From positions 2,207 to 66,206 of the forward strand of contig JBARCX010000199.1 of NCBI GenBank assembly GCA_049794535.1: DNA of 64,000 nt, in the 5' to 3' direction. Positions within the stretch are counted from its first letter, which is position 1, and the number at the start of each line of letters is the position of its first letter. A program made the translations under genes and the position numbers. The notes beneath the pieces are model-generated. The model was not told where the DNA came from. It saw only the letters and a list, made by a program, of their open reading frames with translations, and made no database searches. Of the stretch, positions 1-64,000 are shown piece after piece. The stretch comes from Rhodanobacter sp. (GTDB lineage Bacteria > Pseudomonadota > Gammaproteobacteria > Xanthomonadales > Rhodanobacteraceae).

Positions 1-83
1 AGCAGCGCCACCATGTCGGCGCGGATCCATTCCAGCACCAGCATGAGCATGGTGAAGCCCACCAGCCCAAGCACCAGGATCAT
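1..83 (-). CDS. partial CDS: N-terminus of an integral membrane protein (rest of gene lies beyond the window edge)
   Basis: Minus-strand ATG at 83..81 reads MILVLGLVGFTMLMLVLEWIRADMVAL, a hydrophobic TM-like segment that runs off the window. An in-frame GTG at 107 is an alternative start. Confidence 0.3.
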   Translation of the reverse strand, partial: MILVLGLVGFTMLMLVLEWIRADMVAL

Positions 84-257
84 TTCCGGGGTGAGCGAAA
101 GCGCCACTAGCGCGCGTCCCTGCAGCGCTGCAGATCAAGGTGAATACGGGTGGGCAGTGGATACTTCACGCTGCGGTGATCTGTCCCTGTGCGAGCCGCA
201 AGTATAAGCGTGCCAATGCAAGGGCTGGTGAACCGATTCCGCAACTTCTCTAACGCC

Positions 258-403
258 GAGGTTGGGTGGTGCGGGGGTAGGTTGGCGGTGAGCGTAGCGA
301 ACCCCAACGTTGAGGGGCCTCGATGTTGGGTATCGCGTTGCTCCACCCAACCTACGGAGCGGCGGTGCTTTGGTAGGTTGGCGGTGAGCTTGCGAACCCC
401 AAC
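258..403. repeat. cluster of REP-like palindromic units (GTAGGTTGG...CCCAAC family)
   Basis: Unit X gtaggttggcggtgagcNNNgcgaaccccaac occurs at 277..308 and 373..403. An inverted unit Y gttgggtatcgcgttgctccacccaacctac lies at 325..355. The same two unit types recur at 48655..48747. Confidence 0.8.
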
Positions 404-434
404 ATCATCGTGCCGAGATGTCAGGTTCTTCGCC

Positions 435-1154
435 TCAGGCCTTGCGGTACAGCAGATCCCACACCCCATGGCCAAGCTTGAGCCCGCGCCGTTCGAAATG
501 GGTCTCGATGCGCCATTCGGGTTTTTCGGCGTATTGGCCGGGACTCAGTGTGTTACGCCACGCGGGCGCAGCTTCCATCACTTCCAGCATGTGCTCGGCA
601 TAGGCCTGCCAGTCGGTAGCCAGGTGCAGCAGGCCATCGGGAGCCATGCGCGAGGCGAGCATGGCGACGAACTCCGGCTGGATGATGCGGCGCTTGTTGT
701 GGCGCTTCTTATGCCACGGGTCGGGGAACCAGATGCGCGCCTCGGCGAGTGTGCCCGGCGCGATCTCGCGCTCCAGCACTTCCACGGCATCGTGCTTGTA
801 GAGGCGAACGTTGCTGGCGTTGCGGGCCGCGAGCGCATTCATCAGTCGGCCCACACCAGGGCCGTGCACTTCCACGCCGATAAAGTCGCGTGCCTGGTCA
901 TGCTCGCTGGCCCAGGCCAGCGCCTCGCCATTGCCGAAGCCGATCTCCAGCACGCGCGAGGCATGGCGCTCGAAACGTGCTTCGAAGTCTTGTGCGGCGC
1001 CGGTGTAGTCGATGCCGTAACGTGCCCAGTGATCGTCGAACGCGCGCTGCTGCGCCGGCGTCATGCGGCCTTCGCGCAGCACGAAGCTGCGGATGCGGCG
1101 CATGTATTCGGGAACGTCGTTGTCGTGCGTGTCGCTCATGTGCAGATCAACCAT
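435..1154 (-). CDS. trmB: tRNA (guanine-N7)-methyltransferase
   Basis: 239-aa ORF with an [12 protein letters not shown] motif and the [14 protein letters not shown] signature typical of TrmB. It sits next to thiG, as in many gammaproteobacteria. Confidence 0.9.
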
Positions 1155-1164
1155 GCCTTCATGC

Positions 1165-1965
1165 TTACCGGATCAGGCCGTCGATCGGCGAAGACGCGGA
1201 GGCGTAGCGCTTGAACGGAATGCGACCCGCATGGAACGCAGCGCGACCAGCTTCGACCGCCAGCTTCATGGCATGTGCCATCAGCACCGGATTTTTCGCA
1301 CCGGCAATGGCGCTGTTCATCAGCACGCCGTCGCAACCCAGCTCCATTGCGATGGCGGCATCGGAGGCGGTACCCACGCCGGCATCGATGATGATCGGCA
1401 CCTTGGCGTTCTCGATGATCTCGAGCAGGTTGTAGCGGTTCTGGATGCCGAGGCCCGAGCCGATCGGTGCGGCTAGCGGCATCACTGCGACGCAGCCGAT
1501 TTCTTCCAGGCGCTTGGCCAGGATCGGGTCGTCCGAGGTGTAGACCATGACGTCGAAGCCGTCAGCGACGAGTTCCTCGGCGGCCTTGAGTGTGCCGATC
1601 ACATCCGGATACAGCGTGCGTTCGTCACCCAGTACTTCGAGTTTCACTAGCTTGTGGCCGTCGAGCAGTTCGCGCGCCAGTTTGCAGGTGCGCACGGCAT
1701 CGGCGGCGTTGAAGCAGCCAGCGGTGTTCGGCAGCAAGGTGAACTCATGCGGGGGCAGGGCATCGAGCAGGCTCGGTGCCCCGGCATCCTGGCCGATATT
1801 CACGCGACGAATCGCCACGGTGACGATTTCCGCGCCAGCAGCCTGCGAGGCGCGACGGGTTTCGTCGAAATCCTTGTATTTGCCACTACCGGTGAGCAGG
1901 CGCGAGCCATAGCTCTTGCCGGCAATGATGAGCGGATCGGCGGAATCGGATGTCTTGATATTCAT
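1165..1965 (-). CDS. thiG: thiazole synthase
   Basis: The ORF translation has ThiG hallmarks ([34 protein letters not shown]). Start set at the internal MNIKTS (cat at 1963..1965), which gives about 266 aa. Confidence 0.9.
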
Positions 1966-2020
1966 GGCGTGTGTTTGCGATGCGGGCAGCGCGATAGCGC
2001 CGCGAAAAGGGCACGGATGA

Positions 2021-2221
2021 TCAACCGCCACCAATGGCGTGAACGATTTCGATCTGGTCACCGTCGGCGAGCGTGCGGGTGGCGTGCTGGCTGCGTGGAA
2101 CGATTTCGAGATTCACCTCAACCGCGACACGTCGGCCGGCATAACCGGCTTGATCGAGCAGCTGGGCAACCGTGATAGGCGGGGTGCAGTCGTACGGACT
2201 GCCATTGAGCGTGATAGACAT
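2021..2221 (-). CDS. thiS: sulfur carrier protein ThiS
   Basis: 66 aa from MSITLNG, ending in the C-terminal GG (..VHAIGGG). Lies immediately upstream of thiG. Confidence 0.85.
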
Positions 2222-2287
2222 CCACGCATTGTAGCCGGATTGGCATGACACCCCTCTGCGCTGGTGGCGCAGAGGGGTGCTGTCACC

Positions 2288-4327
2288 TCAGTGTTTCTCG
2301 TCGTTCCCGCGACTGGGCTGACTTTGCGTATGCGCGGGCGGGTGGCTATCGCCACGGGGCGCGGAGGGTTGTTGTTCGGTCCGGTAGGGGGCAGAGCGTT
2401 CGGTGGGCTGGTCGTACGACTGCGGCGTGGACTCTCGGTAGGCCTGCGCCGGTACGTTGTCGTGCATGCGGCGGGCGGCTTCGTAACGCTGCTGGTTTTG
2501 TTCGGTCTGTTGTTCGGCTTGTTGCCGTTCGGCCTGCAGGGCCTGTTCTTGTCGCGCCTGCTCCTGCTGGACTTGAGTGGGGCTGGCGCGCTCGAAACGT
2601 GGCACTTGCGGCAGGCCCGAAGTGGGGAGTTCGGCACGCGCGCGATCTTCGTCGGGGCTACTGATGAAGCTCACGCCAGGGCGTTGCGTGTTCTCAGGCG
2701 GTGCATGGCTAGCCGATGCCGGTTCGATGCCGCGTGAACCACTCGCTATGCCACCGTTTGCTGGCTGGGCTTGGTTGTTGAACGCCGAGGCCGAAGCCGG
2801 TGCTGGTGCTGCGTGGGTTGTCAGCACTCTTACCCGATTGGTAATGCTTGGCGGCGCAAGGCCTGCCGTGGGTGAGGCATGGCTGACGGTCGGCATTTGG
2901 CGTGCGAGTACTGGGCGCTGGAAACCACCCGTTGATAACGAGCCCGCCTGCACGCGCGGTTGCGCCAGGCTAGCTGCCGTGGGTGGCAGGTTGATACCGC
3001 GTGCTAGCACCACTGCCGTCGTGATCTGGTGCAGATCGACCTGCACCAGGTTGCGTTGCACCGTGCCGGCATTGGCGAAACTTTGCCCGGAGATGGCGGT
3101 GAAACCATGCGGCGCATTGCGATTGGCGTAGTTGGTATTCGGCACGGCTTGGCCGCTGCGGAAGGCCGTGTAGTGGCTATTGATACTGGCGAAAATCGCG
3201 CTGCGGTTGCCAGTGATATTGGTCAGGTTGATGCGGCTGTAATAGTTGCGGCTGGCGCGATACCACGGGTTATAGATCTCGCCGGGGCCGAGCGGAAACC
3301 AGCCCACGGGGCCCTTGCCGATGCCGACAAAGGCGACCAGCGCTGGCGCATACACAGGGCGTTGCCGGCGCGGCCCGGGAATCCAGCCCCAGGCACCGTG
3401 GATGAAGGCCCAGCGGCCATAGTGATAAGGCGCAAAGCCCCAGGGCAGATCATCGACCCAGGTCCAGCCCCAGGGTGAAATCCAGACCCAATGGCCAAAG
3501 CGGTAAGGGGCCCAGCCGACGGCAACGCCTACCGGGAACCACACGGCGCCGTAGTCGGGCTCGGTCTGCCAATCACCGTAGCTGTCCAGATCCTGGTAGC
3601 CGACTACGTCATCAGAAACGTATTGCGAGGCGGCGGATTGCGCATCGCCCTGATCGCGCTCACTGCACCATGCATCGAAGGCATCGCCGCTACCGATGTC
3701 AGTGATCATCAGATTGTCGAGCGTCGAATCGCCGAAGTCATAACTGCGGCCTGCCGTTACGTCACGATGGGCGTTGTTTTCGCCGTACACGGTGGCGTTG
3801 CCGTTGAACACCGTGACCTGAGTCGATTGGCCATCACCGCTGATGTCGACGCGAAATGTACCTGGCTGATCGACCACCAGAGCCAGGGTTGGCGTGTCGA
3901 TCTCGTAGCTCTGGCCCGGATCAAGCTGACGCACCGTCAAGTTGAGCGTGCCCTGGCTCAGTTCGATCTGCGCCAGTTGATCGCTCAGCGTAAGAAAGCC
4001 GAAGTCGGTGCCGCCGGCGAGGCGCAGTTCACTGCCACCTAGTTCAAGCTCGGCGCGACCATCAGCACCGGTGGACAGCCGGTCGCCCGTCGTTAGCGGT
4101 CGGTTGATGCTGGCCTCGCTCCACTCGGTCGCCCCGGCGGGCATGAGGCCCAGGTCGCCGTCCACATATGACAGCCGCGCCACGCGGCCGGGTGGATCAC
4201 CTGCGTCGTTGCCGGTAGGGGCGCTCTGGGCGTTCACCCAGCCTGATGTGGCACACAGGAACATCGCGACGACTACGCCTAACCAGCGATAACGCATGGA
4301 AGGCAGCAAACAGGCTAGCGCGCGCAT
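2288..4327 (-). CDS. secreted FecR-domain / DUF6600-like protein with a Q/E/P-rich C-terminal tail
   Basis: Signal peptide MRALACLL..GWVNAQS. FecR-like block GRVARLSYVDGDL..GDRLSTGADGRAELELGG. W/G/P-rich block WAPYRFGHWVWISPWGWTWVDDLPWGFAPYHYGRW. Low-complexity tail QQEQARQEQALQAERQQAEQQ. Confidence 0.6.
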   Translation of the reverse strand: MRALACLLPSMRYRWLGVVVAMFLCATSGWVNAQSAPTGNDAGDPPGRVARLSYVDGDLGLMPAGATEWSEASINRPLTTGDRLSTGADGRAELELGGSELRLAGGTDFGFLTLSDQLAQIELSQGTLNLTVRQLDPGQSYEIDTPTLALVVDQPGTFRVDISGDGQSTQVTVFNGNATVYGENNAHRDVTAGRSYDFGDSTLDNLMITDIGSGDAFDAWCSERDQGDAQSAASQYVSDDVVGYQDLDSYGDWQTEPDYGAVWFPVGVAVGWAPYRFGHWVWISPWGWTWVDDLPWGFAPYHYGRWAFIHGAWGWIPGPRRQRPVYAPALVAFVGIGKGPVGWFPLGPGEIYNPWYRASRNYYSRINLTNITGNRSAIFASINSHYTAFRSGQAVPNTNYANRNAPHGFTAISGQSFANAGTVQRNLVQVDLHQITTAVVLARGINLPPTAASLAQPRVQAGSLSTGGFQRPVLARQMPTVSHASPTAGLAPPSITNRVRVLTTHAAPAPASASAFNNQAQPANGGIASGSRGIEPASASHAPPENTQRPGVSFISSPDEDRARAELPTSGLPQVPRFERASPTQVQQEQARQEQALQAERQQAEQQTEQNQQRYEAARRMHDNVPAQAYRESTPQSYDQPTERSAPYRTEQQPSAPRGDSHPPAHTQSQPSRGNDEKH

Positions 4328-4534
4328 GATGTTCTCCATGAGAGGGTGCCGCACACTCTTCGGTCCGGAAACGGTTTACCCCGATGCCGGATGACGATGG
4401 AAGCATTATCACTGTGGCGTCATTCAGCCACTATGTGTCCGAGACGAGAGTGTGGTGTCGATTCAGCTGGCTTGCGCCGTACCAAGCTAAGGATTCCAAA
4501 AGCCGCCGATCCCGGGTTACCATCCGCCGGCACT

Positions 4535-4608
4535 GCGGGTGTAGCTCAATGGTAGAGCTGTAGCTTCCCAAGCTACTGACGAGGGTTCGATTCCCTTCAC
4601 CCGCTCCA
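4535..4608 (+). tRNA. tRNA-Gly (anticodon CCC)
   Basis: Cloverleaf readable by eye: acceptor GCGGGTG/CACCCGC, D arm GCTC-AATGGTA-GAGC, anticodon arm GTAGC-TTCCCAA-GCTAC, T arm GAGGG-TTCGATT-CCCTT, and an encoded CCA. Confidence 0.93.
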
Positions 4609-4695
4609 GCTCAAGCGACCCACGGCGAAGCGGTTGGCTTGAATCGCTTTGGTGTTACCTAAGTGGCTATGGCAGCCATGGGTAGGAGGCGGGCG

Positions 4696-5160
4696 ATGGC
4701 AACCACGGATATCGATCTTTATCGTTCGGTCATGGGTGGCGACTTTAAGAGCATCAAGGCCCGTGTTTATCCCGGTGATGGCGTGCTCTACCCTCGTTGG
4801 GAGTCGACCCAACATTTCAGCAAGAAGCTCGGCAGGATGGTGACCAGCCAAGCCGATGTCACCGTTGTGGTCGGCGATGGTGGCCCGGAAGTGCTACCCG
4901 AGGGCGGCACCTCGCTGCACGACGTTTCCGGCTGGTTCCCCTCGAAGGAATTTTTTATCCCGCAGGGAACCGAATACTCGGATGAAATAAGTATTCGCAA
5001 GGATTCCAAGCAGAAGACCAGCCCATACAACCCCCTACTCAAGGGCTATCACTACCAGCTTGAACCGCGCACACGGATGACCGTTTTGGCATTCAAGGGC
5101 GCGCTGGACAACATGGCGCGGGCCGCGGTTGCGAGGCAGTGTGAGCTGGCCAAGGGCTGA
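4696..5160 (+). CDS. Tse2-like (ADP-ribosyltransferase-fold) toxin candidate
   Basis: 154 aa from MATTDIDLYRSV, with an AGGAGG RBS at 4684..4689. Blocks LYRSV, GGTSLHD, FFIPQGTE, GYHYQL and C-terminal LDNMARAAVARQCELAKG match my recollection of P. aeruginosa Tse2 (158 aa). Local GC is lower. Not verified by search. Confidence 0.55.
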   Translation: MATTDIDLYRSVMGGDFKSIKARVYPGDGVLYPRWESTQHFSKKLGRMVTSQADVTVVVGDGGPEVLPEGGTSLHDVSGWFPSKEFFIPQGTEYSDEISIRKDSKQKTSPYNPLLKGYHYQLEPRTRMTVLAFKGALDNMARAAVARQCELAKG

Positions 5161-5194
5161 GTCGGCGGTACTCCATCCTCGGCGGAAGAGCCTT

Positions 5195-5477
5195 AGAGCC
5201 TGTTTGATATCTCTGAGTAGCCCGCGTTGCTCTTGAGTGGCCTTCAGGCGGTAGTGCGTGGCGCAGCGTCTGACTGGCCGTCAGATCAAGCGGGGCGCTG
5301 CCGCCTGAAGGCCACTCAGGAGCAACCCCATCCTTAATAAATGCAGGGGCCGGATCTGTTTGCACCCAGTCCTGCGTCATCATTCGGTCGTGTACCGACG
5401 TACACTCCCTCATTCTTCCTTGGCCTGCGTGCAAACAGCTTCCGGCGCGGGCCACTCAGAGATATCAAACAGGCTCT
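5195..5477. repeat. nested inverted-repeat element (MITE-like or structured RNA) between the toxin and immunity ORFs
   Basis: Outer arms 5195..5226 and 5446..5477 are reverse complements (32 bp, 1 mismatch; the outer 24 bp are perfect). Inner arms 5227..5251 and 5301..5325 are reverse complements (25 bp, 1 mismatch). Confidence 0.75.
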
Positions 5478-5480
5478 GAT

Positions 5481-5702
5481 ATGCCAGAAATCAGTAACCA
5501 GACACTCGTCATCGCGATCCAGGCGGTTGCATCGGAAATCCGTGCGCTGCGCGAGGCCGTGGCCAGTGGTGAGGCCGAAGTCGAAGAGTATCAATTACTC
5601 GACGATCGTCTTCGAGCGGCGGAGGATCTTGAGCGCGCCTATGAGATTGCCGCGCGGACGGTGATCAATCTGCCGCCCTACGACGAACTGATTGCGGGTT
5701 GA
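5481..5702 (+). CDS. Tsi2-like acidic helical immunity protein candidate
   Basis: 73 aa, net charge about -9, predicted all-helical. QTLVIAIQAVASEIRAL and LPPYDELI resemble my recollection of Tsi2 (77 aa). Positioned downstream of the toxin candidate. Confidence 0.5.
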   Translation: MPEISNQTLVIAIQAVASEIRALREAVASGEAEVEEYQLLDDRLRAAEDLERAYEIAARTVINLPPYDELIAG

Positions 5703-6052
5703 GTTCGCCGCCATCTTGCAGATTCGGGAGGCGCCCGCCTGAACTTGGATGCTCGCGTGAGGGGTGGATCATGCGCACCGTGCGTTCGGTTTCAGTCGTT
5801 GGGGAAGTTTTCCATGAATAAATAACGCGTCGCTAAAGCAGCCGGGGCGGGGAGTTTGGCTGCTTGTTGAGTTCAACTGCCCACGCCACTACGCTAGCGA
5901 TGTTCCAGTTATCGATGAAGATATCGTTTCATCCTCTCCCGTTGCCGCGAATGCTAAATGCATCAGTGGTTTGTGGTGGCGGTTTGGACGGTTCACTTCA
6001 GCCGACCCAGTCCCTCGATCCCCGTTCGAGCTCCCTCTACTCCGATTAGCGT

Positions 6053-6514
6053 GTGCTGATGACTGCAGACGTGATTACCCTCGGTTGGCGGGAGCGGGCA
6101 GCGTTGCCGCAGCTCGGCATCAACCAGCTCAAGGTCAAGCTCGATACCGGCGCACGTTCCAGTGCGCTGCACGTCGACACGCTTGAAACTTTTGTGCGTG
6201 ACAATGCTACCTGGCTGCGTTTCAGCATCGGCCTCAGCCGTCGCGTGCAGCACAGCGTGCAATGTGAGGCCCCCGCGCTGGATCAGCGCGTGGTGGTGGA
6301 TACGGGTGGCCGGCGTAGCGAGCGTTGGTTCATCCGCAGCGAGGTGTTGCTGGCCGGGCAATGTTTTGTCGCCGAGATCAGTCTGACCGATCGCCGGCAT
6401 ATGCTGTTTCCCATGTTGCTGGGCCGTACCGCGCTGATCGGGCGTATTCGGGTCGACCCGGCACTTTCTTATACCCAGCCACGACTCGTGGCTGCGACTC
6501 CGGACGTTCCATGA
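6053..6514 (+). CDS. retropepsin-like aspartic protease associated with RimK (RimB / ATP-dependent zinc protease family)
   Basis: About 150 aa with the motif [12 protein letters not shown]. Its stop overlaps the rimK start (ATGA at 6511..6514), the conserved pairing seen with rimK. Confidence 0.7.
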
Positions 6515-7413
6515 AAATAGCCATCCTGTCGCGCAACACGCGGTTGTATTCGACCCAGCGGCTGGTCGAAGTGGCGCGTGAGCGCGGCCATGTGGTGCGT
6601 GTGCTCGATCCGCTGCGCTGCTATGTGCGCATTGCACCGGGCGAAGTGGAAATCCGTTACAAGGGCAAGGCATTGCGCGATATCGACGCGGTGATCCCGC
6701 GTATCGGTACGCAAAGTACGTTCTACGGTACGGCGGTATTGCGCCAGTTGGAGATGATGGGCGTGTACACGCCTAATCCCTCCGACGCGGTACTGCGTGC
6801 GCGCGACAAGCTGCGTTGCTTGCAGATCCTCTCCGCGCAGGGGCTGGACATGCCGGTGACCGTATTCGGTGACAACCCGGACGACACCGCCGATGTGCTG
6901 ACTATGCTCGGCGACCCGCCACACGTGATCAAGCTCAACGAAGGCAGCCAGGGCACCGGCGTGGTTCTCGCCGAGAAGCGCAGCGCTTCGCAGAGCGTGG
7001 TCGAGGCATTCCGTGGCCTGTACGCGAATTTCCTGGTGCAGGAGTTCATCGCCGAATCCAAGGGCTGCGACCTGCGCTGCTTCGTGGTGGGCGGCAAGGT
7101 GGTTGCGGCCATGCAGCGCGAGGCTAGTCCTGGGGAGTTTCGCGCCAACCTACATCGCGGTGGCACGGCTTCGGCAGCCGTGCTGAGCGCGGCGGAGAAG
7201 CGCATCGCGGTGCGCGCTGCCGGCGCGTTGGGGCTTGGTATTGCCGGTGTGGATCTACTGCGTTCCAACCGCGGTCCGCTCGTGCTCGAGGTGAATGCTT
7301 CGCCCGGGCTGGAGGGTATTGAGGCCGCCACGGGCGTCAATGTTTCCGGCTGCATCATTCAGCATTTGGAGCGGCAGGTTACTAAAGTGAACGCTGCCAA
7401 TCCGCGGGTGTAG
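6511..7413 (+). CDS. rimK: ribosomal protein S6--L-glutamate ligase (ATP-grasp)
   Basis: MKIAILSRN.. start, with an ATP-grasp body ([55 protein letters not shown]). Confidence 0.9.
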
Positions 7414-7548
7414 TGATTAACCCTAGCGTGGGTACGGGTTAACTACGGCGTAACCACGGCGGCCCTATAAAGGTCCCACTGTTTTTTGCTCGGCACTTCA
7501 ACCGCAAGGTCCGGTGACAGCAGACGACGGTATCGGGGCAGTAGCTTC

Positions 7549-7589
7549 AGCCCGGGCTGGCGACGGCGAGTCGACTGTCCGGGCTTTTT
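7549..7589 (+). terminator. candidate intrinsic terminator after rimK
   Basis: agcccgg ... ccgggct stem followed by TTTTT. Confidence 0.45.
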
Positions 7590-7710
7590 CTTGGGCGGCT
7601 CAAAAAAGGCCTCTCATACACGTTCAGAATTCCACTTAACATTTGCCATGCTCAGTCGTTAAGCTTGAGCTTCCGCCGGCCATGCGCCGGCATGCGTAGC
7701 GGAGAAACGC

Positions 7711-8397
7711 ATGCGCGTTCTGGTGATTGAAGACAACAGCGATATCGCGACCAACATCGGCGACTATCTGGAAGATCGTGGCCACGTGGTGGATTTCGCC
7801 GGCGATGGGGTCACTGGCCTGCATTTGGCAGTGGTGCACGATTTTGATGTGATCGTGCTCGACTTGACCTTGCCTGGCATGGATGGTTTGGACGTAGCGC
7901 GCAAGCTGCGGCATGAGGCGCACAAGCAAACGCCGGTGCTGATGCTTACCGCGCGCGACGCCTTGGAGCAGAAGCTGACCGGCTTCGAATCCGGTGCCGA
8001 CGACTACATGACCAAGCCGTTTGCCTTGCAGGAGTTGGCAGCGCGTTTGGAAGTGCTGGCACGTCGCGGCAAGGGCCCGCAAAGCCGAGTGCTGAAAGTG
8101 GCCGACCTCACCTACAACCTCGACACGCTCACGGTGAACCGTGAGGGCAAGTCGATCCAGCTCAACCCGATCGGGCTCAAGCTGCTGCAGGCCTTGATGG
8201 AGGCCAGCCCGTCGGTGGTCACGCGACAGGATCTGGAGCAGAAGGTGTGGGGTGAGGAGTTGCCTGACAGCGATTCGCTGCGCGTGCACATTCACGGTCT
8301 GCGTGCAGCTATCGACAAGCCGTTCGAAAAGCCGCTGATCCACACGCGGCACGGCATTGGTTACCGCATGGTCGATCCGGATGCAATCCAGGCGTAA
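7711..8397 (+). CDS. OmpR/PhoB-family response regulator
   Basis: Receiver domain (VLVIEDN, DVIVLDLTLPGMDG, TARD, KPF) plus a winged-helix C-terminal domain (RVHIHGLRAAID..IHTRHGIGYRM). Confidence 0.9.
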   Translation: MRVLVIEDNSDIATNIGDYLEDRGHVVDFAGDGVTGLHLAVVHDFDVIVLDLTLPGMDGLDVARKLRHEAHKQTPVLMLTARDALEQKLTGFESGADDYMTKPFALQELAARLEVLARRGKGPQSRVLKVADLTYNLDTLTVNREGKSIQLNPIGLKLLQALMEASPSVVTRQDLEQKVWGEELPDSDSLRVHIHGLRAAIDKPFEKPLIHTRHGIGYRMVDPDAIQA

Positions 8398-9661
8398 GCT
8401 TCGTTTCCGCCTGATTGTCTCGTTCGCGCTGTTCGGTTTCGGACTGAGTGCGCTGTTTGCGACGGCGACGATGTACGTGCGCGCCAAGGTCGAAAATCAA
8501 CTTGTCGTGTCCTCTTTGCAGCAGGACGCGGACAGCTACGCACAACAGATCATCGATTCGCCCGGCAAGCCTTACCTGGGGCTCGTGCAGGCATGGGCAT
8601 TCCGCGACCGTACGCTTTATAAAGCGCCGATCGCATGGCAGAGCCTTTCGACCGGTGTCTATGATCGTCAAGGTACGGCTGATGATGGTTTAGCTCGCCA
8701 TTACAAGCTCGCGGTCAGCCGGAAAGACGGAGTGATCGTGTTCCTGACTTATGACGTCAGTCGCGATGATCTAGGTAAGCGCCAGTTGATCACCGGGCTG
8801 GTTGCAGCGGTCGTGTTATTCAGCTTGTTATCGCTAGCGATTGGTTTATGGCTCTCGCGAAAAGTACTCAAGCCAGTCAGTGAATTGGCACGACGGCTGC
8901 GCGATTTTCGCAAAGCCGGTAAAGCTGAGCCGCTGGCTGTGCATTTTGCTGACGACGAGGTGGGTGAATTGGCGTTGGCATTGGATGAGTATTCCTCGCG
9001 TCTTACTGCAATGGTGGAGCGTGATCGGGAGTTCAATTCTGACGTTAGTCACGAGCTGCGCACGCCGCTAGCGGTGATCGCCAGCACTACCGAATTGCTG
9101 CAAGGCTCGCCGGATCTCACGGACAAGTTGCGTGAGCGGCTGAAGCGTATCGAGCGTGCGTCGCGCCAAGCCACCGAAATGATCGAGGCGTTGCTGCTGT
9201 TGTCGCGTGCCGAGCGTCGTGGTCCGACGCGTGGCGAGACCACCGACGTGGCGAAGGTCGCCGCTGATGTGATCGAAAGTCAGCGTCCACAGATGCGCGA
9301 TAAACCGATCACGATTGATCTGGCGGTGAAGGAGTTGATCACCGTCAACGCACCGGCCTCGGTGCTCTCCGTCGCGCTCACCAACCTGATCGGCAACGCG
9401 ATTAAATACACCATGCAGGGCGAGGTGCGTGTGGAAGTCGGGCAGGGTCGCATCGAGGTGATCGACACCGGTCCTGGTATCAAGCCGGAAGATGCCGAGC
9501 GTCTATTCCAGCGTGGCGTGCGAGGCGAAGGTGCGGGTGGCAGTGGTGCCGGCCTGGGTCTGGCGATCGTGCGTCGGTTGTGTGACTTGTACGGCTGGGA
9601 TGTTTCGATGCGTCCGCGTAGTGATACCAACGGCGCGATCGCGAGCATCGTGTTCCGTTGA
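8381..9661 (+). CDS. sensor histidine kinase (HAMP-HisKA-HATPase)
   Basis: Two TM segments, H-box SDVSHELRTPLA, N-box LTNLIGNAIKYT, G-boxes DTGPGI and GSGAGLGLAIV. Start at MQSRRKL overlaps the regulator's 3' end. Confidence 0.85.
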   Translation: MQSRRKLRFRLIVSFALFGFGLSALFATATMYVRAKVENQLVVSSLQQDADSYAQQIIDSPGKPYLGLVQAWAFRDRTLYKAPIAWQSLSTGVYDRQGTADDGLARHYKLAVSRKDGVIVFLTYDVSRDDLGKRQLITGLVAAVVLFSLLSLAIGLWLSRKVLKPVSELARRLRDFRKAGKAEPLAVHFADDEVGELALALDEYSSRLTAMVERDREFNSDVSHELRTPLAVIASTTELLQGSPDLTDKLRERLKRIERASRQATEMIEALLLLSRAERRGPTRGETTDVAKVAADVIESQRPQMRDKPITIDLAVKELITVNAPASVLSVALTNLIGNAIKYTMQGEVRVEVGQGRIEVIDTGPGIKPEDAERLFQRGVRGEGAGGSGAGLGLAIVRRLCDLYGWDVSMRPRSDTNGAIASIVFR

Positions 9662-9676
9662 GTAGTCGATCACTCG

Positions 9677-9707
9677 CCCTCGTGTCGCAGTTGCGATGAG
9701 GGTTTTC
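9677..9707 (+). terminator. candidate intrinsic terminator after the kinase gene
   Basis: ccctcgt ... atgaggg stem followed by TTTTCT. Confidence 0.4.
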
Positions 9708-9835
9708 TCCGAAGTCATAAACCTATCCGCTCAATGGTCGGCGTTGGGCTTGCGCGCTTGTGGCTGCACGCGTGTGCGTCGTGCATCGGTTATTCGGGAT
9801 CATGGAGTGATCCAGCGTCACCATTCGATATCGGC

Positions 9836-9866
9836 AAAATAAAAGGCGGGCCCCGAAGGGCCCGCC
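9836..9866 (-). terminator. intrinsic terminator of TonB-dependent receptor 1
   Basis: Perfect 9-bp GC stem ggcgggccc/gggcccgcc with a cgaa loop. A U-run follows on the minus strand (A-run 9836..9844 on plus). Confidence 0.8.
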
Positions 9867-9892
9867 TGTCAGAAAGTCCGGCTCGGCTGAGC

Positions 9893-12775
<2,883 letters not shown>

Positions 12776-13046
12776 TGTTTGAATAACTCCGAACAAAATG
12801 GCCCGCGTCAGCCTTGGCTGCACGTTGGACGTCTTGAATTGGTGCGCCCGCCCTGGGGGATGGGTTTGCGCTCGTGGGCATCGCCGGACTTGGGGGACGT
12901 GACGATGTGATTACGAAGTTAAGGCAAGAACCTACGAAAAAGCAACCTACGCTAAACGCATGTATTTGCGTATTGAACTTTCAAGGTGCGCCGCAGCAAA
13001 TTTTAAGTACATGTTACTTATGAGTTAAATGTGATATCGCAGAAAG

Positions 13047-13075
13047 AAAAAGGCGCCATGCAATGGCGCCTTTTT
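13047..13075. terminator. bidirectional hairpin terminator
   Basis: aggcgccat-gca-atggcgcct, flanked by an A-run and a T-run. Lies 3' of the S9 peptidase gene. Confidence 0.7.
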
Positions 13076-13102
13076 GCGAATTTGACTGCCGTGGGCAGGC
13101 TT

Positions 13103-15074
13103 TTACGACACCGGGCGGCTACCCGCTCCGATGTACTTCTCCAGGAATGCCTGCAGATGGTTGAGGAAGTCCACGTTGTTCTCTTCCTTGTAGAAACCGT
13201 GACCCTCGCCGGGCTTGGTCAGCCATTCGTAGGGCTTATGCGCTGCATCCAGGGCGGCACGCATCGCTTTAGCCTGGGCGAACGGCGCACGCTGATCGTC
13301 CTCGCCATGCACCAACAGCACCGGCACATCGATTTTGTCGGCTAGCTTGTCGGGTGAGTTGGCGGTGAGGTCGGCGTCGTTTGTGCCGATCACTGTCTGG
13401 AGATAGCTGCGGCCGCTCTTGTCGTCGCGGACGTCGCCTTTTTTGTACATCATGGCTAGGTCGTAGATGCCGGCATAGCCAACCGCGCACTTGAATAGGT
13501 CGGGTGCGCGAATGGCGCTCATCAAGGCGGAATAGCCGCCAAAGCTGGCGCCGTAGACGCAAACACGCTTGGGATCAGCATAGTGCTGTGTTTCGGCCCA
13601 CTTTACGCCGTCGATGAGATCCTGCTGGATACGTTTGCCCCACTGCAGATAGCCGGCTGATTGGAAGTTGTGGCCACGGCCGCTGGAGCCGCGATAGTTC
13701 ACTTGCAGCACTAAGTAGCCGCGGCTGGCGAGGAACTGCGCGTCCTCGTCGAAGAACCAATCGTCGCTGACTCCGTGCGGGCCGCCGTGCGGCAATAGCA
13801 CCATCGGTAGGTTGTTGGGTGACACGCCAGGGGGAATGGTCAGAATGGCTTCCAATTCGGTGCCGTCGCTGGCGGTGAAACGCAGTGGGCGGCGTTCGGC
13901 CATCTTGGTCGGATCGATCCACGGCGTGGCAGCAAATAGCTTGCGCACTTTGTAATGCTGGGTGTCGATCAGATAGTACGTGCCCGGATCACGATCACTG
14001 CTCACGCCGAATAACAGTTGGCTGCCATCCTCGCTGTAGTCGATGAAGTTCACGAAGCTGCCGGGGAATTTCAGGCTGAGCGCCATATGCAGCTTGGCAG
14101 CAGGCAGGTTGGCATCGATGTAGATGGGCTTTGGAATCCCGCTGTCGGTCATGGCAGCGAAGGGTTGGTAGGGATATGCCGTCCATTGGATGGAGCTGAT
14201 GCTGGCAAAGTCGTCCGTGGCCAGAACGCGCCGGTTACCGCCAGCTGGATCTTGAATCACCAGCGAGCTCGGGCCGCCATTGGCACTGTAATCGGCGTAG
14301 ATGTGCTGATGATCTGGCGCGAACATGATCGGCTCAAGCGCAACACCTGTTTGATCCTTGCCTAGTAACGCCCATGCGTTGTTCTGGCGCAGGTAGACCA
14401 CATGCTCGAAATCTGAATTGTTGCCGTAAGCGATGCGAACCTGGCTGTTGGCATCGACGATGAAGTCCATGTGGCTTACGCCAATGTCGCCGATCAGATG
14501 GCGTGTGTTTTTGACCGCATCTACGTCGTACAGCCAGCTGTGCTCCCGGTCCTCGTCAACATCACTCCAGAGCAGTGCGCTCATAAAGAAATGATTGTTG
14601 GCGGGCACGAGGCGAGTATCTACCGAACCCCAGCCTTCATCGGAGGCACGTGTGTCTGAGCGTGATCCAAGGTCCTTACTGCCGAACAGATAGTCCTGAT
14701 GTTTACCGATCCACATCGGTAGCGATCAGTTCACCGGTGTAGGTGGGCTTGTCCACCGATCCATACTCCTTGCCCACTTCGATAACCAGGCGAGTGGAAC
14801 TAACCCATTCAATACCAGCCGGCAGCTCAAACTTGGGCATGCGCAGCATGGCGCTCGGTTTACTCATCTCGGCGGTGCGATAAATCACCAGCGCATGGTG
14901 GTCACCATCAGCCATGGCGAGCGCTATGTACTGGCCGTCCGGCGAGAGCCGTGGCATGGAGAGGCTGGTGTGGCGTGCGAAGTCTTCGACAGGTATCAAA
15001 TCTGCCGCTATGGCGGCAACAGGCAACAGCGTGCACAAAGCGGCCAATGCGGCACGCATCGTTCGGATGGACAT
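13103..15074 (-). pseudogene. S9 family serine peptidase (prolyl oligopeptidase/DPP type) interrupted by a +1 frameshift
   Basis: The N-terminal piece (14703..15074; signal peptide plus first propeller strands) and the C-terminal piece (13103..14716; GASFGGY nucleophile elbow, VHGEDDQRAP, GEGHGF) overlap in different frames. Deleting one base in gatCggtaaa restores ..IATDVDGKHQDYLFG.. Confidence 0.8.
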
Positions 15075-15244
15075 CGATTTCCCCTAATCACGTTGAAACG
15101 TGGCCGTTCCTTGGCAATCGACTCCCCGACCAATGAAAGGCCAGCCGTGGGTGAGCGTAGCGAAGTCAGGTTCTTACGGCAGGCTCTGGCGACGTGCGAC
15201 GAGCGTCCCGCTAAACTGCCTTCTTTACCTTGCACGGTCAGTTC

Positions 15245-16132
15245 ATGTCGCAACCTTACGTCGTCCATTTCAACCCGGTGGCCTTTGGCCTCGGGCCTGT
15301 CCAGGTGCACTGGTACGGGCTGATGTACCTGCTGGGGTTCTTCGCTGTCATCGTGCTCGGCGAATACCGTCGTCGGCGCGGGCGGTTGCCGGTGGGCCGC
15401 GAGACGCTGAGCGACCTGTTCTTCTACGGCATGATGGGTGTGATCGTCGGCGGACGCGTGTGGTACATGTTGTTCTACTACGCCGGCGGCCCTCGTTGGA
15501 TCTGGAACGAGCCGCTGGCGCTGTTCCGGGTGTGGGATGGCGGTATGAGCTTCCACGGTGGCTTGCTCGGTGTGTTGGCGGCCGGGCTGTGGTGGTCGCG
15601 CCGAAACAAACTGCATTTCTTCGACACGGTGGATTTCATCGCGCCACTGGTACCCATCGGGTTAGGCCTGGGCCGGCTCGGCAACTTCATCAATGGCGAG
15701 CTGTGGGGCAAGCCCGGCTTGGTGCCGTGGGCCATGCTCTTTCCCAATGCCCGCGATGAGGACATGCAGCTGGCGGCGGGCAACCCCGGGTTAACCGAAC
15801 TCATGCAACGCTACGGCGGTCTGCCGCGGCATCCCTCGCAGCTCTACGAGATGTTGCTGGAGGGTGTAGTGATGTTCGTCGTGCTGTGGCTGGTCTCGAT
15901 GAAACCGCGTCCGCGTTATCTGGTCTCCGGCCTGTTCGGGCTGATGTATGGCTGCTTCCGCTTTGCGGTGGAGTTCGTGCGCGTGCCGGATCCGCAACTG
16001 GGCTATCTCGCCTGGGGCTGGCTGACGATGGGCCAGATCCAGTCGTTGCCATTGATTGCGGTGGGGCTGCTCTTGCTGTGGCTATCGCGGCGCTCGCCGA
16101 CGCTGCCGTTGGCTGAGGTCGTCGCAAAATAA
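15245..16132 (+). CDS. lgt: prolipoprotein diacylglyceryl transferase
   Basis: [32 protein letters not shown].., [20 protein letters not shown] motifs. Upstream of thyA, as in the E. coli lgt-thyA operon. Confidence 0.9.
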
Positions 16133-16202
16133 GGTTGGTGACGCCCAGTCAGGGGCGCTGTCATATGCAGCAGCGCTCCAGAGGCTCGGTTAAACTTGGG
16201 CC

Positions 16203-16997
16203 ATGCGCGCTTACCTCAACCTACTTCGCCATGTGCTGGATCACGGCACCGAAAAAACCGATCGCACCGGCACCGGCACACGTAGCGTGTTTGGTTGGCA
16301 GATGCGTTTCGATCTCAACGAAGGCTTCCCGCTAGTCACCACCAAGAAGCTGCATGTGAAGTCGATCGTGCATGAGCTGATCTGGTTCCTGCAGGGCGAC
16401 ACCAATATCGCTTATCTCAAGGAACATGGTGTTCGCATCTGGGACGAATGGGCCGATCCGAATGGCGACTTGGGCCCGGTCTACGGTGAGCAGTGGCGTG
16501 CATGGCCTACGGCGGATGGCGGCACGGTCGACCAGATTCGCTGGGTGGTGGATGAGATCAAGCGCAACCCCGATTCACGCAGACTGATTGTCAGCGCATG
16601 GAACGTGGGCGAGCTATCGAAGATGGCGCTGATGCCCTGCCACTCGCTGTTCCAGTTCTATGTAGCGGACGGCAAGCTCAGCTGCCAGCTGTACCAGCGC
16701 TCCGGCGATATCTTTCTCGGCGTGCCATTCAACATCGCCAGCTACGCACTGCTCACTCATATGGTGGCGCAGGTGTGCGGGCTGGGCGTGGGCGATTTCG
16801 TGCATACGCTGGGTGACGCACATCTGTACAACAACCACGTTGAACAGGCACGCCTGCAATTGACGCGTGAGCCGCGGCCGATGCCGCGACTCACGTTGAA
16901 TCCCAACGTGCATGCGTTGGAAGATTTCCGCTTCGACGACATCGCTATCGTCGACTACGCGCCGCATCCGTCGATCAAGGCGCCGGTGGCGGTGTAG
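16203..16997 (+). CDS. thyA: thymidylate synthase
   Basis: 264 aa: [26 protein letters not shown].., active-site region [14 protein letters not shown]-terminal ..PSIKAPVAV. Confidence 0.95.
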
Positions 16998-17982
16998 CTG
17001 CAACGCAACCGCGCACGCAGCTGAAATAGGCGGTGCTGTGCGGGTAGTCGAGCGTCATCACAAAGTGGTCGAACACGTTGGCGCCTACGGCGCCTTCCAC
17101 GCGCTTGTCCATCATGCTGGACATGAAATCGTGGAAGTTGGGATCAGGTCGTTCGGTGAACCAAACGGGGCCGACTGACCAGCCGGCGATCTCTACCTTT
17201 GGAACCTCGATCAGTCGTGCCATGAATCGCGGCGCAGCTATATCGTCGCCTTGCTCGACGACACGCCAGTCGGGATGAGCCTTGTGCCAGCGCTCCAATA
17301 CGCTGGTGGTGATGTAACTGGTCGCGCCAGTGCCAGCGACGGTTGGTGTGCCGGAGGCTTTTGCGCCCGCGATAGTCGGATGAGCAGTAGCTCCTGTATC
17401 TAGCAACATATCCAGCGCTTGGCCGTCCACGCGGATAGTAATGCGCGGGAAAGCGCCTTCCAGTTGTCCTTGCTTGTTACGCGGAAAACCGAGTGTGGAG
17501 GAGTGTGCGGCCGGGTCGGCGTGCCAGGATGCGGCTTCCAGCACGAGTTGCTGGCCTGGGTAATTGAAGGTCCATACGCGTCCAGACAGGTAGTCGGCGC
17601 CAAGCTGCCCCGTATTGCCGACGGCTTTGCTGTTGATCAGTAGCGCCTCGCCGCATGGTCCTGGTAAGGGGGCTGGCAGTCCCTTGCCGGGTTTGTATTT
17701 GGGTAGGCTGCCTACGGGCATGTCGTTGCCATCCATTTTGCAGGTGCTGGTTTTCAGGTGCAGTTGTTGCGCCAACGTGCCGCTTACCCAATACATACCG
17801 CCGTCCCCACCGCCGCCTGTATCCACGAGAAGTCGCAGGATGTTGCCATCTGTTGTTTCCGGTACGGCGTAAAAATGCCCCGCCTCAAACCGGGTCGGCA
17901 GCACCTGTGCCGTAGTTGGCGCGTTTGTTACAGGGCTAGCAGCCAGTGCTGCTGCAACGGCAAAGCTCATTACGATCATCAT
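16975..17982 (-). CDS. secreted two-lobed retropepsin/pepsin-like aspartic protease candidate
   Basis: Signal peptide [17 protein letters not shown]. Two hydrophobic-D-T-G motifs (LLVDTGGGG near aa 53, MLLDTGATA near aa 195). The 3' end overlaps the thyA 3' end by 23 nt (convergent). Confidence 0.5.
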
Positions 17983-18085
17983 GTTCGCTGGCTTCCTTGG
18001 AGTCGCTACAATGGGCGGTCAGATTGATGGCTTCATATCCCGGCCGTATGTGCCGTTTCACTTTTTAGCATCCCATGGAGTTCCG

Positions 18086-18574
18086 ATGGCTATTTCGTTG
18101 ATTGCTGCGCTGGATGAGAATTTCGCCATCGGCCGCAAGGGGCAGTTGCCCTGGCACTTGCCCGACGATCTACGCTGGTTCAAGCAGCTCACCGTCGGTA
18201 AATATGTGTTGATGGGTTACAACACCGCTGTGTCGATCGGTCGCGCGTTGCCGGACCGTACCAATCTGGTGCTGTCGCGCAGGCATGAGGCGCCGTTTCC
18301 CGGCCAGATCACGGTTCGTACCATCGAGGAGGCACAGGCACGCTGCGGCGATACTGGGCTGATGGTGATTGGTGGTGGGCAGGTGTTCCACGATGTGCTG
18401 CCGGTAGCCCGTCGTTTGTATCTGACCTGGGTCAGCACCGCGACCGAGGGCGCCGATGCATTTTTCCCCGGGGTGCATTTCAGCGACTGGACCGAGGTAT
18501 CGCGCAAGCATCACAAGAAAGATGCCGAGCACGCTCACGACTTCGACATGGTCGAATACATTCGCAGCAACTGA
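18086..18574 (+). CDS. folA: dihydrofolate reductase
   Basis: MAISLIAALDENFAIGRKGQLPWHLPDDLRWFK.., GGGQVF. GGAG RBS at 18077..18080. Confidence 0.9.
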   Translation: MAISLIAALDENFAIGRKGQLPWHLPDDLRWFKQLTVGKYVLMGYNTAVSIGRALPDRTNLVLSRRHEAPFPGQITVRTIEEAQARCGDTGLMVIGGGQVFHDVLPVARRLYLTWVSTATEGADAFFPGVHFSDWTEVSRKHHKKDAEHAHDFDMVEYIRSN

Positions 18575-18589
18575 GTGACCAGCAGCGCC

Positions 18590-19549
18590 ATGAGCGATCA
18601 CGCTGGCGCACCGCTGCATGTGGTGGCCGGCGTATTGCGCGATGTCGCGGGTCGTGTGCTGTTGGCACAGCGTCCACCAGGCAAGCACTTGGCTGGGCTG
18701 TGGGAATTCCCCGGCGGCAAACTCGAGCCCGATGAAACGCCTACGGTCGGGCTTGCGCGTGAATTGCGCGAGGAACTGGGCATCGATGTGGAGCCGGGCA
18801 CGCCGTTGATCCGCGTGCCCTGGCAGTACGGCGAGCGCAGCCTGTTGCTGGATGCCTGGCAGATCACCCAATGGCACGGCACACCGGCTTCACTCGAAGG
18901 CCAAGCGTTGCAGTGGTGCGCGCCCATCCATGTGGATCCGGCGACGCTAGCGCCTGCCGATCGCCCGATTCTGCAGGTCATGCGCTTGCCGGCACGCTAT
19001 CCGATCACTCCGGATACCGTGCTGCCAGCGGATTTCGAAACGTGGTTTGCGCGCGTGCGTGATGCGATCACGCGCGGTGAGCGCCTGCTACAACTACGTC
19101 TGCCGCAATGGCCTCAGGCGTTAGTGCGTGAGCTGGCCGGACGTCTGCAGCCGCTGGCGTTCGCCCATGATGCGCAGCTGCTTCTCAATGCGGATATTGA
19201 AGGCGCGCGCCAGCTGGGAGTGGGTGTCGGCGTGCATCTCAAATCCGCGCAACTGGCACAGCTCACCGAACGGCCATTGCCGTGGCAACAACCGGTGGGA
19301 GCCAGCTGTCACGATGCCGAGCAATTGATGCAGGCAGTACGCCTGGGGGCTGACTTCGCTACCTTGTCGCCCTTGGCGGTTACCGGCAGCCACCCGGACG
19401 CGTCGCCGTTGGGTTGGCCGTCATTCCGTATCATGACTGAGGCCGCGGCGCTTCCGGTGTACGCATTGGGTGGTGTTTCGCCGATGCAACTCGCTGAAGT
19501 GCAACAGGCCGGCGGGCAGGGCGTGGCGGGCATTCGCGCGTTCTGGTGA
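18590..19549 (+). CDS. Nudix (MutT-like 8-oxo-dGTP diphosphatase) fused to a ThiE/TenI-like domain
   Basis: Nudix box GGKLEPDETPTVGLARELREELGI in the N-terminal half. The C-terminal half has a thiamine-phosphate-synthase-like TIM-barrel pattern (..ASCHD.., VYALGGV). The start may be the GTG at 18575. Confidence 0.75.
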   Translation: MSDHAGAPLHVVAGVLRDVAGRVLLAQRPPGKHLAGLWEFPGGKLEPDETPTVGLARELREELGIDVEPGTPLIRVPWQYGERSLLLDAWQITQWHGTPASLEGQALQWCAPIHVDPATLAPADRPILQVMRLPARYPITPDTVLPADFETWFARVRDAITRGERLLQLRLPQWPQALVRELAGRLQPLAFAHDAQLLLNADIEGARQLGVGVGVHLKSAQLAQLTERPLPWQQPVGASCHDAEQLMQAVRLGADFATLSPLAVTGSHPDASPLGWPSFRIMTEAAALPVYALGGVSPMQLAEVQQAGGQGVAGIRAFW

Positions 19550-19597
19550 AGTGGGATTTTGCTTGCCGGACCTGTCCCGCAGCAGTAGCGTGCAGTT

Positions 19598-19876
19598 ATG
19601 CGCATCGTCTACCGAGCCGAAAATCTGATCGACGCCCATCTGGTGAAGGATGCCTTGGAGCGTGAGGACATCCCCGCCTACATTGCTGGCGAGTACCTCA
19701 CGGGTGCGGTAGGGCAGCTACCAGCGCGGGATTACGTGGCGGTATTAGTGCCCGAGTCGAGCATGGGCGTCGCTGAGCGCATAGTGCGCGAAGTCGAGTC
19801 CGTGCTAATCGAGGCGCGACAGGCAATCGACGATACCGGCGACGAACCCGGCTTGCCGCTGCCCGAACCCTGTTGA
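19598..19876 (+). CDS. DUF2007-like small protein (putative signal-transducing protein)
   Basis: 92 aa. The MRIVYRAENLIDAHLVKDALEREDIPAYI pattern is typical of DUF2007. Confidence 0.55.
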   Translation: MRIVYRAENLIDAHLVKDALEREDIPAYIAGEYLTGAVGQLPARDYVAVLVPESSMGVAERIVREVESVLIEARQAIDDTGDEPGLPLPEPC

Positions 19877-19885
19877 GTCGAGACC

Positions 19886-20830
19886 ATGGCCATCGACCCC
19901 ACTGACGCGCCGACGCGCGCCGGTTCCGATCTGACCGGTCCTCATCGTCTATCCCAACGCAGCGCAGTCACACGCATGGCGGCGGGCGCCATGCTGCTGT
20001 CGACGACCAGCATCTTTGTGGTGTTGGCGCAGACGGCACCCACCGTATCTGCGTTCTATCGCATGCTGTTTGGCGGAGTAATGCTGCTCACCTGGATTGC
20101 GCTGCGTGGGCAATGGCAGCGCATCGGTTGGCGCGATGTGTGGCTGGCCTCGGTGCCCGCACTGGGTTTTTCCGCGGATCTGATCCAGTGGCATCGCAGC
20201 ATTCTCTGGGTGGGGCCAGGCGTGGCGACGCTGCTCACGAATTTCCAGGTGTTCCTGTTAGCGCTGGTCGGCCTAGTGTTCTATCGCGAAAAGCTCGGGC
20301 GCTGGTTTGTGCCGGGCATGTTGGTAGCGCTGGTTGGGCTGTGGCTGCTTGTGGGCGCGCATTGGTCGTTGTTCGATGAGCAGCACCGCTTGGGTGTGTG
20401 GCTCGGTCTCGGCAGTGGCTTGGCCTATACGGTGTACCTGCTCAGTTTTCGGCATGCGTTGTCAGGGCATTCGCGATTGTCCGCGGCACAGTTCCTTGGT
20501 TTGATGAGCGTACTCAGCGCACTGCTACTGGGGTTATGGGGCTGGGGCGAGGGTGATGCCTTTCTGGTGCAGGGCGTGCGCAGCTGGAGTGCGCTAATTG
20601 CATTAGGTTTCTTTGGCCAAGTGTTGGCCTGGTTGTTGATGGTGCGAGCGATGCCGCAATTGCCGGCATCGCTGGTGGGCTTGCTGTTGTTATTGCAGCC
20701 GGCGCTAGCGTTTGTGTTGGATGTGCTGTTGTTCCACCGTCCCACGGTAATGGGCGACTGGATCGGCCTCATGCTGGCGCTCGCCGGTATCCTGCTCGGT
20801 GCATTGCGGCCAAACCGGCGTGCTGAGTGA
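19886..20830 (+). CDS. DMT superfamily (EamA-like) transporter
   Basis: 314 aa with about 10 hydrophobic segments in two EamA-like halves. Confidence 0.75.
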   Translation: MAIDPTDAPTRAGSDLTGPHRLSQRSAVTRMAAGAMLLSTTSIFVVLAQTAPTVSAFYRMLFGGVMLLTWIALRGQWQRIGWRDVWLASVPALGFSADLIQWHRSILWVGPGVATLLTNFQVFLLALVGLVFYREKLGRWFVPGMLVALVGLWLLVGAHWSLFDEQHRLGVWLGLGSGLAYTVYLLSFRHALSGHSRLSAAQFLGLMSVLSALLLGLWGWGEGDAFLVQGVRSWSALIALGFFGQVLAWLLMVRAMPQLPASLVGLLLLLQPALAFVLDVLLFHRPTVMGDWIGLMLALAGILLGALRPNRRAE

Positions 20831-20840
20831 TGGAGATAGG

Positions 20841-21359
20841 ATGAAAACGATCGAAGCGCTAATCCGCGCAGTGCCAGACTTCCCCAAGCCTGGCGTGATG
20901 TTCCGCGATATCACCCCATTGCTGGCAGATGCCCGCGGCTTTGCGCGCTGCATCGATGCGTTGGCCGAGCCTTGGCAGGGGCAGAGTGTGCAGGCCATAT
21001 GTGGGATCGAATCCCGCGGATTTATTTTTGGTGCCGCACTGGCCAGCAAGCTAGGCGCTGGTTTCGTACCACTGCGCAAGCCAGGCAAGTTGCCGCCGCC
21101 GTTAGTGGCGGTGGATTACCAGTTGGAATATGGCAGTGATCGGCTGGAGGCGCGTAACGATGCGCTGCGTCCTGGCGAAAGAACCATCATCATTGACGAC
21201 GTATTGGCTACCGGCGGTACGCTGGCGGCGGCGCGGACCCTGGTAGAGCAGTTGGGTGCTGAACTTGTCGGAGCCGGCGTGGTTATAGAACTGGCAGCAT
21301 TGCAGGGGCGTACACGTTGGATCAACGGTGCACCGTTACATGCTCTGCTGCGTTATTGA
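20841..21359 (+). CDS. apt: adenine phosphoribosyltransferase
   Basis: MKTIEALIRAVPDFPKPGVMFRDITPLL.., PRPP-binding loop IIIDDVLATGGT. Confidence 0.92.
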   Translation: MKTIEALIRAVPDFPKPGVMFRDITPLLADARGFARCIDALAEPWQGQSVQAICGIESRGFIFGAALASKLGAGFVPLRKPGKLPPPLVAVDYQLEYGSDRLEARNDALRPGERTIIIDDVLATGGTLAAARTLVEQLGAELVGAGVVIELAALQGRTRWINGAPLHALLRY

Positions 21360-21389
21360 ACAAACTGATGCGGGAAGGAGGAGGGGCTC

Positions 21390-22046
21390 ATGCTCGGTAT
21401 CGGTGCTTGGAAACAACGCATGCCACATCGTTCGGATGCACTGCCAGGACGTGAGCAGTCGATCATTCCTGCGCACGGCCATCACATACACGGTCGCTCA
21501 CTACAGCCTGAAGCATTTCCAGGCAGCGAAGTATTGCTGTTAGGCATGGGCTGCTTCTGGGGCGCAGAGCGTAAATTCTGGAGTGTGCCCGGTGTGTATA
21601 CCACCGCGGTGGGCTACGCCGGGGGCTACACCGCTAACCCGACCTATCGCGAAGTTTGTTCAGGCCAGACCGGGCACACCGAAGTGGTGCGTGTGATCTA
21701 CGACCCCACACAGGTCACGCTTGAACAACTGCTGCAGGTGTTCTGGGAGAGTCACGATCCTACTCAGGGCATGCGTCAGGGTAACGATCTTGGTACGCAG
21801 TACCGTTCGGTCGTTTATGTGTCGGATGTGTCGCAACTGTCTATCGCCGAGGCATCGGCAAAACGCTATCAGGGCGAATTGGATCGTGCCGGCTACGGGC
21901 CCATTACGACCGAGATCGCGATCGCCGGGCCGTTCTACTTTGCCGAGGACGAGCACCAACAATATCTGTCTAAACATCCAGACGGCTATTGCGGATTAGG
22001 CGGTACAGGGGTGAGTTGTTCGGTGGGGCCGGCTGTAATGCGCTGA
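21390..22046 (+). CDS. msrA: peptide-methionine (S)-S-oxide reductase
   Basis: GMGCFWGAE active site, GHTEVVRV, and an HQQYL motif near the C-terminus. Confidence 0.92.
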
Positions 22047-22225
22047 CATGGGTGCGCACGTTTTGTTTTGGTGCGCGCCATTTAGTATGCAGCGGATTGG
22101 GAGCCGTTGCCTCGGCGTCCTTCCGCATTACCGTAGGTGTGGGTTGCCTCTGGCTTCCTTCAGGCGTTCGGTCACCCGCCACATCATCACTCCTGACTAA
22201 CCCGTACCTTTGCCGGGCGTACTAT

Positions 22226-22257
22226 AAAAAAGCCCCGCCAGATGGCGGGGCTTTTTG
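22226..22257. terminator. bidirectional intrinsic terminator between convergent msrA and TBDR 2
   Basis: aaaaa-agccccgcc-agat-ggcggggct-ttttt. Confidence 0.85.
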
Positions 22258-22275
22258 TGTTACCGGAGTCCTTGC

Positions 22276-25197
22276 TTACTTGGTATTGCTGAACTTGTAG
22301 GTCGCTTCGAGGAAGAAGCCACGACCGTTGACGTCATAGTTCAACGCGTTGAACGGCTGGCCTTCCGTACCCGGATAACTACGGTCGAGCGGCGGCATCT
22401 TGTTGAAGACGTTGTTGATTTCCAACGAGAGCGCCAGGTTCTTGATTGGGCTATAGCTGACGCTAAGGTTGTAGCGAATCCACGGGCCCAGCTTGCCCGT
22501 ACCCGGTGCGTAGTAGTTGTTGGCGACGGTAGCCAGATAGTTCGGCGAAGAGCCATCACGAAGACCGTAGACCGTCACACCCCAAGCTTGCGTCGGTGAG
22601 AGCCAACCGACCGAACCATCGACCCTGCTCTTGAACTCCGTGCTGTAGTACGGTTCGCGGAGCAAATTGATGAAGGGATCGCCTGGCAGTAGCTGCTGAG
22701 TGTGCTTCAGGATGTCACTCCAGGACGACGCCACCTTGATGGTGCCGTAGTCACCGATACCGTGGGTGTAGTCCACCTGGGTCAGAACGGAGTTCAGATT
22801 CTCACGCGCTACGTTGACCTTCGGTGTGAGGATCTCGGTAATCGGGGCCAGCAGGCCTGGCGCCAACGGAGTGCCCGAACGAATCACCTGAGCCAATGCG
22901 GCCTGGCAGCTCGGCGAGTTGATATCGAAGATGCCCAAACGGCAGTTCGCTTCGGTCTGGGCGAGGAAGTCGGAACTCTGCACCTCAACTTCGTTAGCGA
23001 TGTTGTAGTGGTAGAAATCCGACTTCAAGCTGAAGCCTTCGAACGGTGATATCACGAAGCCGTAGCTAAACACCTTGGCGGTGATCGGCTGCAGCTTTGT
23101 GTTACCCGACTGTTGGCCAAAGAACTGTTCGCCGCTCAGCTGTCCCGGGCAGTTGGCAATATTGCCACCGGTGTAGCCGAGCTTTGCGCAGTTGTAATAA
23201 TCGACCACGCTGCTGTAGTAGCCGCTCGGACCCTGAAACTCATCGGGCAATGTCGGAGCCTTGAAAGCCGTGCCGTACGAACCACGCAGCAACAGAATGT
23301 CGCTAAACGGACGGAATTCGAAACCGAGATTGTAGGTCGGATGGCTCACGGTGCCGTTAGCGACGTTATAACTGTCGTAACGGCCGGACGCGTCCAGCGT
23401 TAGCATCGAGAACAGAGGTGCGTTGAACTCGAGCGTGCCTGCATAGCGCGAGCGGTGGCCTGCGCCTGATACGTCGGTAAAGTCGTAGGTATCGCCGTCG
23501 AGCGTGCGTGGGTCAGGGGAATAGTTCCAGCCTTGGTTACCGCCCTCGAACACCGCTGCCATGCCGGCGTCGCCACCGGGTAGAGAGAATAGTGACGCAT
23601 CGGTGACCTGACCGCGGAGCATGTTGTCCCAGGTCTTGGCGTACGTCTCGGTGTAGCCAGTAAATCCGCGGAACGCTGCATTCGAAACAGGTGTGTAGAA
23701 AGCTGAGTAGTTCGGCTCGTAGGTGTTAACGCCTTGACCATTCGGGTCGGGTCCCAAGCTCGGACCAAGTATGTTGTCGAAATAATTATTGATCTGGGTG
23801 GTCCAGCGCTGGAAGGTGCGCTCCTGTAGGTGATCTTCGGAATGGTTGAAGGTCAGGTCATAGTCCCAGTTCGATTGACCGAAGCTACCCTTCACGCCGA
23901 GTGCCAGCATGAACGAGTTTTCGACGTTGTTATTCATAATGTTCTGGTAACCGCCAGCCTCTTCCGGGCTAAACGCATGCTGCGCAAGCACGTAGTCACC
24001 CGCACCCCCGTTGAGGCGAGGATCGTAGTAAATGGGGCTATCCCAGAACAGGAACTGGGATCCTGACGAGTATTTTTGTTGATCGTAGTTGTAGAGGAAG
24101 TTGCCGTAAAACTGCACATCTTCGTTCAGATCATACGTGGCATGAGTGTAAATGTTCGCCGAATTTTCCTTGTTGGTTTCGGTGACATAACCCGCACTGT
24201 TTTGCGAACCGCAATATTGGCCGTGATTCGCGCGCGTCTGAAGCTGCTCGGTACCGTTGTACTCACCAGTAACGGCTCCGCATCCGATACCCGGATTCAA
24301 CACGTTCGGGCTGTAGTACGCGTTCTCCAATTGTGTTTCGCTTAGCACCAGGTAGTCGCGCGACGCTGTGGCGGGCGTGGTGCCCTGCGTGAAGTAGTGA
24401 CTGGTCAAGCTGCGATCAAAGCCCCAGATCGGTTCAATACTCTCGACCTGGATGCCCGCAATAACGTTGAGCTTGCCGAAGGTGAAACCATCGGCCGCGT
24501 AGACGCGCCGATCGGCACCGCCGCCGCCCGTGCGCCAGCCCAAGCGCGCATCGACGACAGGAGCATCAATGGTTTTCTTCAGCACGATGTTGATAACGCC
24601 CGCGATGGCATCCGAACCATAAAGCGATGATTGACCGCCCGGCAGAATATCGATGTGATCGACCATCTCGATCGGAATGCTGGTCAGGCTATTGAACGCT
24701 TCGCTGCCGTTATATAGCGCAGGGAAATCACCCATCGGCAGGCCATCGATCAGGTACTTGGTGTAGCTGGGATCGAGGCCAAAGAAGCTGAGTGTTTTCG
24801 CACTCTGGGTGAAACCACCCGAGTTATTCGAGCCCTGCACGCTGCCGGTTGCAAATGTACCCGCCTGGAGCGCATCGGCAACGGTGGAAAAGCCGCGATC
24901 CTTCAGCTGCTGAGCCGTGATCGTGATCACCGGCTTGCTCGTTTCAACCTGCACCTGCGGAATTAGCGAACCGGTCACCATGACCGCTGAGAGTTTCTTG
25001 GCTTTGTCAGCTGTTGCGCTGGTGGATTGATCAGAACTTGTCGACTGTGTGGTGTCCTGCGACGGGTTCTGTGGGGCAGTTCCTTGTGTCGATGAGCCCT
25101 GACTGGACACAGTCGGAGTGGTATCGGCATTGACGTTGGCAACAAATACGAGTGATAGCGCAGCCAGAACGGCCGTGGCGATTGGTTTTTTCAGCAT
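22276..25197 (-). CDS. TonB-dependent receptor (about 973 aa), paralog A
   Basis: Signal peptide MLKKPIATAVLAALSLVFVANVNA. KKLSAVMVTGSLIP plug region, YGSDAIAGVINIV, C-terminal barrel strand ..EATYKF followed by SNTK. Confidence 0.9.
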   Translation of the reverse strand: MLKKPIATAVLAALSLVFVANVNADTTPTVSSQGSSTQGTAPQNPSQDTTQSTSSDQSTSATADKAKKLSAVMVTGSLIPQVQVETSKPVITITAQQLKDRGFSTVADALQAGTFATGSVQGSNNSGGFTQSAKTLSFFGLDPSYTKYLIDGLPMGDFPALYNGSEAFNSLTSIPIEMVDHIDILPGGQSSLYGSDAIAGVINIVLKKTIDAPVVDARLGWRTGGGGADRRVYAADGFTFGKLNVIAGIQVESIEPIWGFDRSLTSHYFTQGTTPATASRDYLVLSETQLENAYYSPNVLNPGIGCGAVTGEYNGTEQLQTRANHGQYCGSQNSAGYVTETNKENSANIYTHATYDLNEDVQFYGNFLYNYDQQKYSSGSQFLFWDSPIYYDPRLNGGAGDYVLAQHAFSPEEAGGYQNIMNNNVENSFMLALGVKGSFGQSNWDYDLTFNHSEDHLQERTFQRWTTQINNYFDNILGPSLGPDPNGQGVNTYEPNYSAFYTPVSNAAFRGFTGYTETYAKTWDNMLRGQVTDASLFSLPGGDAGMAAVFEGGNQGWNYSPDPRTLDGDTYDFTDVSGAGHRSRYAGTLEFNAPLFSMLTLDASGRYDSYNVANGTVSHPTYNLGFEFRPFSDILLLRGSYGTAFKAPTLPDEFQGPSGYYSSVVDYYNCAKLGYTGGNIANCPGQLSGEQFFGQQSGNTKLQPITAKVFSYGFVISPFEGFSLKSDFYHYNIANEVEVQSSDFLAQTEANCRLGIFDINSPSCQAALAQVIRSGTPLAPGLLAPITEILTPKVNVARENLNSVLTQVDYTHGIGDYGTIKVASSWSDILKHTQQLLPGDPFINLLREPYYSTEFKSRVDGSVGWLSPTQAWGVTVYGLRDGSSPNYLATVANNYYAPGTGKLGPWIRYNLSVSYSPIKNLALSLEINNVFNKMPPLDRSYPGTEGQPFNALNYDVNGRGFFLEATYKFSNTK

Positions 25198-25378
25198 GAG
25201 AGGCTCCCTCGGCCTGATTCGTAGCAAATTGTTTTAACAACTTATTTTGGTAAGGGGAGCCTGGAATTCGGCACAAAAACCCCTGATCCACCGCCCAGGA
25301 CGGTAGATAGGAAGGTCGATTTGGTACTCCCCTGCCCTCGCAGACCTGACTTTTTTCTCAAAACGTCAGGTTTAATTA
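25198..25378 (-). promoter_or_regulatory. candidate structured 5' leader of TBDR paralog A (SD-mimic / anti-SD / SD)
   Basis: On the minus-strand RNA, AGGGGAG (plus 25323..25333) and the SD GGGAGCC (plus 25202..25210) are both complementary to GGCUCCCCU (plus 25252..25261). A 5' hairpin ACCUGAC/GUCAGGU and an internal G-rich arm plus U-run are also present. Confidence 0.45.
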
Positions 25379-25384
25379 AATCTA

Positions 25385-25413
25385 TATTTACTAAAGATGA
25401 AACTTTTGTGCAA
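25385..25413 (-). promoter_or_regulatory. sigma70-type promoter of TBDR paralog A
   Basis: The minus strand reads TTGCAC-17 nt-TAAATA. It is embedded in a 42-nt block (25382..25423) that is 41/42 identical to 28887..28928. Confidence 0.55.
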
Positions 25414-25758
25414 ATGACTTTCGTGAGGTATTAATCGAAAAATATTGCTTATTCGCAAGATAAGCTCTGGTGGCATAGCTATATCTTGCGGCTCGTTCCC
25501 GCAAGTGGCTGTAGCAAATTAATTATTTAAACAAATGGGGAAATGGTATGTGCACTGATATCGCATTAAATTGCGATTCAATGACTTCAAAATGTTGCTC
25601 TTGGGGATGTGCGCCCACTGCGAAAGGGGACGAGTGAGACCTGGCTGTTTGACGCCAACATCTTCGTCGCAGCAGTGCATGGGGCCATACGTCGCACAGC
25701 ACAATGCTCGACGTCGGCATGCACGCTTCGCTTCGGCGCGCGCAAATCAATAGGCCAT

Positions 25759-25790
25759 AAAAAAAACCGGGCCCTTATGGGCCCGGTTTT
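25759..25790 (-). terminator. intrinsic terminator of TBDR paralog B
   Basis: ccgggccc-ttat-gggcccgg stem. A long U-run follows on the minus strand (A8 on plus at 25759..25766). Confidence 0.85.
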
Positions 25791-25822
25791 GTCTTACAAC
25801 ACCGTCTTGCTATGGACTGCTA

Positions 25823-28708
25823 TCAGTTGGTCTTGCCGCCGAAGCGCAAGGTTGCCTGGAGCATGATTTCACGTCCGTAGATGTTGTAGTTGCCTACATT
25901 GAAGTACGGATAAGCCGTGTTGGTTGGGTCGTTCGGTGGCATCTTGTTGAACACGTTGTCGGCCAGCAGCGACAGGTCGAGGTTGGGTACCGGCGTGTAG
26001 GTCAGGCTGTAGTTGAAGGTGTTCCATGCACCGACCTTGCCTGCGCCAGCGATGTTGTAGCCTTCCTCATAAGCCGTGTAGTTCGGCGACGGCCCATAGC
26101 GGTGCCAGAACACGGTGCTGCTCCATTGGTCATGGAACGACCAGGTGATGGCGCCGGAGACGATGCTCTTGAACTCCTGGCTGTAGAGCGGGTTGGTCAA
26201 CTGGTTGATCGGGGTTGTGCCCGGAACCAGTTGGTACGCATGCTTCAGCATGTCGTTGTAGTCAAGCTGCACATTGAACTGACCGATACGTGTTGTCGGG
26301 AACGTGTACTTGGCCTGCGCGGTGATCGAGTTGGTTTCCTCGTTGGCAAGGTTCACGAAGTACGTCTGGATGCCCGTGAGAGCGCCCGATGAATCGCGCT
26401 GAACTTGTCCCAAGGTCTGCTGGCATAGCGCTGAAGTCGCGCTCAGGCTACCGAGCAAGCATTGCGAGTCGATCTTAAGCAAGGTGGGAATGTCCTGCTG
26501 CACCACCTCGTTCGCAATCGAGATATGCAGGTAATCGACGCTGAGGCTCAGGTTCTCGATCGGGGCCCATACCGTACCCGCCGTCCAGCTCTTGGCTGTC
26601 GTCGGCTGCAATTGGGGATTGGACAGGGTCTTGCCTGTGACGTTGACCGAATAGGCTGGCGCGTTGCAATTGTTACTGTGTGCGAGGGCGCACTGGTAAG
26701 GATCCTGAACCGTTTCATAAAAACCGCTTGGCCCAAGGAACAGTGCGGCCATATCCGGGGCACGGAACGCCGTAGCGTAGTTGCCGCGGATCAGCCAGTT
26801 GTCGAACGGACGATATTCGACACCGAGCTTGTAAGTGAATCGGTGATTGGTGCCGCCATCGGTCTTGTAGTGGTCATAACGACCGGACAGATCGAAAGTG
26901 AGTTGCTTAAAGACCGGCAAATTCAACTCTGCAGCTGATGCCTGATGATCACGCGTGCCGCCGCCGGAGGTGGCCGTCTGCTGCCACACCTGGCCACTGC
27001 TGAGCAACGGATTGACGGGCTCATACCATGCCTCGTTACCGCCTTCGATCAAGCCGGCGAAACCGGCATCACCGCCCGGCAAAGTGAACAGGCTGTTGTT
27101 GCTGATGGTGGCGCGAGTGTTATTGAGCCAGGTATTCGATACACCGCTGATGTTCTGCGTGAAGCTGGAGAATGCCGCAGGCGAGATCGGTTGATACAGC
27201 GCGTTGTAGTTGACGTTGTAGATGTTGTAACCGGTCGTCGGATCTTGGCCGAGCGATTTGCCACCCAGAACGTTGTTCACGAAATACGCATCCATCGGAG
27301 CGGCCATGCGCGAAGGGGTGCTGGTCGTGGTTTTATCACCGGAGCGCAGATAGTAGATATCCCAGTCCCAGTTCGAACCACCAAACTGGCCATTGGCGCC
27401 GAAGTCGACCTGATACATCAGGTCATCCTGGCGTTCAAGCTGGCTGGTATAGCCGCCGGGCATTTCTTCCGGTGCGAAAATATGTTGTGGAGTCACCACG
27501 TGGCCGGTGTTGGAATCCACGATGAAGCTGCCCTGGTCGGCCGTGTTCCAGAAGTTGAACCCCGAGCCCGAGGTGAATTTCTGCTGCTGCCAGTCCAGCA
27601 GCACATCGCTGTACAGGCGCACGTTATCGCTCAGGTCGTACTTCAGCTTCAGCATGCCATCGTAGCTGCGCGACTGATTGATAAACGTCGTGTAGCCATC
27701 CACATTGGGCGAGCCGCAGAACTGACCTGGCGGGCTCGGTGGAGTGGCATTAGCGAGGTAAGTACTGCCCCTGAACAGGCCGCCGATAGCGGCGCAATTG
27801 GCTGACGTGGGATTGATGTTGCCTTGCAGTAGGGTGTTGAAGTTAGCGGGTGTACCGTAATCCAGAACACCTGTAACGAATTCGGCGCCATTCAGGCCGT
27901 TCGGGTTGCCAGAGGAGCCGTTAGTCAGCGAACGCTGATAACCCCATAGTGGCGAGGAATTGTCGAATTCCATGGCGGCCAGCACGCTGAGCTTGCCGAA
28001 GTCGTGACCGTAACCTGCGGTAATGCGCTGGTTTGCACCGCCACCGCCGTCATAATTACCCGTGCGTACCGAGACCTCGCCGCCATCCATGTGCTGCTTG
28101 GTGACGATGTTGACTACGCCAGCAATCGCGCTGGAGCCGTAGATCGAGGAGCCACCGCCGGGCATCACGTCGATATGATCGATCAGCGAGACCGGGATGT
28201 TCGAGATGTTGTTGAAGTTGCTCTGGCCGTTGTACAGCTGGCCGAAGTTGGTGATCGGCTTGCCATCGATCAACAGCAAGGTGAATTCAGGGCTGAGGCC
28301 ATAAAGGCTGACCGTCTGTGCGCCCTGGGTGAAGCCGCCACTCTGCTGCGGTCCCTGCACCGAGCCGGTGGCCTGCACCGCGCTCTGCAGTACTTCAGTC
28401 ACGCTGTTGAAGCCGCGCGCCTTAATGTCAGCAGCGGTAATCGTGTAGGTAGGCGTAGCGGTCTGGATTTGCGCGTTGTTGATCAGCGAGCCGCTGACGA
28501 CAACGGTACTGAGCTTCTTGGCTTTCGCGTCTTCGGAGCTAGTGGCTTGGCTGCTGTCCTGCGACTGATCCGGGCCTTGGCTGGAGGAAGTCTGGTCAGA
28601 GGGGCTCTGAATGGATGCATCCGGAAATACGGTAGCGGCTTGTGTGCTGGCGATGAAGCCAAACGACAAAGCAGCCAGGACGGCTGCAGCAATAGGTGTC
28701 TTGAGCAT
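25823..28708 (-). CDS. TonB-dependent receptor (about 961 aa), paralog B
   Basis: Signal peptide MLKTPIAAAVLAALSFGFIASTQA, similar to paralog A. KKLSTVVVSGSLI plug region, YGSSAIAGVVNIVT, C-terminal barrel strand ..QATLRF followed by GGKTN. The 70-aa upstream ORF extension is rejected. Confidence 0.9.
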   Translation of the reverse strand: MLKTPIAAAVLAALSFGFIASTQAATVFPDASIQSPSDQTSSSQGPDQSQDSSQATSSEDAKAKKLSTVVVSGSLINNAQIQTATPTYTITAADIKARGFNSVTEVLQSAVQATGSVQGPQQSGGFTQGAQTVSLYGLSPEFTLLLIDGKPITNFGQLYNGQSNFNNISNIPVSLIDHIDVMPGGGSSIYGSSAIAGVVNIVTKQHMDGGEVSVRTGNYDGGGGANQRITAGYGHDFGKLSVLAAMEFDNSSPLWGYQRSLTNGSSGNPNGLNGAEFVTGVLDYGTPANFNTLLQGNINPTSANCAAIGGLFRGSTYLANATPPSPPGQFCGSPNVDGYTTFINQSRSYDGMLKLKYDLSDNVRLYSDVLLDWQQQKFTSGSGFNFWNTADQGSFIVDSNTGHVVTPQHIFAPEEMPGGYTSQLERQDDLMYQVDFGANGQFGGSNWDWDIYYLRSGDKTTTSTPSRMAAPMDAYFVNNVLGGKSLGQDPTTGYNIYNVNYNALYQPISPAAFSSFTQNISGVSNTWLNNTRATISNNSLFTLPGGDAGFAGLIEGGNEAWYEPVNPLLSSGQVWQQTATSGGGTRDHQASAAELNLPVFKQLTFDLSGRYDHYKTDGGTNHRFTYKLGVEYRPFDNWLIRGNYATAFRAPDMAALFLGPSGFYETVQDPYQCALAHSNNCNAPAYSVNVTGKTLSNPQLQPTTAKSWTAGTVWAPIENLSLSVDYLHISIANEVVQQDIPTLLKIDSQCLLGSLSATSALCQQTLGQVQRDSSGALTGIQTYFVNLANEETNSITAQAKYTFPTTRIGQFNVQLDYNDMLKHAYQLVPGTTPINQLTNPLYSQEFKSIVSGAITWSFHDQWSSTVFWHRYGPSPNYTAYEEGYNIAGAGKVGAWNTFNYSLTYTPVPNLDLSLLADNVFNKMPPNDPTNTAYPYFNVGNYNIYGREIMLQATLRFGGKTN

Positions 28709-28883
28709 CGGAGGCCCCCTTGGCCTTTGTTCGAAAAGATGTTGCAAGGGGAGCCAATAACTGGACGCAAAAATACCCCAATCCGCCGTTCTGATAACGG
28801 CAGTGAATATATTGGGTCGAGCTGGTATTCCCCTACCGTTCGCGAATTGGTTGTCTCTTTTGAAAAACACCATATCCGCGTTA
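28709..28883 (-). promoter_or_regulatory. candidate structured 5' leader of TBDR paralog B (SD-mimic / anti-SD / SD)
   Basis: Minus-strand RNA: AGGGGAAUACC (plus 28824..28834), GGCUCCCCUUG (plus 28745..28755) and SD AAGGGGGCC (plus 28713..28721). Also an internal hairpin ACCCAAU..[GCCGUU-AUCAG-AACGGC]..AUUGGGGU followed by AUUUUUG. Confidence 0.45.
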
Positions 28884-28889
28884 AAACTA

Positions 28890-28918
28890 TATTTACTCAA
28901 GATGAAACTTTTGTGCAA
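28890..28918 (-). promoter_or_regulatory. sigma70-type promoter of TBDR paralog B
   Basis: The minus strand reads TTGCAC-17 nt-TAAATA. An imperfect inverted repeat GAAAGT-N12-AGTTTC spans the -35. Confidence 0.55.
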
Positions 28919-29417
28919 ATGACTTTCGGCACATAATCAGCGAAAGTTATTGCTGCATGCAGATGCATAGCTTACTTGTGGCTTGCATATAACTTGCTTG
29001 TGGCTTGCTAGGCATTGTGTAAGCTTGGTTTTGCGCACGTAAGTCATTGAGCTAATGTTTTTCTTCCGTGTAATCCATTATGCGATCCATCATTAAGATT
29101 CGCATTTACTTTCGCCTCGTTAATTTCAAAGAATGCGTTAAGTAAAGGCACGATGACCGAGCTGATTTTTCCAGCATCAAGGCTGTTATGCGCTGCTGGC
29201 ACGCGAGCCCAGTGGGGATTGGCGATCAGGAGCAGGCTCGAGAGGTCGGTGAGGCGAGATCGGAGTCAGTGCGGCACGCACTAAGATATCGAACGGCCTC
29301 TTGCGAGGCTGGCGCTCTGTATGTGTGTGCTGTGAAGAGCTTGCGCGCAGCTTCAAGTGCCGACGCCGGTGCAATGCACATCGACGTCCGCATAACTGGC
29401 CGCGTGTGGCTAGCGCC

Positions 29418-30671
29418 TCAGCTCTCGTCGCGATCGAATCGACGGATGAAGTCACGCACTTGCGGATAGACGACTTCACGCCAGCGACGGCCGCTGAAGA
29501 TGCCGTAATGGCCGGCGTCCTTGATCACCTGGTGAGCGTGCTGTTCGGCCGGAATGCCGGTGCACAGGTCGTGCGCGGCTTCGGTTTGGCCGAGGCCGGA
29601 AATATCGTCCAGCTCACCTTCGATGGTGAGCAGGGCGCTATGTTTGATCGCCGCCGGATTCACTCGCTCGCCGGCGACATCCCATTCGCCGCGTGGTAGC
29701 AGGAACTGCTGGAACACCGTGCTGATCGTGTCGAGGTAGTACTCGGCCGGCATATCGAGCACGGCGTTGTATTCGTCGTAGAACTTGCGGTGTGCCTGTG
29801 CATCATCCAGATCGCCGCGCAGCAGGTCTTGATAGAAGTCCCAGTGCGAATTGAGGTGGCGGCCGGGGTTCATCGCGACAAAGCCGGCATGCTGCAGAAA
29901 GCCGGGATACACCTCACGACCATGGCCCGGATAATTCGGCGGCACGGTGTGGATCACATTGCCCTTGAACCAGGAAAGCGGCTGCTTGGTGGCAAGGTTG
30001 TTGACGTTGGTGGGGTTGCGTCGTGGATCGATCGGGCCGCCCATCATGGTCAGGCTGCGCGGTGTGTCTTCGCCGCGTGCGGCCATCAGCGACACCGCCG
30101 CTAGTACGGGCACGGTGGGTTGGCAGACGGAGACGACGTGCAGCTGGCGAGCGCCAATGTGACGGATGAAGGCTTCGATATAGGCGATGTAATCGTTCAA
30201 GCCGAAGTTGCCCAGCTCGGCCGGCACCATGCGTGCATCGATCCAGTCGGTGATGTAGACCTTATGGTCGCGCAGCAGGGTGCGTACGGTGTCGCGCAGC
30301 AGTGTGGCGTGATGCCCGGACAGTGGTGCTACCACCAGTACGACGGGGTCATTCTTCATCGCCTCGATGGTGGCCTGGTCGTCACTGAAGCGCTTGAAGC
30401 GCTTGAGCTGGCAGAACGGCTTTTCCAGGGCAACACGTTCGATGATGGCGATATCGTGGTCGTGAGCGACCGCCTGATGAATATCGAACTGAGGCTTCTC
30501 GTAGTCCTTGCCCAGTCGATGGATCAGCTCGTAACCCGCTGCCATGCGCTGCGCACCTGGCAGCTGCGCGAATGGGCTGCTCAGATCGCCGAACATCTTC
30601 GCTCCGGCGCCCGCGTAATGGCTCAGCGGGCCGAGGAAGGAACGTTGCCACTCATGGATTTGATAGAGCAT
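29418..30671 (-). CDS. phaZ: intracellular polyhydroxyalkanoate (PHB) depolymerase
   Basis: 417 aa starting MLYQIHEWQRSFLGPL.., with ..VVAPLSGHHATLLRDTV.. and ..SVCQPTVPVLAA.., the pattern I recognise from the intracellular PhaZ family. Confidence 0.8.
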   Translation of the reverse strand: MLYQIHEWQRSFLGPLSHYAGAGAKMFGDLSSPFAQLPGAQRMAAGYELIHRLGKDYEKPQFDIHQAVAHDHDIAIIERVALEKPFCQLKRFKRFSDDQATIEAMKNDPVVLVVAPLSGHHATLLRDTVRTLLRDHKVYITDWIDARMVPAELGNFGLNDYIAYIEAFIRHIGARQLHVVSVCQPTVPVLAAVSLMAARGEDTPRSLTMMGGPIDPRRNPTNVNNLATKQPLSWFKGNVIHTVPPNYPGHGREVYPGFLQHAGFVAMNPGRHLNSHWDFYQDLLRGDLDDAQAHRKFYDEYNAVLDMPAEYYLDTISTVFQQFLLPRGEWDVAGERVNPAAIKHSALLTIEGELDDISGLGQTEAAHDLCTGIPAEQHAHQVIKDAGHYGIFSGRRWREVVYPQVRDFIRRFDRDES

Positions 30672-30770
30672 GTCGGTACGACCGTGCTGCGTAAAGTGCG
30701 CATCTTAGCCCGTTTATGGCGCTCGTGCTGCGGTGCCGCAAAGTAATGCAGCACTAATACAATTAATTGG

Positions 30771-31526
30771 TTAGCGACGTTGACAGACCAGGAGCACCTC
30801 GTCGACACCCGCCGTATCGCCCAGCCCGGCACGCCACTGCAAGGGCTTTTGGAAGTGCAGGCCGAGCGGCATGAACACCCGGTTGTACCACCACATCGCG
30901 CGTTCACGTTTGTGTGTGAGGTACCACTGGCCTAGATCCAGCAGGCGTGAGGATTTTGGCTGCATCCCATAGATGGCGCTACGTTCGATGTGATAACCGT
31001 GCTGTGCGAGTTTCGCTTCGATATGGGCGGGTTCGTAGCGGCGGCAGTGACCGACGAAATCGTCGAATGCCGTCCACGCCTCCGGGTGCAGCGGTACCGA
31101 TAGCAATAGCGTGGAGTTAGGGGTGGCAACGCGCGCGAGCTCGGCCAGTGCGGCTTCGTCGTCGGCGACGTGCTCCAGGATGTCGAAGGCACAAACAAGG
31201 TCGAAGCTCGCTGGGGCGAAAGGCAGCGCGCCGATCAGGCCATTCAGCGCGGTAGCGCCTTGTGCGTGCAGGCGTTGCAATGCAGCGTGGCTGAGATCGA
31301 CAAAGCAGGTGCCCGACAGGGGGAGGCGGGGGCGTAGGCCCGGCGCTACCTCCAAACGATGCGTTGTATTCGCTGCGAGCTCCTGGATGAGGGGCCAGGT
31401 ATTGAAGCGTTCTGGCCCGACCAGCCAGGCCTTGGCCCATAGTGATTCGTAGAAATCGCGATTGACGCGGATTAACTCGGCGTCGCTATGCGGCTCAAGG
31501 GCGGGCGAGGGTTGAGTCATCTTCAA
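30771..31526 (-). CDS. class I SAM-dependent methyltransferase
   Basis: 251 aa. Motifs LEVAPG (motif I-like) and FDLVCAFDILEHV (post-II). Confidence 0.65.
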   Translation of the reverse strand: MKMTQPSPALEPHSDAELIRVNRDFYESLWAKAWLVGPERFNTWPLIQELAANTTHRLEVAPGLRPRLPLSGTCFVDLSHAALQRLHAQGATALNGLIGALPFAPASFDLVCAFDILEHVADDEAALAELARVATPNSTLLLSVPLHPEAWTAFDDFVGHCRRYEPAHIEAKLAQHGYHIERSAIYGMQPKSSRLLDLGQWYLTHKRERAMWWYNRVFMPLGLHFQKPLQWRAGLGDTAGVDEVLLVCQRR

Positions 31527-31584
31527 CGAGTATCCATCCAGGCGTCCTTAACATTGCGTAATGACCCAATACAGTGTGTGGCGC

Positions 31585-32073
31585 TCAATCGATTCTACGG
31601 ATCTCAGTGCCGGCAGCCAGGTCGTGTACAGCGCGATGGCGCGGGTCGAATAGTGCTGGCGACAACCATAACGCCCAGCCGATCATCACGGCCCACAATG
31701 CACCATGTTGGCCGACGAAGGGTGCCAGTTCCAGCAGCACTAGTGGTACTGCGGCAACCAATAAGCGCACTAGTGCTTGTTGCAGTGTCAGGCGAGCACC
31801 GTCGCGCGCTGTGATGCGAATGCGCCAGGGGCGCATCCCTAGCGTTTGTCCGCCACGTAACCAAGAAGTTATGAAATAAGCTGCTACTACTAACCCCTGC
31901 ACTGGCTGATACCACCAGGCGATGTGTATTTGTGCGCCGGTAGCGATCAGTTGCCCGTGCGTAGCCATCTGGCAAAGCAGGCCGACCACCATCACGATCG
32001 CCACCACGGCAAGTAGGTCGTAGACCATGGCAAGCAGGCGACGCCATAGCGGGCAATAGGTAGTTGCAGTCAT
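31585..32073 (-). CDS. RDD family membrane protein
   Basis: CPLWRRLLAMVYDLLAVVAI.. N-terminus and three TM segments. Start chosen at MTATTY. Confidence 0.6.
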   Translation of the reverse strand: MTATTYCPLWRRLLAMVYDLLAVVAIVMVVGLLCQMATHGQLIATGAQIHIAWWYQPVQGLVVAAYFITSWLRGGQTLGMRPWRIRITARDGARLTLQQALVRLLVAAVPLVLLELAPFVGQHGALWAVMIGWALWLSPALFDPRHRAVHDLAAGTEIRRID

Positions 32074-32099
32074 CGGTTCGCTTGCATGGTAGGCGCGCA

Positions 32100-33026
32100 A
32101 TGGCCAGCATCGCGTGCATGGAAGAGAACACAAGTATTACCGATGCCGACCAAGCCAGTATCGCCGCCTTCATCGAGCGGGTTTGGTCGGAAGATGGTTT
32201 GGCCGATCGCACGCTGGATGCCTATCGGCGTGACCTGGAAACACTGGCACGTTGGCTGGCCGCGCGTGGGCGCACGTTGCGTACGGCGCAGCGCGAAGAT
32301 CTATCGGCTTTTCATGGCAGCCAGCCTGTGGCAGTGCGCTCAATGGCGCGTCGGCAATCGGCGTTCCGGCGCTACTACGGTTTCATCGTGCGCAACGAAC
32401 CGGGCTTTGACGATCCCACCTTGCTCATTGAGCGCCCGCGCATGCCGCGCAGCCTGCCCAAAGCGTTAGCCGAACGCGAGATCGAGGGGCTGCTCAATGC
32501 GCCGGACACATCCACCACCCTGGGGTTGCGAGATCGAGCGATGCTGGAGCTGATGTACGCCTCGGGTCTGCGCGTGTCCGAATTGGTGGAGTTGCCATTG
32601 GCGGCATTGAATCCACGCCAGGGCGTATTACGTGTCACGGGCAAGGGGGGCAAGGATCGGCTGGTACCGGTTGGCGAGGTGGCGCTGGAACGTATCGAGG
32701 CGTATCTCGCCGGTGCGCGTCCGGTACTGGCGAAGGGGAGGCAACCCGCGGCGCTGTTCTTGAGCAAGCGCGGCGAGGGCATGACGCGGCAGATGTTCTG
32801 GACACTGGTGAAGCGCTACGCCCTGGTGATGGGCATCAACGCAAAACGCATCTCACCGCATGTGTTGCGACATTCCTTTGCCACACATCTGCTCAATCAT
32901 GGTGCTGACCTACGCGCGTTGCAGATGCTGCTGGGTCACAGTGCATTGAGTACGACTCAGATCTATACGTTGGTAGCGAAAGAGGGTCTCAAGCGTTTAC
33001 ACGCGCAGCATCATCCGCGCGGTTGA
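32100..33026 (+). CDS. xerD: site-specific tyrosine recombinase XerD
   Basis: FIERVWSEDGLADRTLDAYRRDL.. N-terminal domain. Catalytic region SPHVLRHSFATHLL..LLGHSALSTTQIYT. The xerD-dsbC synteny is conserved. Start is uncertain (32100 or 32118). Confidence 0.88.
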   Translation: MASIACMEENTSITDADQASIAAFIERVWSEDGLADRTLDAYRRDLETLARWLAARGRTLRTAQREDLSAFHGSQPVAVRSMARRQSAFRRYYGFIVRNEPGFDDPTLLIERPRMPRSLPKALAEREIEGLLNAPDTSTTLGLRDRAMLELMYASGLRVSELVELPLAALNPRQGVLRVTGKGGKDRLVPVGEVALERIEAYLAGARPVLAKGRQPAALFLSKRGEGMTRQMFWTLVKRYALVMGINAKRISPHVLRHSFATHLLNHGADLRALQMLLGHSALSTTQIYTLVAKEGLKRLHAQHHPRG

Positions 33027-33112
33027 ATGTTGTGAAGGCCAGTTCATATCCCTGCACACTCGCTATGCGAGAATCGGAAGACCGTTAGCACGGCTAGCGG
33101 CAATCGAGGTGG

Positions 33113-33916
33113 ATGATGTTGAAGAAATGGTTGCTGGCGGTGTGCGTCAGTGGATTCGCACTAGGTGTCTCCGCGGCCGACAATGTGGCTGGCGGTAATA
33201 CAGCCGGTAACAAAACGGTTGTGGATGCTGCTGTCCCTGCCAACGTGGCAGACATCGTGCGCAAGGCGGTCGAAGGATTCGCTCCCGGCGTGAGGGTGGA
33301 CATGATCACCCCGGCGCCCATGCCTGGCTATTACGAAGTGATTGCCTCCGGTCAGCTGGTTTATGTCAGCGCAGATGGCAAGTACATGATGAACGGCGAT
33401 CTGGTCGATCTGGCTACCAAGAAGAGCCTGGGTGATGCCGGCTGGGCAGCTTTCCGTAAGGCTGCGCTCGACAAGGTGCCGGCAGCGCAGCGCATCGTGT
33501 TCGCGCCGCCGAATCCGAAATATACGGTTACCGTGTTCACTGACGTCAATTGTGGCTATTGCCGTGCCTTGCACCAGCACATTGACGCGATCAACAAAGA
33601 AGGCATCGCGGTGGAGTATCTGGCATGGCCGCGCCAAGGCGTGACCGGCGATGACGGTCGTCCGACGCCGATCTATACCGAGATGGTGTCGGTATGGTGC
33701 GCCGCCGACCCCAAGATAGCCTTCACCGATGCGAAGGAAGGCAAGGCGCCGAAGCCTGCTACCTGTGCCAACCCGGTGAAAGACGAGTTCGACCTGGGCT
33801 TGAAGCTGGGTATCAGCGGTACGCCGGCCATTTTGGCCGAGGATGGCACCATGATTGGCGGCTATATGACGCCGGAAGACCTGCTCAAAGCCGTGAAAAA
33901 GCACAGCGGAAGCTGA
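33113..33916 (+). CDS. dsbC: thiol:disulfide interchange protein DsbC
   Basis: Signal peptide, an N-terminal dimerisation domain, and a thioredoxin fold with the CGYC active site (FTDVNCGYCRALH). Confidence 0.88.
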   Translation: MMLKKWLLAVCVSGFALGVSAADNVAGGNTAGNKTVVDAAVPANVADIVRKAVEGFAPGVRVDMITPAPMPGYYEVIASGQLVYVSADGKYMMNGDLVDLATKKSLGDAGWAAFRKAALDKVPAAQRIVFAPPNPKYTVTVFTDVNCGYCRALHQHIDAINKEGIAVEYLAWPRQGVTGDDGRPTPIYTEMVSVWCAADPKIAFTDAKEGKAPKPATCANPVKDEFDLGLKLGISGTPAILAEDGTMIGGYMTPEDLLKAVKKHSGS

Positions 33917-34048
33917 GGACAGCCCTGGATGGGGTCGCACGGGCTATGCCGTGCAGCCCCCTGGCGGCATCCCGGTTTAACGGGTTGCTTATGCCGTATT
34001 GCAGCATCGGGTAGAATGGGCGTTTTCCGCTAAAGCGCCGTTCCCCGC

Positions 34049-37000
34049 ATGATCGCACTCGACGGGCAGAGCGCCCTCTCGCCATTTCGTCTCGACCGCC
34101 TCAACGCCCGCCTCGATGCCTTGCATCGTGGTGCACGGATACAGGCCTCGTGGTTCGTCTATTTCCTGGACGTTGCTGTCGCGCCGGAGGGCGAGCAGCG
34201 CAAACGCCTACTGGACGTACTGGAAGCGAAAGACGCCGCCCCTGAGGCCGCCACACTGTGGGTAGTGCCGCGACTGGGCACGATTTCACCGTGGTCGAGC
34301 AAGGCCACCGATATTCTCCATGGCGCCGGTTTTGACGTGCGTCGCGTAGAGCGTGGGCTGGCCTGGCAGGCGGTTGGCCTACCGGCGTCCGATGCGCCGT
34401 CCCATGCGGGGGTGATGGCCGTGCTATGCGACGCGATGACCCAGTCGGTGCTAACCAGCCTCGACCAAGCGCAGGGCCTGTTCCTCGCCGGCACGCCGGG
34501 CGATCTGGTGTACATCCCACTGGGCAGTGATGCCCGCACCGCATTGAATGAAGCCAATGTGCGGTTGGGCCTTGCGCTAGCCGAAGACGAGGTCGATTAC
34601 CTCGCCGATTGTTACGCGGAGCTTGGCCGCGATCCGACGGATGCCGAACTCTTCATGTTCGCGCAGGCCAACTCCGAGCATTGCCGCCACAAGGTGTTCA
34701 ACGCGAGTTGGACACTGGACGGTGAAGAACAGGACAAGAGCCTGTTCGGCATGATCAAGAACACGCATGCTCATTCGCCAGCACACACGTTGTCTGCCTA
34801 CAAGGACAACGCAGCGGTGATCGAGGGTTCGACGGGTCGTCGTTTCTTCGCCGATGCCGACGGCGTGTGGCAGGGTCGCGAAGAGCGTATCGACTTCGCG
34901 ATCAAGGTGGAGACGCACAATCACCCCACCGCGATCGCACCATGGCCCGGCGCAGCTACCGGTGCCGGCGGCGAGATCCGCGATGAAGGTGCCACCGGTC
35001 GTGGCGCCAAACCGAAGGCTGGCCTGACGGGTTTCTCGGTGTCCGACTTGCGCATTCCCGGCCATCCGCAGCCGTGGGAAGTCGAGCGCCCGTTGCCGCC
35101 GCGCATGGCGAGTGCATTCGAGATCATGCGCGATGGCCCGCTCGGTGCCGCCGCGTTCAATAACGAATTCGGCCGTTCGTGCCTGGGCGGCTATTTCCGC
35201 AGTTACGAGCACGAAACCGGTGAAGCCGGCGTACGTCGTGGCTACGACAAGCCAATCATGATGGCGGGTGGCCTTGCCAACATTCGTGCTGACCATGTGC
35301 AGAAGCGTGAGCTGCAGCCCGGCCATGCGGTGATCGTGCTCGGTGGCCCGGCGATGCTGATTGGTCTTGGCGGCGGTGCCGCTTCGTCGGTGGCTTCTGG
35401 TGCGTCGAGCGCCGAGCTGGATTTTGCTTCCGTGCAGCGTGACAACGCAGAAATGGAGCGTCGCTGCCAGCAAGTGATCGACAGCTGCTGGTCGCGCGGC
35501 GATCGCAATCCGATTGTCAGCATCCACGACGTGGGTGCGGGTGGTCTTTCGAATGCCATCCCCGAATTGCTCAATGACGCCGGTGTTGGCGGCGAGATCG
35601 ATCTGTCAAAGCTTCCTTGTGATGATCCCTCGCTGTCGCCGATGCAGGTGTGGAGCAACGAGTCGCAAGAGCGTTACGTGCTGGCCATCGCTACGGCTGA
35701 CCTGCCCGAGTTTGAGGCCTATTGCATACGCGAGCGTTGCCCGTATGCCGTGGTCGGCACGGCCACCGAAAAGCGTCAGCTGGTGCTGCGCGATCCGCGT
35801 CGCGACCTTACCGTTATCGATCTGCCGATGGATGTGCTGTTCGGCAAGCCGCCGCGCATGCACCGCGATGCCAAGCGGATCAAACCGCGCGTCGACCTGA
35901 TACCGGATCTCTCCGGCATCGGCATGGATGAGGCGCTGTCGCGCGTACTGCGCTTGCCCACCGTGGGCAGCAAGAGCTTTCTGATCACCATCGGTGACCG
36001 TACTGTTGGCGGCCTCAATCATCGCGATCCGATGGTGGGTCCGTGGCAGGTGCCGGTGGCCGACTGTGCAGTGACTATCGCCGATTTCGACAGCTACAAG
36101 GGCGAAGCGATGGCGATGGCTGAGCGCGCGCCGGTGGCGCTGCTCAGCAGTGCCGCCGCTGCACGTCTGGCGGTGGGTGAAGCGATTACCAATCTTGCCG
36201 CGGCGCCCATCGAGCAGCTCGGCGAGATCCGCCTTTCCGCGAACTGGATGGCGGCGGTGAACCACCCTGGTGAAGACGCCGCACTGTTCGATGCCGTGAA
36301 AGCGGTCGGCATGGATCTATGTCCGGCGCTCGATATTTCTATTCCGGTCGGCAAGGACTCGTTGTCCATGCAGACGGTATGGAAGGACGGCGAGCAAGCG
36401 CAGCGTACGATTGCCCCGGTGTCGCTGGTCATCACCGGTTTTGCCCGAGTCAGCGATGTGCGCCACACGCTCACCCCGCAGATCAAGCTTGATCGTGGCG
36501 ATTCCGACTTGTGGCTGATCGATCTGGGTGCGGGTCGTGATCGCCTCGGTAGCTCTGCGCTGACGCAGGTGTTCAACCGCGGCGGCGGTGTGCCGCCGGA
36601 TCTGGACGATGCGAAGCGCTTGAAGGCATTGTTCGAGCTGGTGCAGGAAGCCAATCGCAGCGGTCTCGCGTTGGCTTATCACGACCGCTCCGACGGCGGT
36701 GCAATTGTCACCCTGCTGGAGATGGCCTTTGCCGGTCACTGCGGACTGGAAATCCATCTGGATGGGTGGGCCGAAGCGGCACTGCGCGCATTGTTCAACG
36801 AAGAGCTGGGCGCGGTATTGCAGGTGGCTGTCGCCAATCGCGAGGCGTTCGAAGCACTGCTGGTGAAGCACGGCCTCGCCGGCATGAGTCATCGGATTGG
36901 ACGTCCAAAAGAAAAGCTTGGCATCAAGCTGTTCCTCAATGGCGACACTTTGTTCAAGTGGAACTGGACGGAATTGTTCAGTACCTGGAACGAGACCAGC

Positions 37001-37909
37001 CACGCCATGCAGCGTCTGCGCGACAATCCGCTCAGCGCGGATGCTGAGCGCGAATGGCGCCTCGATGATGCTGATCCGGGCATCACTCCAAAGCTCACTT
37101 TCGATCCGGCCGATAACGTCGCCGCGTTGTTGATCGCCAGTGGCGCCAAGCCTCGCGTGGCGATCCTGCGCGAGCAGGGCGTCAACGGCCAAGTGGAGAT
37201 GGCGGCAGCCTTCACGCGTGCCGGCTTCGAGGCAGTAGACGTGCACATGTCCGACCTTGCCAGCGGTCGCATCAAGCTTGCGGACTTTCGCGGCTTCGCT
37301 GCTTGCGGCGGCTTCTCCTATGGCGACGTGCTGGGTGCCGGCCGTGGTTGGGCCACCTCGATCCTTTACAACGAGATGTTGCGCGCAGAGTTCACTGCGT
37401 TCTTTGCCGATCCGACGAAATTCGCGCTGGGTGTGTGCAACGGTTGCCAGATGCTCTCGCAGCTCAAGGACATCATCCCCGGCGCACAGCATTGGCCGAA
37501 GTTCCTGCGCAACGCGTCCGAGCAGTACGAAGCACGACTGGCCACGCTGGAAGTGCTCGATACGCCGAGCATCTTCTTCAAGGGCATGGCCGGCTCGCGT
37601 ATCCCGGTGGCAGTGGCGCACGGCGAGGGTCGCGTGAGCTTCCCGCAAGCATGCAGCCCGGCAAAATCAGGCAGTGCGGTGCGCTTTGTCGACAATCGCG
37701 GCAAGCCGACTGAGAACTTCCCGTTGAACCCGAACGGTTCACCCGGTGGATTGGCTGGCTTCACGGCCGCTGACGGCCGGGTGAGCATCCTGATGCCGCA
37801 TCCGGAGCGTGTATTCCGCAATGTGCAGCTGAGCTGGCATCCGGAGAAGTGGGGCGAAGATTCACCGTGGATGCGCATGTTCTACAACGCACGGGTGTGG
37901 TGCGGCTAA
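34049..37909 (+). CDS. purL: phosphoribosylformylglycinamidine synthase (large single-chain form)
   Basis: 1286 aa: [15 protein letters not shown].., [26 protein letters not shown], and a C-terminal glutaminase domain with GVCNGCQML. Confidence 0.95.
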
Positions 37910-38643
37910 GGCTGCACTCCTTTGAACGGCGATGGCCAGGCGGATTGCTGGCCGTCGTGTGGACACTGTTGCTGGCCTTGTTGCCGTGGTGGCTGGATTT
38001 ACCGCTATTGCTCACGCTGTCCGTCGCGCTGCTGGTGTGGACTCACTGGCTGGGCGAACACGCGCAAACGATGCGTCGCGCACTTCGGTGGGGTCTACCC
38101 GGCCTGTTAGTCGCCGTGTTTCGCGCATTGGCTGGCAATCCGTTGGCATGGTTGTTGGTGCTGCTCGTTGCGCTGGCTGGCTTCTCGTTATTGATGCTGC
38201 TCGAGTCCTGGCTGGATCGAGGAAAGCACGCTATGCCCTCATCGTTACTGCCTATGGAGTGGAGCGAGCTGGCGCTGGCACCCATTGGGCCAACGGCAGC
38301 GATTATCGAGTTGCAGCCTCCTGCATGGCTGGCGGTCGACCAAGAGGTGACTGATCCGCGTGGCGATGAGGTGCACTACGCGAATCATACGTTTCGCCTG
38401 GGTGTCGGCAGGCAAATCGAGGGTGTCGATCCGCGCTATTGCTTCAGCCCTGACGGTTGCTGGTTTGCGGCCGTGTTAACGGCAGGGCGCGGCCTTGCAC
38501 TGCAGGATTGTCAGCGCGACAGGTTATATCGCCTGCGCGGCTGGCAGCTGATTGGCTGGTATGCGGGCCAGCCGTGGTTGAGTCGCGGTGAAAACCATGC
38601 ACCGATCGCGCTGTCTCATGTATTGGGGCGCGACGAAGACTGA
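37897..38643 (+). CDS. hypothetical membrane protein (about 4 TM N-terminal region plus a soluble C-terminal domain)
   Basis: The ORF overlaps the purL 3' end. Start is uncertain (ATG 37849, GTG 37897/37900). Hydrophobic [27 protein letters not shown] and [17 protein letters not shown]. No family recognised. Confidence 0.4.
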
Positions 38644-38774
38644 GCATTGCTCAGTAAGTCGGGTGAGTACGTTTCGTTCGCAAACCTTTACGAGTCACGC
38701 AGAAATATTGAACAGGCTCTTGGGCTTTCCAGAGATAGCGTGCCCTTCCACGTTGTCTCACGCATACTTGTACG

Positions 38775-39665
38775 GTGAATATGTCCGCCTCCAACTCCGT
38801 GTCGTCTGCATTGCCACTCAGTGTGATTGTGGTGTCCGCTGATAGCGGTGCCAGCCTGCGCGACTGCGTGCGCCAAGTGCTCGCATGCACCACGCCACTG
38901 GAGCTTCTGCTGATCGACAACGCGTCGGCTGATGGTGTGCCGGAGGCGATCGAGCGTGCGTACGAGCACGAGAAAGAATCGCGGCTCAAGGTGATCTACA
39001 ACCGCGCCAACCTTGGCTTTGGCCCGGCAGTCAATCGGGCGGCGCGACAGGCGCGTGGTGCGGCGCTGCTGATTCTCAATCCTGATTGTCTGTTGGATCA
39101 AGCCAGCCTGCAGCGCATGCTCGATGTGTTGGCCAGCGAGCCGAAGGTTGGGCTGGTCGGTGCCGTGGTGTGCGATGAGCAAGGTGTGCCGGATCCCGCG
39201 TCGTACCGGCGTGATCCCTTACTGCAGCGCTCACTCAATAGCATGTTTGGGCGCGATGGCGAAGGCGTCAATATTGCCGGTGATATACCGCATGCATTAG
39301 TCGAGGCAGAAGCGGTGTCCGGCGCACTGATGTTGATGCCGCGCACGTTGTTCGAGCGGCTGGATGGTTTTGACGAGAACTACTTCCTGCATTGCGAGGA
39401 TCTCGATCTTTGCCGCCGCGTGCGTGATGCAGGACGACGCGTGCTGCTAGCCGGTGACGTGCGCGTATTGCACGGCAAGGGTGGTTCCAGCCGGCATCGT
39501 CCAGTGTTCGTCAGCCGGCACAAGCATCGCGGTATGTGGCGCTGGTTCCGCAAATTCGATCCGTCTGCACGTAAGCCTCACGTGGCGACGCTAGTATGGC
39601 TCGGCATCTGGGCACATTTTGTCATGCAGATACCGGGTCAGTTGTGGAGGCTTTACACGCGATGA
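38775..39665 (+). CDS. family 2 glycosyltransferase
   Basis: LSVIVVSADSG..LLLIDNASADG (DxD-type context), NLGFGPAVNRAA, CEDLDLCRR. These are typical GT2 motifs. Confidence 0.8.
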   Translation: MNMSASNSVSSALPLSVIVVSADSGASLRDCVRQVLACTTPLELLLIDNASADGVPEAIERAYEHEKESRLKVIYNRANLGFGPAVNRAARQARGAALLILNPDCLLDQASLQRMLDVLASEPKVGLVGAVVCDEQGVPDPASYRRDPLLQRSLNSMFGRDGEGVNIAGDIPHALVEAEAVSGALMLMPRTLFERLDGFDENYFLHCEDLDLCRRVRDAGRRVLLAGDVRVLHGKGGSSRHRPVFVSRHKHRGMWRWFRKFDPSARKPHVATLVWLGIWAHFVMQIPGQLWRLYTR

Positions 39666-40570
39666 GTACGTCGGCACGGACGCGTACGCTGGCGACACTT
39701 GGCCTGCTGGCGATGACTGCGGTATGGGGCTCCACCTTCGTGCTGATCAAGGACGTGGTTGCACGTATGCCGGTGGCGGATTTCCTCGCCGTGCGCTTCG
39801 TGATTGCCGCACTGGTCATGCTGACGTTGTTTCACCGACACGTATGGCGGCTTGGGCGTGCGAAGTTATGGCGCGGTTTGTTACTCGGCGCGATTTACGG
39901 CTCAGGGCAGCTGCTGCAGACGTGGGGGCTATCACTGATCGCGCCTAGCGTTAGTGGTTTCGTCACCGGCATGTATGTGGTGTTTACGCCGATCCTCGCT
40001 ACCGTGCTCTTGCGTCAACGCATGGCCGGTGTGGTGTGGATTGCGGTAGTGGTGGCTACGGCGGGTTTGGCGTTGCTTTCGCTCAATGGGGTTTCCGTCG
40101 ACCTGGGTGTGTGGCTCACGTTGGCCGCTGCCGTGTTGTATGCGTTGCATATCGTAGGGCTTGGCCATTGGTCTCAAGCAGGCGATGCGTTCGGCTTGTC
40201 GGCAGTGCAAATGGTTTCCATCGCACTGGTTTGCCTATTGGCTACTGCGCCGCACGGACCGATGTTGCCGCCAGACCGCAGTGCATGGACCGGCGTGTTG
40301 TACATGGCCTTGATTGCCGGTGCGGGTGCGATGCTGATGCAGACCTGGGCGCAGGCTCATCTACCGGCCACGCGGGCAGCCATCGTGATGACCACCGAGC
40401 CGGTGTTCGCCGCGGGGTTCGCAGTGGCATTAGGTAGCGACGTGCTTACCTGGCGCATGTTGGTGGGCGGCGCACTCGTGCTGGCGGCGATGTATCTGGT
40501 TGAGTTGATGCCGCGGCGTGGTGCTACTGGCGATGGGTTGTCAGCAGAAGCGGTGCATCACGAGGTGTAA
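39662..40570 (+). CDS. DMT superfamily (EamA-like) transporter
   Basis: Start MSTSARTRT overlaps the GT2 stop (ATGA). Ten hydrophobic segments; AVWGSTFVLIKD is an EamA-type N-terminus. Confidence 0.75.
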   Translation: MSTSARTRTLATLGLLAMTAVWGSTFVLIKDVVARMPVADFLAVRFVIAALVMLTLFHRHVWRLGRAKLWRGLLLGAIYGSGQLLQTWGLSLIAPSVSGFVTGMYVVFTPILATVLLRQRMAGVVWIAVVVATAGLALLSLNGVSVDLGVWLTLAAAVLYALHIVGLGHWSQAGDAFGLSAVQMVSIALVCLLATAPHGPMLPPDRSAWTGVLYMALIAGAGAMLMQTWAQAHLPATRAAIVMTTEPVFAAGFAVALGSDVLTWRMLVGGALVLAAMYLVELMPRRGATGDGLSAEAVHHEV

Positions 40571-40586
40571 ATCACCCTGCCTTGCT

Positions 40587-41129
40587 TCAGTGCGATGCAG
40601 GAACTCGCGGCTGCATGGCGATGCGTACCAGGTACGCAACGATGATGACGTTGGCCACCAGCGCACCAAGCTTGAGCCAGGTAAAGCGATTCACTGTCTC
40701 GTACAGTTCCAGTGGAACCAGCGAGCCGGTGGCGATCACCGTGAACCATTCCGCCCAATGTTTACGCATCCACAGACCAATGCCTTCAGTGGCGAAGATG
40801 GCGGCATAGCCAAGCGCTACTAGGCCAATGGCGATGAACTTGCTTGGCCCCAGGTTCACCAGCAGCTCAACCAAATCCCAGCGGAGGCCGTTGCTGTCGG
40901 CCAGGGATAGATGCTCCAGCCAATGCACCAATTGCTCGAAGTTCTGCTGCCGGTCGAGATGGAACGCAACGATAGCGACCAGGATCAGGCTCGCGCTTTT
41001 GATGGCTTCGTAGACCGCGATGATGCGCAGACCGACGCTGTGCTGCGAGACGGGCTTTGAGATGGCAGCAACGGCGGTATCGGTATCGGACACGGTCAAT
41101 GGGGTTGCAGGCGGGCGGGCGATGGTCAT
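40587..41129 (-). CDS. DUF2127-like membrane protein
   Basis: LRIIAVYEAIKSASLILVAIVAFHL and EGIGLWMRKHWAEWFTVIATGSLVPLELYE match the DUF2127 pattern. Start chosen at MTIARPP. Confidence 0.6.
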   Translation of the reverse strand: MTIARPPATPLTVSDTDTAVAAISKPVSQHSVGLRIIAVYEAIKSASLILVAIVAFHLDRQQNFEQLVHWLEHLSLADSNGLRWDLVELLVNLGPSKFIAIGLVALGYAAIFATEGIGLWMRKHWAEWFTVIATGSLVPLELYETVNRFTWLKLGALVANVIIVAYLVRIAMQPRVPASH

Positions 41130-41305
41130 CGTCGCAGCATGAATGAGAGAGGGCGGCGTATGCAACGCTTCGCTCGAAGTGTTGCTACATCTTGCTTGGA
41201 AAGCCATGCCTCAATGGGCATGGCATCGATGTATGGGCGTTAGGCTTGCGCACAAGGTGGTTGCAGCGCCACGTGTACGTTGCTAATCACCAGGCCTAAG
41301 CGAAA

Positions 41306-41500
41306 TCAGCAACAACGCCCACCCGTGCCCTTGTAACGCGCCACCTGCCGCTCCCGGAAGAACTCCGCGTAAGTGGGCACTTTGCGTTCCGGGTGATGCT
41401 CACGCAGATGCTTCACGTAGACGTCGTAGTCAGGAACGCCACAGCAGAGGCGGGCGGTTTGCACCGCCCATTTCCGAATCGACTGGAACGTCGCTCTCAT
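41306..41500 (-). CDS. ybdD: YbdD/YjiX family small protein (DUF466)
   Basis: 64 aa with CGVPDYDVYVKHLREHHPERKVPTYAEFFRERQVARY and a terminal ..RCC. Lies immediately downstream of cstA, as in E. coli. Confidence 0.85.
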   Translation of the reverse strand: MRATFQSIRKWAVQTARLCCGVPDYDVYVKHLREHHPERKVPTYAEFFRERQVARYKGTGGRCC

Positions 41501-41510
41501 CGTGAGACTC

Positions 41511-43583
41511 TCACTGCGCCACGCTGCTCAGCGCTACATACGGTTCTTCGTTCGCGGTGGGGTGGTTGATACGCCACGCCTGAATCATCGCCCGTAGTGT
41601 GAACCCGAGCATCACCACGATCAACAACATGAAGATGCCGGTGAGCGCCATGTCCACGTAGTTGTTGGTGATGATCCGCTGCATTTCCGCAGCGGATTTG
41701 GCTGGCGCCAAAAGCTGGCCGTTTTGCATCGACGCCGCATATTTTTGTGCGGCGGCGGTGAAGCTGATCGGGCCGCTGAGTTTTTCCCAACCTGCCGTAA
41801 GCGTACATACGAGCAACCAGATAGCCGGAATGCCCGGTACCAGGACAAAGCGCTCGCGTTTCAGCTTCACGATGACGACGGTTGCCAGCATCAATGCAAT
41901 CGCAGCGAGCATCTGGTTGGCGATGCCAAACAAAGGCCACAGCGTGTTGATGCCGCCGAGCGGGTCGACTGCACCCTGATACAGGAAATAGCCCCACAGG
42001 CCGACGCAGATTGCCGTGGCAAGCAGGTTGCCGGTCCAGGACTCGGTTTCCTGCAGCGGCTTGTGAATCAGCCCAGCAATCTCCTGGATCATGAAACGGC
42101 CCACGCGCGTACCGGCATCCACCGTGGTGAGGATGAACAAGGCCTCGAACAGAATCGCGTAGTGGTACCAGAACGCCATCATGCTTTCGCCAGGGATGAC
42201 GTTATGCAGCAGCTGAGCCATGCCGACGGCCAACGTCGGTGCACCGCCAGCACGACTGAGTATGCTGCTCTCGCCGATGTCCTTGGCGGTCTGCAGTAAC
42301 TCGTTAGGCGTCACTACGAAACCCCATTGGCTGATGGTGGTAGCGGCTTGTTCGACGGTCGTGCCGATCAGTGCGCTGGGCGCATTCATCGCGAAGTACA
42401 CACCTGGATGCAACGACGTGGCAGCGATCAGCGCCATCATCGCCACAAACGCCTCCATCAGCATGCCACCGTAACCGATCAGTCGCGCCTGGCCTTCATT
42501 GGCGAGCAACTTGGGTGTAGTGCCCGAGGCGATGATCGAATGCCAGCCCGATACCGCGCCGCAAGCGATCGTGATGAACAGGAACGGAAACAGATTGCCC
42601 TGGAACACCGGGCCGGTGCCGTCGACGAACTTCGTCACCGCCGGCATTTGCAGTGTCGGCGCAGCGAGGAAGATCGCCAAGGCAAGCAAAGCGATCGTGC
42701 CGATCTTGAGGAAGGTGGAAAGGTAATCGCGTGGTGCCAGCAACAGCCACACCGGCAATACCGAGGCGCAGAAACCGTAGGCAATCAGCAACCAAGCCAG
42801 CGCCTTGGCATCGAAGTCGAACAACGGTGCCATTACCGGCGAAGTGGCCACGTAAGCGCCGTACCAGATCGAGGCCAGCAACAGCACCAGGCCGATCAGC
42901 GATACCTCGAGGATCTTGCCTGGGCGGAACCAGCGCAGATACACACCCATGAGCAGCGCAATCGGAATCGTGCAGGCCACGGTGAACGTACCCCATGGAC
43001 TATGCGTAAGCGCCTTCACCACCACCAAGGCAAGCACCGCCAGCACGATCATCATCAGCACAAGCACGCCGAACATGGCGACCACGCCAGCGACCGGCCC
43101 CAGTTCCTCGCGCAGCATGTGGCCGAGCGAGCGGCCATCGCGGCGTAGCGATAGGCCAAGAATCATGAAGTCTTGCACCGCACCGGCGAATACCACGCCG
43201 AACAGAATCCATAGCGTGCCCGGCAGATAGCCCATCTGCGCGGCCAGCACCGGACCTACCAGTGGGCCTGCGCCCGCAATCGCGGCGAAATGGTGGCCGA
43301 ACACCACCCATTTGTCGGTAGGCACATAGTCGAGGCCATCGTTACGCAGCACCGAGGGAGGGGCACGGGAGGGATCCATGCGTAAGACGGAGTGCTCAAT
43401 GAACTTGCCGTAGAAGCGATAGCCGATCACGAAGACGGCAATCGATGCGGCAACCAGCCAGATCGCGTTGATCGGCTCACCGCGTCGCAGCGCCACCACG
43501 CCGAGGCACCATGCACCAACGATTGCGATAGCCACCCACATAATCTTGGCAGCCGGGCTGGGTTTGAGTGTTGCGCTGTGCAT
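41511..43583 (-). CDS. cstA: carbon starvation protein A (peptide/pyruvate transporter family)
   Basis: About 690 aa polytopic protein with FGHHFAAIAGAGPLVGPVLAAQMGYLPG and HSIIASGTTPK. Start at MHSATLK (cat 43581..43583) with a GGAG RBS. Confidence 0.9.
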   Translation of the reverse strand: MHSATLKPSPAAKIMWVAIAIVGAWCLGVVALRRGEPINAIWLVAASIAVFVIGYRFYGKFIEHSVLRMDPSRAPPSVLRNDGLDYVPTDKWVVFGHHFAAIAGAGPLVGPVLAAQMGYLPGTLWILFGVVFAGAVQDFMILGLSLRRDGRSLGHMLREELGPVAGVVAMFGVLVLMMIVLAVLALVVVKALTHSPWGTFTVACTIPIALLMGVYLRWFRPGKILEVSLIGLVLLLASIWYGAYVATSPVMAPLFDFDAKALAWLLIAYGFCASVLPVWLLLAPRDYLSTFLKIGTIALLALAIFLAAPTLQMPAVTKFVDGTGPVFQGNLFPFLFITIACGAVSGWHSIIASGTTPKLLANEGQARLIGYGGMLMEAFVAMMALIAATSLHPGVYFAMNAPSALIGTTVEQAATTISQWGFVVTPNELLQTAKDIGESSILSRAGGAPTLAVGMAQLLHNVIPGESMMAFWYHYAILFEALFILTTVDAGTRVGRFMIQEIAGLIHKPLQETESWTGNLLATAICVGLWGYFLYQGAVDPLGGINTLWPLFGIANQMLAAIALMLATVVIVKLKRERFVLVPGIPAIWLLVCTLTAGWEKLSGPISFTAAAQKYAASMQNGQLLAPAKSAAEMQRIITNNYVDMALTGIFMLLIVVMLGFTLRAMIQAWRINHPTANEEPYVALSSVAQ

Positions 43584-43817
43584 GTGGGATCTCCCCGGAA
43601 AGTCCATGCAAGGGTCTCGCCGGTTGTGATGGGGGTCAATGCCAGTGAGCTTAGCCATTGGTCGTATGTCATGCATGACAGTAACGTGCACGGGTCCTTA
43701 GGCGGCGCGTACACTGACCGAGCCCAGGCTTAAAGGATCGAGCCTGCGTTGAAACCTTGCATTCACCCGTAGCGACTACCATTACGAATGCATCGCGTTT
43801 GATATCACGAGGCTTGC

Positions 43818-44357
43818 ATGATTCGCGAAATATTGAAGATGGGCGACCCGCGCTTGCTACGCGTAGCGCCTCCGGTGCCCGATGACATGATCGGGACAGC
43901 AGAGCTCGATGCGCTCATCGCCGACATGTTTGACACCATGCACGATGCGGGTGGTGTTGGCCTTGCCGCGCCGCAGATCGGTGTGGATCTGCAACTGGTG
44001 ATCTTCGGCTTCGCCAGTTCCGAGCGCTATCCGGATGCACCCGCCGTGCCGGAGACGATCCTGCTCAATCCGATGATTACGCCCCTGTCGCATGACATGG
44101 AGGAAGGTTGGGAAGGCTGCTTGTCGGTGCCGGGTTTGCGCGGTGCGGTGAACCGTTATTCGCTGATTCGCTACCAGGGTGTCGACCCCAAGGGCGTGCA
44201 GATCGATCGCACCGCGGAGGGTTTCCATGCCCGCGTGGTGCAGCACGAATGCGATCACCTGATTGGACGGCTATATCCGTCGCGCATTACCGACTTCACC
44301 AAGTTCGGCTATACCGAGGTGTTGTTTCCTGACATGGACCCCACTGCCGACGAGTGA
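43818..44357 (+). CDS. def: peptide deformylase (stand-alone, no adjacent fmt)
   Basis: [18 protein letters not shown] and HECDHL motifs. Confidence 0.9.
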
Positions 44358-44375
44358 TGCAGTCATGGTCCGGGC

Positions 44376-45602
44376 TCAGTCTGTGATCGCGACGAAGCGT
44401 GTGGGTTCGCGTTGCATCCCATAGCATGTCGCGGTCGCGGCAAAGATCAGAGCGACCAAGCAGACGCCGCGCCAGCCGGCATGCGCCCAGGCGATACCTG
44501 CAACCGCAGAGCCGAGCGCGCCGCCAACGAAGATGACGCCGGTGAATAGGCCGTTGATGCGGCCACGCGCCTCCGGTCGAAGTAGGTTCACGGCACGCCG
44601 TCCGAGGGTGAGGTCGGCGATGGTGCCAGCGTCGAGCAGCAGCGCGGCGATCACCAGCACTGCCAGTCGTGCGGTGGGTGCGGTGAGAACAGGAGTGCCG
44701 CCACCCAACCATGCCAGCAGCATCGCCAGTGCGATACCGATATGCGCCGCGCTCCTTGCCATGCGACTCATACCGCGATCACCCAGCTGACCGGCTAGCG
44801 GTGCACTGATCGCTCCGCTGACACCGGCGAGGGCGAATAGCGCGATGCCGTTCGTGCCCAGTCCGAACGGCGCGGCAGCCAGCCTTAGCGCAACCAGGCT
44901 CCAGAACGCATTGAAGGCGGCGAAACACAGGGCGACCGAGGTTGCATGTCGCCTCAGTATGGGTTCTTCGCGCCATAGCGTGACCAAGGACGAGATTAGC
45001 TCGCCGTAGCGGGCGGGGTGCTGCGGTTGTCGTTGAGGTACGGCTCGCGCCAGCGCAAGCATGAGCATGACGACGGCACCAGCCAGTAGCGCGTAGCTCA
45101 TGCGCCAGCCAAAGCGTCCGGCGATCAGACTGGCCAGTGGGCGCGACAGCATGATCCCAAGCATCATGCCGCTCATGATGTTGCCGATCACGCGACCGCG
45201 TTGAGATTCAGCCGACATCGCGGCGGCCATGGGTATCAACATCTGGATGGCGGTGGCGGTGAGGCCGGTGAAAAAACTCGCTGCGAGAAACACGGCAACG
45301 GGTACCGGGCTGGCGGCAAGTAGCAAGGCCAATGCATTGGCCGCCAGGGTGAATAGAATCAGGCGGCGACTCTCGAAGATGTCACACAGCGGCACCAGCA
45401 GGAACAGACCTGCGGCATAACCCATCAAGGTCAGTGTGCTGACCAGGTCGGCGACGGAGGCGGACAAACCCAGCGAGGTTCCGATCTGGCCTATCAAGGG
45501 CTGTGCCTGATACAGACTCAGCACGATGACGCCTGTGGCCAGCGCAAACAGGCGCACCGGTGGCTGTTCCGTTGATGCGGAGGCGGAGGTGAGGATAGTC
45601 AC
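44376..45602 (-). CDS. MFS transporter
   Basis: 408 aa with 12 hydrophobic segments and an MFS-type loop between TM2 and TM3 (..DIFESRRL..). Confidence 0.75.
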   Translation of the reverse strand: MTILTSASASTEQPPVRLFALATGVIVLSLYQAQPLIGQIGTSLGLSASVADLVSTLTLMGYAAGLFLLVPLCDIFESRRLILFTLAANALALLLAASPVPVAVFLAASFFTGLTATAIQMLIPMAAAMSAESQRGRVIGNIMSGMMLGIMLSRPLASLIAGRFGWRMSYALLAGAVVMLMLALARAVPQRQPQHPARYGELISSLVTLWREEPILRRHATSVALCFAAFNAFWSLVALRLAAAPFGLGTNGIALFALAGVSGAISAPLAGQLGDRGMSRMARSAAHIGIALAMLLAWLGGGTPVLTAPTARLAVLVIAALLLDAGTIADLTLGRRAVNLLRPEARGRINGLFTGVIFVGGALGSAVAGIAWAHAGWRGVCLVALIFAATATCYGMQREPTRFVAITD

Positions 45603-46060
45603 CGCACCGCCTCGCGATAGGCGGCAAGCAGGTCCGGATCTTCAAACGAACCGTGGTGATGCACTTGCCGCCATGTGCCATCGATGCGGCGGTATAGACG
45701 GCTGGTACGTATGGCCAGTTCAAGTTTCGTATTGCCGCTTTCCAGTGAGCCATGCTCGCGGCCTACCGCATAAAAAAGATCTTCGGTTTCATGCAGCGTG
45801 TAATCGTGGAATGCGACCTGCACACGAGCCTTGCCGTTAAAGATACGCTCGTACACCGTGCGTATCGCCGGCCAACCTCGCATGATGCCGCCCAGCGGAT
45901 TACTCATCGATACCTCCTCATGATTCGCCCAGTTGCGCGCCATGGCATCCATGTCGCGTTGATTGAATGCGCGATAGAACCCGGCCAGGGCCGCGATGGG
46001 CTGAGATGGATCGTGGCCGACGTCGTGGCCGTCGATGACGGAAGGAAGTAGGGCCGACAT
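45599..46060 (-). CDS. SnoaL-like / NTF2-fold protein
   Basis: 153 aa. FYRAFNQRDMDAMARNW.. is typical of SnoaL/ketosteroid-isomerase-like domains. The stop overlaps the MFS start by 4 nt. Confidence 0.55.
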   Translation of the reverse strand: MSALLPSVIDGHDVGHDPSQPIAALAGFYRAFNQRDMDAMARNWANHEEVSMSNPLGGIMRGWPAIRTVYERIFNGKARVQVAFHDYTLHETEDLFYAVGREHGSLESGNTKLELAIRTSRLYRRIDGTWRQVHHHGSFEDPDLLAAYREAVR

Positions 46061-46180
46061 GCAAATCTCCTCGAAGTCGGACGGCTATAGCCCGATGCCA
46101 GACATTCTTCGCTGACATCGAATGCGAGAGAATACGAACTGAGATAGATTGATAATCTCGATAAGCGGGATAATCAGCTC

Positions 46181-47077
46181 ATGGCTAGCCTGGACGACTA
46201 TCAGGTCTTCATTGCGGTGGTGGAGCAGGGCAACCTCAGTGCGGCTGCGCGCTATCTGCACCGTTCATTACAGGCCGTAAGCCGCTCGTTGGCCTCGCTG
46301 GAGCGGGAGCTTGGCGTCGAGCTGATCCAGCGCACCACCCGTCGCGCGCAGCCCAGTGCTTTGGGCTTGGCTTTCCATGCGCGGATCAAGACGGTGCTGG
46401 CAGACATCGATCTGGCGCGTTCGGAGTTGGCTGAACATGGCGGTCGTATCGATGGCACGCTGCGTATCGGCAGCTCGACGCAGTTCAGTGCGCCGCACCT
46501 CGTGCCGGTGGTTGCTGCCTTTATGGAGCGCTACCCCGATGTAACCGTGGAGTTGGTGGTGGCCGATCACCATGCCGATCTGCAGCGCGAAAAACTGGAT
46601 GCCGCGATCAGACTGGGCGAACTACCTGACACGCGGCTGCATGCGCGTCAGCTCAGCATGTTGCGGCAGGTGACCGTGGGCGCACCGGGGTATTTCGCCA
46701 AACACGGCCGGCCACGTGTGCCAGCAGATCTACGACACCATGTGTGTGTTGTTCGCCGTTCCGCCAATGATGCACAGCGCTGGAGTTATCAACGTGCCGG
46801 CAAACAGCAGCCGGTCGACGTCCATGGCCGTTTCAGCGCGGATAACGCAGCTGCTTGCAATGCAGCCGTAGCGGCAGGGTTAGGTATTGGGGTGGCCGCG
46901 TTATGGCAGGTGCGCAGCCTGCTCGATCAGGGGCGGCTCGAGCAGGTGCTGGAATCCTGGCAGCTGCCTGCGCTGCCAGTACACGTCGTGTGGTCACCAA
47001 CCAAACAACTTCCCGCCCGTACGCGCGCGTTCATCGATTTCGTCGCGGCGCGTTGGGCGGTCGAACCGCCGGGATGA
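46181..47077 (+). CDS. LysR family transcriptional regulator
   Basis: N-terminal HTH (FIAVVEQGNLSAAARYLHRSLQAVSRSLASLE) and a LysR substrate-binding domain. Divergent from the SnoaL-MFS pair. Confidence 0.88.
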   Translation: MASLDDYQVFIAVVEQGNLSAAARYLHRSLQAVSRSLASLERELGVELIQRTTRRAQPSALGLAFHARIKTVLADIDLARSELAEHGGRIDGTLRIGSSTQFSAPHLVPVVAAFMERYPDVTVELVVADHHADLQREKLDAAIRLGELPDTRLHARQLSMLRQVTVGAPGYFAKHGRPRVPADLRHHVCVVRRSANDAQRWSYQRAGKQQPVDVHGRFSADNAAACNAAVAAGLGIGVAALWQVRSLLDQGRLEQVLESWQLPALPVHVVWSPTKQLPARTRAFIDFVAARWAVEPPG

Positions 47078-47113
47078 TGCCCCTCTCCCTTCGGGAGAGG
47101 GGTTATCCATTAC

Positions 47114-47944
47114 TCAAACCGGCTGCGGATGCAGCATGAACCAGCCGAGAAACACGACACCTGCGATCACGCAGTAAACCCCAAAGGTTGCCAGTCGACC
47201 GCGCCCTTCGAAGTAGTGCATTAGAAAGCGGATGCTCAGCCACGCGGCGATCGCTGTCAGCACGCCGCCAAGGAGTGCGTCAGTGAGCTGGCCCGGGGTA
47301 TGGAAAAGCTTCGGCACTTCGAGCAGGCCAGCGGCGAGGATGATCGGCGTGCCAAGCAGGAATGAGAACTCGGCAGCCTTCGCCGTGGTGAGTCCAACGG
47401 CACTGCCCGCGATCATCGTCAGGCCACTACGTGAAAAGCCTGGAATCAGTGCGCCGATCTGCGCCAACCCAACCAGGAAAGCCTGTCGGAATGTGAGCTT
47501 CTCCGGCGGCTGATGCGCACGTGCGCGTTGCAGGCGGTCGCCAAACCACAGCAACACACCATTGACGATCAGTGCGGCTGCGATGATGCGCAAATCATGG
47601 AACACGCGCTCGATGCGATGTTCCAGCAGCAGACCGACTAAGCCAGCCGGAATCGTGCCGATGATCAATGCCCACATCATGTGGCCATCCTCGTTGCGGC
47701 GTCCGGCGAGTGAGCCGAAAAAGCCCTGGATCAGCGCAACCCAGCGTTGGCGGAAGTACCACAACAGCGCAAATGCGGTGCCCAAGTGCAGTGAAACGAG
47801 AAAGGGCAACAGTTGCGGTGCATGCTCGTCGATGTGCATGCCAAACAGCGCGGGAACCAGCAGTGTGTGGCCAAGGCTGCTGACGGGAAACAGCTCGGTA
47901 ACGCCTTGCAAAATGCTCAAAAAGATCAAAAACCAAAGACTCAC
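47114..47944 (-). CDS. uppP: undecaprenyl-diphosphate phosphatase
   Basis: [13 protein letters not shown] and [13 protein letters not shown] motifs. Start placed at the GTG (VSLWFLIF), giving about 276 aa. The 90-aa upstream extension of the ORF is not UppP-like. Confidence 0.85.
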
Positions 47945-48374
47945 GCGCAGTTCCTTTGTGTGGTGATTAAGTAGGTCGTGATTAAACAATTCATGGGCGG
48001 TCGGAGCATGGCGAGGCGCCTTGCCTGCTGCTCGATATGCAGAACCACCGCCATTATCGCCGTTCACAGCGAGGGATATGTTTACATGGGGAAAATGTCG
48101 GCTTTGGCTCCAGCAGATGCTGGGGCGGCGTACGCCGGAGCGACGAGCCTCGGGCCTCGTAATCCCGGCATTGATCTGCTGCGCTGGCCTGGCGATTGTG
48201 TTGGTGGTGTTCAATCACCTCGGTCTGCGTATTTCACTGAAAGCCATGGCATTGGCGAGTGTGTTGCATCGTGCCGACGTCCTTCGGGCAAGTCCAACTG
48301 TGACGGAAATACACGCACTGAACGTTACTAGGCGTAGTCTGTAGGGACCGATATCGGTGGGGAAGGGCGCTACG

Positions 48375-48632
48375 ATGAAGAAAGAAGACGGGAAGCACGT
48401 GCACATCGTTTCAGCCGATATCAGCTCGGAGTCGTTGAGCGGCATGGTTATTTTTCGGCCGCACTACATAAACCGCACGGGACATGATGCACCGGTTGCC
48501 ACCGAGATCGGGCACTGGTTTGCGTTGCGCCCGAGCGAGGTACGCAGCTTTGCGCGTGCGTTACTGGATGCAGCTGACGCAGTAGATCAGCGGACCAAGG
48601 CCTTGCAGGCCGCGCGTCCCGCCAACGGGTGA
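48375..48632 (+). CDS. hypothetical small protein
   Basis: 85 aa from MKKEDGKHVHIV. Weak GAAGGG RBS. No recognised family. Followed by REP units. Confidence 0.35.
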   Translation: MKKEDGKHVHIVSADISSESLSGMVIFRPHYINRTGHDAPVATEIGHWFALRPSEVRSFARALLDAADAVDQRTKALQAARPANG

Positions 48633-48654
48633 GTCTGGATTGACTCCGCGCTTT

Positions 48655-48747
48655 GTAGGTTGGGCGGACCCCGGACTTGATCCGGGGGATACCCAACATC
48701 ACGGGCGATCATTGGCGTTGGGGTTCGCAGGCTCACCGCCAACCTAC
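48655..48747. repeat. REP-like unit pair (same family as 258..403)
   Basis: gtaggttgggcgg..gatacccaac at 48655..48697, containing the inner hairpin ccccgga/tccgggg. Inverted gttggggttcgcaggctcaccgccaacctac at 48717..48747. Confidence 0.8.
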
Positions 48748-48804
48748 GTGAGCGTTATCGCCAACATCATCGCGCGTTGATGATGGCGGTCGAGGTCGAG
48801 AACC

Positions 48805-49809
48805 TCAGATCTCTAGCAAATCATGACCCACGATCAAACGTCCTTTGAAATATGGCGCTACGGCTGCGCGCCACACGTCATCGGATATCGGCGGGTAGCC
48901 GCCAGGTACGAAGTGCGAAAGCACCAGCGTTTTCACCCCAGCTTCGGTAGCGATACGGCCCACCTGTTCGGTGGTGGTATGGCTGGCGAGCAGATGTTCG
49001 CGCAGGCGTTTGGCGTTCGGCTCGGTGGCGATCAGCTTATCCAGCGCGGGTAGGTACATCACCTCATGCACCAGTACATCGGCGCCACGTGCGAGCGCCA
49101 CCAGATTTTCGGAGGGCCGCGTGTCGCCGGAGAACACGATGGAGCGGGGAGGTTGGTCGCGACCGTGGCAATCGAAGCGATAGGCAAAGGCCGGCGTTAC
49201 CGGTGGATGCTGGACTAGCGCAGCGGTGACTTTCACACGCTCGTCGTGCATCACCACGCCGGGCTGGGTGATTTCATGCGGCGCGATCAATGGAGCGAGC
49301 GGCGGCCGTCCCTCATCGGCAATCCGCGTGCGGATGTCGTAGTCGTTCATTTCCAGAAACAGCTTCGTCATCTCGATCAGCGGCGGCGGTCCCCACGTAT
49401 CGACGCGTGTGTGCAGCTTTGCCGCCCAGGCCAACCACAGCAGGTTGCCGTAGTCGGCATTGTGATCGGAGTGTTGATGCGTGATGAAGACGTTGCGAAT
49501 TGCGCCGAGATCGAGTCCGGCCTTTACCATCTGTCGTGCAACGCCGTTGCCGCAGTCGATCACGTAGATCACGCCGTCGATCACGATGGCATTGGCGGGT
49601 GCGGAGCGATCCACCTTGGGTGTCGGTCCACCCGCGGTGCCAAGCAGGATCAGGCGAGTGCGCGATGCGGGCGCGCCATTGCTTGTAAAAAGCGGGCTGG
49701 CAAGCAACGGGAAAGGGCAGGCCGCTGCTGCCAATGACAGGCCAGCGGCTTGGAGCAACCGGCGACGTGAGTAATCAACCGGACTGCCGTTATTGACGAA
49801 TGTGCGCAT
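48805..49809 (-). CDS. Tat-exported MBL-fold metallo-hydrolase
   Basis: Twin-arginine leader SRRRLLQAAGLSLAAAA and the HxHxDH motif (THQHSDHNADYG). Confidence 0.75.
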   Translation of the reverse strand: MRTFVNNGSPVDYSRRRLLQAAGLSLAAAACPFPLLASPLFTSNGAPASRTRLILLGTAGGPTPKVDRSAPANAIVIDGVIYVIDCGNGVARQMVKAGLDLGAIRNVFITHQHSDHNADYGNLLWLAWAAKLHTRVDTWGPPPLIEMTKLFLEMNDYDIRTRIADEGRPPLAPLIAPHEITQPGVVMHDERVKVTAALVQHPPVTPAFAYRFDCHGRDQPPRSIVFSGDTRPSENLVALARGADVLVHEVMYLPALDKLIATEPNAKRLREHLLASHTTTEQVGRIATEAGVKTLVLSHFVPGGYPPISDDVWRAAVAPYFKGRLIVGHDLLEI

Positions 49810-49885
49810 ACATCGCCTCGATGGTTCGAGGGTCGACTATGTCGCGAGCAAAAGAGTGAGTAAAGCGACGGTTTGTACGAGACGA

Positions 49886-50701
49886 TCAGTGGCGATAGCG
49901 ATTGATCGTGTCACGCAGTTCCAGCGTGGCAGCACGCGCAGCTTGTGCGAAATCCTCACCGCTTCCCGCGTAAAGAATCGCACGCGAGGAACTGATCATC
50001 AGGCCATTGCCGTTCGCTGTGCGGCCGTTACGGACGACAGCCTCGACATCGCCACCCTGCGCGCCAATGCCAGGCACTAGCAACGGCACGTCGCCGACTA
50101 ACGCACGCACCTCAGCCAACTGTTCTGGCCAGGTAGCGCCGGTGACCAGTGCGCAATTGCCGTGCGTGTTCCAGTCGCGCGCGATGATCTGCGCTACATG
50201 CTGATAGAGCGGTTTGCCACCCACATCGAGATCTTGCAGGTCGGCTGCACCCGGGTTGGAGGTGTGGCAGAGCAGGATCACGCCCTTGTCGGCGCGATCA
50301 AGAAACGGTTGCACCGAGTCACGACCGAGGTATGGATTCAACGTCACCGCGTCTGCACCGTAGCGATCGAATGCCTCGGTGACGTAGTGCTGCGCCGTGC
50401 TGCCGATATCGCCGCGCTTGGCATCCAGAATCACCGGTACACCCGGATGCTTCTCGTGGATGTGCGCAATCAGCCGCTCCAGCGCATCTTCGGCACGCAA
50501 CGCAGCGAAATGCGCGATCTGTGGTTTGAATGAGCAGACGAGGTCGGCAGTGGCATCCACGATAGCCGCACAGAATTCGAACACGGCGTCCGGGTGCTGG
50601 CGCAGCACTGCCGGGAAGCGCGAGGGTTCCGGATCGAGTCCGACGCAGACCAGTGAATTGTGTTGCTGCCAAAGCGTGGACAGGGCGTCGTGGAAGCGCA
50701 T
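49886..50701 (-). CDS. pyrF: orotidine-5'-phosphate decarboxylase (type 2)
   Basis: 271 aa with [28 protein letters not shown] and [10 protein letters not shown]. Confidence 0.9.
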
Positions 50702-50815
50702 GCGGAGACCTTCGCGGGTGAATGGCGTGGTGTTGTCCGCCTATTCTAGCGTGCGCTATGGTCCATGCGTTTGGCCATGCGGCGCTAACGTAAGCATCCA
50801 CACAGGATTTGGGGC

Positions 50816-52375
50816 ATGAAAGACAAAACCGTATCCACGTCACGGCGTCATTTTCTGCGTGCGGCGGGGGCATTCACGGCTGGCGTGGCGACGCTGCCAT
50901 TGCTCGCGATCGGGCCAGCGCTTGCCGATGGTATGCAGGCAAACAGTATGCAAAGCGGTGTGGCGATGCTCAGGCTCAAGCCAGGCATGCCGGGCGCGAA
51001 AGTCTCGGAGCAGTTGATCGGGCTCAGTTATGAAACGCTGCAATTGCGGAACCCCGATTTCTTTTCGCGCAAGAACGAGGCGCTGATCGGCTTTCTTCGG
51101 CAATTGAATCCGCACGGTGTGCTGCGCATCGGCGGCAATACCAGCGATTTTTCAGTGTGGAGCGAATACCAAGGCAAGTTGCCGGTGTTCGAGAACAAGC
51201 CGGGTGTCGTATTCAAGCGGCCCTATCTGGTTACCCCGCAACAGCTTGCCAATCTCGCGGATTTTCTGCGTGCCACAGGATGGCGTCTGATCTTTGGCGT
51301 CAATCTGAAAATAGATAACCCGGAGATGGCCGCCCAACTCGCCGAAGCCGTACACAAGGCGGTGGGTGAGCATCTGCTGGCCATCCAGATCGGTAACGAG
51401 CCAAACGATTTTCCGCACGTCGGGGGCACCTATTTCAGCTACGACGAATACATCCAGGCCTGGCAGCGCAGCGCACAGGCAATTCGCAAGGCCGTCTCCG
51501 TACCCATCGCCGGGCCGGATACTGGCGCCAATACGGATTGGGTGCTGCGCTTTGCTGAGCAGGTGCCAGACATCGTGGCAGTGAGTCGCCACTATTACCG
51601 CGGCGGCGCGATGGATCCGACGACCAGCATCGCCGAGCTGCTTTCGGGCGATCCGCAGTTCTTCAAGGAAGCCGCGCAAATCTCACAGGTCGCTGGCAAG
51701 CGGCAGCTGCCGTTCTATCTGAGCGAAGCCAATTCGTATTGGTCGGGCGGCAAGCTGGGCGTCAGCAATACGTTTGCTTCCGCACTATGGGGCGGCGATT
51801 TTGCGCTGGCGTCGGCCAAGGCCGGTGTCCACGGGATCAATATTCACTCGGGCATGCTGTCCGTGCTGGAAGCGTCGCTGGATAAAAACGTCGATGCCGC
51901 CGCTGGCAGTGGCAGTTACAAAGATCGACTCGATGCGATCAGCGGTAGATATAGCCCGATTGCTGGCGACTTCGGCCTCGGCTTTTACGCGCGACCGCTG
52001 TATTACGGCTTGTTGCTTGCGCAGCAGTTCGGTGGTGCGCAGTTCATCGATACTGAGTTGACCGCGAATGGTGCAAATCTCACCGCTTATGCGGCGGACA
52101 AGCAGGGGCGTCGCCTGGTCGCTCTGTTCAATAAAGATCTACAACGCGATATGGATCTGCGTGTGGAGCTCGGCAAGACGGCGACGCGTGCGCAGATATG
52201 GCGCATGCAGGCGCGTTCATTGGAGGAGGTTCACGAGGTGACCTTGGCCGGCAGTGAGGTCGACAAGGACGGGCATTGGGCGCCGAAGGAAGTGGAGGCC
52301 GCACAGCTGGCGGGAGACCACTTCACCATCCATCTGCCGCGCGGGAGCGCGGCATTGGCATTTATCGAAGCGTAG
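50816..52375 (+). CDS. Tat-exported glycoside hydrolase, GH79-like (beta-glucuronidase/heparanase-like)
   Basis: Leader SRRHFLRAAGAFTAG. (beta/alpha)8-type blocks LRIGGNTSD, IQIGNEPN (candidate acid/base) and YLSEANS (candidate nucleophile). Family assignment is from memory. Confidence 0.5.
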   Translation: MKDKTVSTSRRHFLRAAGAFTAGVATLPLLAIGPALADGMQANSMQSGVAMLRLKPGMPGAKVSEQLIGLSYETLQLRNPDFFSRKNEALIGFLRQLNPHGVLRIGGNTSDFSVWSEYQGKLPVFENKPGVVFKRPYLVTPQQLANLADFLRATGWRLIFGVNLKIDNPEMAAQLAEAVHKAVGEHLLAIQIGNEPNDFPHVGGTYFSYDEYIQAWQRSAQAIRKAVSVPIAGPDTGANTDWVLRFAEQVPDIVAVSRHYYRGGAMDPTTSIAELLSGDPQFFKEAAQISQVAGKRQLPFYLSEANSYWSGGKLGVSNTFASALWGGDFALASAKAGVHGINIHSGMLSVLEASLDKNVDAAAGSGSYKDRLDAISGRYSPIAGDFGLGFYARPLYYGLLLAQQFGGAQFIDTELTANGANLTAYAADKQGRRLVALFNKDLQRDMDLRVELGKTATRAQIWRMQARSLEEVHEVTLAGSEVDKDGHWAPKEVEAAQLAGDHFTIHLPRGSAALAFIEA

Positions 52376-52393
52376 TGTCGAAGGGCGGCGAAC

Positions 52394-52427
52394 CTTCTTC
52401 CCTCCCCATGGCTGAGGAGGGAAGAAG
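52394..52427. terminator. hairpin between convergent GH79-like gene and ettA
   Basis: Perfect 12-bp stem cttcttccctcc/ggagggaagaag with a 10-nt loop. No clear U-run. Confidence 0.45.
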
Positions 52428-52438
52428 TGTAAATCCGA

Positions 52439-54100
52439 TTAAGCCAGCTTCTTGTACTTCACGCGGTGCGGGCCGGCAGCATCGTCGCCGAGGCGGCGCT
52501 TCTTGTCGGCTTCGTACTCGTTGTAGTTGCCGGGGAAGAACTCGACGTGCGAGTCGCCTTCGAACGCAATGATGTGCGTGGCGATGCGGTCGAGGAACCA
52601 GCGGTCATGCGAGATCACCATCGCGCAACCCGGGAATTCCAGCATTGCGTCTTCCAGCGCACGCAGCGTTTCGACGTCCAGATCGTTTGACGGTTCGTCA
52701 AGCAGCAGCACATTGCCGCCCTGCATCAGGGTCTTGGCCAAGTGCAGACGACCGCGCTCACCGCCGGACAGGCTGCCTACCATTTTCTGCTGATCGGTGC
52801 CTTTGAAGTTGAAGCGGCCGATATAGGCGCGCGACTGCAACTCGTACTTGCCGATGGTGATGATGTCGGCGCCGTCGGACACTTCCTGCCACACGTTCTT
52901 GTTCGGGTCGAGCGTGTCGCGCGACTGATCCACATAGGCCAGCTGCACGGTGTGGCCGAGCTTCACCTCGCCGCTGTCCGGCGTTTCCTTGCCGGTGATC
53001 AGCTTGAACAGGGTCGATTTACCGGCACCGTTCGGGCCCATCACGCCGATGATCGCACCCGGCGGCACCTTGAACGACAGGTCGTCGATCAGCAGGCGGT
53101 CGCCGAACGACTTCGACACGTTCTTGAACTCGATCACTTCCTGGCCCAGGCGCTCGCCCGGTGGAATGTAGAGTTCGTTGGTTTCGTTGCGCTTCTGGTA
53201 CTCGACCGAGTTCAGTTCCTCGAAGCGATTGATACGCGCCTTACCCTTGGATTGGCGGCCCTTGGCAGCCGAACGCACCCACTCCAGCTCGCGTGCGAGG
53301 GCCTTCTGGCGACCCTTTTCGGCGGCTTCTTCGCGGGCCAGGCGCTCGCTCTTCTGTTCCAGCCAGTCGGTGTAGTTGCCCTTCCACGGAATACCGCGGC
53401 CGCGATCAAGCTCGAGAATCCACTCGGCAGCGTGCTCAAGGAAGTAGCGGTCATGGGTAACGGCCACCACGGTGCCCGGATAGTTCTGCAGGAACTGCTC
53501 CAGCCAATCCACCGACTCGGCGTCCAAATGGTTGGTGGGCTCGTCGAGCAGCAACATGTCCGGCTTGGACAGCAGCAGGCGGCACAGCGCTACGCGGCGC
53601 TTCTCACCACCGGACAGCGGCCCGATCTTGGCGTCCCACGGCGGCAGGCGCAGTGCGTCGGCGGCGACTTCCAACTGGCGCTCCAACGCATGGGCGTCGT
53701 TCACCGCGAGAAGGTTCTCCAGCTCCTGCTGTTCCTTCGCCAGCTTGTCGAAGTCGGCGCCTTCCTCGGCATAGGCGGCATAGACCTCGTCGAGGCGCTT
53801 CTGCGCGTCGAGAATCACCGACACGCCTTCCTCGACCGCTTCACGCACGGTCTTCTCCGGATCCAGCTGCGGCTCCTGCGCCAGGTAGCCCACCTTGATG
53901 CCAGGTGCAGCGCGAGCTTCGCCCTGGAAGTCCTTATCCACGCCAGCCATGATCTTCAGCACCGTGGACTTACCTGCGCCGTTCAGGCCAAGCAGGCCGA
54001 TCTTGGCGCCAGGGAAGAAGCTGAGCGAGATGTCCTTGATGATCTGACGCTTCGGGGGGACGATCTTGCTCACCCCGTTCATGGTGTAGATGTATTGCAT
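52439..54100 (-). CDS. ettA: energy-dependent translational throttle protein EttA (ABC-F ATPase)
   Basis: MQYIYTMNGVSKIVPPKRQIIKDISLSFFPGAKIGLLGLNGAGKST.. and two ABC cassettes (LSGGE signatures). Start at cat 54098..54100 with a GGAGG RBS. Confidence 0.93.
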   Translation of the reverse strand: MQYIYTMNGVSKIVPPKRQIIKDISLSFFPGAKIGLLGLNGAGKSTVLKIMAGVDKDFQGEARAAPGIKVGYLAQEPQLDPEKTVREAVEEGVSVILDAQKRLDEVYAAYAEEGADFDKLAKEQQELENLLAVNDAHALERQLEVAADALRLPPWDAKIGPLSGGEKRRVALCRLLLSKPDMLLLDEPTNHLDAESVDWLEQFLQNYPGTVVAVTHDRYFLEHAAEWILELDRGRGIPWKGNYTDWLEQKSERLAREEAAEKGRQKALARELEWVRSAAKGRQSKGKARINRFEELNSVEYQKRNETNELYIPPGERLGQEVIEFKNVSKSFGDRLLIDDLSFKVPPGAIIGVMGPNGAGKSTLFKLITGKETPDSGEVKLGHTVQLAYVDQSRDTLDPNKNVWQEVSDGADIITIGKYELQSRAYIGRFNFKGTDQQKMVGSLSGGERGRLHLAKTLMQGGNVLLLDEPSNDLDVETLRALEDAMLEFPGCAMVISHDRWFLDRIATHIIAFEGDSHVEFFPGNYNEYEADKKRRLGDDAAGPHRVKYKKLA

Positions 54101-54264
54101 GAAGCCTCCGGAGGCGTGCACCGCGCCATCCCGCGAGGGCTGGCGATGGGAAAAGGGGATGCCACTAAACCGCACATTATAGCGGTTTGTTTGGCTGTCC
54201 CGGTGACAGCCGTGGCCACTCGATGAGCTGTGCCGGGGTCGCCTCGGCACAGCTCCAGGACGCG

Positions 54265-55260
54265 TCAGCGCTCGCTATCCAGCGACGCCATGCCCTGTGC
54301 GCTGTAGCGGTCGCCGGCAGCCGCGCCGACGGGGACGGCACGTTCGATGGCGGCGAGATCATCGGTGCTGAGCGTGACGTTCAGTGCGCCGAGTGCTTCC
54401 TTCAGGCGCGGGCGTGTGCGTGCCCCGATCAGCGGCACGATGTCTTCGCCACGCGCGAGTACCCAGGCGATAGCCAGCTGCGCCACGCTTACGTTGCGTG
54501 CCTCGGCCAGCTCGCGCAGGAGGTCGACCAGCGCCAGGTTGTGATCCAGGTTGCCGCCCTGAAAGCGCGGGCTGTGCGTGCGAAAATCACGCGCATCGGT
54601 GCTGCGCTCTTTCGACCAATGTCCGCTGATCAGGCCGCGAGCCAATACCCCATAAGCGGTGATGCCCACACCTAGTTCGCGACACGTCGGCAGGATTGCT
54701 TCTTCGATGCCGCGCGAGATCAACGAATACTCGATTTGCAGGTCGCACACCGGTAGTACGGCATTGGCGCGGCGGATCGTTTGCGCGCTCATTTCGGAGA
54801 GGCCAAGGTGGCGCACGTGTCCGGATTTCACCAGGTCGGCGATAGCGCCGACGGTGTCCTCGATCGGCACGTTCGTATCGAGTCGGGCAGGGCGGTAGAC
54901 ATCGACGTAGTCGGTACGCAGGCGCTTCAGCGTATAGGCCAGTGCGGTTTTCACCGCGGACGGGCGCGCGTCGTAGCCCAGCCAATCACCGGCAGGGCCG
55001 CGCTGGGCGCCGAATTTCACGCTGAGCTGGTAGCTATCGCGCGGGCGCCCGACGAGCGCCTCGCCCAGCAACATCTCGTTATGGCCCATGCCATAGAAAT
55101 CGCCGGTATCGAGCAGGGTGATGCCTGCGTCCAGTGCCGCGTGAACCGTGGCGATGCTTTCGCTGCGCTCGGTAGTGCCGTACATGTCGGACATGCCCAT
55201 GCAGCCAAGGCCGAGGGCGGACACGCGTGGGCCTTGCTTACCCAGTTGACGCAAATCCAT
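54265..55260 (-). CDS. aldo/keto reductase
   Basis: MDLRQLGKQGPRVSALGLGCMGMS.. and typical AKR blocks (LDTGDFYG, HLGLSE). Confidence 0.88.
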   Translation of the reverse strand: MDLRQLGKQGPRVSALGLGCMGMSDMYGTTERSESIATVHAALDAGITLLDTGDFYGMGHNEMLLGEALVGRPRDSYQLSVKFGAQRGPAGDWLGYDARPSAVKTALAYTLKRLRTDYVDVYRPARLDTNVPIEDTVGAIADLVKSGHVRHLGLSEMSAQTIRRANAVLPVCDLQIEYSLISRGIEEAILPTCRELGVGITAYGVLARGLISGHWSKERSTDARDFRTHSPRFQGGNLDHNLALVDLLRELAEARNVSVAQLAIAWVLARGEDIVPLIGARTRPRLKEALGALNVTLSTDDLAAIERAVPVGAAAGDRYSAQGMASLDSER

Positions 55261-55337
55261 GGGGCAACTCCGTGATGGTGAAAAGACCAGTGTGCGCCCG
55301 CCAGTTTGCACGCGTTAGACACGACCCACATATGCCA

Positions 55338-55964
55338 TCAGTTCTTGCGAGATGACGGGCTGGCCGAGTCCATTAATGCCGCAAAGGTGCGCGTGTGTAG
55401 AGAGGCGGCATCGAAACCGTCCGGAAGCAGTCCGGCGATTTCCAGCATCATCGCGCCATGCAGTGCGGCCCATACCTGATGGCCAAGCAGTGCCGCATCG
55501 GCTTCGATCGTGCCTTCGTCGATCATCACCTGCGTATGGGCGGCGATCGTTCGCCACATCCGCGCGTGCGCTTCGCGATAGTCCGGGTTGTCCCGGTTTG
55601 TTTCGGGGTACTCGAACATCAGTCGGTAAGTGGCGGTGTTGTTGCGCGCGAAATCGATATAAGCGTCCCGCACGTTACGACTGCGCGTGCGGCCATTGCC
55701 GGGTGAATCCAATGCATTTTCCAGTGCCTCGGAAAAACTGTGCATGCCACGCGTGCGTATCGCGGTGAAGATCTCGTCTTTGCCATTGAAATATCGGTAC
55801 GGCGTCATCGTGCCGCAACCAAGTTCGGTGGCCAGGCGGCGCATGGTGACCGCCGCCGGGCCTTCTTCCACGAAGAGTTTTGCGGCCGCCTGACAGATGC
55901 GGGCGCGAAAGGCTTCGGTTTCGTTTTCGCTAAGCGCTTTGGGCACTAGGGATGCTCTGATCAA
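55338..55964 (-). CDS. TetR/AcrR family transcriptional regulator
   Basis: N-terminal HTH (AAAKLFVEEGPAAVTMRRLATELGCGTMTPYRYF). Confidence 0.85.
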   Translation of the reverse strand: MIRASLVPKALSENETEAFRARICQAAAKLFVEEGPAAVTMRRLATELGCGTMTPYRYFNGKDEIFTAIRTRGMHSFSEALENALDSPGNGRTRSRNVRDAYIDFARNNTATYRLMFEYPETNRDNPDYREAHARMWRTIAAHTQVMIDEGTIEADAALLGHQVWAALHGAMMLEIAGLLPDGFDAASLHTRTFAALMDSASPSSRKN

Positions 55965-55985
55965 TGCTATGTAGGTGTCACCGGC

Positions 55986-57065
55986 TCAGTGCGTCGGCGT
56001 TACATGCAGCGTCTTACGGAAAAATGCCAACGCATCGGCGTCGAGTTGCGCATGCACCTTGATGCGATCGACGCCGGGCGGGTCGCTGCAGATATCGGGG
56101 GCATCCTTGCTCAGCGCGGGCGTGCAGGGATCGATAAAGACCCAATGGTCCGCCTTGGGCACCACTTTGAAGCCCACCAGCGTCTTCATCCAGGGACGAA
56201 TGCGTGCGGCATTCTCCGAGGGAATCAGCATGTGGTCTGCTTCGCCGTAATAGAGGAAGACGGGGCGGTCGATCTTCTCGATCCCGGTTTGGTCGAAAAC
56301 AATGCTTTGCGGAGCCATCACGAATGCGGCCTTCACGCGTGGATCGTCAGTGTTGCCCCAACGTGTGAGATCGTTCTGGATACGGGCCACCCACTGATCC
56401 AACGTCATTCCCTGACGGGCTGCCTCCGCCTTGATCTTGCTTGCGTCACTGCAGGTGCCTTCATCGTTGGGATAGCGATGGCAGTAATCGATAAAACGGG
56501 CGAAATGCGGAACCGCACCGACCAGCAGCAGGCTGGTATAGCCGCCCGCCGAAAAACCGGCAACGCCGATGCGATCGGCATCGATCAGGCTTTTCCATTG
56601 CGGGTCGTCGAGCAGGGCGCTGATGGTGGCCTGTACTTGAATCGGCCGCCCGACCAGCACCGTCGAATGGCTGGCTCCGCTGGTGTCGTGGAAGTTGTCC
56701 CCGGGATGCTCAAGCGTGGCGACGATGAAGCCGTGGCTTGCCAGATAAGTCGCCAGCGCGTTGTGGCCAAGATCGGAACCGCCATGGCCATGCGAAATCA
56801 CCACTAGCGGCTTCGCGCCCGGAATGGGTGGTGCATTGCGGGTAGCGTCGACGTCATAAGGGCCGACCGTGGTGATGCCCTTGGCCTGTACGGATGGGTA
56901 GAACACGTAGCCCGGCATGCTGCTGCCGTTGACCGGGTCATGGATGGTGATGGCGCGGAATCCGACGCCGGTTACCGCCTGGGCAAAGAGCAGGCTGGGC
57001 GCGATAAACAGTGTCAGGGCAAGCCAGCGCAGGGCGCGGGCCGACCAGGAATGAGTGGACGTCAT
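55986..57065 (-). CDS. secreted alpha/beta hydrolase (dienelactone hydrolase / PAF-acetylhydrolase-like)
   Basis: Signal peptide, VISHGHGGS, and the nucleophile elbow GVAGFSAGGY. Start at MTSTHSW (cat 57063..57065). Confidence 0.65.
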   Translation of the reverse strand: MTSTHSWSARALRWLALTLFIAPSLLFAQAVTGVGFRAITIHDPVNGSSMPGYVFYPSVQAKGITTVGPYDVDATRNAPPIPGAKPLVVISHGHGGSDLGHNALATYLASHGFIVATLEHPGDNFHDTSGASHSTVLVGRPIQVQATISALLDDPQWKSLIDADRIGVAGFSAGGYTSLLLVGAVPHFARFIDYCHRYPNDEGTCSDASKIKAEAARQGMTLDQWVARIQNDLTRWGNTDDPRVKAAFVMAPQSIVFDQTGIEKIDRPVFLYYGEADHMLIPSENAARIRPWMKTLVGFKVVPKADHWVFIDPCTPALSKDAPDICSDPPGVDRIKVHAQLDADALAFFRKTLHVTPTH

Positions 57066-57207
57066 GCGGGTACTCCCTTGGCAAAGGTTGCATACAGTGT
57101 ACGGTACGACGTACGCAATGCATGGCGCAAGTCCCGCCGGTGGCCGCAAACACCCCTGACCGTTACACTTTCGAGTCTCACCCCCGCTTGCTACCCACGA
57201 GGCTCGA

Positions 57208-58461
57208 ATGTTCCCGAAGAACTGCACGATCGCCGGTTATGACGATGAACTGGCCAAGGCCATCGCTGATGAAGGTCAGCGCCAGGAAGATCACGTCGAA
57301 CTGATCGCTTCGGAGAACTACGCCAGCCCGCGCGTGATGGAAGCGCAGGGGTCCAAGCTCACCAACAAGTATGCCGAGGGCTACCCCGGCAAGCGCTATT
57401 ACGGCGGCTGCGAGTACGTGGATATCGCCGAGAAGCTGGCGATCGAGCGTCTGAAGCAGTTGTTTGGTGCCAACTACGCCAACGTACAGCCGCATTCGGG
57501 TTCGCAGGCCAATCAGGCGGTGTACTTCGCGCTGCTCAATCCGGGCGACACGATTCTGGGTATGTCGCTGGCACACGGCGGCCACCTTACCCACGGTGCC
57601 AAGGTCAACATCTCCGGCAAGCTGCTCAACGCCGTGCAGTACGGTGTGAATGAGAACGGCATGGTCGATTACGACGAAGTCGAGCGCCTTGCCGTGGAGC
57701 ACAAGCCGAAGATGATCGTGGCCGGTTTCTCGGCCTACTCGCAGGTGATGGATTGGGCGCGCTTCCGCGCCATCGCCGACAAGGTCGGTGCCTACCTATT
57801 CGTCGACATGGCACACGTGGCTGGCCTCATCGCCGCGGGCGTGTACCCGAACCCGGTGCCGCACGCACACGTAGTGACCTCCACCACGCACAAGACTCTG
57901 CGCGGTCCGCGCGGCGGCTTCATCGTGGCGAAGGACGCTGGCGAAGAAATCGAGAAGAAGCTGCAGTCGATCGTATTCCCCGGTATCCAGGGCGGCCCGC
58001 TGATGCACGTGATCGCCGCTAAGGCCGTTGCGTTCAAGGAAGCGCTGGAGCCTGAGTTCAAGGCCTACCAGACGCAGGTCGTGAAGAATGCCAAGGCCAT
58101 GGCGAAGACCTTCATCGAGCGTGGCTACAAGATCGTTTCTGGCGGCACCGAAAACCATCTGATGCTGGTCGACCTGATCGGTCGCGACGTCACCGGTAAA
58201 GAAGCCGAAGAGGCGCTGGGTAAGGCGCACATTACGGTGAACAAGAACGCCGTGCCAAACGATCCGCGCAAGCCCTTTGTCACCTCCGGCCTGCGTGTCG
58301 GCACCCCGGCCATCACCACGCGTGGCTACCAGGAAGCCGACGCGATCGAGCTGACGAACTGGATCTGCGATGTGCTCGACGCGCCGACCGACGAAGCTGT
58401 GCTCACCAAGGTGCGCACCAACGTCACGGCACAGTGCAAGAAGTATCCGGTGTACGGCTGA
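57208..58461 (+). CDS. glyA: serine hydroxymethyltransferase
   Basis: 417 aa with [18 protein letters not shown], and the PLP lysine region [15 protein letters not shown]. Confidence 0.95.
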
Positions 58462-58540
58462 AAACGAGTGACGAGTGAAAAGGAGTGAGAAATGAGTAAC
58501 GGCAATCGCTCTCGTTTCTCACTCCTCGATACTCGTTTCT
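58461..58540 (+). terminator. compound hairpin between glyA and nrdR
   Basis: Inner perfect 12-bp stem aggagtgagaaa (58481..58492) / tttctcactcct (58515..58526). Outer 8-bp stem aaacgagt (58462..58469) / actcgttt (58531..58538). The left arm holds three GAGTGA direct repeats plus one degenerate GAGTAA copy. Confidence 0.45.
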
Positions 58541-58546
58541 GACCCT

Positions 58547-59071
58547 ATGCATTGCCCCTTCTGCCAGCACGAAGACACCCGCGTGATCGATTCACGACTC
58601 GCCGAAGACGGTGCCACCGTGCGTCGTCGGCGCGAGTGTCCGCAGTGCGGCGAGCGATTCAATACCTTTGAGACGGCGGAGCTGAAATTGCCGACCGTAG
58701 TGAAGAGTGGCGAGCGGCGCGAGACGTTCGACGAACAGAAACTACGCGTGAGCTTCGAGCGCGCCTTACAGAAGCGGCCTGTGGCGACGCACGACGTGGA
58801 TTCCTCCGTACGCGCCATCATCAATGACCTGCGCCGTAGTGGCGAGCGTGAAGTGCCTTCACGTCAGGTGGGTGAGTTGGTCATGCGCGAGCTGAAGAAG
58901 CTCGACCAAGTGGCGTACGTTCGCTTTGCTTCGGTCTATCGCAAGTTCGAAGACGTGCAGGCCTTCCGCGAAGAAATCGAAAAGCTCGAGCGCGACCTGC
59001 CTCCGGGGTTGGAGAACTTGCAGCTGTCCTTGCTCGGCGAAGCTGCTGCCAAGCGTGGTAAAAAGAGCTGA
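58547..59071 (+). CDS. nrdR: transcriptional repressor NrdR
   Basis: [17 protein letters not shown].. zinc ribbon (CPFC..CPQC) plus an ATP-cone. Confidence 0.95.
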
Positions 59072-59113
59072 TCCTGATCGCTTGGTGATTCCATCGTCGG
59101 TGCTTCTGCCAGA

Positions 59114-60229
59114 ATGCCGTCCATGCCGACATCAACTCCCACTTTTACGTCGATCGATCATGTACACATGGCGCATGCCTTGCGCTTGGCCGAGCGTGGC
59201 CTGTACACCACGCAACCGAACCCGCGCGTTGGTTGCGTCGTCGCCCATGGCGAGACGGTGGTCGGCGAAGGCTGGCATCAGCGTGCTGGTGAGCCGCATG
59301 CGGAAGTCTTCGCACTGCGTGCTGCCGGTGATCAGGCACGTGGTGCGACCGCGTATGTGACATTGGAGCCCTGTGCGCATCATGGTCGCACGCCACCGTG
59401 CGCAGATGCGTTGATCGCGGCCGGCGTGGCGCGCGTGGTGATTGCTGTCGAAGATCCGTTTCCGCAGGTCGATGGCCGTGGCATCGGCAAGCTGCGCGCT
59501 GCTGGTATCACGGTGGAGTCGGGGTTGATGCGCGATGCCGCGCGTGAACTCAACATTGGTTTCTTTAGCCGTATCGAACGGAACCGGCCATGGGTGCGTG
59601 TGAAGCTGGCGATGAGCCTGGATGGACGCACCGCGTTGGCCAATGGCGAATCGAAATGGATTACCGGCGAAGCGGCACGACAGGATGTGCAGCGTTGGCG
59701 TGCACGCAGTTCGGCCATTCTCACGGGTAGCAGTACCGTGCTCGCGGACAACCCGCATCTCACCGTGCGCCTGCCGGAAGGTGAGGCGTTTGCACCACCG
59801 CTGCGCGTTGTATTGGATCGACATCTGCGTACGCCGGCGGGTAGCCACATACTGGATGCTTCCGCGCCGACGCTGCTGCTACATGCTTCCGCAGCAGATA
59901 GCCGCTTTGTCCATGCGCAACACGCGCGAGTGACAGAACAGGGCAATGCGCTTGATCTGAAAGCTGCACTTAACTTGCTAGCCGAACGTGGTTGCAACGA
60001 GGTGCACGTTGAAGCCGGGCCGACGCTATGTGGAGCGTTGTTCGCAGTCGGGCTGGTCGATGAGCTTCTGCTCTACATCGCGCCGGTGTTGCTCGGTGAT
60101 GCCGCGCGTCCACTCATGCATCTGCCATCGCTGACCGACATGGCCGAGCGCTGGTCACTGCGAGCGGTGGAGCAGCGTCAGCTCGGCAACGATTGGCGCT
60201 GTCGGTTACGCCCTTTCACTGCAACATGA
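59114..60229 (+). CDS. ribD: bifunctional riboflavin biosynthesis deaminase/reductase
   Basis: Deaminase zinc motif HAEVFAL..PCAHHGRTPPC and a reductase domain (KLAMSLDGR, ESKWITG). Conserved nrdR-ribD order. Confidence 0.9.
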   Translation: MPSMPTSTPTFTSIDHVHMAHALRLAERGLYTTQPNPRVGCVVAHGETVVGEGWHQRAGEPHAEVFALRAAGDQARGATAYVTLEPCAHHGRTPPCADALIAAGVARVVIAVEDPFPQVDGRGIGKLRAAGITVESGLMRDAARELNIGFFSRIERNRPWVRVKLAMSLDGRTALANGESKWITGEAARQDVQRWRARSSAILTGSSTVLADNPHLTVRLPEGEAFAPPLRVVLDRHLRTPAGSHILDASAPTLLLHASAADSRFVHAQHARVTEQGNALDLKAALNLLAERGCNEVHVEAGPTLCGALFAVGLVDELLLYIAPVLLGDAARPLMHLPSLTDMAERWSLRAVEQRQLGNDWRCRLRPFTAT

Positions 60230-60602
60230 CTCATGCAGCGCCGGTGGAGGCGAGCCTCTATCGGTCATGGGCTTCATAGACGGCCATCGGGGCGGCTTTG
60301 GTCCCAGTCTTTGCGTCTGACTGTGATCCGTGACATCTGGCAGTCTCTGCGTATATGAGTAAAGCGGTAGGCTTTATCGATAAACCGTTAGGCCACCCTC
60401 TGCACAGGGAACCTTTGGGGCGGTTTAATGCACTGAATCGATACTTGCTCTGAACCATCGGCGCAAGAACAGGTAGGGAGCCATCCGTGGGAGGGTGGTG
60501 GTAGGGGATCCACGTTTCAGCATTCTTATTCATGTCGCTACGTAGGCTGAGTAAGTTTCCTCATCTTCCGTGGCTTGAGATGTGTGCCTTAGGGAGCGCC
60601 AC

Positions 60603-61919
60603 ATGTTCAAGTATTACCTGCAGCTAGGCTTGCGCAGTCTTCGCCGTAACCCGGTGCTGACCGCATTGATGGTCATGGCAATCGGTTTTGGCGTTGCCGC
60701 ATCAATGACGACCTACACGATATTTCGCGCTGCATCGGGTGATCCAATCCCCTGGAAATCCAGCCGACTGTTCGTGCCGCAGATCGACGTGTGGGGGCCG
60801 GGTTCGCGACGGAAAGGCGGCGATGATCCTGCCGACGCCATGACCTATATCGATGCGATAGCGTTGATGCGCGCGCATCGCGCGCATTTGCAGACGGCGC
60901 TTTATCCGATCGCGCCAACGGTGTATCCGGATGACCCGTCCCAGAAGTCGCAGTCGGTGCCTGGGCATGCGGTATCGGGTGAGTTCTTTCCGATGCTTGA
61001 CGTGCCCTTTCTCTATGGCAACGGCTGGTCGGCAGCGGAAGACGATAAACACGCCTTGGTGGTGGTTATCAGCAAGGGTTTGAATCAACGCGTGTTTGGT
61101 GGAGTGAACAGCGTAGGGCGGAATATCCAGCTGGATGGTCACAGTTATCGGGTGACGGGTGTGCTGAATGATTGGCACCCACAGCCGAGGTTTTATGACC
61201 TCGCCGTTGCCAATGCGTTTGGTCCAGCCGACCAGGTCTTTCTGCCCTTTACGACGGCTATCGATCATCAGTTCGCTACCAACGGTAATTTCGGCTGCGG
61301 CATCCAGCTTCCGGATCCGGGTTTTGCCGGTACGTTGGCATCGAGTTGCGTCTGGATCGGTTATTTGGTCGAACTGGACACGGCATCCGACGTCAGTGCT
61401 TTTAAGACGTATCTGGATGGGTATGCGCGCGAGCAGCAGGCGTCTGGCCGTTTCAGCTGGGCGCCGAATAATCGCCTGCGCGATTTGCCCGCATGGATGG
61501 ATGCGGAACAAGTGGTACCGCCGGAGACCAATATCTCCATCGTCGTTGCGCTATGTCTGTTGCTGGTATGCATGGTTAATACGGTGGGCTTGTTGCTAGC
61601 CAAGTTTCTACGTCGAGCGGGAGAGATTGGTGTGCGTCGTGCACTGGGGGCGAGCCGTCTGGCGATCGCCGCTCAGTTCGCCATGGAGTCGGGCACGATC
61701 GGTCTGGCGGGCGGTGCACTGGGTTTGTTACTGACGTGGGTGGGCGTGCGGCTGATGCATGGCGTATTACCCAAGGAGATCGCGGCGCTGGCCCATATCG
61801 ATCTGTCGCTGCTGTGGCAAACGCTGTTGCTGGCTGTCGTCGCTACCGTACTGGCCGGGCTGTATCCCATCTGGCGGGCCATGTATGTGCGCCCTTCATT
61901 GCAACTCAAAGAAGATTGA
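60603..61919 (+). CDS. FtsX/MacB-type ABC transporter permease
   Basis: MFKYYLQLGLRSLRRNPVLTALMVMAIGFGVAA.., a large periplasmic domain, and C-terminal FtsX TMs with EIGVRRALGA. GGGAG RBS at 60592..60596. Confidence 0.8.
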   Translation: MFKYYLQLGLRSLRRNPVLTALMVMAIGFGVAASMTTYTIFRAASGDPIPWKSSRLFVPQIDVWGPGSRRKGGDDPADAMTYIDAIALMRAHRAHLQTALYPIAPTVYPDDPSQKSQSVPGHAVSGEFFPMLDVPFLYGNGWSAAEDDKHALVVVISKGLNQRVFGGVNSVGRNIQLDGHSYRVTGVLNDWHPQPRFYDLAVANAFGPADQVFLPFTTAIDHQFATNGNFGCGIQLPDPGFAGTLASSCVWIGYLVELDTASDVSAFKTYLDGYAREQQASGRFSWAPNNRLRDLPAWMDAEQVVPPETNISIVVALCLLLVCMVNTVGLLLAKFLRRAGEIGVRRALGASRLAIAAQFAMESGTIGLAGGALGLLLTWVGVRLMHGVLPKEIAALAHIDLSLLWQTLLLAVVATVLAGLYPIWRAMYVRPSLQLKED

Positions 61920-61928
61920 GGCGCTGCC

Positions 61929-63188
61929 ATGTCCATGCATCCCGTTATTTCAGCATTGCGCCGGCACAAGGCCGGCACGATCCTCATTGCGCTTCAAATC
62001 GCGTTGACCCTCGCGATTGTTTGCAATGCCTTGTTTATCATCAGGGCGCGGTTCGAGCAGATGGCCCGTCCCACGGGAATCGATGAGAGCGATCTGTTGT
62101 TCGTCAATACGGCGCATACCGGCATTGATAACGACACCGACGCCGGCAAGGCGGCACTTGATGCGTCGATCAAGGCGGACCTCGCCACGCTGCGGCAATT
62201 GCCAGATGTGGCGGATGCTTACGAGTCCAATTCGCTTCCCTTGACCGATATGAGTTGGGGGCTTGGATTAAGGCTCACACCGAGCGCGCACGGTGGTGCC
62301 TATACCCAGTTCTACCACGCCGACGAGCATGCCCTGGCAACGTTGGGTGTGCATTTGGTGGCAGGGCGAAATTTCCGTAACGACGAGATCGGTGCTCAAC
62401 CACTGCTTGGGACCATGCAGCCCGCGGTCATTATCGTCACCAAACATTTGGCGGATGAGCTGTTTCCAAAGGGTGATGCACTGGGCAAGCAGGTCTATTT
62501 CAGTGGGCCCACAACGCCAAGCACCATCGTTGGCATTCTCGATCGCTTGCAAACGGGCGCTAGCCAAAGTTCAACGGATAGCCGGGCATGGAACTCGACA
62601 TTGATCCCGGCACACATGGTGGAGCCTTCTCGCTACTACGTGGTGCGCGCCAAGCCGGGTCGATTGGCCGCTGCAATGCAGAGCGTGCCTGCGGCTTTGT
62701 TTGCACAAGATCCACAGCGCGTCATTCCAGACGGTGTGGGTGACGATGGCGACGGCGTACTCAGCTTCGCGCAGATTCGTGAGCAGGCCTATCAAAGCGA
62801 CCGCTCGCTTGCACTCCTGATGGGCGTGATCTGCATCATCCTGCTGGCAGTCACCGGAGCGGGTGTCGCTGGGCTTTCCAGCTTCTGGGTAGGTCAGCGT
62901 CGACGGCAAATTGGCGTGCGTCGTGCACTGGGTGCCACCCGACATGACATCCTCAGTTATTTCCTCACCGAGAATGCGCTTATCAGCGGGGCAGGAGTGA
63001 TTGCCGGTATTGCACTGGCCTTCACGTTCAACCGATGGTTGATGGATAGGTTCGAGTTGGCGCGGCTTTCACCGATCTATGTCGTGATCGGAGCGGTGGT
63101 GCTGTTGCTGCTAAGCCAGGGCGCCGCATTTGCTCCCGCGTTGCGGGCATCGCGCATCGTACCGGTGGAAGCTATTCGAGCTTCGTAA
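61929..63188 (+). CDS. FtsX/MacB-type ABC transporter permease (second copy)
   Basis: ALRRHKAGTILIALQIALTLAIV.., and a C-terminal QIGVRRALGA plus three TMs. Confidence 0.8.
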   Translation: MSMHPVISALRRHKAGTILIALQIALTLAIVCNALFIIRARFEQMARPTGIDESDLLFVNTAHTGIDNDTDAGKAALDASIKADLATLRQLPDVADAYESNSLPLTDMSWGLGLRLTPSAHGGAYTQFYHADEHALATLGVHLVAGRNFRNDEIGAQPLLGTMQPAVIIVTKHLADELFPKGDALGKQVYFSGPTTPSTIVGILDRLQTGASQSSTDSRAWNSTLIPAHMVEPSRYYVVRAKPGRLAAAMQSVPAALFAQDPQRVIPDGVGDDGDGVLSFAQIREQAYQSDRSLALLMGVICIILLAVTGAGVAGLSSFWVGQRRRQIGVRRALGATRHDILSYFLTENALISGAGVIAGIALAFTFNRWLMDRFELARLSPIYVVIGAVVLLLLSQGAAFAPALRASRIVPVEAIRAS

Positions 63189-63233
63189 TGTTTATGGATG
63201 ACGGCGAAGATGCATGAGCCTAGCGCGTAAAAG

Positions 63234-64000
63234 TTACGCGCTGGGCTGAGCCCGTCTTTTGTCGAGAAGAGCAAACGTCATCGCGGAGCCCCCAAGCGAG
63301 AACAAGATGGGGATCAGGAAATCGTGATTGACGCGCGTAAATTCGAGAATAAGCACCACCGCAGTTAGCGGCATTTTCATCGCACTACCAAGAAATGCCG
63401 CTGCCCCCACGATGGCAAAGGCGCCCAGCGGTGTGCCGGGCCAGATCAGATTCCATAAGCCGCCCAACACAATCGCAAACAAGGCACCGTTGGTCAGGCT
63501 TGGTGTGAGCAGGCCGCCTTGCGCACCGGCGCGCAAACTGCTGGAGGTGATCACCACCTTGAGCACCAGGAGTGTTGCGGCAAGCCCAATGGTGAGGTTG
63601 TCGTCAAAACTCAGCCCGGCCGGCCCTTTCCCGTTACCCAGCAACTGTGGATACCAGATAGCCAATACGCCAATCAGTGCGAAATTCACGATCGACATCA
63701 CGGGAAGCTTCCAGTTCTTGGGCGCCGCTTCGCGTGCCCACTTGGTCACTTCATGAAATCCATAAGCAGCTAGCCCGAACAGCGGACCGCATACGGCCGA
63801 CCACACGACAAGCGATGCGCTGATATCGAAGGTCGGTACGACATATTGCGATTCGTTTCCCAGTCCGATCCACGCCACCATGGCGGCGATGCCTGAGGTG
63901 ACCATCGCCGGCAAGATAGCTGACCATGCGAACGTGCAAAGCAGAACTTCGAGTACGAATATCGTTCCGCCTAACGGCACGTTATAGACCGCTGCCAGGC
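63234..64000 (-). CDS. ClC family chloride channel / H+-Cl- antiporter (C-terminal part; gene continues past the window)
   Basis: PLGGTIFVLEV and GGLLTPSL selectivity-filter-type motifs. The ORF remains open to the window end. Confidence 0.8.
   Translation of the reverse strand, partial: LAAVYNVPLGGTIFVLEVLLCTFAWSAILPAMVTSGIAAMVAWIGLGNESQYVVPTFDISASLVVWSAVCGPLFGLAAYGFHEVTKWAREAAPKNWKLPVMSIVNFALIGVLAIWYPQLLGNGKGPAGLSFDDNLTIGLAATLLVLKVVITSSSLRAGAQGGLLTPSLTNGALFAIVLGGLWNLIWPGTPLGAFAIVGAAAFLGSAMKMPLTAVVLILEFTRVNHDFLIPILFSLGGSAMTFALLDKRRAQPSA

Follow-up and report, generated by a model that had tools for sequence, protein, structure and literature searches.

We examined an open reading frame (ORF) pair resembling the Tse2 toxin and its Tsi2 immunity protein in a window of 64,000 nucleotides (the whole stretch of DNA that was analysed) from a metagenome-assembled genome of Rhodanobacter sp. 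Our favoured explanation, which we hold to be likely, is a genuine Tse2/Tsi2-family toxin–immunity pair on a small islet that lacks an integrase and is inserted at the 3′ end of tRNA-Gly(CCC). The features of the locus are as follows.

4535..4608, + strand: tRNA-Gly(CCC), the integration target (ARAGORN; Rfam tRNA, 72 bits)
4609..6009, no strand assigned: 1.4-kb islet between the tRNA-Gly 3′ end and rimB (occupied versus empty sites)
4684..4689, + strand: Shine-Dalgarno sequence AGGAGG, 6 nt 5′ of the tse2 ATG (read from the sequence)
4696..5160, + strand: tse2-like toxin gene, 154 aa (Pfam PF18648, PDB 5AKO_C, AF2 fold)
5184..5190, + strand: GGAAGAG, ancestral tsi2 ribosome-binding site (aligned tse2-tsi2 spacers)
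5195..5477, no strand assigned: 283-bp nested palindrome, MITE-like (inverted-repeat pairs I1-I3)
5481..5702, + strand: tsi2-like immunity gene, 73 aa, net charge about -9 (NF052667, PF21643, AF2 fold)
5862..5905, + strand: conserved non-coding block at the distal islet end (all 5 occupied islets)
5989..6009, + strand: degenerate direct repeat of the tRNA 3′ end, attR-like, CGGTTCACTTCAGCCGACCCA (16/21 bases match)
6059..6514, + strand: rimB-like gene, then rimK; conserved right flank of the site (synteny with locus L001)

The initial annotation, made from the sequence alone, had placed the cassette at 4535-5870, directly 3′ of a tRNA-Gly(CCC) gene, with a ribosome-binding site and a 154-aa ORF about 90 nt past the tRNA. 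ARAGORN and Rfam both placed the tRNA gene at 4535-4608; AGGAGG was present at 4684-4689, and the ORF ran from the ATG at 4696 to 5160, 88 nt past the tRNA. By hmmscan, one of the checks that the annotation had proposed, the 154-aa protein scored 51 bits against Pfam PF18648 (ADPRTs_Tse2), above the curated cut-off of 26.6 (E 3.1e-13). It matched PDB 5AKO_C with an E-value of 8.5e-8 as a single sequence and 2.3e-12 with a profile of 30 relatives. Its AlphaFold2 (AF2) model had a pLDDT of 93.8, and Foldseek, the second proposed check, returned the Tse2 chain 5AKO_C as the sole significant match in the PDB (E 2.4e-8, probability 1.00, TM 0.72/0.73). Residues 1-153 were aligned with PA2702 by hhalign at a probability of 98.4%. 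The sequence taken for PA2702 (P. aeruginosa Tse2) in this comparison has an N-terminal numbering that fits the K33, E40, A42 and R14 of a preprint, and its residues 63-157 were identical to 5AKO_C in the phmmer alignment. The Pfam family, the 5AKO_C alignment and the predicted fold agree on the Tse2-like identity proposed by the annotation, and by these measures ORF 4696-5160 is a Tse2-family toxin. An exact-protein look-up of the window toxin, P0001 and P0016 returned no record.

The putative pocket of the toxin consists of R10, T72, S73 and H119, corresponding to R14, T79/S80 and H122 of Tse2. The T72/S73 and H119 correspondences come from the phmmer alignment to 5AKO_C; the N-terminal 77 aa gave no phmmer match in the PDB, so the equivalence of R10 and R14 comes from the hhalign comparison with the sequence taken for PA2702. 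T72, S73 and H119 were invariant, and R10 nearly so, among the 30 relatives. Residues R14, T79, S80 and H122 were named as the Tse2 pocket in a preprint (bioRxiv 10.64898/2026.06.15.732508), and the T79A/S80A substitution abolishes toxicity (PMC3325213). By these alignments, the toxin keeps the residues proposed for the Tse2 catalytic pocket. The invariant residues of its clade include G71-T72-S73-L74-H75-D76, W80, F81, P89, G91, T92, H119, N139, R142 and Q148. A C-terminal helix was predicted at residues 130-153 in the AF2 model, and aligns to R133-R156 of Tse2 as the most conserved block.

Similarly, the second ORF, described in the annotation as strongly acidic, contained 15 D/E, 6 R and no K when counted from the translation. 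Hmmscan placed the 73-aa protein above cut-off for both the NCBIfam equivalog NF052667 (Tsi2_fam; 95 bits, cut-off 70, E 2.7e-27) and Pfam PF21643 (39 bits, cut-off 27), and it matched the PDB Tsi2 chains at E ~6e-7. The AF2 model (pLDDT 93.1) predicted a hairpin of two helices with a further short helix at the C-terminus. The top ten Foldseek matches were all Tsi2 chains (TM 0.76-0.88, RMSD 1.3-3.4 Å, 39-42% identity), with a TM of 0.85-0.88 and an RMSD of 1.3 Å to 5AKO_A/B. On the strength of the equivalog match and this predicted fold, ORF 5481-5702 is a Tsi2-family immunity protein, as had been proposed. The motif blocks from which both assignments had started also aligned: GGTS, HY and LDN..R.A..RQ.E.A to 5AKO_C, LYRSV to LYRAV, and QTL.IAIQ.VA and LPPYD.LI to Tsi2, matches far past chance (Pfam E 3e-13 for the toxin, NCBIfam E 2.7e-27 for the immunity protein). 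The sole significant Pfam match of the 73-aa protein was Tsi2-like, and Pfam accordingly assigned it no DNA-binding domain (HTH, RHH or AbrB).

In P. aeruginosa, Tsi2 residues E38 and D45 are required for Tse2 binding (PMC3325213). They aligned to Y37 and L44 here, in a register fixed by the conserved QLL and AA.DL motifs next to them, with the acidic residues E35, E36, D41 and D42 nearby. The toxin–immunity interface is therefore not conserved in detail; from the alignment it has diverged and is probably pair-specific, and family membership by profile or fold is unaffected.

Because high GC yields spurious ORFs, and 42 ORFs of at least 40 aa overlap positions 3000-8000, we considered whether the two ORFs are chance open frames in GC-rich DNA that encode no protein. 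Set against this are the HMM E-values of 3e-13 (toxin) and 2.7e-27 (immunity), 204 toxin and 139 immunity homologues, confident fold predictions and a dN/dS of about 0.1, and we rejected the explanation as having practically no chance of being right. The dN/dS was 0.07-0.12 for tse2 and 0.09-0.14 for tsi2; the combined range of 0.07-0.14 lies below that of the neighbouring rimB (0.19-0.33). Both genes are under strong purifying selection, and both ORFs are intact, with every invariant residue of their clades.

To define the islet boundaries, we collected 80 related loci with the RimB-like protein as query and compared occupied with empty sites at 72 Rhodanobacteraceae loci. The site between tRNA-Gly(CCC) and rimB was empty in 67 of the 72 species, and in these 67 the same tRNA lies 27-125 nt 5′ of rimB. 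Three species carry tse2-tsi2, with tse2 frameshifted in one; one has a tse2 stump with an intact tsi2, and one an unrelated insert. The islet begins directly at the tRNA 3′ end, at position 4609, and the sequence past 6009 (GTCCCTCGATCCCCG...) is similar to the post-tRNA sequence of empty sites (for example L046, CTCCCCGATCCCCGAGC). The attR-like repeat at 5989..6009 shares 16 of 21 bases with the last 21 nt of the tRNA, a score that only 10 of 500 shuffled sequences attained. In L001 and L077 the same tRNA carries other inserts, and in L077 a clear attR (25/27) lies beside the different insert; Pfam assigned the flanking genes of L001 as RimB-like and RimK. The tse2-tsi2 pair is thus an insertion relative to most relatives, and comparative genomics upholds the tRNA-hotspot reading of the initial annotation.

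Two other statements about the islet fared less well. It had been called a lower-GC islet. The GC content was 57.4% for tse2, 58.6% for tsi2 and 57.8% for the whole islet, against a window mean of 59.8 ± 2.4%, about the 18th percentile among same-size tiles of the window, so the composition is not distinctive and we discarded low GC as a sign of foreign origin. It had also been stated that the window contains no integrase. No integrase was found inside the islet (4609..6009), but a tyrosine recombinase is encoded at 32064-33026, adjoining dsbC and 26 kb from the islet; it looks like a housekeeping XerD and not an island integrase. Cassette and flanking rimB have similar dS values (0.8-1.9 and 0.8-1.3, respectively), which gives no indication of recent transfer.

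At the distal end of the islet, the non-coding block at 5862..5905 was present in all five occupied islets (the window, L001, L013, L033 and L047) and absent from every one of the 67 empty sites. It contains TTGAGT (5867-5872), a 17-nt spacer and TACGCT (5890-5895), and overlaps the palindrome CGCTAGCG. From its sequence the block resembles a promoter facing rimB-rimK. Its -10 element is weak, for which reason a consensus promoter scan missed the block; across 4400-6200 the scan returned no consensus promoters or terminators, so we only infer the transcription of tse2, tsi2 and rimB.

Between the two genes lies a 283-bp nested palindrome, a feature absent from the initial annotation. Its 32-nt terminal inverted repeats are 97% complementary, its inner hairpins span 5226-5326 and 5356-5438, and its arms overall are 91-97% complementary; as RNA it folds at -190.9 kcal/mol (z = -14.65). 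The 3′ end lies 3 nt ahead of the tsi2 ATG. All other loci have a purine-rich Shine-Dalgarno sequence (GAAGAG, AGGAG, GGAGG or GAGGAA) 5-9 nt ahead of the tsi2 start, whereas GGAAGAG is now 290 nt 5′ of the start codon, displaced by the insertion. Because of this 283-bp insertion the tse2-tsi2 spacer is 320 nt, versus 12-45 nt in relatives, and none of the other tse2-tsi2 spacers that were read contains the palindrome. Judged from these spacers, the palindromic insertion is specific to the source genome and separates tsi2 from its ancestral ribosome-binding site. It probably alters the coupling of toxin and immunity expression, and could possibly act as a regulatory switch in front of tsi2 that sets the toxin:immunity ratio.

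A second copy of the palindrome was found neither in the window nor in 86 loci or plasmids. In JGI metagenomes the sole match was the unrelated L087, sharing a 21- to 22-mer, and phages gave only a 41-nt chance match in a capsid gene. Rfam returned only sub-threshold miRNA-hairpin noise. The ends of the palindrome seem unlike the consensus forms of integron attC or REP/ERIC-type repeats; together with its single copy, this led us to set both identities aside as improbable.

The insertion raises the prospect that the cassette is silenced or decaying, its genes uncoupled such that the source genome has no functional effector–immunity expression. The palindrome sits 3 nt from the tsi2 ATG with the ancestral Shine-Dalgarno sequence removed, a read-through transcript would lock the region 5′ of the ATG in a 32-bp stem, the scan of 4400-6200 was empty of consensus promoters and terminators, and toxins have decayed at the same site in relatives (the L033 frameshift and the L083 stump). 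Yet both ORFs are intact and keep all clade-invariant residues, the insertion is probably recent, as its arms are still 91-97% complementary, and, were the toxin produced, an intact tse2 beside a non-functional immunity gene would kill the cell. We regard silencing or decay as improbable.

Under the favoured explanation, and by analogy with P. aeruginosa Tse2/Tsi2, the toxin would be an ADP-ribosyltransferase-fold enzyme that arrests growth in the cytoplasm via a conserved target, and the acidic helical Tsi2-like protein would bind it 1:1 and occlude the active site, protecting the producer and its kin. ADP-ribosyltransferase activity and target are unproven even for the founding Tse2 (PMC12133291). 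Since the toxin would act in the producer's own cytoplasm, the pair would also behave like an addiction module. We lean, slightly, towards the toxin being a small cargo of the Hcp ring lumen fired by a T6SS encoded elsewhere, as in the case of PA2702. The initial annotation had noted the lack of T6SS context. A Pfam scan of 40 further ORFs in the 64-kb window indeed found no T6SS families, and no T6SS genes lay within 10 kb of the pair in nine contexts (L001-L006, L088, L090 and L091). Such a lack is nothing unusual: the founding PA2702/PA2703 is likewise unlinked, being an Hcp1 cargo encoded away from the H1 cluster (PMC12133291). T6SSs occur in Rhodanobacteraceae, in Dyella spp. (PMC6653060) and in Rhodanobacter Root179 (impH-2; PMC10719396). 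Tse2 contacts Hcp1 mainly through its C-terminal helix R133-R156 (bioRxiv 10.64898/2026.06.15.732508); the size of the toxin, a single domain of 154 aa, and its predicted helix at 130-153 fit with Hcp loading and do not prove it.

Homologues of the pair provide further context. Soil metagenomes are rich in relatives of 60-86% identity. The family is small: clustering at 50% identity gives 126 clusters in a set of 1.84 billion representatives. Nearly all members are stand-alone proteins of 145-165 aa, and no Tse2 domain was fused to a PAAR, VgrG, Hcp or Rhs carrier among longer family members; one 181-aa member is a toxin–immunity fusion or an artefact. The cassette was found at no fewer than six different genomic sites among housekeeping genes. 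L090 has a second tsi2-like gene in tandem, and L091 two tse2-tsi2 pairs adjoining a Tox-REase-7 fragment. With tse2 frameshifted in L033 and reduced to a stump in L083, and tsi2 intact in both, immunity genes outlive decayed toxins at these loci. The novelty claimed for the pair was overstated, since NCBI already names its relatives Tse2 family; the pair itself is genuine but an unremarkable member of that family.

In weighing an interbacterial role, we counted in its favour the C-terminal helix, the stand-alone size, the tandem tsi2 of L090, the tandem pairs of L091, the immunity genes outliving toxins (L083 and L033) and the T6SSs of Rhodanobacteraceae. Counted against our best explanation were the lack of T6SS genes in the window and the nine contexts, the lack of carrier fusions, the replacement of E38/D45, the unproven activity and target of the founding Tse2, and a palindrome that might impair tsi2 translation. 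Impaired translation would be hard to square with an active toxin unless tsi2 is expressed in another way.

The same observations bear on a secretion-independent chromosomal toxin-antitoxin or addiction module, in which the Tse2-fold toxin is never exported and the pair persists since loss of tsi2 is lethal, or through stress or phage defence. The cassette is always a bare two-gene unit, at its six or more sites and with no T6SS gene within 10 kb; no family member has a T6SS carrier fusion, and loss of the toxin with retention of immunity matches the prediction of such a module. Moreover, tsi2 cannot be lost while tse2 is active in P. aeruginosa (PMC3325213), so addiction behaviour is intrinsic to the pair. 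However, Tsi2 lacks a DNA-binding domain, the toxin gene precedes the immunity gene, and P. aeruginosa Tsi2 is more stable than Tse2, the reverse of the situation in type II antitoxins (PMC3325213). Extra immunity genes in tandem, and tandem pairs by a polymorphic-toxin fragment, are typical of interbacterial conflict loci; a PADLOC search for defence systems gave no match, and the founding Tse2 is likewise encoded apart from its T6SS (PMC12133291). We consider this module unlikely, though worth keeping in mind, and give still less weight to the broader proposal that the well-conserved soil-bacterial Tse2-like clade, always seen as bare pairs of 154-158 aa plus 73 aa with neither linkage nor fusion to secretion components, may work T6SS-free as a self-contained addiction or defence module.

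Tse2 was discovered 15 years ago, and its target and chemistry have yet to be established (PMC12133291). A divergent, conserved clade narrows the functional core of Tse2 through its invariant residues, and a compact, highly conserved and easily modelled homologue could help find its target. The tRNA-Gly/rimB hotspot is a natural experiment, with intact pairs, a frameshifted toxin and a toxin stump, the latter two with intact immunity. If the T6SS-free reading were true, P. aeruginosa would have recruited a TA-type toxin, the Tse2 fold, as Hcp cargo.

Of the known systems, MITEs have terminal inverted repeats, small size, no ORF, a target-site duplication and multiple copies per genome. The 283-bp element, like MITEs such as Correia-type elements, is small, has terminal inverted repeats and lacks coding capacity, but a clear target-site duplication could not be delimited, and the searches turned up no second copy. 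With tRNA-linked islets the locus shares insertion at the tRNA 3′ end, a degenerate direct repeat and patchy occupancy, and it differs in having neither an integrase nor a GC deviation. Type II antitoxins have a DNA-binding domain, autoregulate their operon, are labile and are usually encoded first. Type II modules resemble the pair as small, mobile two-gene cassettes of patchy distribution and addiction potential, in which an acidic inhibitor binds the toxin directly; by contrast, the pair lacks a DNA-binding antitoxin domain and has the toxin gene first, extra immunity genes occur in some related loci, and the P. aeruginosa immunity homologue is more stable than its toxin (PMC3325213).

The closest characterised system is P. 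aeruginosa Tse2-Tsi2 (PA2702-PA2703; PDB 5AKO, 3RQ9 and 3VPV). The two share the order of toxin gene then immunity gene, similar sizes (154/73 aa here versus 158/77 aa), predicted folds (toxin TM 0.72, immunity protein TM 0.85-0.88), the putative R/T-S/H pocket, the C-terminal helix, an acidic helical immunity protein and a bicistron away from any T6SS cluster. They differ in sequence (the toxins are only ~28-32% identical and the immunity proteins ~40%, with E38 and D45 of Tsi2, critical for binding, being Y37 and L44 here), in host order (here Lysobacterales/Xanthomonadales), in the tRNA-linked islet and the bicistron split by the 283-bp palindrome, and in export, known via Hcp/T6SS for PA2702 and putative here. 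Proteins of the Rhodanobacter/Dyella/Massilia/Aliidongia clade (NCBI 'Tse2 family ADP-ribosyltransferase toxin') are 60-86% identical and likewise form stand-alone pairs of 153-158 aa plus 73 aa; only the window copy has the palindrome, the spacers of the others being 12-45 nt. The locus is a recognisable member of the annotated Tse2/Tsi2 family, and the palindrome is its one oddity.

The tRNA, the AGGAGG motif, the 154-aa ORF and the acidic 73-aa ORF were all found where the initial annotation, which had proposed an orphan Tse2/Tsi2 cassette, had placed them. The relevant features are:

4535-4608, tRNA-Gly(CCC), Rfam tRNA match
4684-4689, Shine-Dalgarno (SD) sequence AGGAGG, 6 nt ahead of the tse2 ATG at 4696
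4696-5160, tse2-like toxin ORF, 154 aa
5195-5477, 283-bp nested palindrome inside the tse2-tsi2 spacer, ending 3 nt before the tsi2 ATG
5481-5702, tsi2-like immunity ORF, 73 aa (15 D/E, 6 R, no K)
5862-5905, non-coding block of ~45 nt (related loci: L001 10755-10800, L013 1022-1070, L033 5751-5800, L047 5860-5905)
32064-33026, XerD-like tyrosine recombinase (Phage_integrase and SAM-like N domain), immediately 5' of a DsbC-like gene (33113-33916)

The 154-aa protein scored 51 bits with Pfam PF18648 (ADPRTs_Tse2), whose gathering score is 26.6, and matched the Tse2 chain of the Tse2-Tsi2 complex (PDB 5AKO) with an E-value of 8.5e-8; a profile made from 30 relatives lowered this to 2.3e-12. The same relatives served to build an AlphaFold2 model (pLDDT 93.8, pTM 0.87), whose sole significant Foldseek match in the PDB was 5AKO_C (E 2.4e-8, TM 0.72/0.73). 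The 73-aa protein scored above cut-off with the NCBIfam equivalog Tsi2_fam (95 bits vs 70) and Pfam PF21643 (39 bits vs 27), and matched four Tsi2 PDB sequences (E ~1e-6); its model (pLDDT 93.1) superposed on Tsi2 chains with a TM of up to 0.88 and an RMSD of 1.3 Å. Because profile and sequence matches agree with the predicted fold in each case, membership of the Tse2 and Tsi2 families, respectively, is established, as had been proposed.

The predicted catalytic pocket of Tse2 consists of R14, T79, S80 and H122 (2026 preprint 10.64898/2026.06.15.732508), and T79A/S80A is the classical allele without toxicity (PMC3325213). T72/S73 and H119 of the toxin line up with T79/S80 and H122 in the alignment to 5AKO_C. 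R10 lies opposite R14 in a profile comparison spanning residues 1-153 (probability 98.4%), for which a PA2702 (P. aeruginosa tse2) sequence not taken from a database was used; its residues 63-157 are identical to the PDB alignment, and its N-terminal numbering agrees with the residues cited in the preprint. Among the 30 relatives, T72, S73 and H119 are invariant, R10 is nearly so, and T72/S73 sit within a longer invariant core, GTSLHDV..WF. The C-terminal helix R133-R156, the main Hcp1 contact of Tse2 (same preprint), matches the best-conserved block and a helix predicted here for residues 130-153.

An identical toxin, annotated as a hypothetical protein, is on record from a Rhodanobacter sp. 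MAG. Homologues of the toxin (n=204) and the immunity protein (n=139), many of them 60-90% identical, came from metagenomes, Rhodanobacter, Dyella, Aliidongia, Massilia, Roseateles and Burkholderiales, and several already carry the name 'Tse2 family ADP-ribosyltransferase toxin'. The pair is a new member of a known, annotated family. The superfamily as a whole is small, with 126 clusters (50% identity) in a set of 1.84 billion representatives. Nearly all of its members consist of a single domain and measure 145-165 aa, and no T6SS carrier domain was found on the few longer ones.

To survey the insertion site, we fetched 80 Rhodanobacteraceae loci with the neighbouring RimB-like protein as probe; tRNA-Gly(CCC) lies upstream of rimB in 72. 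Sixty-seven of these sites are empty, with only 27-125 nt between the two genes. Three hold tse2-tsi2, in Dyella acidisoli 4MZ03 (L047) and two Dyella MAGs (L013 and L033); in L033 (4975-5686) tse2 is frameshifted, possibly by an assembly error in the MAG, and tsi2 is intact. Frateuria sp. GZRR35 (L083, 5535-5926) retains only the last ~20 tse2 codons (…ATLDNMAGAAIAKARRLA…) with an intact tsi2, and in another locus (L077, 2021-2950) the site is filled by an unrelated insert of ~0.95-1 kb, flanked by a 25/27 copy of the tRNA 3' end. The pair is also present at this site in another Rhodanobacter MAG (L001), with an extra ~0.9-kb insert adjoining the tRNA (9001-9895) that encodes an H-NS-like gene (PF00816) and is bounded by a CCCGCTCCA repeat. 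The L001 and L077 inserts show that tRNA-Gly(CCC) is a recurrent integration site. In the window, a degenerate 21-nt copy of the tRNA 3' end (16/21; score reached by 10/500 shuffles) occurs at 5989-6009, and the sequence 3' of 6009 is similar to that found 3' of the tRNA at empty sites; therefore, the islet spans 4609-6009. It lacks an integrase and is located at a genuine integration hotspot, as first suggested. Its lower GC, also noted at first, is no meaningful signal: the islet has 57.8% GC (tse2 57.4%, tsi2 58.6%) against 59.8% for the window, about the 18th percentile among same-sized window tiles.

The cassette is under purifying selection: tse2 has a dN/dS of 0.07-0.12 and tsi2 one of 0.09-0.14, both below that of rimB (0.19-0.33). 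Since its dS is similar to that of rimB, the cassette is old and no recent arrival.

The tse2-tsi2 spacer is 320 nt in the window; the spacers examined in other loci measure 12-45 nt and have a purine-rich SD 5-9 nt ahead of the tsi2 start. Terminal inverted repeats of 32 nt (97% complementary) bound the 283-bp element, and the arms of its two inner hairpins repeat segments of these ends; as RNA the element folds at -190.9 kcal/mol (z = -14.65). By its sequence it looks like a MITE, though it is single-copy (no second copy in the window, 86 loci, metagenomes, plasmids or phages) and no target-site duplication could be defined. The element has displaced the ancestral tsi2 SD, GGAAGAG (5184-5190), which is now 290 nt away. 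It may be asked whether this insertion is silencing the cassette; both ORFs are intact despite it, and we consider silencing improbable.

The block at 5862-5905, downstream of tsi2, comprises TTGAGT, a 17-nt spacer and TACGCT, overlaps the palindrome CGCTAGCG, and is conserved in 5/5 occupied islets and absent from the 67 empty sites. We read it as a putative islet-borne promoter that faces outward and re-drives rimB-rimK; a consensus promoter scan made no call on it. A short inverted repeat also lies just 5' of the tse2 RBS in each islet (window 4640-4690, L001 9950-9985, L047 5040-5075). Its sequence varies by islet (GGCTATGGCAGCCATGG, CCTGCGGGAGCTGCAGG, CACAGATTTGTGTG); a role as a conserved 5' hairpin or as an operator is possible.

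Forty further ORFs of the window were scanned against Pfam. No T6SS gene was detected among them, in line with the initial annotation, and the functions assigned were all housekeeping, including TonB-dependent receptors, PurL, SHMT, thymidylate synthase, DHFR, CstA and LolCE-like permeases. In nine other contexts, the surroundings of the pair out to 10 kb were likewise free of T6SS genes. A stand-alone context is normal for this family. The accompanying statement that the window has no integrase was right for the islet only: the recombinase at 32064-33026 is most likely a housekeeping XerD and not an island integrase. A stretch of 20 kb contains three large TonB-dependent receptor genes (9893-12823, 22276-25227 and 25823-28918, all - strand), whose first-position codon GC of 0.52-0.54 is unusually low relative to neighbouring genes. 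ORFs 50816-52375 (+, 519 aa), 37849-38643 (+, 264 aa) and 16975-17982 (-, 335 aa) had no Pfam match at E ≤ 1e-5; the last may be a spurious antisense frame.

By analogy with work in P. aeruginosa, the ART-fold toxin would arrest growth in the cytoplasm, the acidic Tsi2-like protein would neutralize it by 1:1 binding, and addiction behaviour would be inherent to the pair. A TA-like module independent of secretion is possible but less likely than export. Missing T6SS neighbours cannot separate this reading from export, because P. aeruginosa PA2702/PA2703 (tse2/tsi2) are likewise unlinked to the H1-T6SS, yet Tse2 is Hcp1 cargo (PMC12133291). In one related locus, two tandem tsi2-like genes come after tse2 (L090, 7363-8317), and another has two tandem tse2-tsi2 pairs near a Tox-REase-7 fragment (L091, 1111-3926), which are hallmarks of interbacterial toxin-immunity loci. 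Together with the survival of tsi2 after toxin decay in L083 and L033, they lean towards interbacterial use. T6SSs are present in Rhodanobacteraceae, in Dyella spp. (PMC6653060) and Rhodanobacter Root179 (impH-2; PMC10719396). Our best guess, held with modest confidence, is that the toxin is exported as Hcp-lumen cargo of an unlinked T6SS.

Three things lend the locus some interest: the comparative series that the tRNA hotspot provides, the unusual palindrome inserted ahead of tsi2, and the opportunity to find out whether Tse2-type toxins depend on a T6SS. The Rhodanobacter pair differs from the Pseudomonas pair in the immunity protein: E38 and D45 of Tsi2, both essential for Tse2 binding (PMC3325213), are replaced by Y37 and L44 in the alignment. 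These substitutions point to a diverged toxin-immunity interface, and the two pairs would be unlikely to confer cross-immunity.

Follow-up and report, generated by a model that had tools for sequence, protein, structure and literature searches.

An IS5-type MITE has very probably separated a tsi2-like immunity gene from its Shine-Dalgarno sequence in Rhodanobacter

The window, which is the whole 64,000 nt stretch of Rhodanobacter sp. DNA analysed here, comes from a draft assembly (434 contigs, 4.63 Mb) that is 94% complete. Close to one end it carries a tse2-like toxin gene and a tsi2-like immunity gene, in the following order:

4535..4608, plus strand: tRNA-Gly(CCC) gene (ARAGORN; Rfam tRNA, 72.3 bits)
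4696..5160, plus strand: tse2-like toxin gene (PF18648, ADPRTs_Tse2, the Tse2 ADP-ribosyltransferase toxin; E 3.4e-13), stop codon 5158-5160
5184..5190, plus strand: GGAAGAG, probable former Shine-Dalgarno (SD) sequence of tsi2, now 290 nt from the start codon
5481..5702, plus strand: tsi2-like immunity gene (PF21643, Tsi2-like; E 9.6e-10), ATG at 5481

The toxin ORF is open from 4663, and the codon-usage gene caller placed the likely start at the ATG at 4696, which we favour because orthologues align from residues 9-12. These orthologues are 59-86% identical to the Tse2-like protein, the closest being found in Dyella and Rhodanobacter. The start of tsi2 (MPEISNQ...) was confirmed by tblastn, in which nine loci aligned from residue 1 onwards with 65-85% identity. 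When the Tsi2 protein was used in an exact look-up for sister strains with or without the insertion, no identical protein was on record. The tRNA-Gly(CCC) gene lies approximately 90 nt upstream of tse2, so that the toxin-immunity pair sits at a tRNA gene; tRNA genes are common integration sites for islands. The sheath gene of a type VI secretion system (T6SS), TssC, is encoded in the genome (E 5e-136), and given this T6SS the Tse2-Tsi2 pair is plausibly in use. With a sheath encoded and an uninterrupted toxin ORF, the cell presumably still needs tsi2.

An earlier note had reported that tse2 and tsi2 are 320 nt apart and that the gap holds a 283 bp nested inverted repeat, the right arm of which ends 3 nt before the tsi2 ATG; both distances held when the coordinates were checked. 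The parts of the element are:

5193..5195, no strand: left copy of the target duplication, TTA (assigned from the TNA flanks of the family and the perfect duplications of the relatives' IS)
5195..5477, plus strand: copy of the repeat element interpreted here as a MITE, 283 bp by the coordinates of the earlier note; the element proper, GAGCC...GGCTC, is 5196-5476, and the copy is included in the 32-copy alignment A1
5195..5226, plus strand: left terminal inverted repeat (TIR), the 5' arm of the outer stem, of which the first 19-20 nt are an IS5-type end
5226..5326, plus strand: hairpin A (arms 5226-5257 and 5295-5326), an optional module that is missing in some family members
5330..5345 (approximate), plus strand: AT-rich insert of approximately 15 nt, ATCCTTAATAAATGCA (alignment A1 columns 154-172)
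5348..5447, plus strand: hairpin B, the conserved core of the family, with stem GGCCGGATCTGTTTGCAC / GTGCAAACAGCTTCCGGC
5376-5383 and 5411-5422, plus strand: conserved loops of hairpin B, CGTCATCA and CATTCTTCCTTG, respectively
5390-5405, plus strand: small covarying hairpin GTGTAC-CGAC-GTACAC within hairpin B
5446..5477, plus strand: right TIR, the 3' arm of the outer stem, which contains AGG at 5471-5473
5477..5479, no strand: right copy of the target duplication, TGA, with one mismatch to the left copy

A repeat finder returned the outer arms (5195-5226 and 5446-5477) as 32 nt with one mismatch, 97% complementary and 219 nt apart, and when the sequence was read directly their outer 24 nt were perfect, as had been stated. 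The inner pair is also real, and the 25 nt with one mismatch that had been described fall inside a longer pair of 32 nt (5226-5257 and 5295-5326; 91%). A third pair of 17 nt (5356-5372 and 5422-5438; 88%), which the earlier note did not list, was found by the same program. The lone mismatch in the outer stem lies at 5219 versus 5454 (alignment column 25/282), where the left arm has the A of GTAGCC and the right arm the C of GGCCAC. Most copies of the family keep this mismatch, which therefore belongs to the element and does not reflect decay of the copy at tse2-tsi2. When folded as RNA, the 283 nt gave -186.7 kcal/mol, compared with -100.5 +/- 5.1 kcal/mol for 200 dinucleotide shuffles (z = -16.8), none of which was as good, and the predicted structure is Y-shaped, with the outer stem closing two long hairpins. 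The palindrome is thus far beyond what is expected by chance.

The element belongs to a dispersed family. With the 283 nt as query, BLAST returned 52-54 matches in the genome, and an nhmmer search with a profile built from 32 copies returned 50; these correspond to approximately 38 loci, 15 of which are full length (266-284 bp). BLAST alone identified 13 full-length copies in this genome with identities of 73-87%, plus many partial ones. All of the copies in this genome are intergenic. Partial copies lie at several contig ends, as repeats break assemblies. The earlier note had seen no second copy in the 64 kb window, and none was found there in profile and end searches, though there are many elsewhere in the genome; the BLASTN comparison with the whole genome and its relatives that it had proposed gave the multiple copies that a MITE predicts. 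A chance palindrome, or an artefact of assembly at this locus, might have been suspected in a draft fragmented into 434 contigs, but neither the stability of the fold relative to the shuffles nor the thirteen further full-length copies inside contigs of the same genome, together with dozens in the complete genomes of relatives, agrees with it. That explanation is vanishingly improbable and is effectively refuted.

Outside this genome, the element was found in 12 of the 24 Rhodanobacteraceae genera, with up to approximately 19 scored matches per genome, and in 0/16 genomes from other families of the order. No BLASTN match was returned when the element was compared with a plasmid collection. The copies in the Rhodanobacter genome are 76-93% identical to their nearest relative and appear from this divergence to be old, while those in the related genome G004 are 97-99% identical and represent a recent burst. 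In the 32-copy alignment (A1; 13 copies from this genome and 19 from eight relatives), the AT-rich insert divides a subfamily of 282-284 nt from one of 266-269 nt.

The ORFs that overlap the element had no Pfam match. One candidate, a small protein on the minus strand (MTQ..QTDPARRV..), was rejected: it is open in only 16/32 copies and its frame is broken in the rest, its codon-position values (0.51/0.61/0.63) show neither periodicity nor an excess at the third position, and the compensatory changes in the stems alter residues on both arms.

All copies start with GAGCCTG... and end with ...CAGGCTC, with xNA before and TNx after, and TIRs are present in 33/33 of the full-length copies listed. 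The terminal 18-20 nt (GAGCCTGTTCAA..TCTC) match the ends of IS5-family insertion sequences of 848-851 bp in related genomes. The 851 bp IS in G020 (17 hits) and the 848 bp IS in G071 have the ends AGAGCCTGTTCAAAGTCTC, and two of the G020 copies are flanked by perfect duplications, TAA and TCA. An 849 bp IS in a Xanthomonas campestris plasmid, with a 78%-identical transposase, has the ends GAACCTGTTCACGATCTT and a TAA duplication. The IS in G020 includes two overlapping ORFs, a DUF4096 orfA (PF13340) and a DDE orfB (DDE_Tnp_1/DDE_Tnp_1_2, PF01609/PF13586), which match the NCBIfam model NF033580 (transpos_IS5_3, IS5 family) with 92 and 160.7 bits, respectively. In the alignment, 9/32 copies have a perfect TNA pair (TAA, TTA, TGA or TCA), and the middle base agrees in 19/33. 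At tse2-tsi2 the duplication matches at 2/3 positions (TTA/TGA). It had been reported that no target-site duplication was visible, but an imperfect one is present, with TTA (5193-5195) and TGA (5477-5479) flanking GAGCC...GGCTC.

The MITE resembles the IS only over the terminal 18-20 nt, and the internal 230 nt have nothing in common with the IS. Derivation of the internal sequence from an IS by deletion therefore failed as an explanation, and the core appears, from these comparisons, to be of an origin unrelated to the IS, the ends alone being common to both. The ends themselves differ within the family. MITEs in G004 match the end of the G071 IS at 20/20 positions, copies in the Rhodanobacter genome of the ...TTTACGATCTTT type resemble the end of the Xanthomonas IS, and variants with a further type of end, AGAGCCTATCCTCATAGTCC, carry the same hairpin B core. 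Hence, the ends of several IS variants are found on one and the same non-IS core. Variants that lack hairpin A, on contigs C280, C358 and C191, also have the same hairpin B core.

No partner IS was found in the 94%-complete genome, which contained neither a hit to PF13340 nor such a pair of ends 700-1700 bp apart. Two candidates were rejected. An IS5-like transposase on contig C17 is flanked by GAGCCTG/CAGGCTC words that match no further than 8 nt, and its ends are unrelated; a solo end at C415:6223 precedes a citrate-synthase-like ORF and is not part of an IS. As this genome lacks the partner IS, the copy at tse2-tsi2 is probably immobile now. Across the relatives, the presence of MITE and IS is uncorrelated: G020 has the IS without the MITE, and G012 and G016 have MITEs without the IS. 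In another relative, G021, a related IS whose ends differ (AGAGCCTGTCGTCATGAGGT) gave 25 hits.

Other short elements in the same genome have the same ends (AGAGCCTGTTCAA..TCTC) and TAA flanks around a different core (C415:7590-7747, C187:5999-6122, C343:5363-5643 and C105:6156-6435). They measure 124-158 bp and 280-281 bp, and from their sequences at least two further MITE families appear to use the same IS-type ends in this genome. Mini-palindromes of 27-58 bp, each amounting to hardly more than two abutting ends of this type, were also seen (C191:3116-3166, C83:17471-17522, C142:9707-9759, C89:13697-13754 and C96:3421-3447) and may be deletion remnants or minimal elements.

The insertion at tse2-tsi2 can be read against loci that lack it. 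Nine orthologous tse2-tsi2 loci were found, in Dyella acidisoli, D. ginsengisoli, three Rhodanobacter and four MAGs, and the element is present in 0/9, in answer to the call in the earlier note for a comparison with loci lacking the element. In these loci the spacer is 28-44 nt and includes an AGGAG-type SD, AGGAG/AGGAA, located 5-6 nt before the ATG/GTG and aligned with the GGAAGAG at 5184..5190. To the left of the element the sequence is ...GGAAGAGCC-TTA, and to the right it is TGA-T-ATG. With the element and one 3 nt copy removed, GGAAGAGCC-TNA-T-ATG is obtained, in which the SD-to-ATG spacing is exactly that of the orthologues. The restored spacing indicates that the MITE entered between the SD and the tsi2 ATG, 1 nt before the latter. 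The claim that insertion left tsi2 with no recognisable SD is therefore only partly true: the old SD has indeed been displaced, but the end of the element supplies AGG (5471-5473) 7 nt before the ATG.

Two of the MAGs in which tse2 was located differ from the usual arrangement. Pseudomonadota bacterium GFS_4079 has two tandem tse2-tsi2 pairs approximately 2 kb apart (L038 921-1637 and 3001-3727). In a Dyella MAG (L037 3001-3478) the tse2 match is split across frames (3001-3099 and 3101-3478), which suggests a frameshift or a sequencing error.

MITEs are defined as small elements with TIRs and duplications, without a transposase, and with a stable hairpin (PMC3184786). The present family is of this size, is non-coding, has TIRs in common with an IS, is dispersed in many copies, and has both filled and empty sites. 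The MITE half of one of the two readings in the earlier note is supported by the copy number, by inverted termini that match those of IS5-family IS, by the TNA flanks and by the nine empty orthologous loci. We conclude that the element is very probably a non-autonomous IS5-type MITE with IS-derived ends that was moved in trans and inserted before tsi2. Its 19-20 nt ends would be those of a short two-ORF IS5-family IS that duplicates TNA, an IS5-type transposase would have mobilised it in trans, and the element would have entered a T-N-A lying 1 nt before the start codon of tsi2, parting the old SD from the ATG. As an element the MITE is unremarkable; what is unusual is how awkwardly it is placed, with the ribosome-binding site of a T6SS immunity gene on one side and the start codon on the other.

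The strong hairpin potential and covarying arms could also point to an element of REP/REPIN type that a RAYT (Y1) transposase moves, or to some other hairpin-dependent single-strand transposon. REP sequences end in GTAG, and GTAG is conserved in the left arm of the element only (GTAGCC, versus GTGGCC in the right). Against this, the ends match those of a DDE-type IS5-family IS over 18-20 nt, at up to 20/20 positions, the TNA flanks are as in that IS, and a length of 266-284 bp with three stems is unlike the 20-40 nt of REPs in inverted pairs. We consider a REP/REPIN-type origin highly improbable.

The fold is conserved across the MITE family. The consensus from alignment A1 has 94 pairs, 49 of which include compensatory double changes; paired cells make up 96.9%, and in 291 cells both sides are changed, values that 0/500 shuffles reached. 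In a control in which the partner was slid by 1-3 columns, 32-46% of cells were paired and 17-22 pairs had double changes. Covariation peaks at positions 9-28 of the outer arm and at the base of the hairpin A stem, which is hypervariable but compensated (as many as four or five types of pair at a position), and the small hairpin GTGTAC-CGAC-GTACAC also covaries. Subfamilies that carry the ends of different IS variants account for part of the covariation in the arms, but not for that in the small hairpin and in hairpin A. In hairpin B, the loops (CGTCATCAC and CTTCTTCCTTG) are nearly invariant in the alignment, which covers nine genomes from different genera. The nested inverted repeats are thus a conserved Y-shaped fold of the whole family and are not specific to this locus. 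The earlier note had set a mobile element against a structured RNA with covarying arms as exclusive alternatives, but the two go together here: this is a mobile family with strong covariation in both the arms and the inner hairpins. On the aligned copies, the element appears to be both mobile and structurally constrained.

This constraint raises the question of a role for the host. The element could once have been mobile and now be a co-opted structured RNA, its fold held under host selection for intercistronic processing, stability or translation control, and tuning Tse2:Tsi2. Stems that vary yet pair, together with nearly invariant loops in nine genomes, are the pattern of a functional RNA, but hairpin A is dispensable and there was no Rfam match. 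In a search of Rfam 15 with the window copy and 20 others, only sub-threshold matches to generic microRNA-precursor hairpins were returned. The subfamilies with different IS-variant ends account for the covariation in the first approximately 20 nt of each arm, and compensated changes can arise in active master lineages prior to insertion, or by hairpin-templated repair, without benefit to the host.

Orientation bears on the same question. With flanking genes called using a codon-usage model, copies in tandem-gene contexts are co-oriented with the genes in ratios of 8:3 in this genome and 24:11 in the relatives (32:14 in total, p = 0.011), and the plus strand folds slightly better than the minus strand (-147.7 versus -139.5 for the consensus; per-copy mean difference -3.0 kcal/mol, p = 0.03). 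Both favour a co-opted RNA, but the orientation bias is modest, and it is reversed in G021 (1:5). In that genome, five of the six copies between tandem genes (L118, L136, L140, L141 and L143) are anti-oriented. A separate strand test, of G:U versus A:C pairs (229 versus 54), was discarded as biased, since the structure had been predicted on the plus strand; it is the comparison of both strands that gives the small plus advantage. At roughly half of these tandem sites, the upstream gene has its TAA/TGA stop codon at the TNA duplication itself (distance -1 to +1), for example at C319:31957, C106:14415, C247:3661, L100, L103, L108, L116 and L130. Insertion on a stop codon regenerates the stop and leaves the whole intergenic space filled by the element. 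We attribute the coincidence to a TNA target in a genome of 59% GC.

The age of the copies is also relevant. The copies in the Rhodanobacter genome, old as they seem to be, are 97% paired, with approximately three broken pairs per copy, and mismatches in the flanking duplications are approximately 10 times more frequent per position than broken pairs, which favours a fold kept by host selection. However, an apparently recent, near-identical copy in G004 also has a mismatched duplication (GTA/TAA), so that duplication mismatches cannot be read as age, and a test of duplication decay against stem decay was set aside when it gave no clear correlation. L105 in G012 and L125 in G014 are copies from two genera at a single site, flanked left and right by orthologous sequence, and their arms differ by at least four compensated double changes. 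These changes would fit maintenance of the fold by the host, though the site may instead represent independent insertions at the same TNA; either this or concerted evolution after insertion would explain it. A second site with orthologous flanks is filled in two genera (L138 in G014 and L124 in G018). Overall, co-option of the fold as a host RNA is an unlikely explanation. A wider proposal is comparably doubtful, namely that the family is a mobile RNA module in which the fold and the hairpin B loops are kept after insertion, that copies within operons, many of them exactly on the stop codon of the gene before, act in intercistronic processing or translation control, and that the copy at tsi2 uncouples and resets the toxin:immunity ratio through cleavage of the 32 bp outer stem.

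For the MITE that we favour, consequences for expression of tsi2 can be computed. In a full co-transcript, P(unpaired) was 0.00 at positions -14..-5 relative to tsi2, and the mean over -20..+13 was 0.23. Without the left arm this mean rose to 0.66-0.77, with the AUG itself open, and for the reconstructed empty site it was 0.45, in a reconstruction that is one C short. In silico, the outer stem would therefore fully bury the region before the tsi2 ATG, except in transcripts whose left arm has been cut or is missing. Between 4400 and 5900, neither a sigma-70-like promoter nor an intrinsic terminator was detected, and by eye only weak -35-like words were seen, at the ends of the element. The other reading in the earlier note, that RNase III cuts a double-stranded RNA stem and so sets the toxin:immunity ratio, is at most plausible, judged from the 24+8 bp stem and the computed burial. 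The element would be co-transcribed with tse2 and tsi2, and in the intact co-transcript the 32 bp outer stem would bury the ribosome-binding region of tsi2. Immunity could still be made if the stem, a canonical substrate of RNase III type, were cut, or if some transcripts lacked the left arm, and after either the terminal AGG of the element might serve as a weak SD.

These observations matter in several ways. For annotation, the element is to be treated as a repeat family and not as a locus-specific regulator, and the family accounts for approximately 38 intergenic hairpins and several contig breaks in this genome. The locus is also a natural experiment, in that the SD has been taken from an immunity gene, the loss of which gene should be harmful if the toxin is made. 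With this SD gone, either tsi2 has to be expressed in some other way or tse2 has to stay silent. The family joins one covarying core to several IS5-type ends and lands frequently on TAA/TGA stops, and it offers a tractable case for asking whether MITE hairpins are conserved for transposition, repair or RNA function. No description of the family was found in a literature search of limited scope for its terminal sequence or for a Rhodanobacteraceae MITE, and it is an undescribed member of the bacterial MITEs.

The genes that flank the element match the Tse2 and Tsi2 Pfam families of the Pseudomonas aeruginosa pair, but here the pair is split by 320 nt owing to the MITE. Short IS5-family elements of 800-1050 bp with GA/GAG ends and a 2-4 bp duplication of TNA type are those that we take to be the IS1031 and IS427 groups of ISfinder. 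Like such short two-ORF IS in the relatives, the element has the same terminal 18-20 nt and TNA flanks, but it lacks a transposase and is unrelated to them over its internal 230 nt.

Among known MITEs, the closest parallel is Nezha with ISNpu3 in cyanobacteria, a bacterial MITE whose partner IS occurs in other species (PMC3184786). Both are small elements without a transposase, with TIRs that are identical or nearly identical to those of an IS, short duplications (imperfect at tse2-tsi2) and a predicted hairpin of high stability; orthologous sites occur both filled and empty, and the partner IS is found in other taxa only. Unlike Nezha-type MITEs, the present family has a short two-ORF IS5-family partner, a TNA duplication and a core unrelated to the IS, and it has three stems, one of them optional, and several TIR variants on the same core.

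The stems of Correia elements are cut by RNase III, which alters expression of neighbouring genes, and these elements have TA duplications. Such cleavage is the model behind the RNase III reading of the tse2-tsi2 copy. In both cases MITEs lie beside or between genes and their TIRs form long stems, though co-transcription is only predicted here. The sequences are unrelated, and no promoter was found in the present element, whereas Correia elements (CREE/nemis, 104-157 bp, in Neisseria) carry promoters and an IHF site (PMC3184786). In the Bacillus cereus group, the dispersed bcr1 repeats have short direct repeats, and compensatory changes keep a cruciform-like RNA (PMC3184786). Although bcr1 belongs to another phylum, is approximately 155 bp with a 5 bp duplication, has no known IS partner and has been shown to be transcribed, compensatory base changes preserve structure in both families.

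Follow-up and report, generated by a model that had tools for sequence, protein, structure and literature searches.

Two adjacent genes for TonB-dependent receptors (TBDRs) on the minus strand of the window (the entire stretch of 64,000 nt analysed here, whose host is a Dyella/Rhodanobacter-like soil bacterium) are each preceded by a leader in which, as we tentatively propose, a C-rich box toggles between the Shine-Dalgarno (SD) sequence and an upstream mimic of it, G1. This balance would be tipped by a factor that binds to G-rich boxes, most likely the small RNA sX13. The leaders are real and probably functional, representing a lineage-specific variant of SD sequestration. They probably form a lineage-specific translational brake that is tied to the logic of G-rich boxes and a C-rich sRNA (sX13) in the Xanthomonadales.

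Gene A (22276..25197, AUG at 25197..25195) and gene B (25823..28708, AUG at 28708..28706) code for proteins that are 42% identical. A strong intrinsic terminator of gene B (25763..25790, minus strand; 12-bp stem followed by U8) splits them into two transcription units. The minus-strand promoter blocks of the two genes (25385..25425 for A, 28890..28930 for B) agree at 41 of 42 positions, with a -35 element TTGCAC (25413..25408 and 28918..28913) and a -10 element TAAATA (25390..25385 and 28895..28890), separated in A by a 17-nt spacer. The leaders are presumably transcribed from this conserved promoter, which was the only basis for placing their start sites; they extend over about 180 nt each, from 25383 to 25198 (A) and from 28883 to 28709 (B), on the minus strand. 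A scan with a strict sigma-70 consensus did not flag the promoter block of gene A. TTGCAC-N5-TTTC was also considered as a sigma-54 element, but it lacks the GG and GC dinucleotides, and the idea was dropped.

Three elements had been claimed for both leaders in an earlier note on this DNA, and in the minus-strand reading all of them were found in place. In the minimum free energy (MFE) fold, leader A starts with a 5'-proximal hairpin, P1 (25345..25370), formed by CCUGAC...GUCAGG with an inner UUUU/AAAA stem. It is followed by the G1 block AGGGGAGUACCAAAUCGACC (25314..25333), which contains the SD mimic AGGGGAG at 25333..25327. The central hairpin P2 with its U-run (25272..25317) pairs GACC..CCUAUCUACCGUC with GGCGGUGGAU.AGG..GGUU; the long hairpin 25317..25278 has the end CAGGGG (25285..25280), followed by UUUUUGUG (25279..25272). 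Downstream lie the C-box GGCUCCCCUU (25252..25261), which is the anti-SD element, and the start region 25195..25210, comprising the SD GAGGGAGCC (25210..25202), a pyrimidine spacer CUCUC and the AUG. The longest G-run in this SD is only 3 (GGG).

Leader B is predicted to fold its P1 from CGCGGAU...AUUCGCG (28841..28880). Sequence and predicted fold place the G1 block AGGGGAAUACCAGCUCGACC at 28815..28834, where GGUA[GGGGAA]UACC would form a 4-bp hairpin that presents the G-box in a hexaloop. P2 and the U-run (28766..28817) involve ACCCAAU..CUGCCGUU and AACGGCGG..AUUGGGGU, the hairpin 28817..28775 having the end UGGGGU, followed by AUUUUUGCG. The C-box (28746..28755) is the same as in leader A at 10/10 positions. 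In the start region (28706..28721), the SD AAGGGGGCC (28721..28713) precedes the spacer UCCG; it is a 5G box located 8 nt ahead of the AUG and does not contain GGA. G1 (GGGG) and a further box, G2 (GGGG), occur in both leaders.

The leaders match no known riboregulator class of Rfam, in agreement with the earlier note: a cmscan of 24900..29300 at E <= 10 gave no match on them in RNA orientation, an overlapping RAGATH-34 match (E = 8.7) being noise on the opposite strand. When the whole window was scanned with Rfam 15, tRNA alone reached the gathering threshold. Leader peptides were considered as well. The open reading frames 25031..25291 and 28483..28770 cross the C-box, but were rejected as coding because the frame used there is not the same in the two leaders (GSPY and APLA). 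With the CutF/CruR-type arrest-peptide leaders of TBDR genes, the window leaders share a pyrimidine-rich segment that is able to pair with the SD, but they have no leader ORF, no start codon after G1 and no PP arrest motif.

The C-box had been proposed to pair either with the SD or with the upstream mimic. This was borne out, the predicted energies of the two states being nearly equal. In leader A, AGGCUCCC and GGGAGCCU are perfectly complementary (8 pairs), and in leader B GGC.UCCCCUU pairs with the SD region in the MFE fold, with the bulge that had been described. The heptamer CUCCCCU is also the exact complement of AGGGGAG in leader A and can pair with AGGGGAA of leader B at 6/7 positions. 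Constrained folding yielded -61.9 kcal/mol for C-box:SD versus -62.5 kcal/mol for G1:C-box in leader A (gap 0.6), and -61.2 versus -59.3 kcal/mol in leader B (gap 1.9); forcing the C-box to stay unpaired incurred a penalty of 7-9 kcal/mol. Over both leaders, the cis duplexes of the C-box with G1 and SD range from -11.9 to -19.3 kcal/mol, those of leader A amounting to -17.1 kcal/mol with the SD and -18.1 kcal/mol with G1. The MFE structure of leader A has G1 and the C-box paired, and the mean unpaired probability of its SD is 0.23; even the "on" fold of this leader keeps the SD in a small hairpin, formed with CUCUC downstream. In leader B, the C-box favours the SD region, with a summed pairing probability of 7.95 pairs as against 0.47 for G1.

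Judged against 1000 dinucleotide shuffles, the longest upstream complement of the SD window measures 8 nt in leader A (P = 0.023) and 7 nt in leader B (P = 0.082). The MFE z-scores are -2.45 (A) and -3.10 (B). Pairing of the SD window to upstream sequence reaches a fraction of 0.81 in leader B versus 0.42 in shuffles, with 2/30 shuffles attaining 0.81, and shows no excess in leader A (0.46 versus 0.52 in shuffles).

According to our proposal, each leader would act as a structured 5' UTR with a cis-encoded anti-SD element, the C-box. With the C-box helix over the ribosome-binding site, TBDR translation would be off; in the alternative state, the C-box would be held by the upstream G-box (AGGGGAG/A) and the SD would be free or confined to a small local hairpin. 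C-box:SD pairing would thereby limit translation. Since the C-box:SD and G1:C-box states are nearly isoenergetic, a factor occupying one of the G-boxes would tip the balance. We infer that such a trans factor acts on the leaders, the likeliest candidate being the sX13 homologue of the same genome and the second RsmA/CsrA. Leaders that sequester the SD in cis are familiar from riboswitch expression platforms and from the ROSE and fourU RNA thermometers. In common with them, the window leaders combine an anti-SD helix that masks the ribosome-binding site with an upstream competitor that can release it, but they have no aptamer, belong to no known class and are confined to one genome. RNA thermometers, moreover, use weak pairs, whereas the window leaders are predicted to form G-C-rich 8-bp helices.

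Fourfold-degenerate sites are 44% identical between genes A and B (30% expected by chance). The neutral sites are thus near saturation, and yet the leader boxes stand out as islands of identity. The C-box is conserved at all ten positions, and the G1 and SD blocks are kept between unalignable stretches with indels. Purifying selection accounts for this pattern better than long conversion tracts do. The P1 hairpins of A and B are unrelated in sequence and equal in position and size. The C-box being invariant, an A-to-G change in the SD merely turns a U-A pair into U.G. Leaders A and B are homologous and therefore not two independent observations, and with only these two copies (n=2) no compensatory change can be scored.

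A DNA search of the genome itself and 60 relatives retrieved no further leader copies beyond A and B. The G1-block pattern, with 2 mismatches allowed, gave just noise and coding matches in 400 genomes of the family. Recurrent AGGGGAATACCATGTCGA matches had prompted the idea that G1 is a fossil SD plus start codon; it was rejected because, among three examples inspected, 2/3 are inside coding sequence and 1/3 starts an unrelated small protein. When the C-box plus SD pattern was searched across all genomes, the matches listed were chance occurrences in high-GC genomes. Within the genome, the C-box combined with a G-rich SD before long open reading frames is not enriched (10 versus 7-10 for control hexamers), and GGCUCCC precedes long open reading frames with a G-rich SD only at the two TBDR genes.

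The closest relatives identified by a protein-guided search of genome and metagenome collections share 87% (A) and 72% (B) protein identity, and none of the relatives found in this way has a window-type leader. Orthologues in Dyella share the upstream position and the promoter block ATTTGCnnAA..TTGTAAAyAT, and 20 Dyella leaders have the promoter, the 5' hairpin and several G-rich boxes in common with the window leaders. The architecture as such does not extend to these homologous leaders, all 20 of which are devoid of a C-box and of SD masking; the complements to their SD comprise only 4-6 nt (P 0.18-1.0). The idea of an uncharacterised riboregulator thus holds up with respect to the elements and their alternative pairing, but not with respect to relatives: absence of the architecture from every relative reached counts against a conserved riboregulator. 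In these sequence comparisons, the C-box module is specific to the window's lineage. Of the structural features, the 5'-proximal hairpin alone persists across all homologous leaders. It covaries in Dyella, and P1 of leader B is homologous to the CGCGAAU..AUUCGCG hairpin of the Dyella B-type leaders L004, L005 and L097. R1, a covariance model built from the core of the Dyella leaders (helices Pa, P2 and P3), scored 87-101 bits for the type I leaders of its training set and 25-31 bits for the non-training leaders L037, L097, L012 and L039. With filters off, a cmsearch of the window with R1 gave no match on either window leader at E <= 10.

As to the proposed trans factor, the genome carries an sX13 homologue (RF02232, 47.6 bits, gathering score 50, E = 5e-7; G000:C342:3198-3311, minus strand). 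It is located downstream of polA, as in Xanthomonas, at 284-397 nt past the polA stop. Its C-rich loops, CACCUCCCUG, CUCUCCCCUGG and ACUCCCCCUAAG, share CUCCCCU/CCCCC motifs with the cis C-box and complement the leader G-boxes. Dyella genomes also carry the sRNA (13/13), and its loops do not vary among them. The mRNAs repressed by sX13 in Xanthomonas are recognised via 4G motifs close to the start codon, without need of Hfq (PMC3771888); targets are envisaged to contain several such motifs and to engage several of the loops (Schmidtke et al. 2013, PMC3771888). The host shares the order Xanthomonadales with Xanthomonas campestris pv. vesicatoria (Xcv), in which these targets were described (PMC3771888; RF02232), and in the window leaders, too, GGGG/GGGGG boxes occur both at the ribosome-binding site and ahead of it. 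A 4G motif near the start that is complementary to the loops is present in leader B, whose SD contains 5 G, whereas the SD of leader A has only 3. Each window leader contains 7 GGG versus 3.0 and 2.6 expected (P = 0.04 and 0.01). Predicted duplexes of the sX13 loops with G1 and SD range from -7.9 to -18.0 kcal/mol, and from -12.1 to -18.0 kcal/mol for the best loop per box.

On the other hand, cofolding of sX13 with the leaders was not significant compared to shuffles (ddG z about -0.8), a procedure that is blind to loop-loop kissing, and in a genome-wide comparison of loop-complementary 6-mer density the leaders were not outliers. The two TBDR genes of the Xanthomonas sX13 regulon are lowered, not raised, in the deletion mutant (PMC3771888), a response opposite to the one proposed here, which counts against the sX13 explanation. 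As candidate targets, the window leaders further differ from the sX13 targets of Xanthomonas by their cis copy of the loop heptamer CUCCCCU, not described for such targets.

Among the alternatives to a C-box toggle tipped by sX13, one would dispense with switching altogether: the structure of the 5' UTR would stabilise an abundant outer-membrane-protein mRNA, and C-box:SD pairing would simply hold translation constitutively low. In ompA-type 5' UTRs, a hairpin stabilises the mRNA of an outer-membrane protein. Similarly, the TBDR 5' UTRs are long, a stable hairpin lies a few nt from the presumed start, and structure is kept over sequence: the 5' hairpin is found in all homologous leaders, replaced in sequence between A and B and covarying in Dyella. 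The lack of a ligand-like conserved core and the fast turnover of the leaders would also fit. Stabilisation is a candidate role here, but the layer of C-box and G-boxes lies outside the ompA paradigm, and for stability alone a perfectly conserved box would not need two alternative partners of nearly equal pairing energy. Considering also that the Dyella homologues manage without SD masking, we regard this explanation as unlikely, though not far-fetched.

A small chance likewise falls to control exclusively in trans, with G1, G2 and SD serving as sites for the sX13 loops and the C-box being an incidental remnant of an ancestral P3 3' arm; in the alignment, the 3' arm of the Dyella P3 hairpin, GUCCGCGGAAC, is the counterpart of the C-box. 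The presence of sX13, its synteny and its invariant loops in Dyella speak for this explanation, as do the 8-nt perfect complement of loop 2 (CUCCCCUG) in the G1 block of leader A, CAGGGGAG, and the Dyella boxes CUAGGGGAA, whose two flanks both match loop 3 (UUCCCCCUAAA), with a single bulge. G-boxes are exposed and C-runs depleted in the Dyella leaders, and over 22 homologous leaders GGG is in excess (188 versus 131 expected) and CCC deficient (18 versus 38.6 expected), as expected of G-boxes kept open for a partner in trans. However, the C-box is unlikely to be incidental because it is conserved at 10/10 positions despite near-saturated neutral divergence, and the cofold and 6-mer tests mentioned above gave no significant signal. 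Some conserved Dyella loop boxes (CACGGAAGG and CAGGAAGG) moreover cannot pair with a 4C loop since they have GG only.

In a bolder version of the toggle, which we consider quite unlikely, the C-box would be a cis-encoded copy of the sX13 loop motif, and the leader a device for three-way competition in which the resident C-box and the sRNA loops vie for the same G-boxes (mimic and SD). The level of sX13 would then set whether the C-box resides on the mimic (on) or is displaced onto the SD (off). Conversely, an abundant 5' part of the leader bearing G-boxes could titrate sX13.

Binding of RsmA/CsrA had been left as an alternative in the earlier note. Here, a CsrA dimer would contact GGA in hairpin loops and at the SD, thereby blocking or stabilising the mRNA. 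Leaders such as those of E. coli glgC and pgaA are regulated by CsrA; in Xanthomonas, RsmA acts on 5' UTRs, among them that of hrpG (PMC3937308). The genome has one csrA gene (PF02599, 89.5 bits), and GGA is predicted in hairpin loops, namely in the hexaloop of G1 in leader B and possibly in the loop AGGC[CGAGGGA]GCCU at the SD of leader A. Type I leaders of Dyella contain a covariation-supported hairpin whose hexaloop, about 36 nt ahead of the SD box, displays an invariant GGA, (A/U/C)NGGA(A/G), and GGA is enriched across the family (123 versus 86 expected). In the window leaders themselves, though, GGA is not above expectation (3 each versus 3.2 in A and 2.9 in B), the SD of leader B is without it, and the G1 site is more than 110 nt away from the SD. 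While several G-rich boxes, some in loops and one at the SD, resemble those of CsrA/RsmA leaders, the boxes are GGGGA and not A(N)GGA, and the conserved C-box has no role in such leaders and would be left unexplained. This alternative is weaker than the sX13 lead, which the earlier note had not considered, and we judge it improbable.

An attenuator look had been ascribed to the internal hairpin and its U-run. If so, P2 and the U-run would cut most transcripts short at about 110 nt, with gated read-through or with release of a small RNA whose G-rich seed would titrate sX13. A conserved stretch of both leaders contains a hairpin ending in GGGG and then U5, and hairpins followed by UUUUCAUUU occur in type II leaders of Dyella. 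The resemblance turned out weak: a terminator scan flagged leader A only, and there a minor 6-bp sub-stem (25300..25281), and nothing in leader B. The U-run of A is itself predicted to pair with upstream CAAA and GUAC; the window U-run aligns with GUUUGCGGCG, the 3' arm of the long-range helix Pa in Dyella leaders; type I leaders of Dyella have no U-run, and an antiterminator partner is not evident. Termination or an sRNA derived from the leader is thus very improbable.

Finally, a metabolite riboswitch of a new class with the C-box/SD helix as expression platform hardly deserves credence, even though the layout of mimic, anti-SD and SD resembles such platforms, TBDR genes are often riboswitch targets (B12, TPP) and no known class matches: the element occurs twice in one genome only, conservation is limited to short boxes rich in G or C, without junctions or pockets, there is no aptamer-like conserved core, model R1 misses the window leaders, and the orthologous Dyella leaders are almost wholly different, such fast turnover among orthologues arguing against a metabolite-binding aptamer. 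The leaders are not a new riboswitch class.

No new principle is revealed by these leaders. The comparison does indicate an undescribed family of structured leaders before TBDR genes of Dyella, and it extends the range of sX13 past the Xanthomonadaceae, to the genome of the window and the Dyella genomes searched, and supplies candidate targets. Should the competition reading be true, a bistable leader of individual genes would be connected to a global C-rich sRNA in a new way. If the model of a C-box toggling between SD and G1 holds, the two genes show how an anti-SD box that masks the leader's own SD can arise, in one lineage, within a conserved leader family rich in G-boxes, and control would thereby shift from trans only to a bistable cis/trans device.

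Two paralogous TonB-dependent receptor (TBDR) genes are encoded on the minus strand, gene B at 25823..28708 (961 aa) and gene A at 22276..25197 (973 aa). Their products, 42% identical to each other, have a generic Plug plus barrel organization without subfamily assignment, and the nearest relatives of the genes are found in Dyella and Rhodanobacter. The source genome (Rhodanobacteraceae, 59% G+C, 434 contigs) is the sole representative of its genus among the genomes compared. Since a terminator scan revealed a strong terminator at the end of gene B (25790..25763, minus strand), the two genes form separate transcription units. The pair is flanked upstream by genes for an intracellular PHB depolymerase and a methyltransferase, and downstream by msrA; its immediate neighbours include no gene for a regulator, TonB/ExbBD or catabolism.

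Each gene is preceded by a near-identical block, CGAAAGUCAUUUGCACAAAAGUUUCAUCUU(U/G)AGUAAAUAUAG, which includes TTGCAC, a 17-nt spacer and TAAATA (25382..25425 for A and 28887..28930 for B, minus strand; 41/42 identical) and occurs only twice in the whole genome. If transcription starts ~7 nt past this promoter block, the leaders are ~180-186 nt long. The Dyella version of the block, ATTTGCA-N17-TGTAAAT, forms an inverted repeat, though an imperfect one, and could be an operator overlapping -35 and -10.

All leader elements listed in an earlier note were found in both leaders. The 5' hairpins (P1) are unrelated in sequence and equal in position and size; they are followed by AGGGGA(G/A)UACCA..UCGACC and by a long central hairpin ending in GGGG plus a U-run. 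The 3' part carries an invariant C-rich anti-SD element (C-box, GGCUCCCCUU) and then the SD region (GAGGGAGCC or AAGGGGGCC). Within each leader begins an ORF (86 aa, 25031..25291; 95 aa, 28483..28770; both minus strand) that runs past the TBDR start in another frame; because the two read through the C-box in frames that differ, a conserved leader peptide was rejected.

By sequence comparison, the leader boxes look selected. Fourfold-degenerate sites of genes A and B are 44% identical (chance level 30%), and neutral sites are thus near saturation; yet the promoter differs at a single position, the C-box is identical at 10/10 positions, and the blocks of the SD and of its upstream G-rich mimic (G1) are also conserved. 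Unalignable stretches of unequal length lie between these short islands, a pattern that fits purifying selection better than gene-conversion tracts.

The earlier note had proposed a riboregulator in which the C-box pairs either with the SD or with the mimic. Thermodynamically, this three-element switch is plausible. Fold stability exceeds that of shuffles (z = -2.45 and -3.10 for the two leaders), and upstream of the SD window, the longest stretch perfectly complementary to it spans 8 nt in leader A (P = 0.023) and 7 nt in leader B (P = 0.082). Under forced pairing, the C-box:SD and mimic:C-box conformers reach -61.9 vs -62.5 kcal/mol in leader A (gap 0.6) and -61.2 vs -59.3 kcal/mol in leader B (gap 1.9), and barring the C-box from pairing costs 7-9 kcal/mol. 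In the ensemble of leader A, the C-box is divided between both partners (summed pair probabilities 4.5 and 2.8); in that of leader B it strongly favours the SD (7.95 vs 0.47). As a conserved riboregulator, the switch did not hold up, the C-box being missing from 20 further leaders.

These 20 distinct leaders (22 with the window pair) come from Dyella species and metagenomes, where they stand in front of orthologues of gene A or gene B; they have the promoter block in common and measure 160-235 nt. Their homology to the window leaders shows in position and promoter, and in part of the sequence; P1 of leader B, for instance, has its counterpart in the CGCGAAU..AUUCGCG hairpin of L004, L005 and L097. 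A pyrimidine box like that of the window was found in 0/20, so that among the 22 homologous leaders only the window pair has a C-rich box. The longest anti-SD complement in the 20 is 4-6 nt, often below shuffles, and SD-to-upstream pairing in seven of them is much lower than in shuffles (0.07-0.26 vs 0.40-0.59). Common to the relatives' leaders are G-rich boxes (CUAGGGGA, CUGGGGAA, GAGGGAG and AGGGAAGG), and the SD is among these boxes. Counted over the 22 leaders together, GGG is enriched (188 vs 131 expected) and CCC depleted (18 vs 38.6 expected); Dyella leaders contain 31-36% G and 17-27% C.

In Dyella, the TBDR leaders make up a structured RNA family that is conserved and is not covered by any Rfam family. 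Its members (L006, L008, L017, L041, L042, L088 and L091-L093) are situated ~170 nt ahead of the TBDR start, and the resemblance is weaker in L012, L037 and L097. For the subgroup with the densest sampling, a consensus structure was obtained that shows covariation, several pairs changing in compensatory fashion. It comprises P1 with CUAGGGGA in the loop region, a long-range helix Pa (CGYYGU/GCGGCG) and hairpins P2 and P3, the hexaloop of P3 containing GGA in every case. R1, a covariance model of this consensus core, scored 87-101 bits on training leaders and 25-31 bits on outgroup Dyella leaders unused in building; with filters off and a limit of E <= 10, it gave no match to the window leaders. 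When window and Dyella leaders are aligned together, the window C-box lies opposite the P3 3' arm (GUCCGCGGAAC) of Dyella and the U-run opposite GUUUGCGGCG, the 3' arm of Pa. From the relatives' differing design, the R1 result and this alignment, we infer that the window leaders belong to a fast-evolving leader family and have diverged strongly within it. Judged by these comparisons, the anti-SD layout arose newly in the window's lineage and is no conserved riboregulator.

Gene A of the window (5' end, 25100..25197) and of Dyella lipolytica (L037) starts with MLK(K/T)PIA behind an SD GAGGG(A)GCC, as in gene B; other gene-A orthologues (L038-L043, L048) start with MLKSKLA behind CUAGGGGAAUUC. 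This suggests a 5'-end exchange between the paralogues. In Dyella psychrodurans (L039), a relic B-type leader end (..GGCUGAGAGGGAGCC.., locus positions ~1200-1290; R1 match of 25.5 bits) is joined to the 5' side of the A-type leader and gene B is absent; it was apparently lost, with a piece of its leader left in place.

The finding in the window leaders is real and probably functional; it is most aptly seen as a cis anti-SD module, specific to this lineage, that was grafted onto a family of TBDR leaders rich in G-boxes. As the most likely mechanism we tentatively propose, from the folding calculations, that the C-box would sequester the SD by pairing over it, that its shift to the upstream mimic would relieve this sequestration, and that an sX13 homologue or RsmA on a G-box could plausibly set the balance.

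Comparison with sX13 is based on the enrichment of G-runs rather than GGA in leaders A and B (GGG 7 in each vs 3.0 and 2.6 expected; GGGG 2 and 4 vs 0.7 and 0.6). In Xanthomonas, this Hfq-independent sRNA with three C-rich loops represses mRNAs with GGGG motifs near the start codon (PMC3771888). The source genome has a homologue (RF02232; G000:C342:3198-3311, minus strand, outside the window; 47.6 bits at a gathering score of 50, E = 5e-7), whose loops (CACCUCCCUG, CUCUCCCCUGG and ACUCCCCCUAAG) are complementary to leader G-boxes. Loop 2 shares the heptamer CUCCCCU with the C-box and is a perfect 8-nt complement of CAGGGGAG in leader A; loop 3 is complementary over 6 nt to AGGGGG in the SD of B. 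Duplex energies with G1 and SD fall in a similar range for the best-matching loop (-12.1 to -18.0 kcal/mol) and the C-box (-11.9 to -19.3 kcal/mol). We regard this link to the TBDR leaders as no more than a lead: sX13-leader cofolds were not significant against shuffles, the leaders are no outliers in genome-wide density of loop-complementary 6-mers, and the two TBDR genes of the Xanthomonas regulon go down in the sX13 mutant. That sX13 acts alone is rather unlikely, and equally unlikely is a non-switching, stabilising 5' UTR.

Control by CsrA/RsmA, the alternative raised in the earlier note, appears less probable still: the genome has one csrA gene, but GGA is at expectation in the window leaders (3 vs ~3) and absent from the SD of B. 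The central hairpin had also been read as an attenuator. Attenuation, or a leader-derived sRNA, ranks low, as the consensus terminator scan leaves B unflagged and picks out just a 6-bp sub-stem in A, the predicted fold of A pairs the U-run with CAAA and GUAC further upstream, no antiterminator is apparent in the window leaders, and a U-run is missing from the type I leaders of Dyella. A metabolite riboswitch is the most improbable reading.

According to its 2013 description, sX13 is always located downstream of polA and is confined to the Xanthomonadaceae (PMC3771888). The homologue reported here lies 284-397 nt downstream of the polA stop, and one was found downstream of polA in 13/13 Dyella genomes examined (L104-L116), its three C-rich loops invariant. 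The range of sX13 homologues thus extends beyond the Xanthomonadaceae to the source genome and these Dyella genomes.
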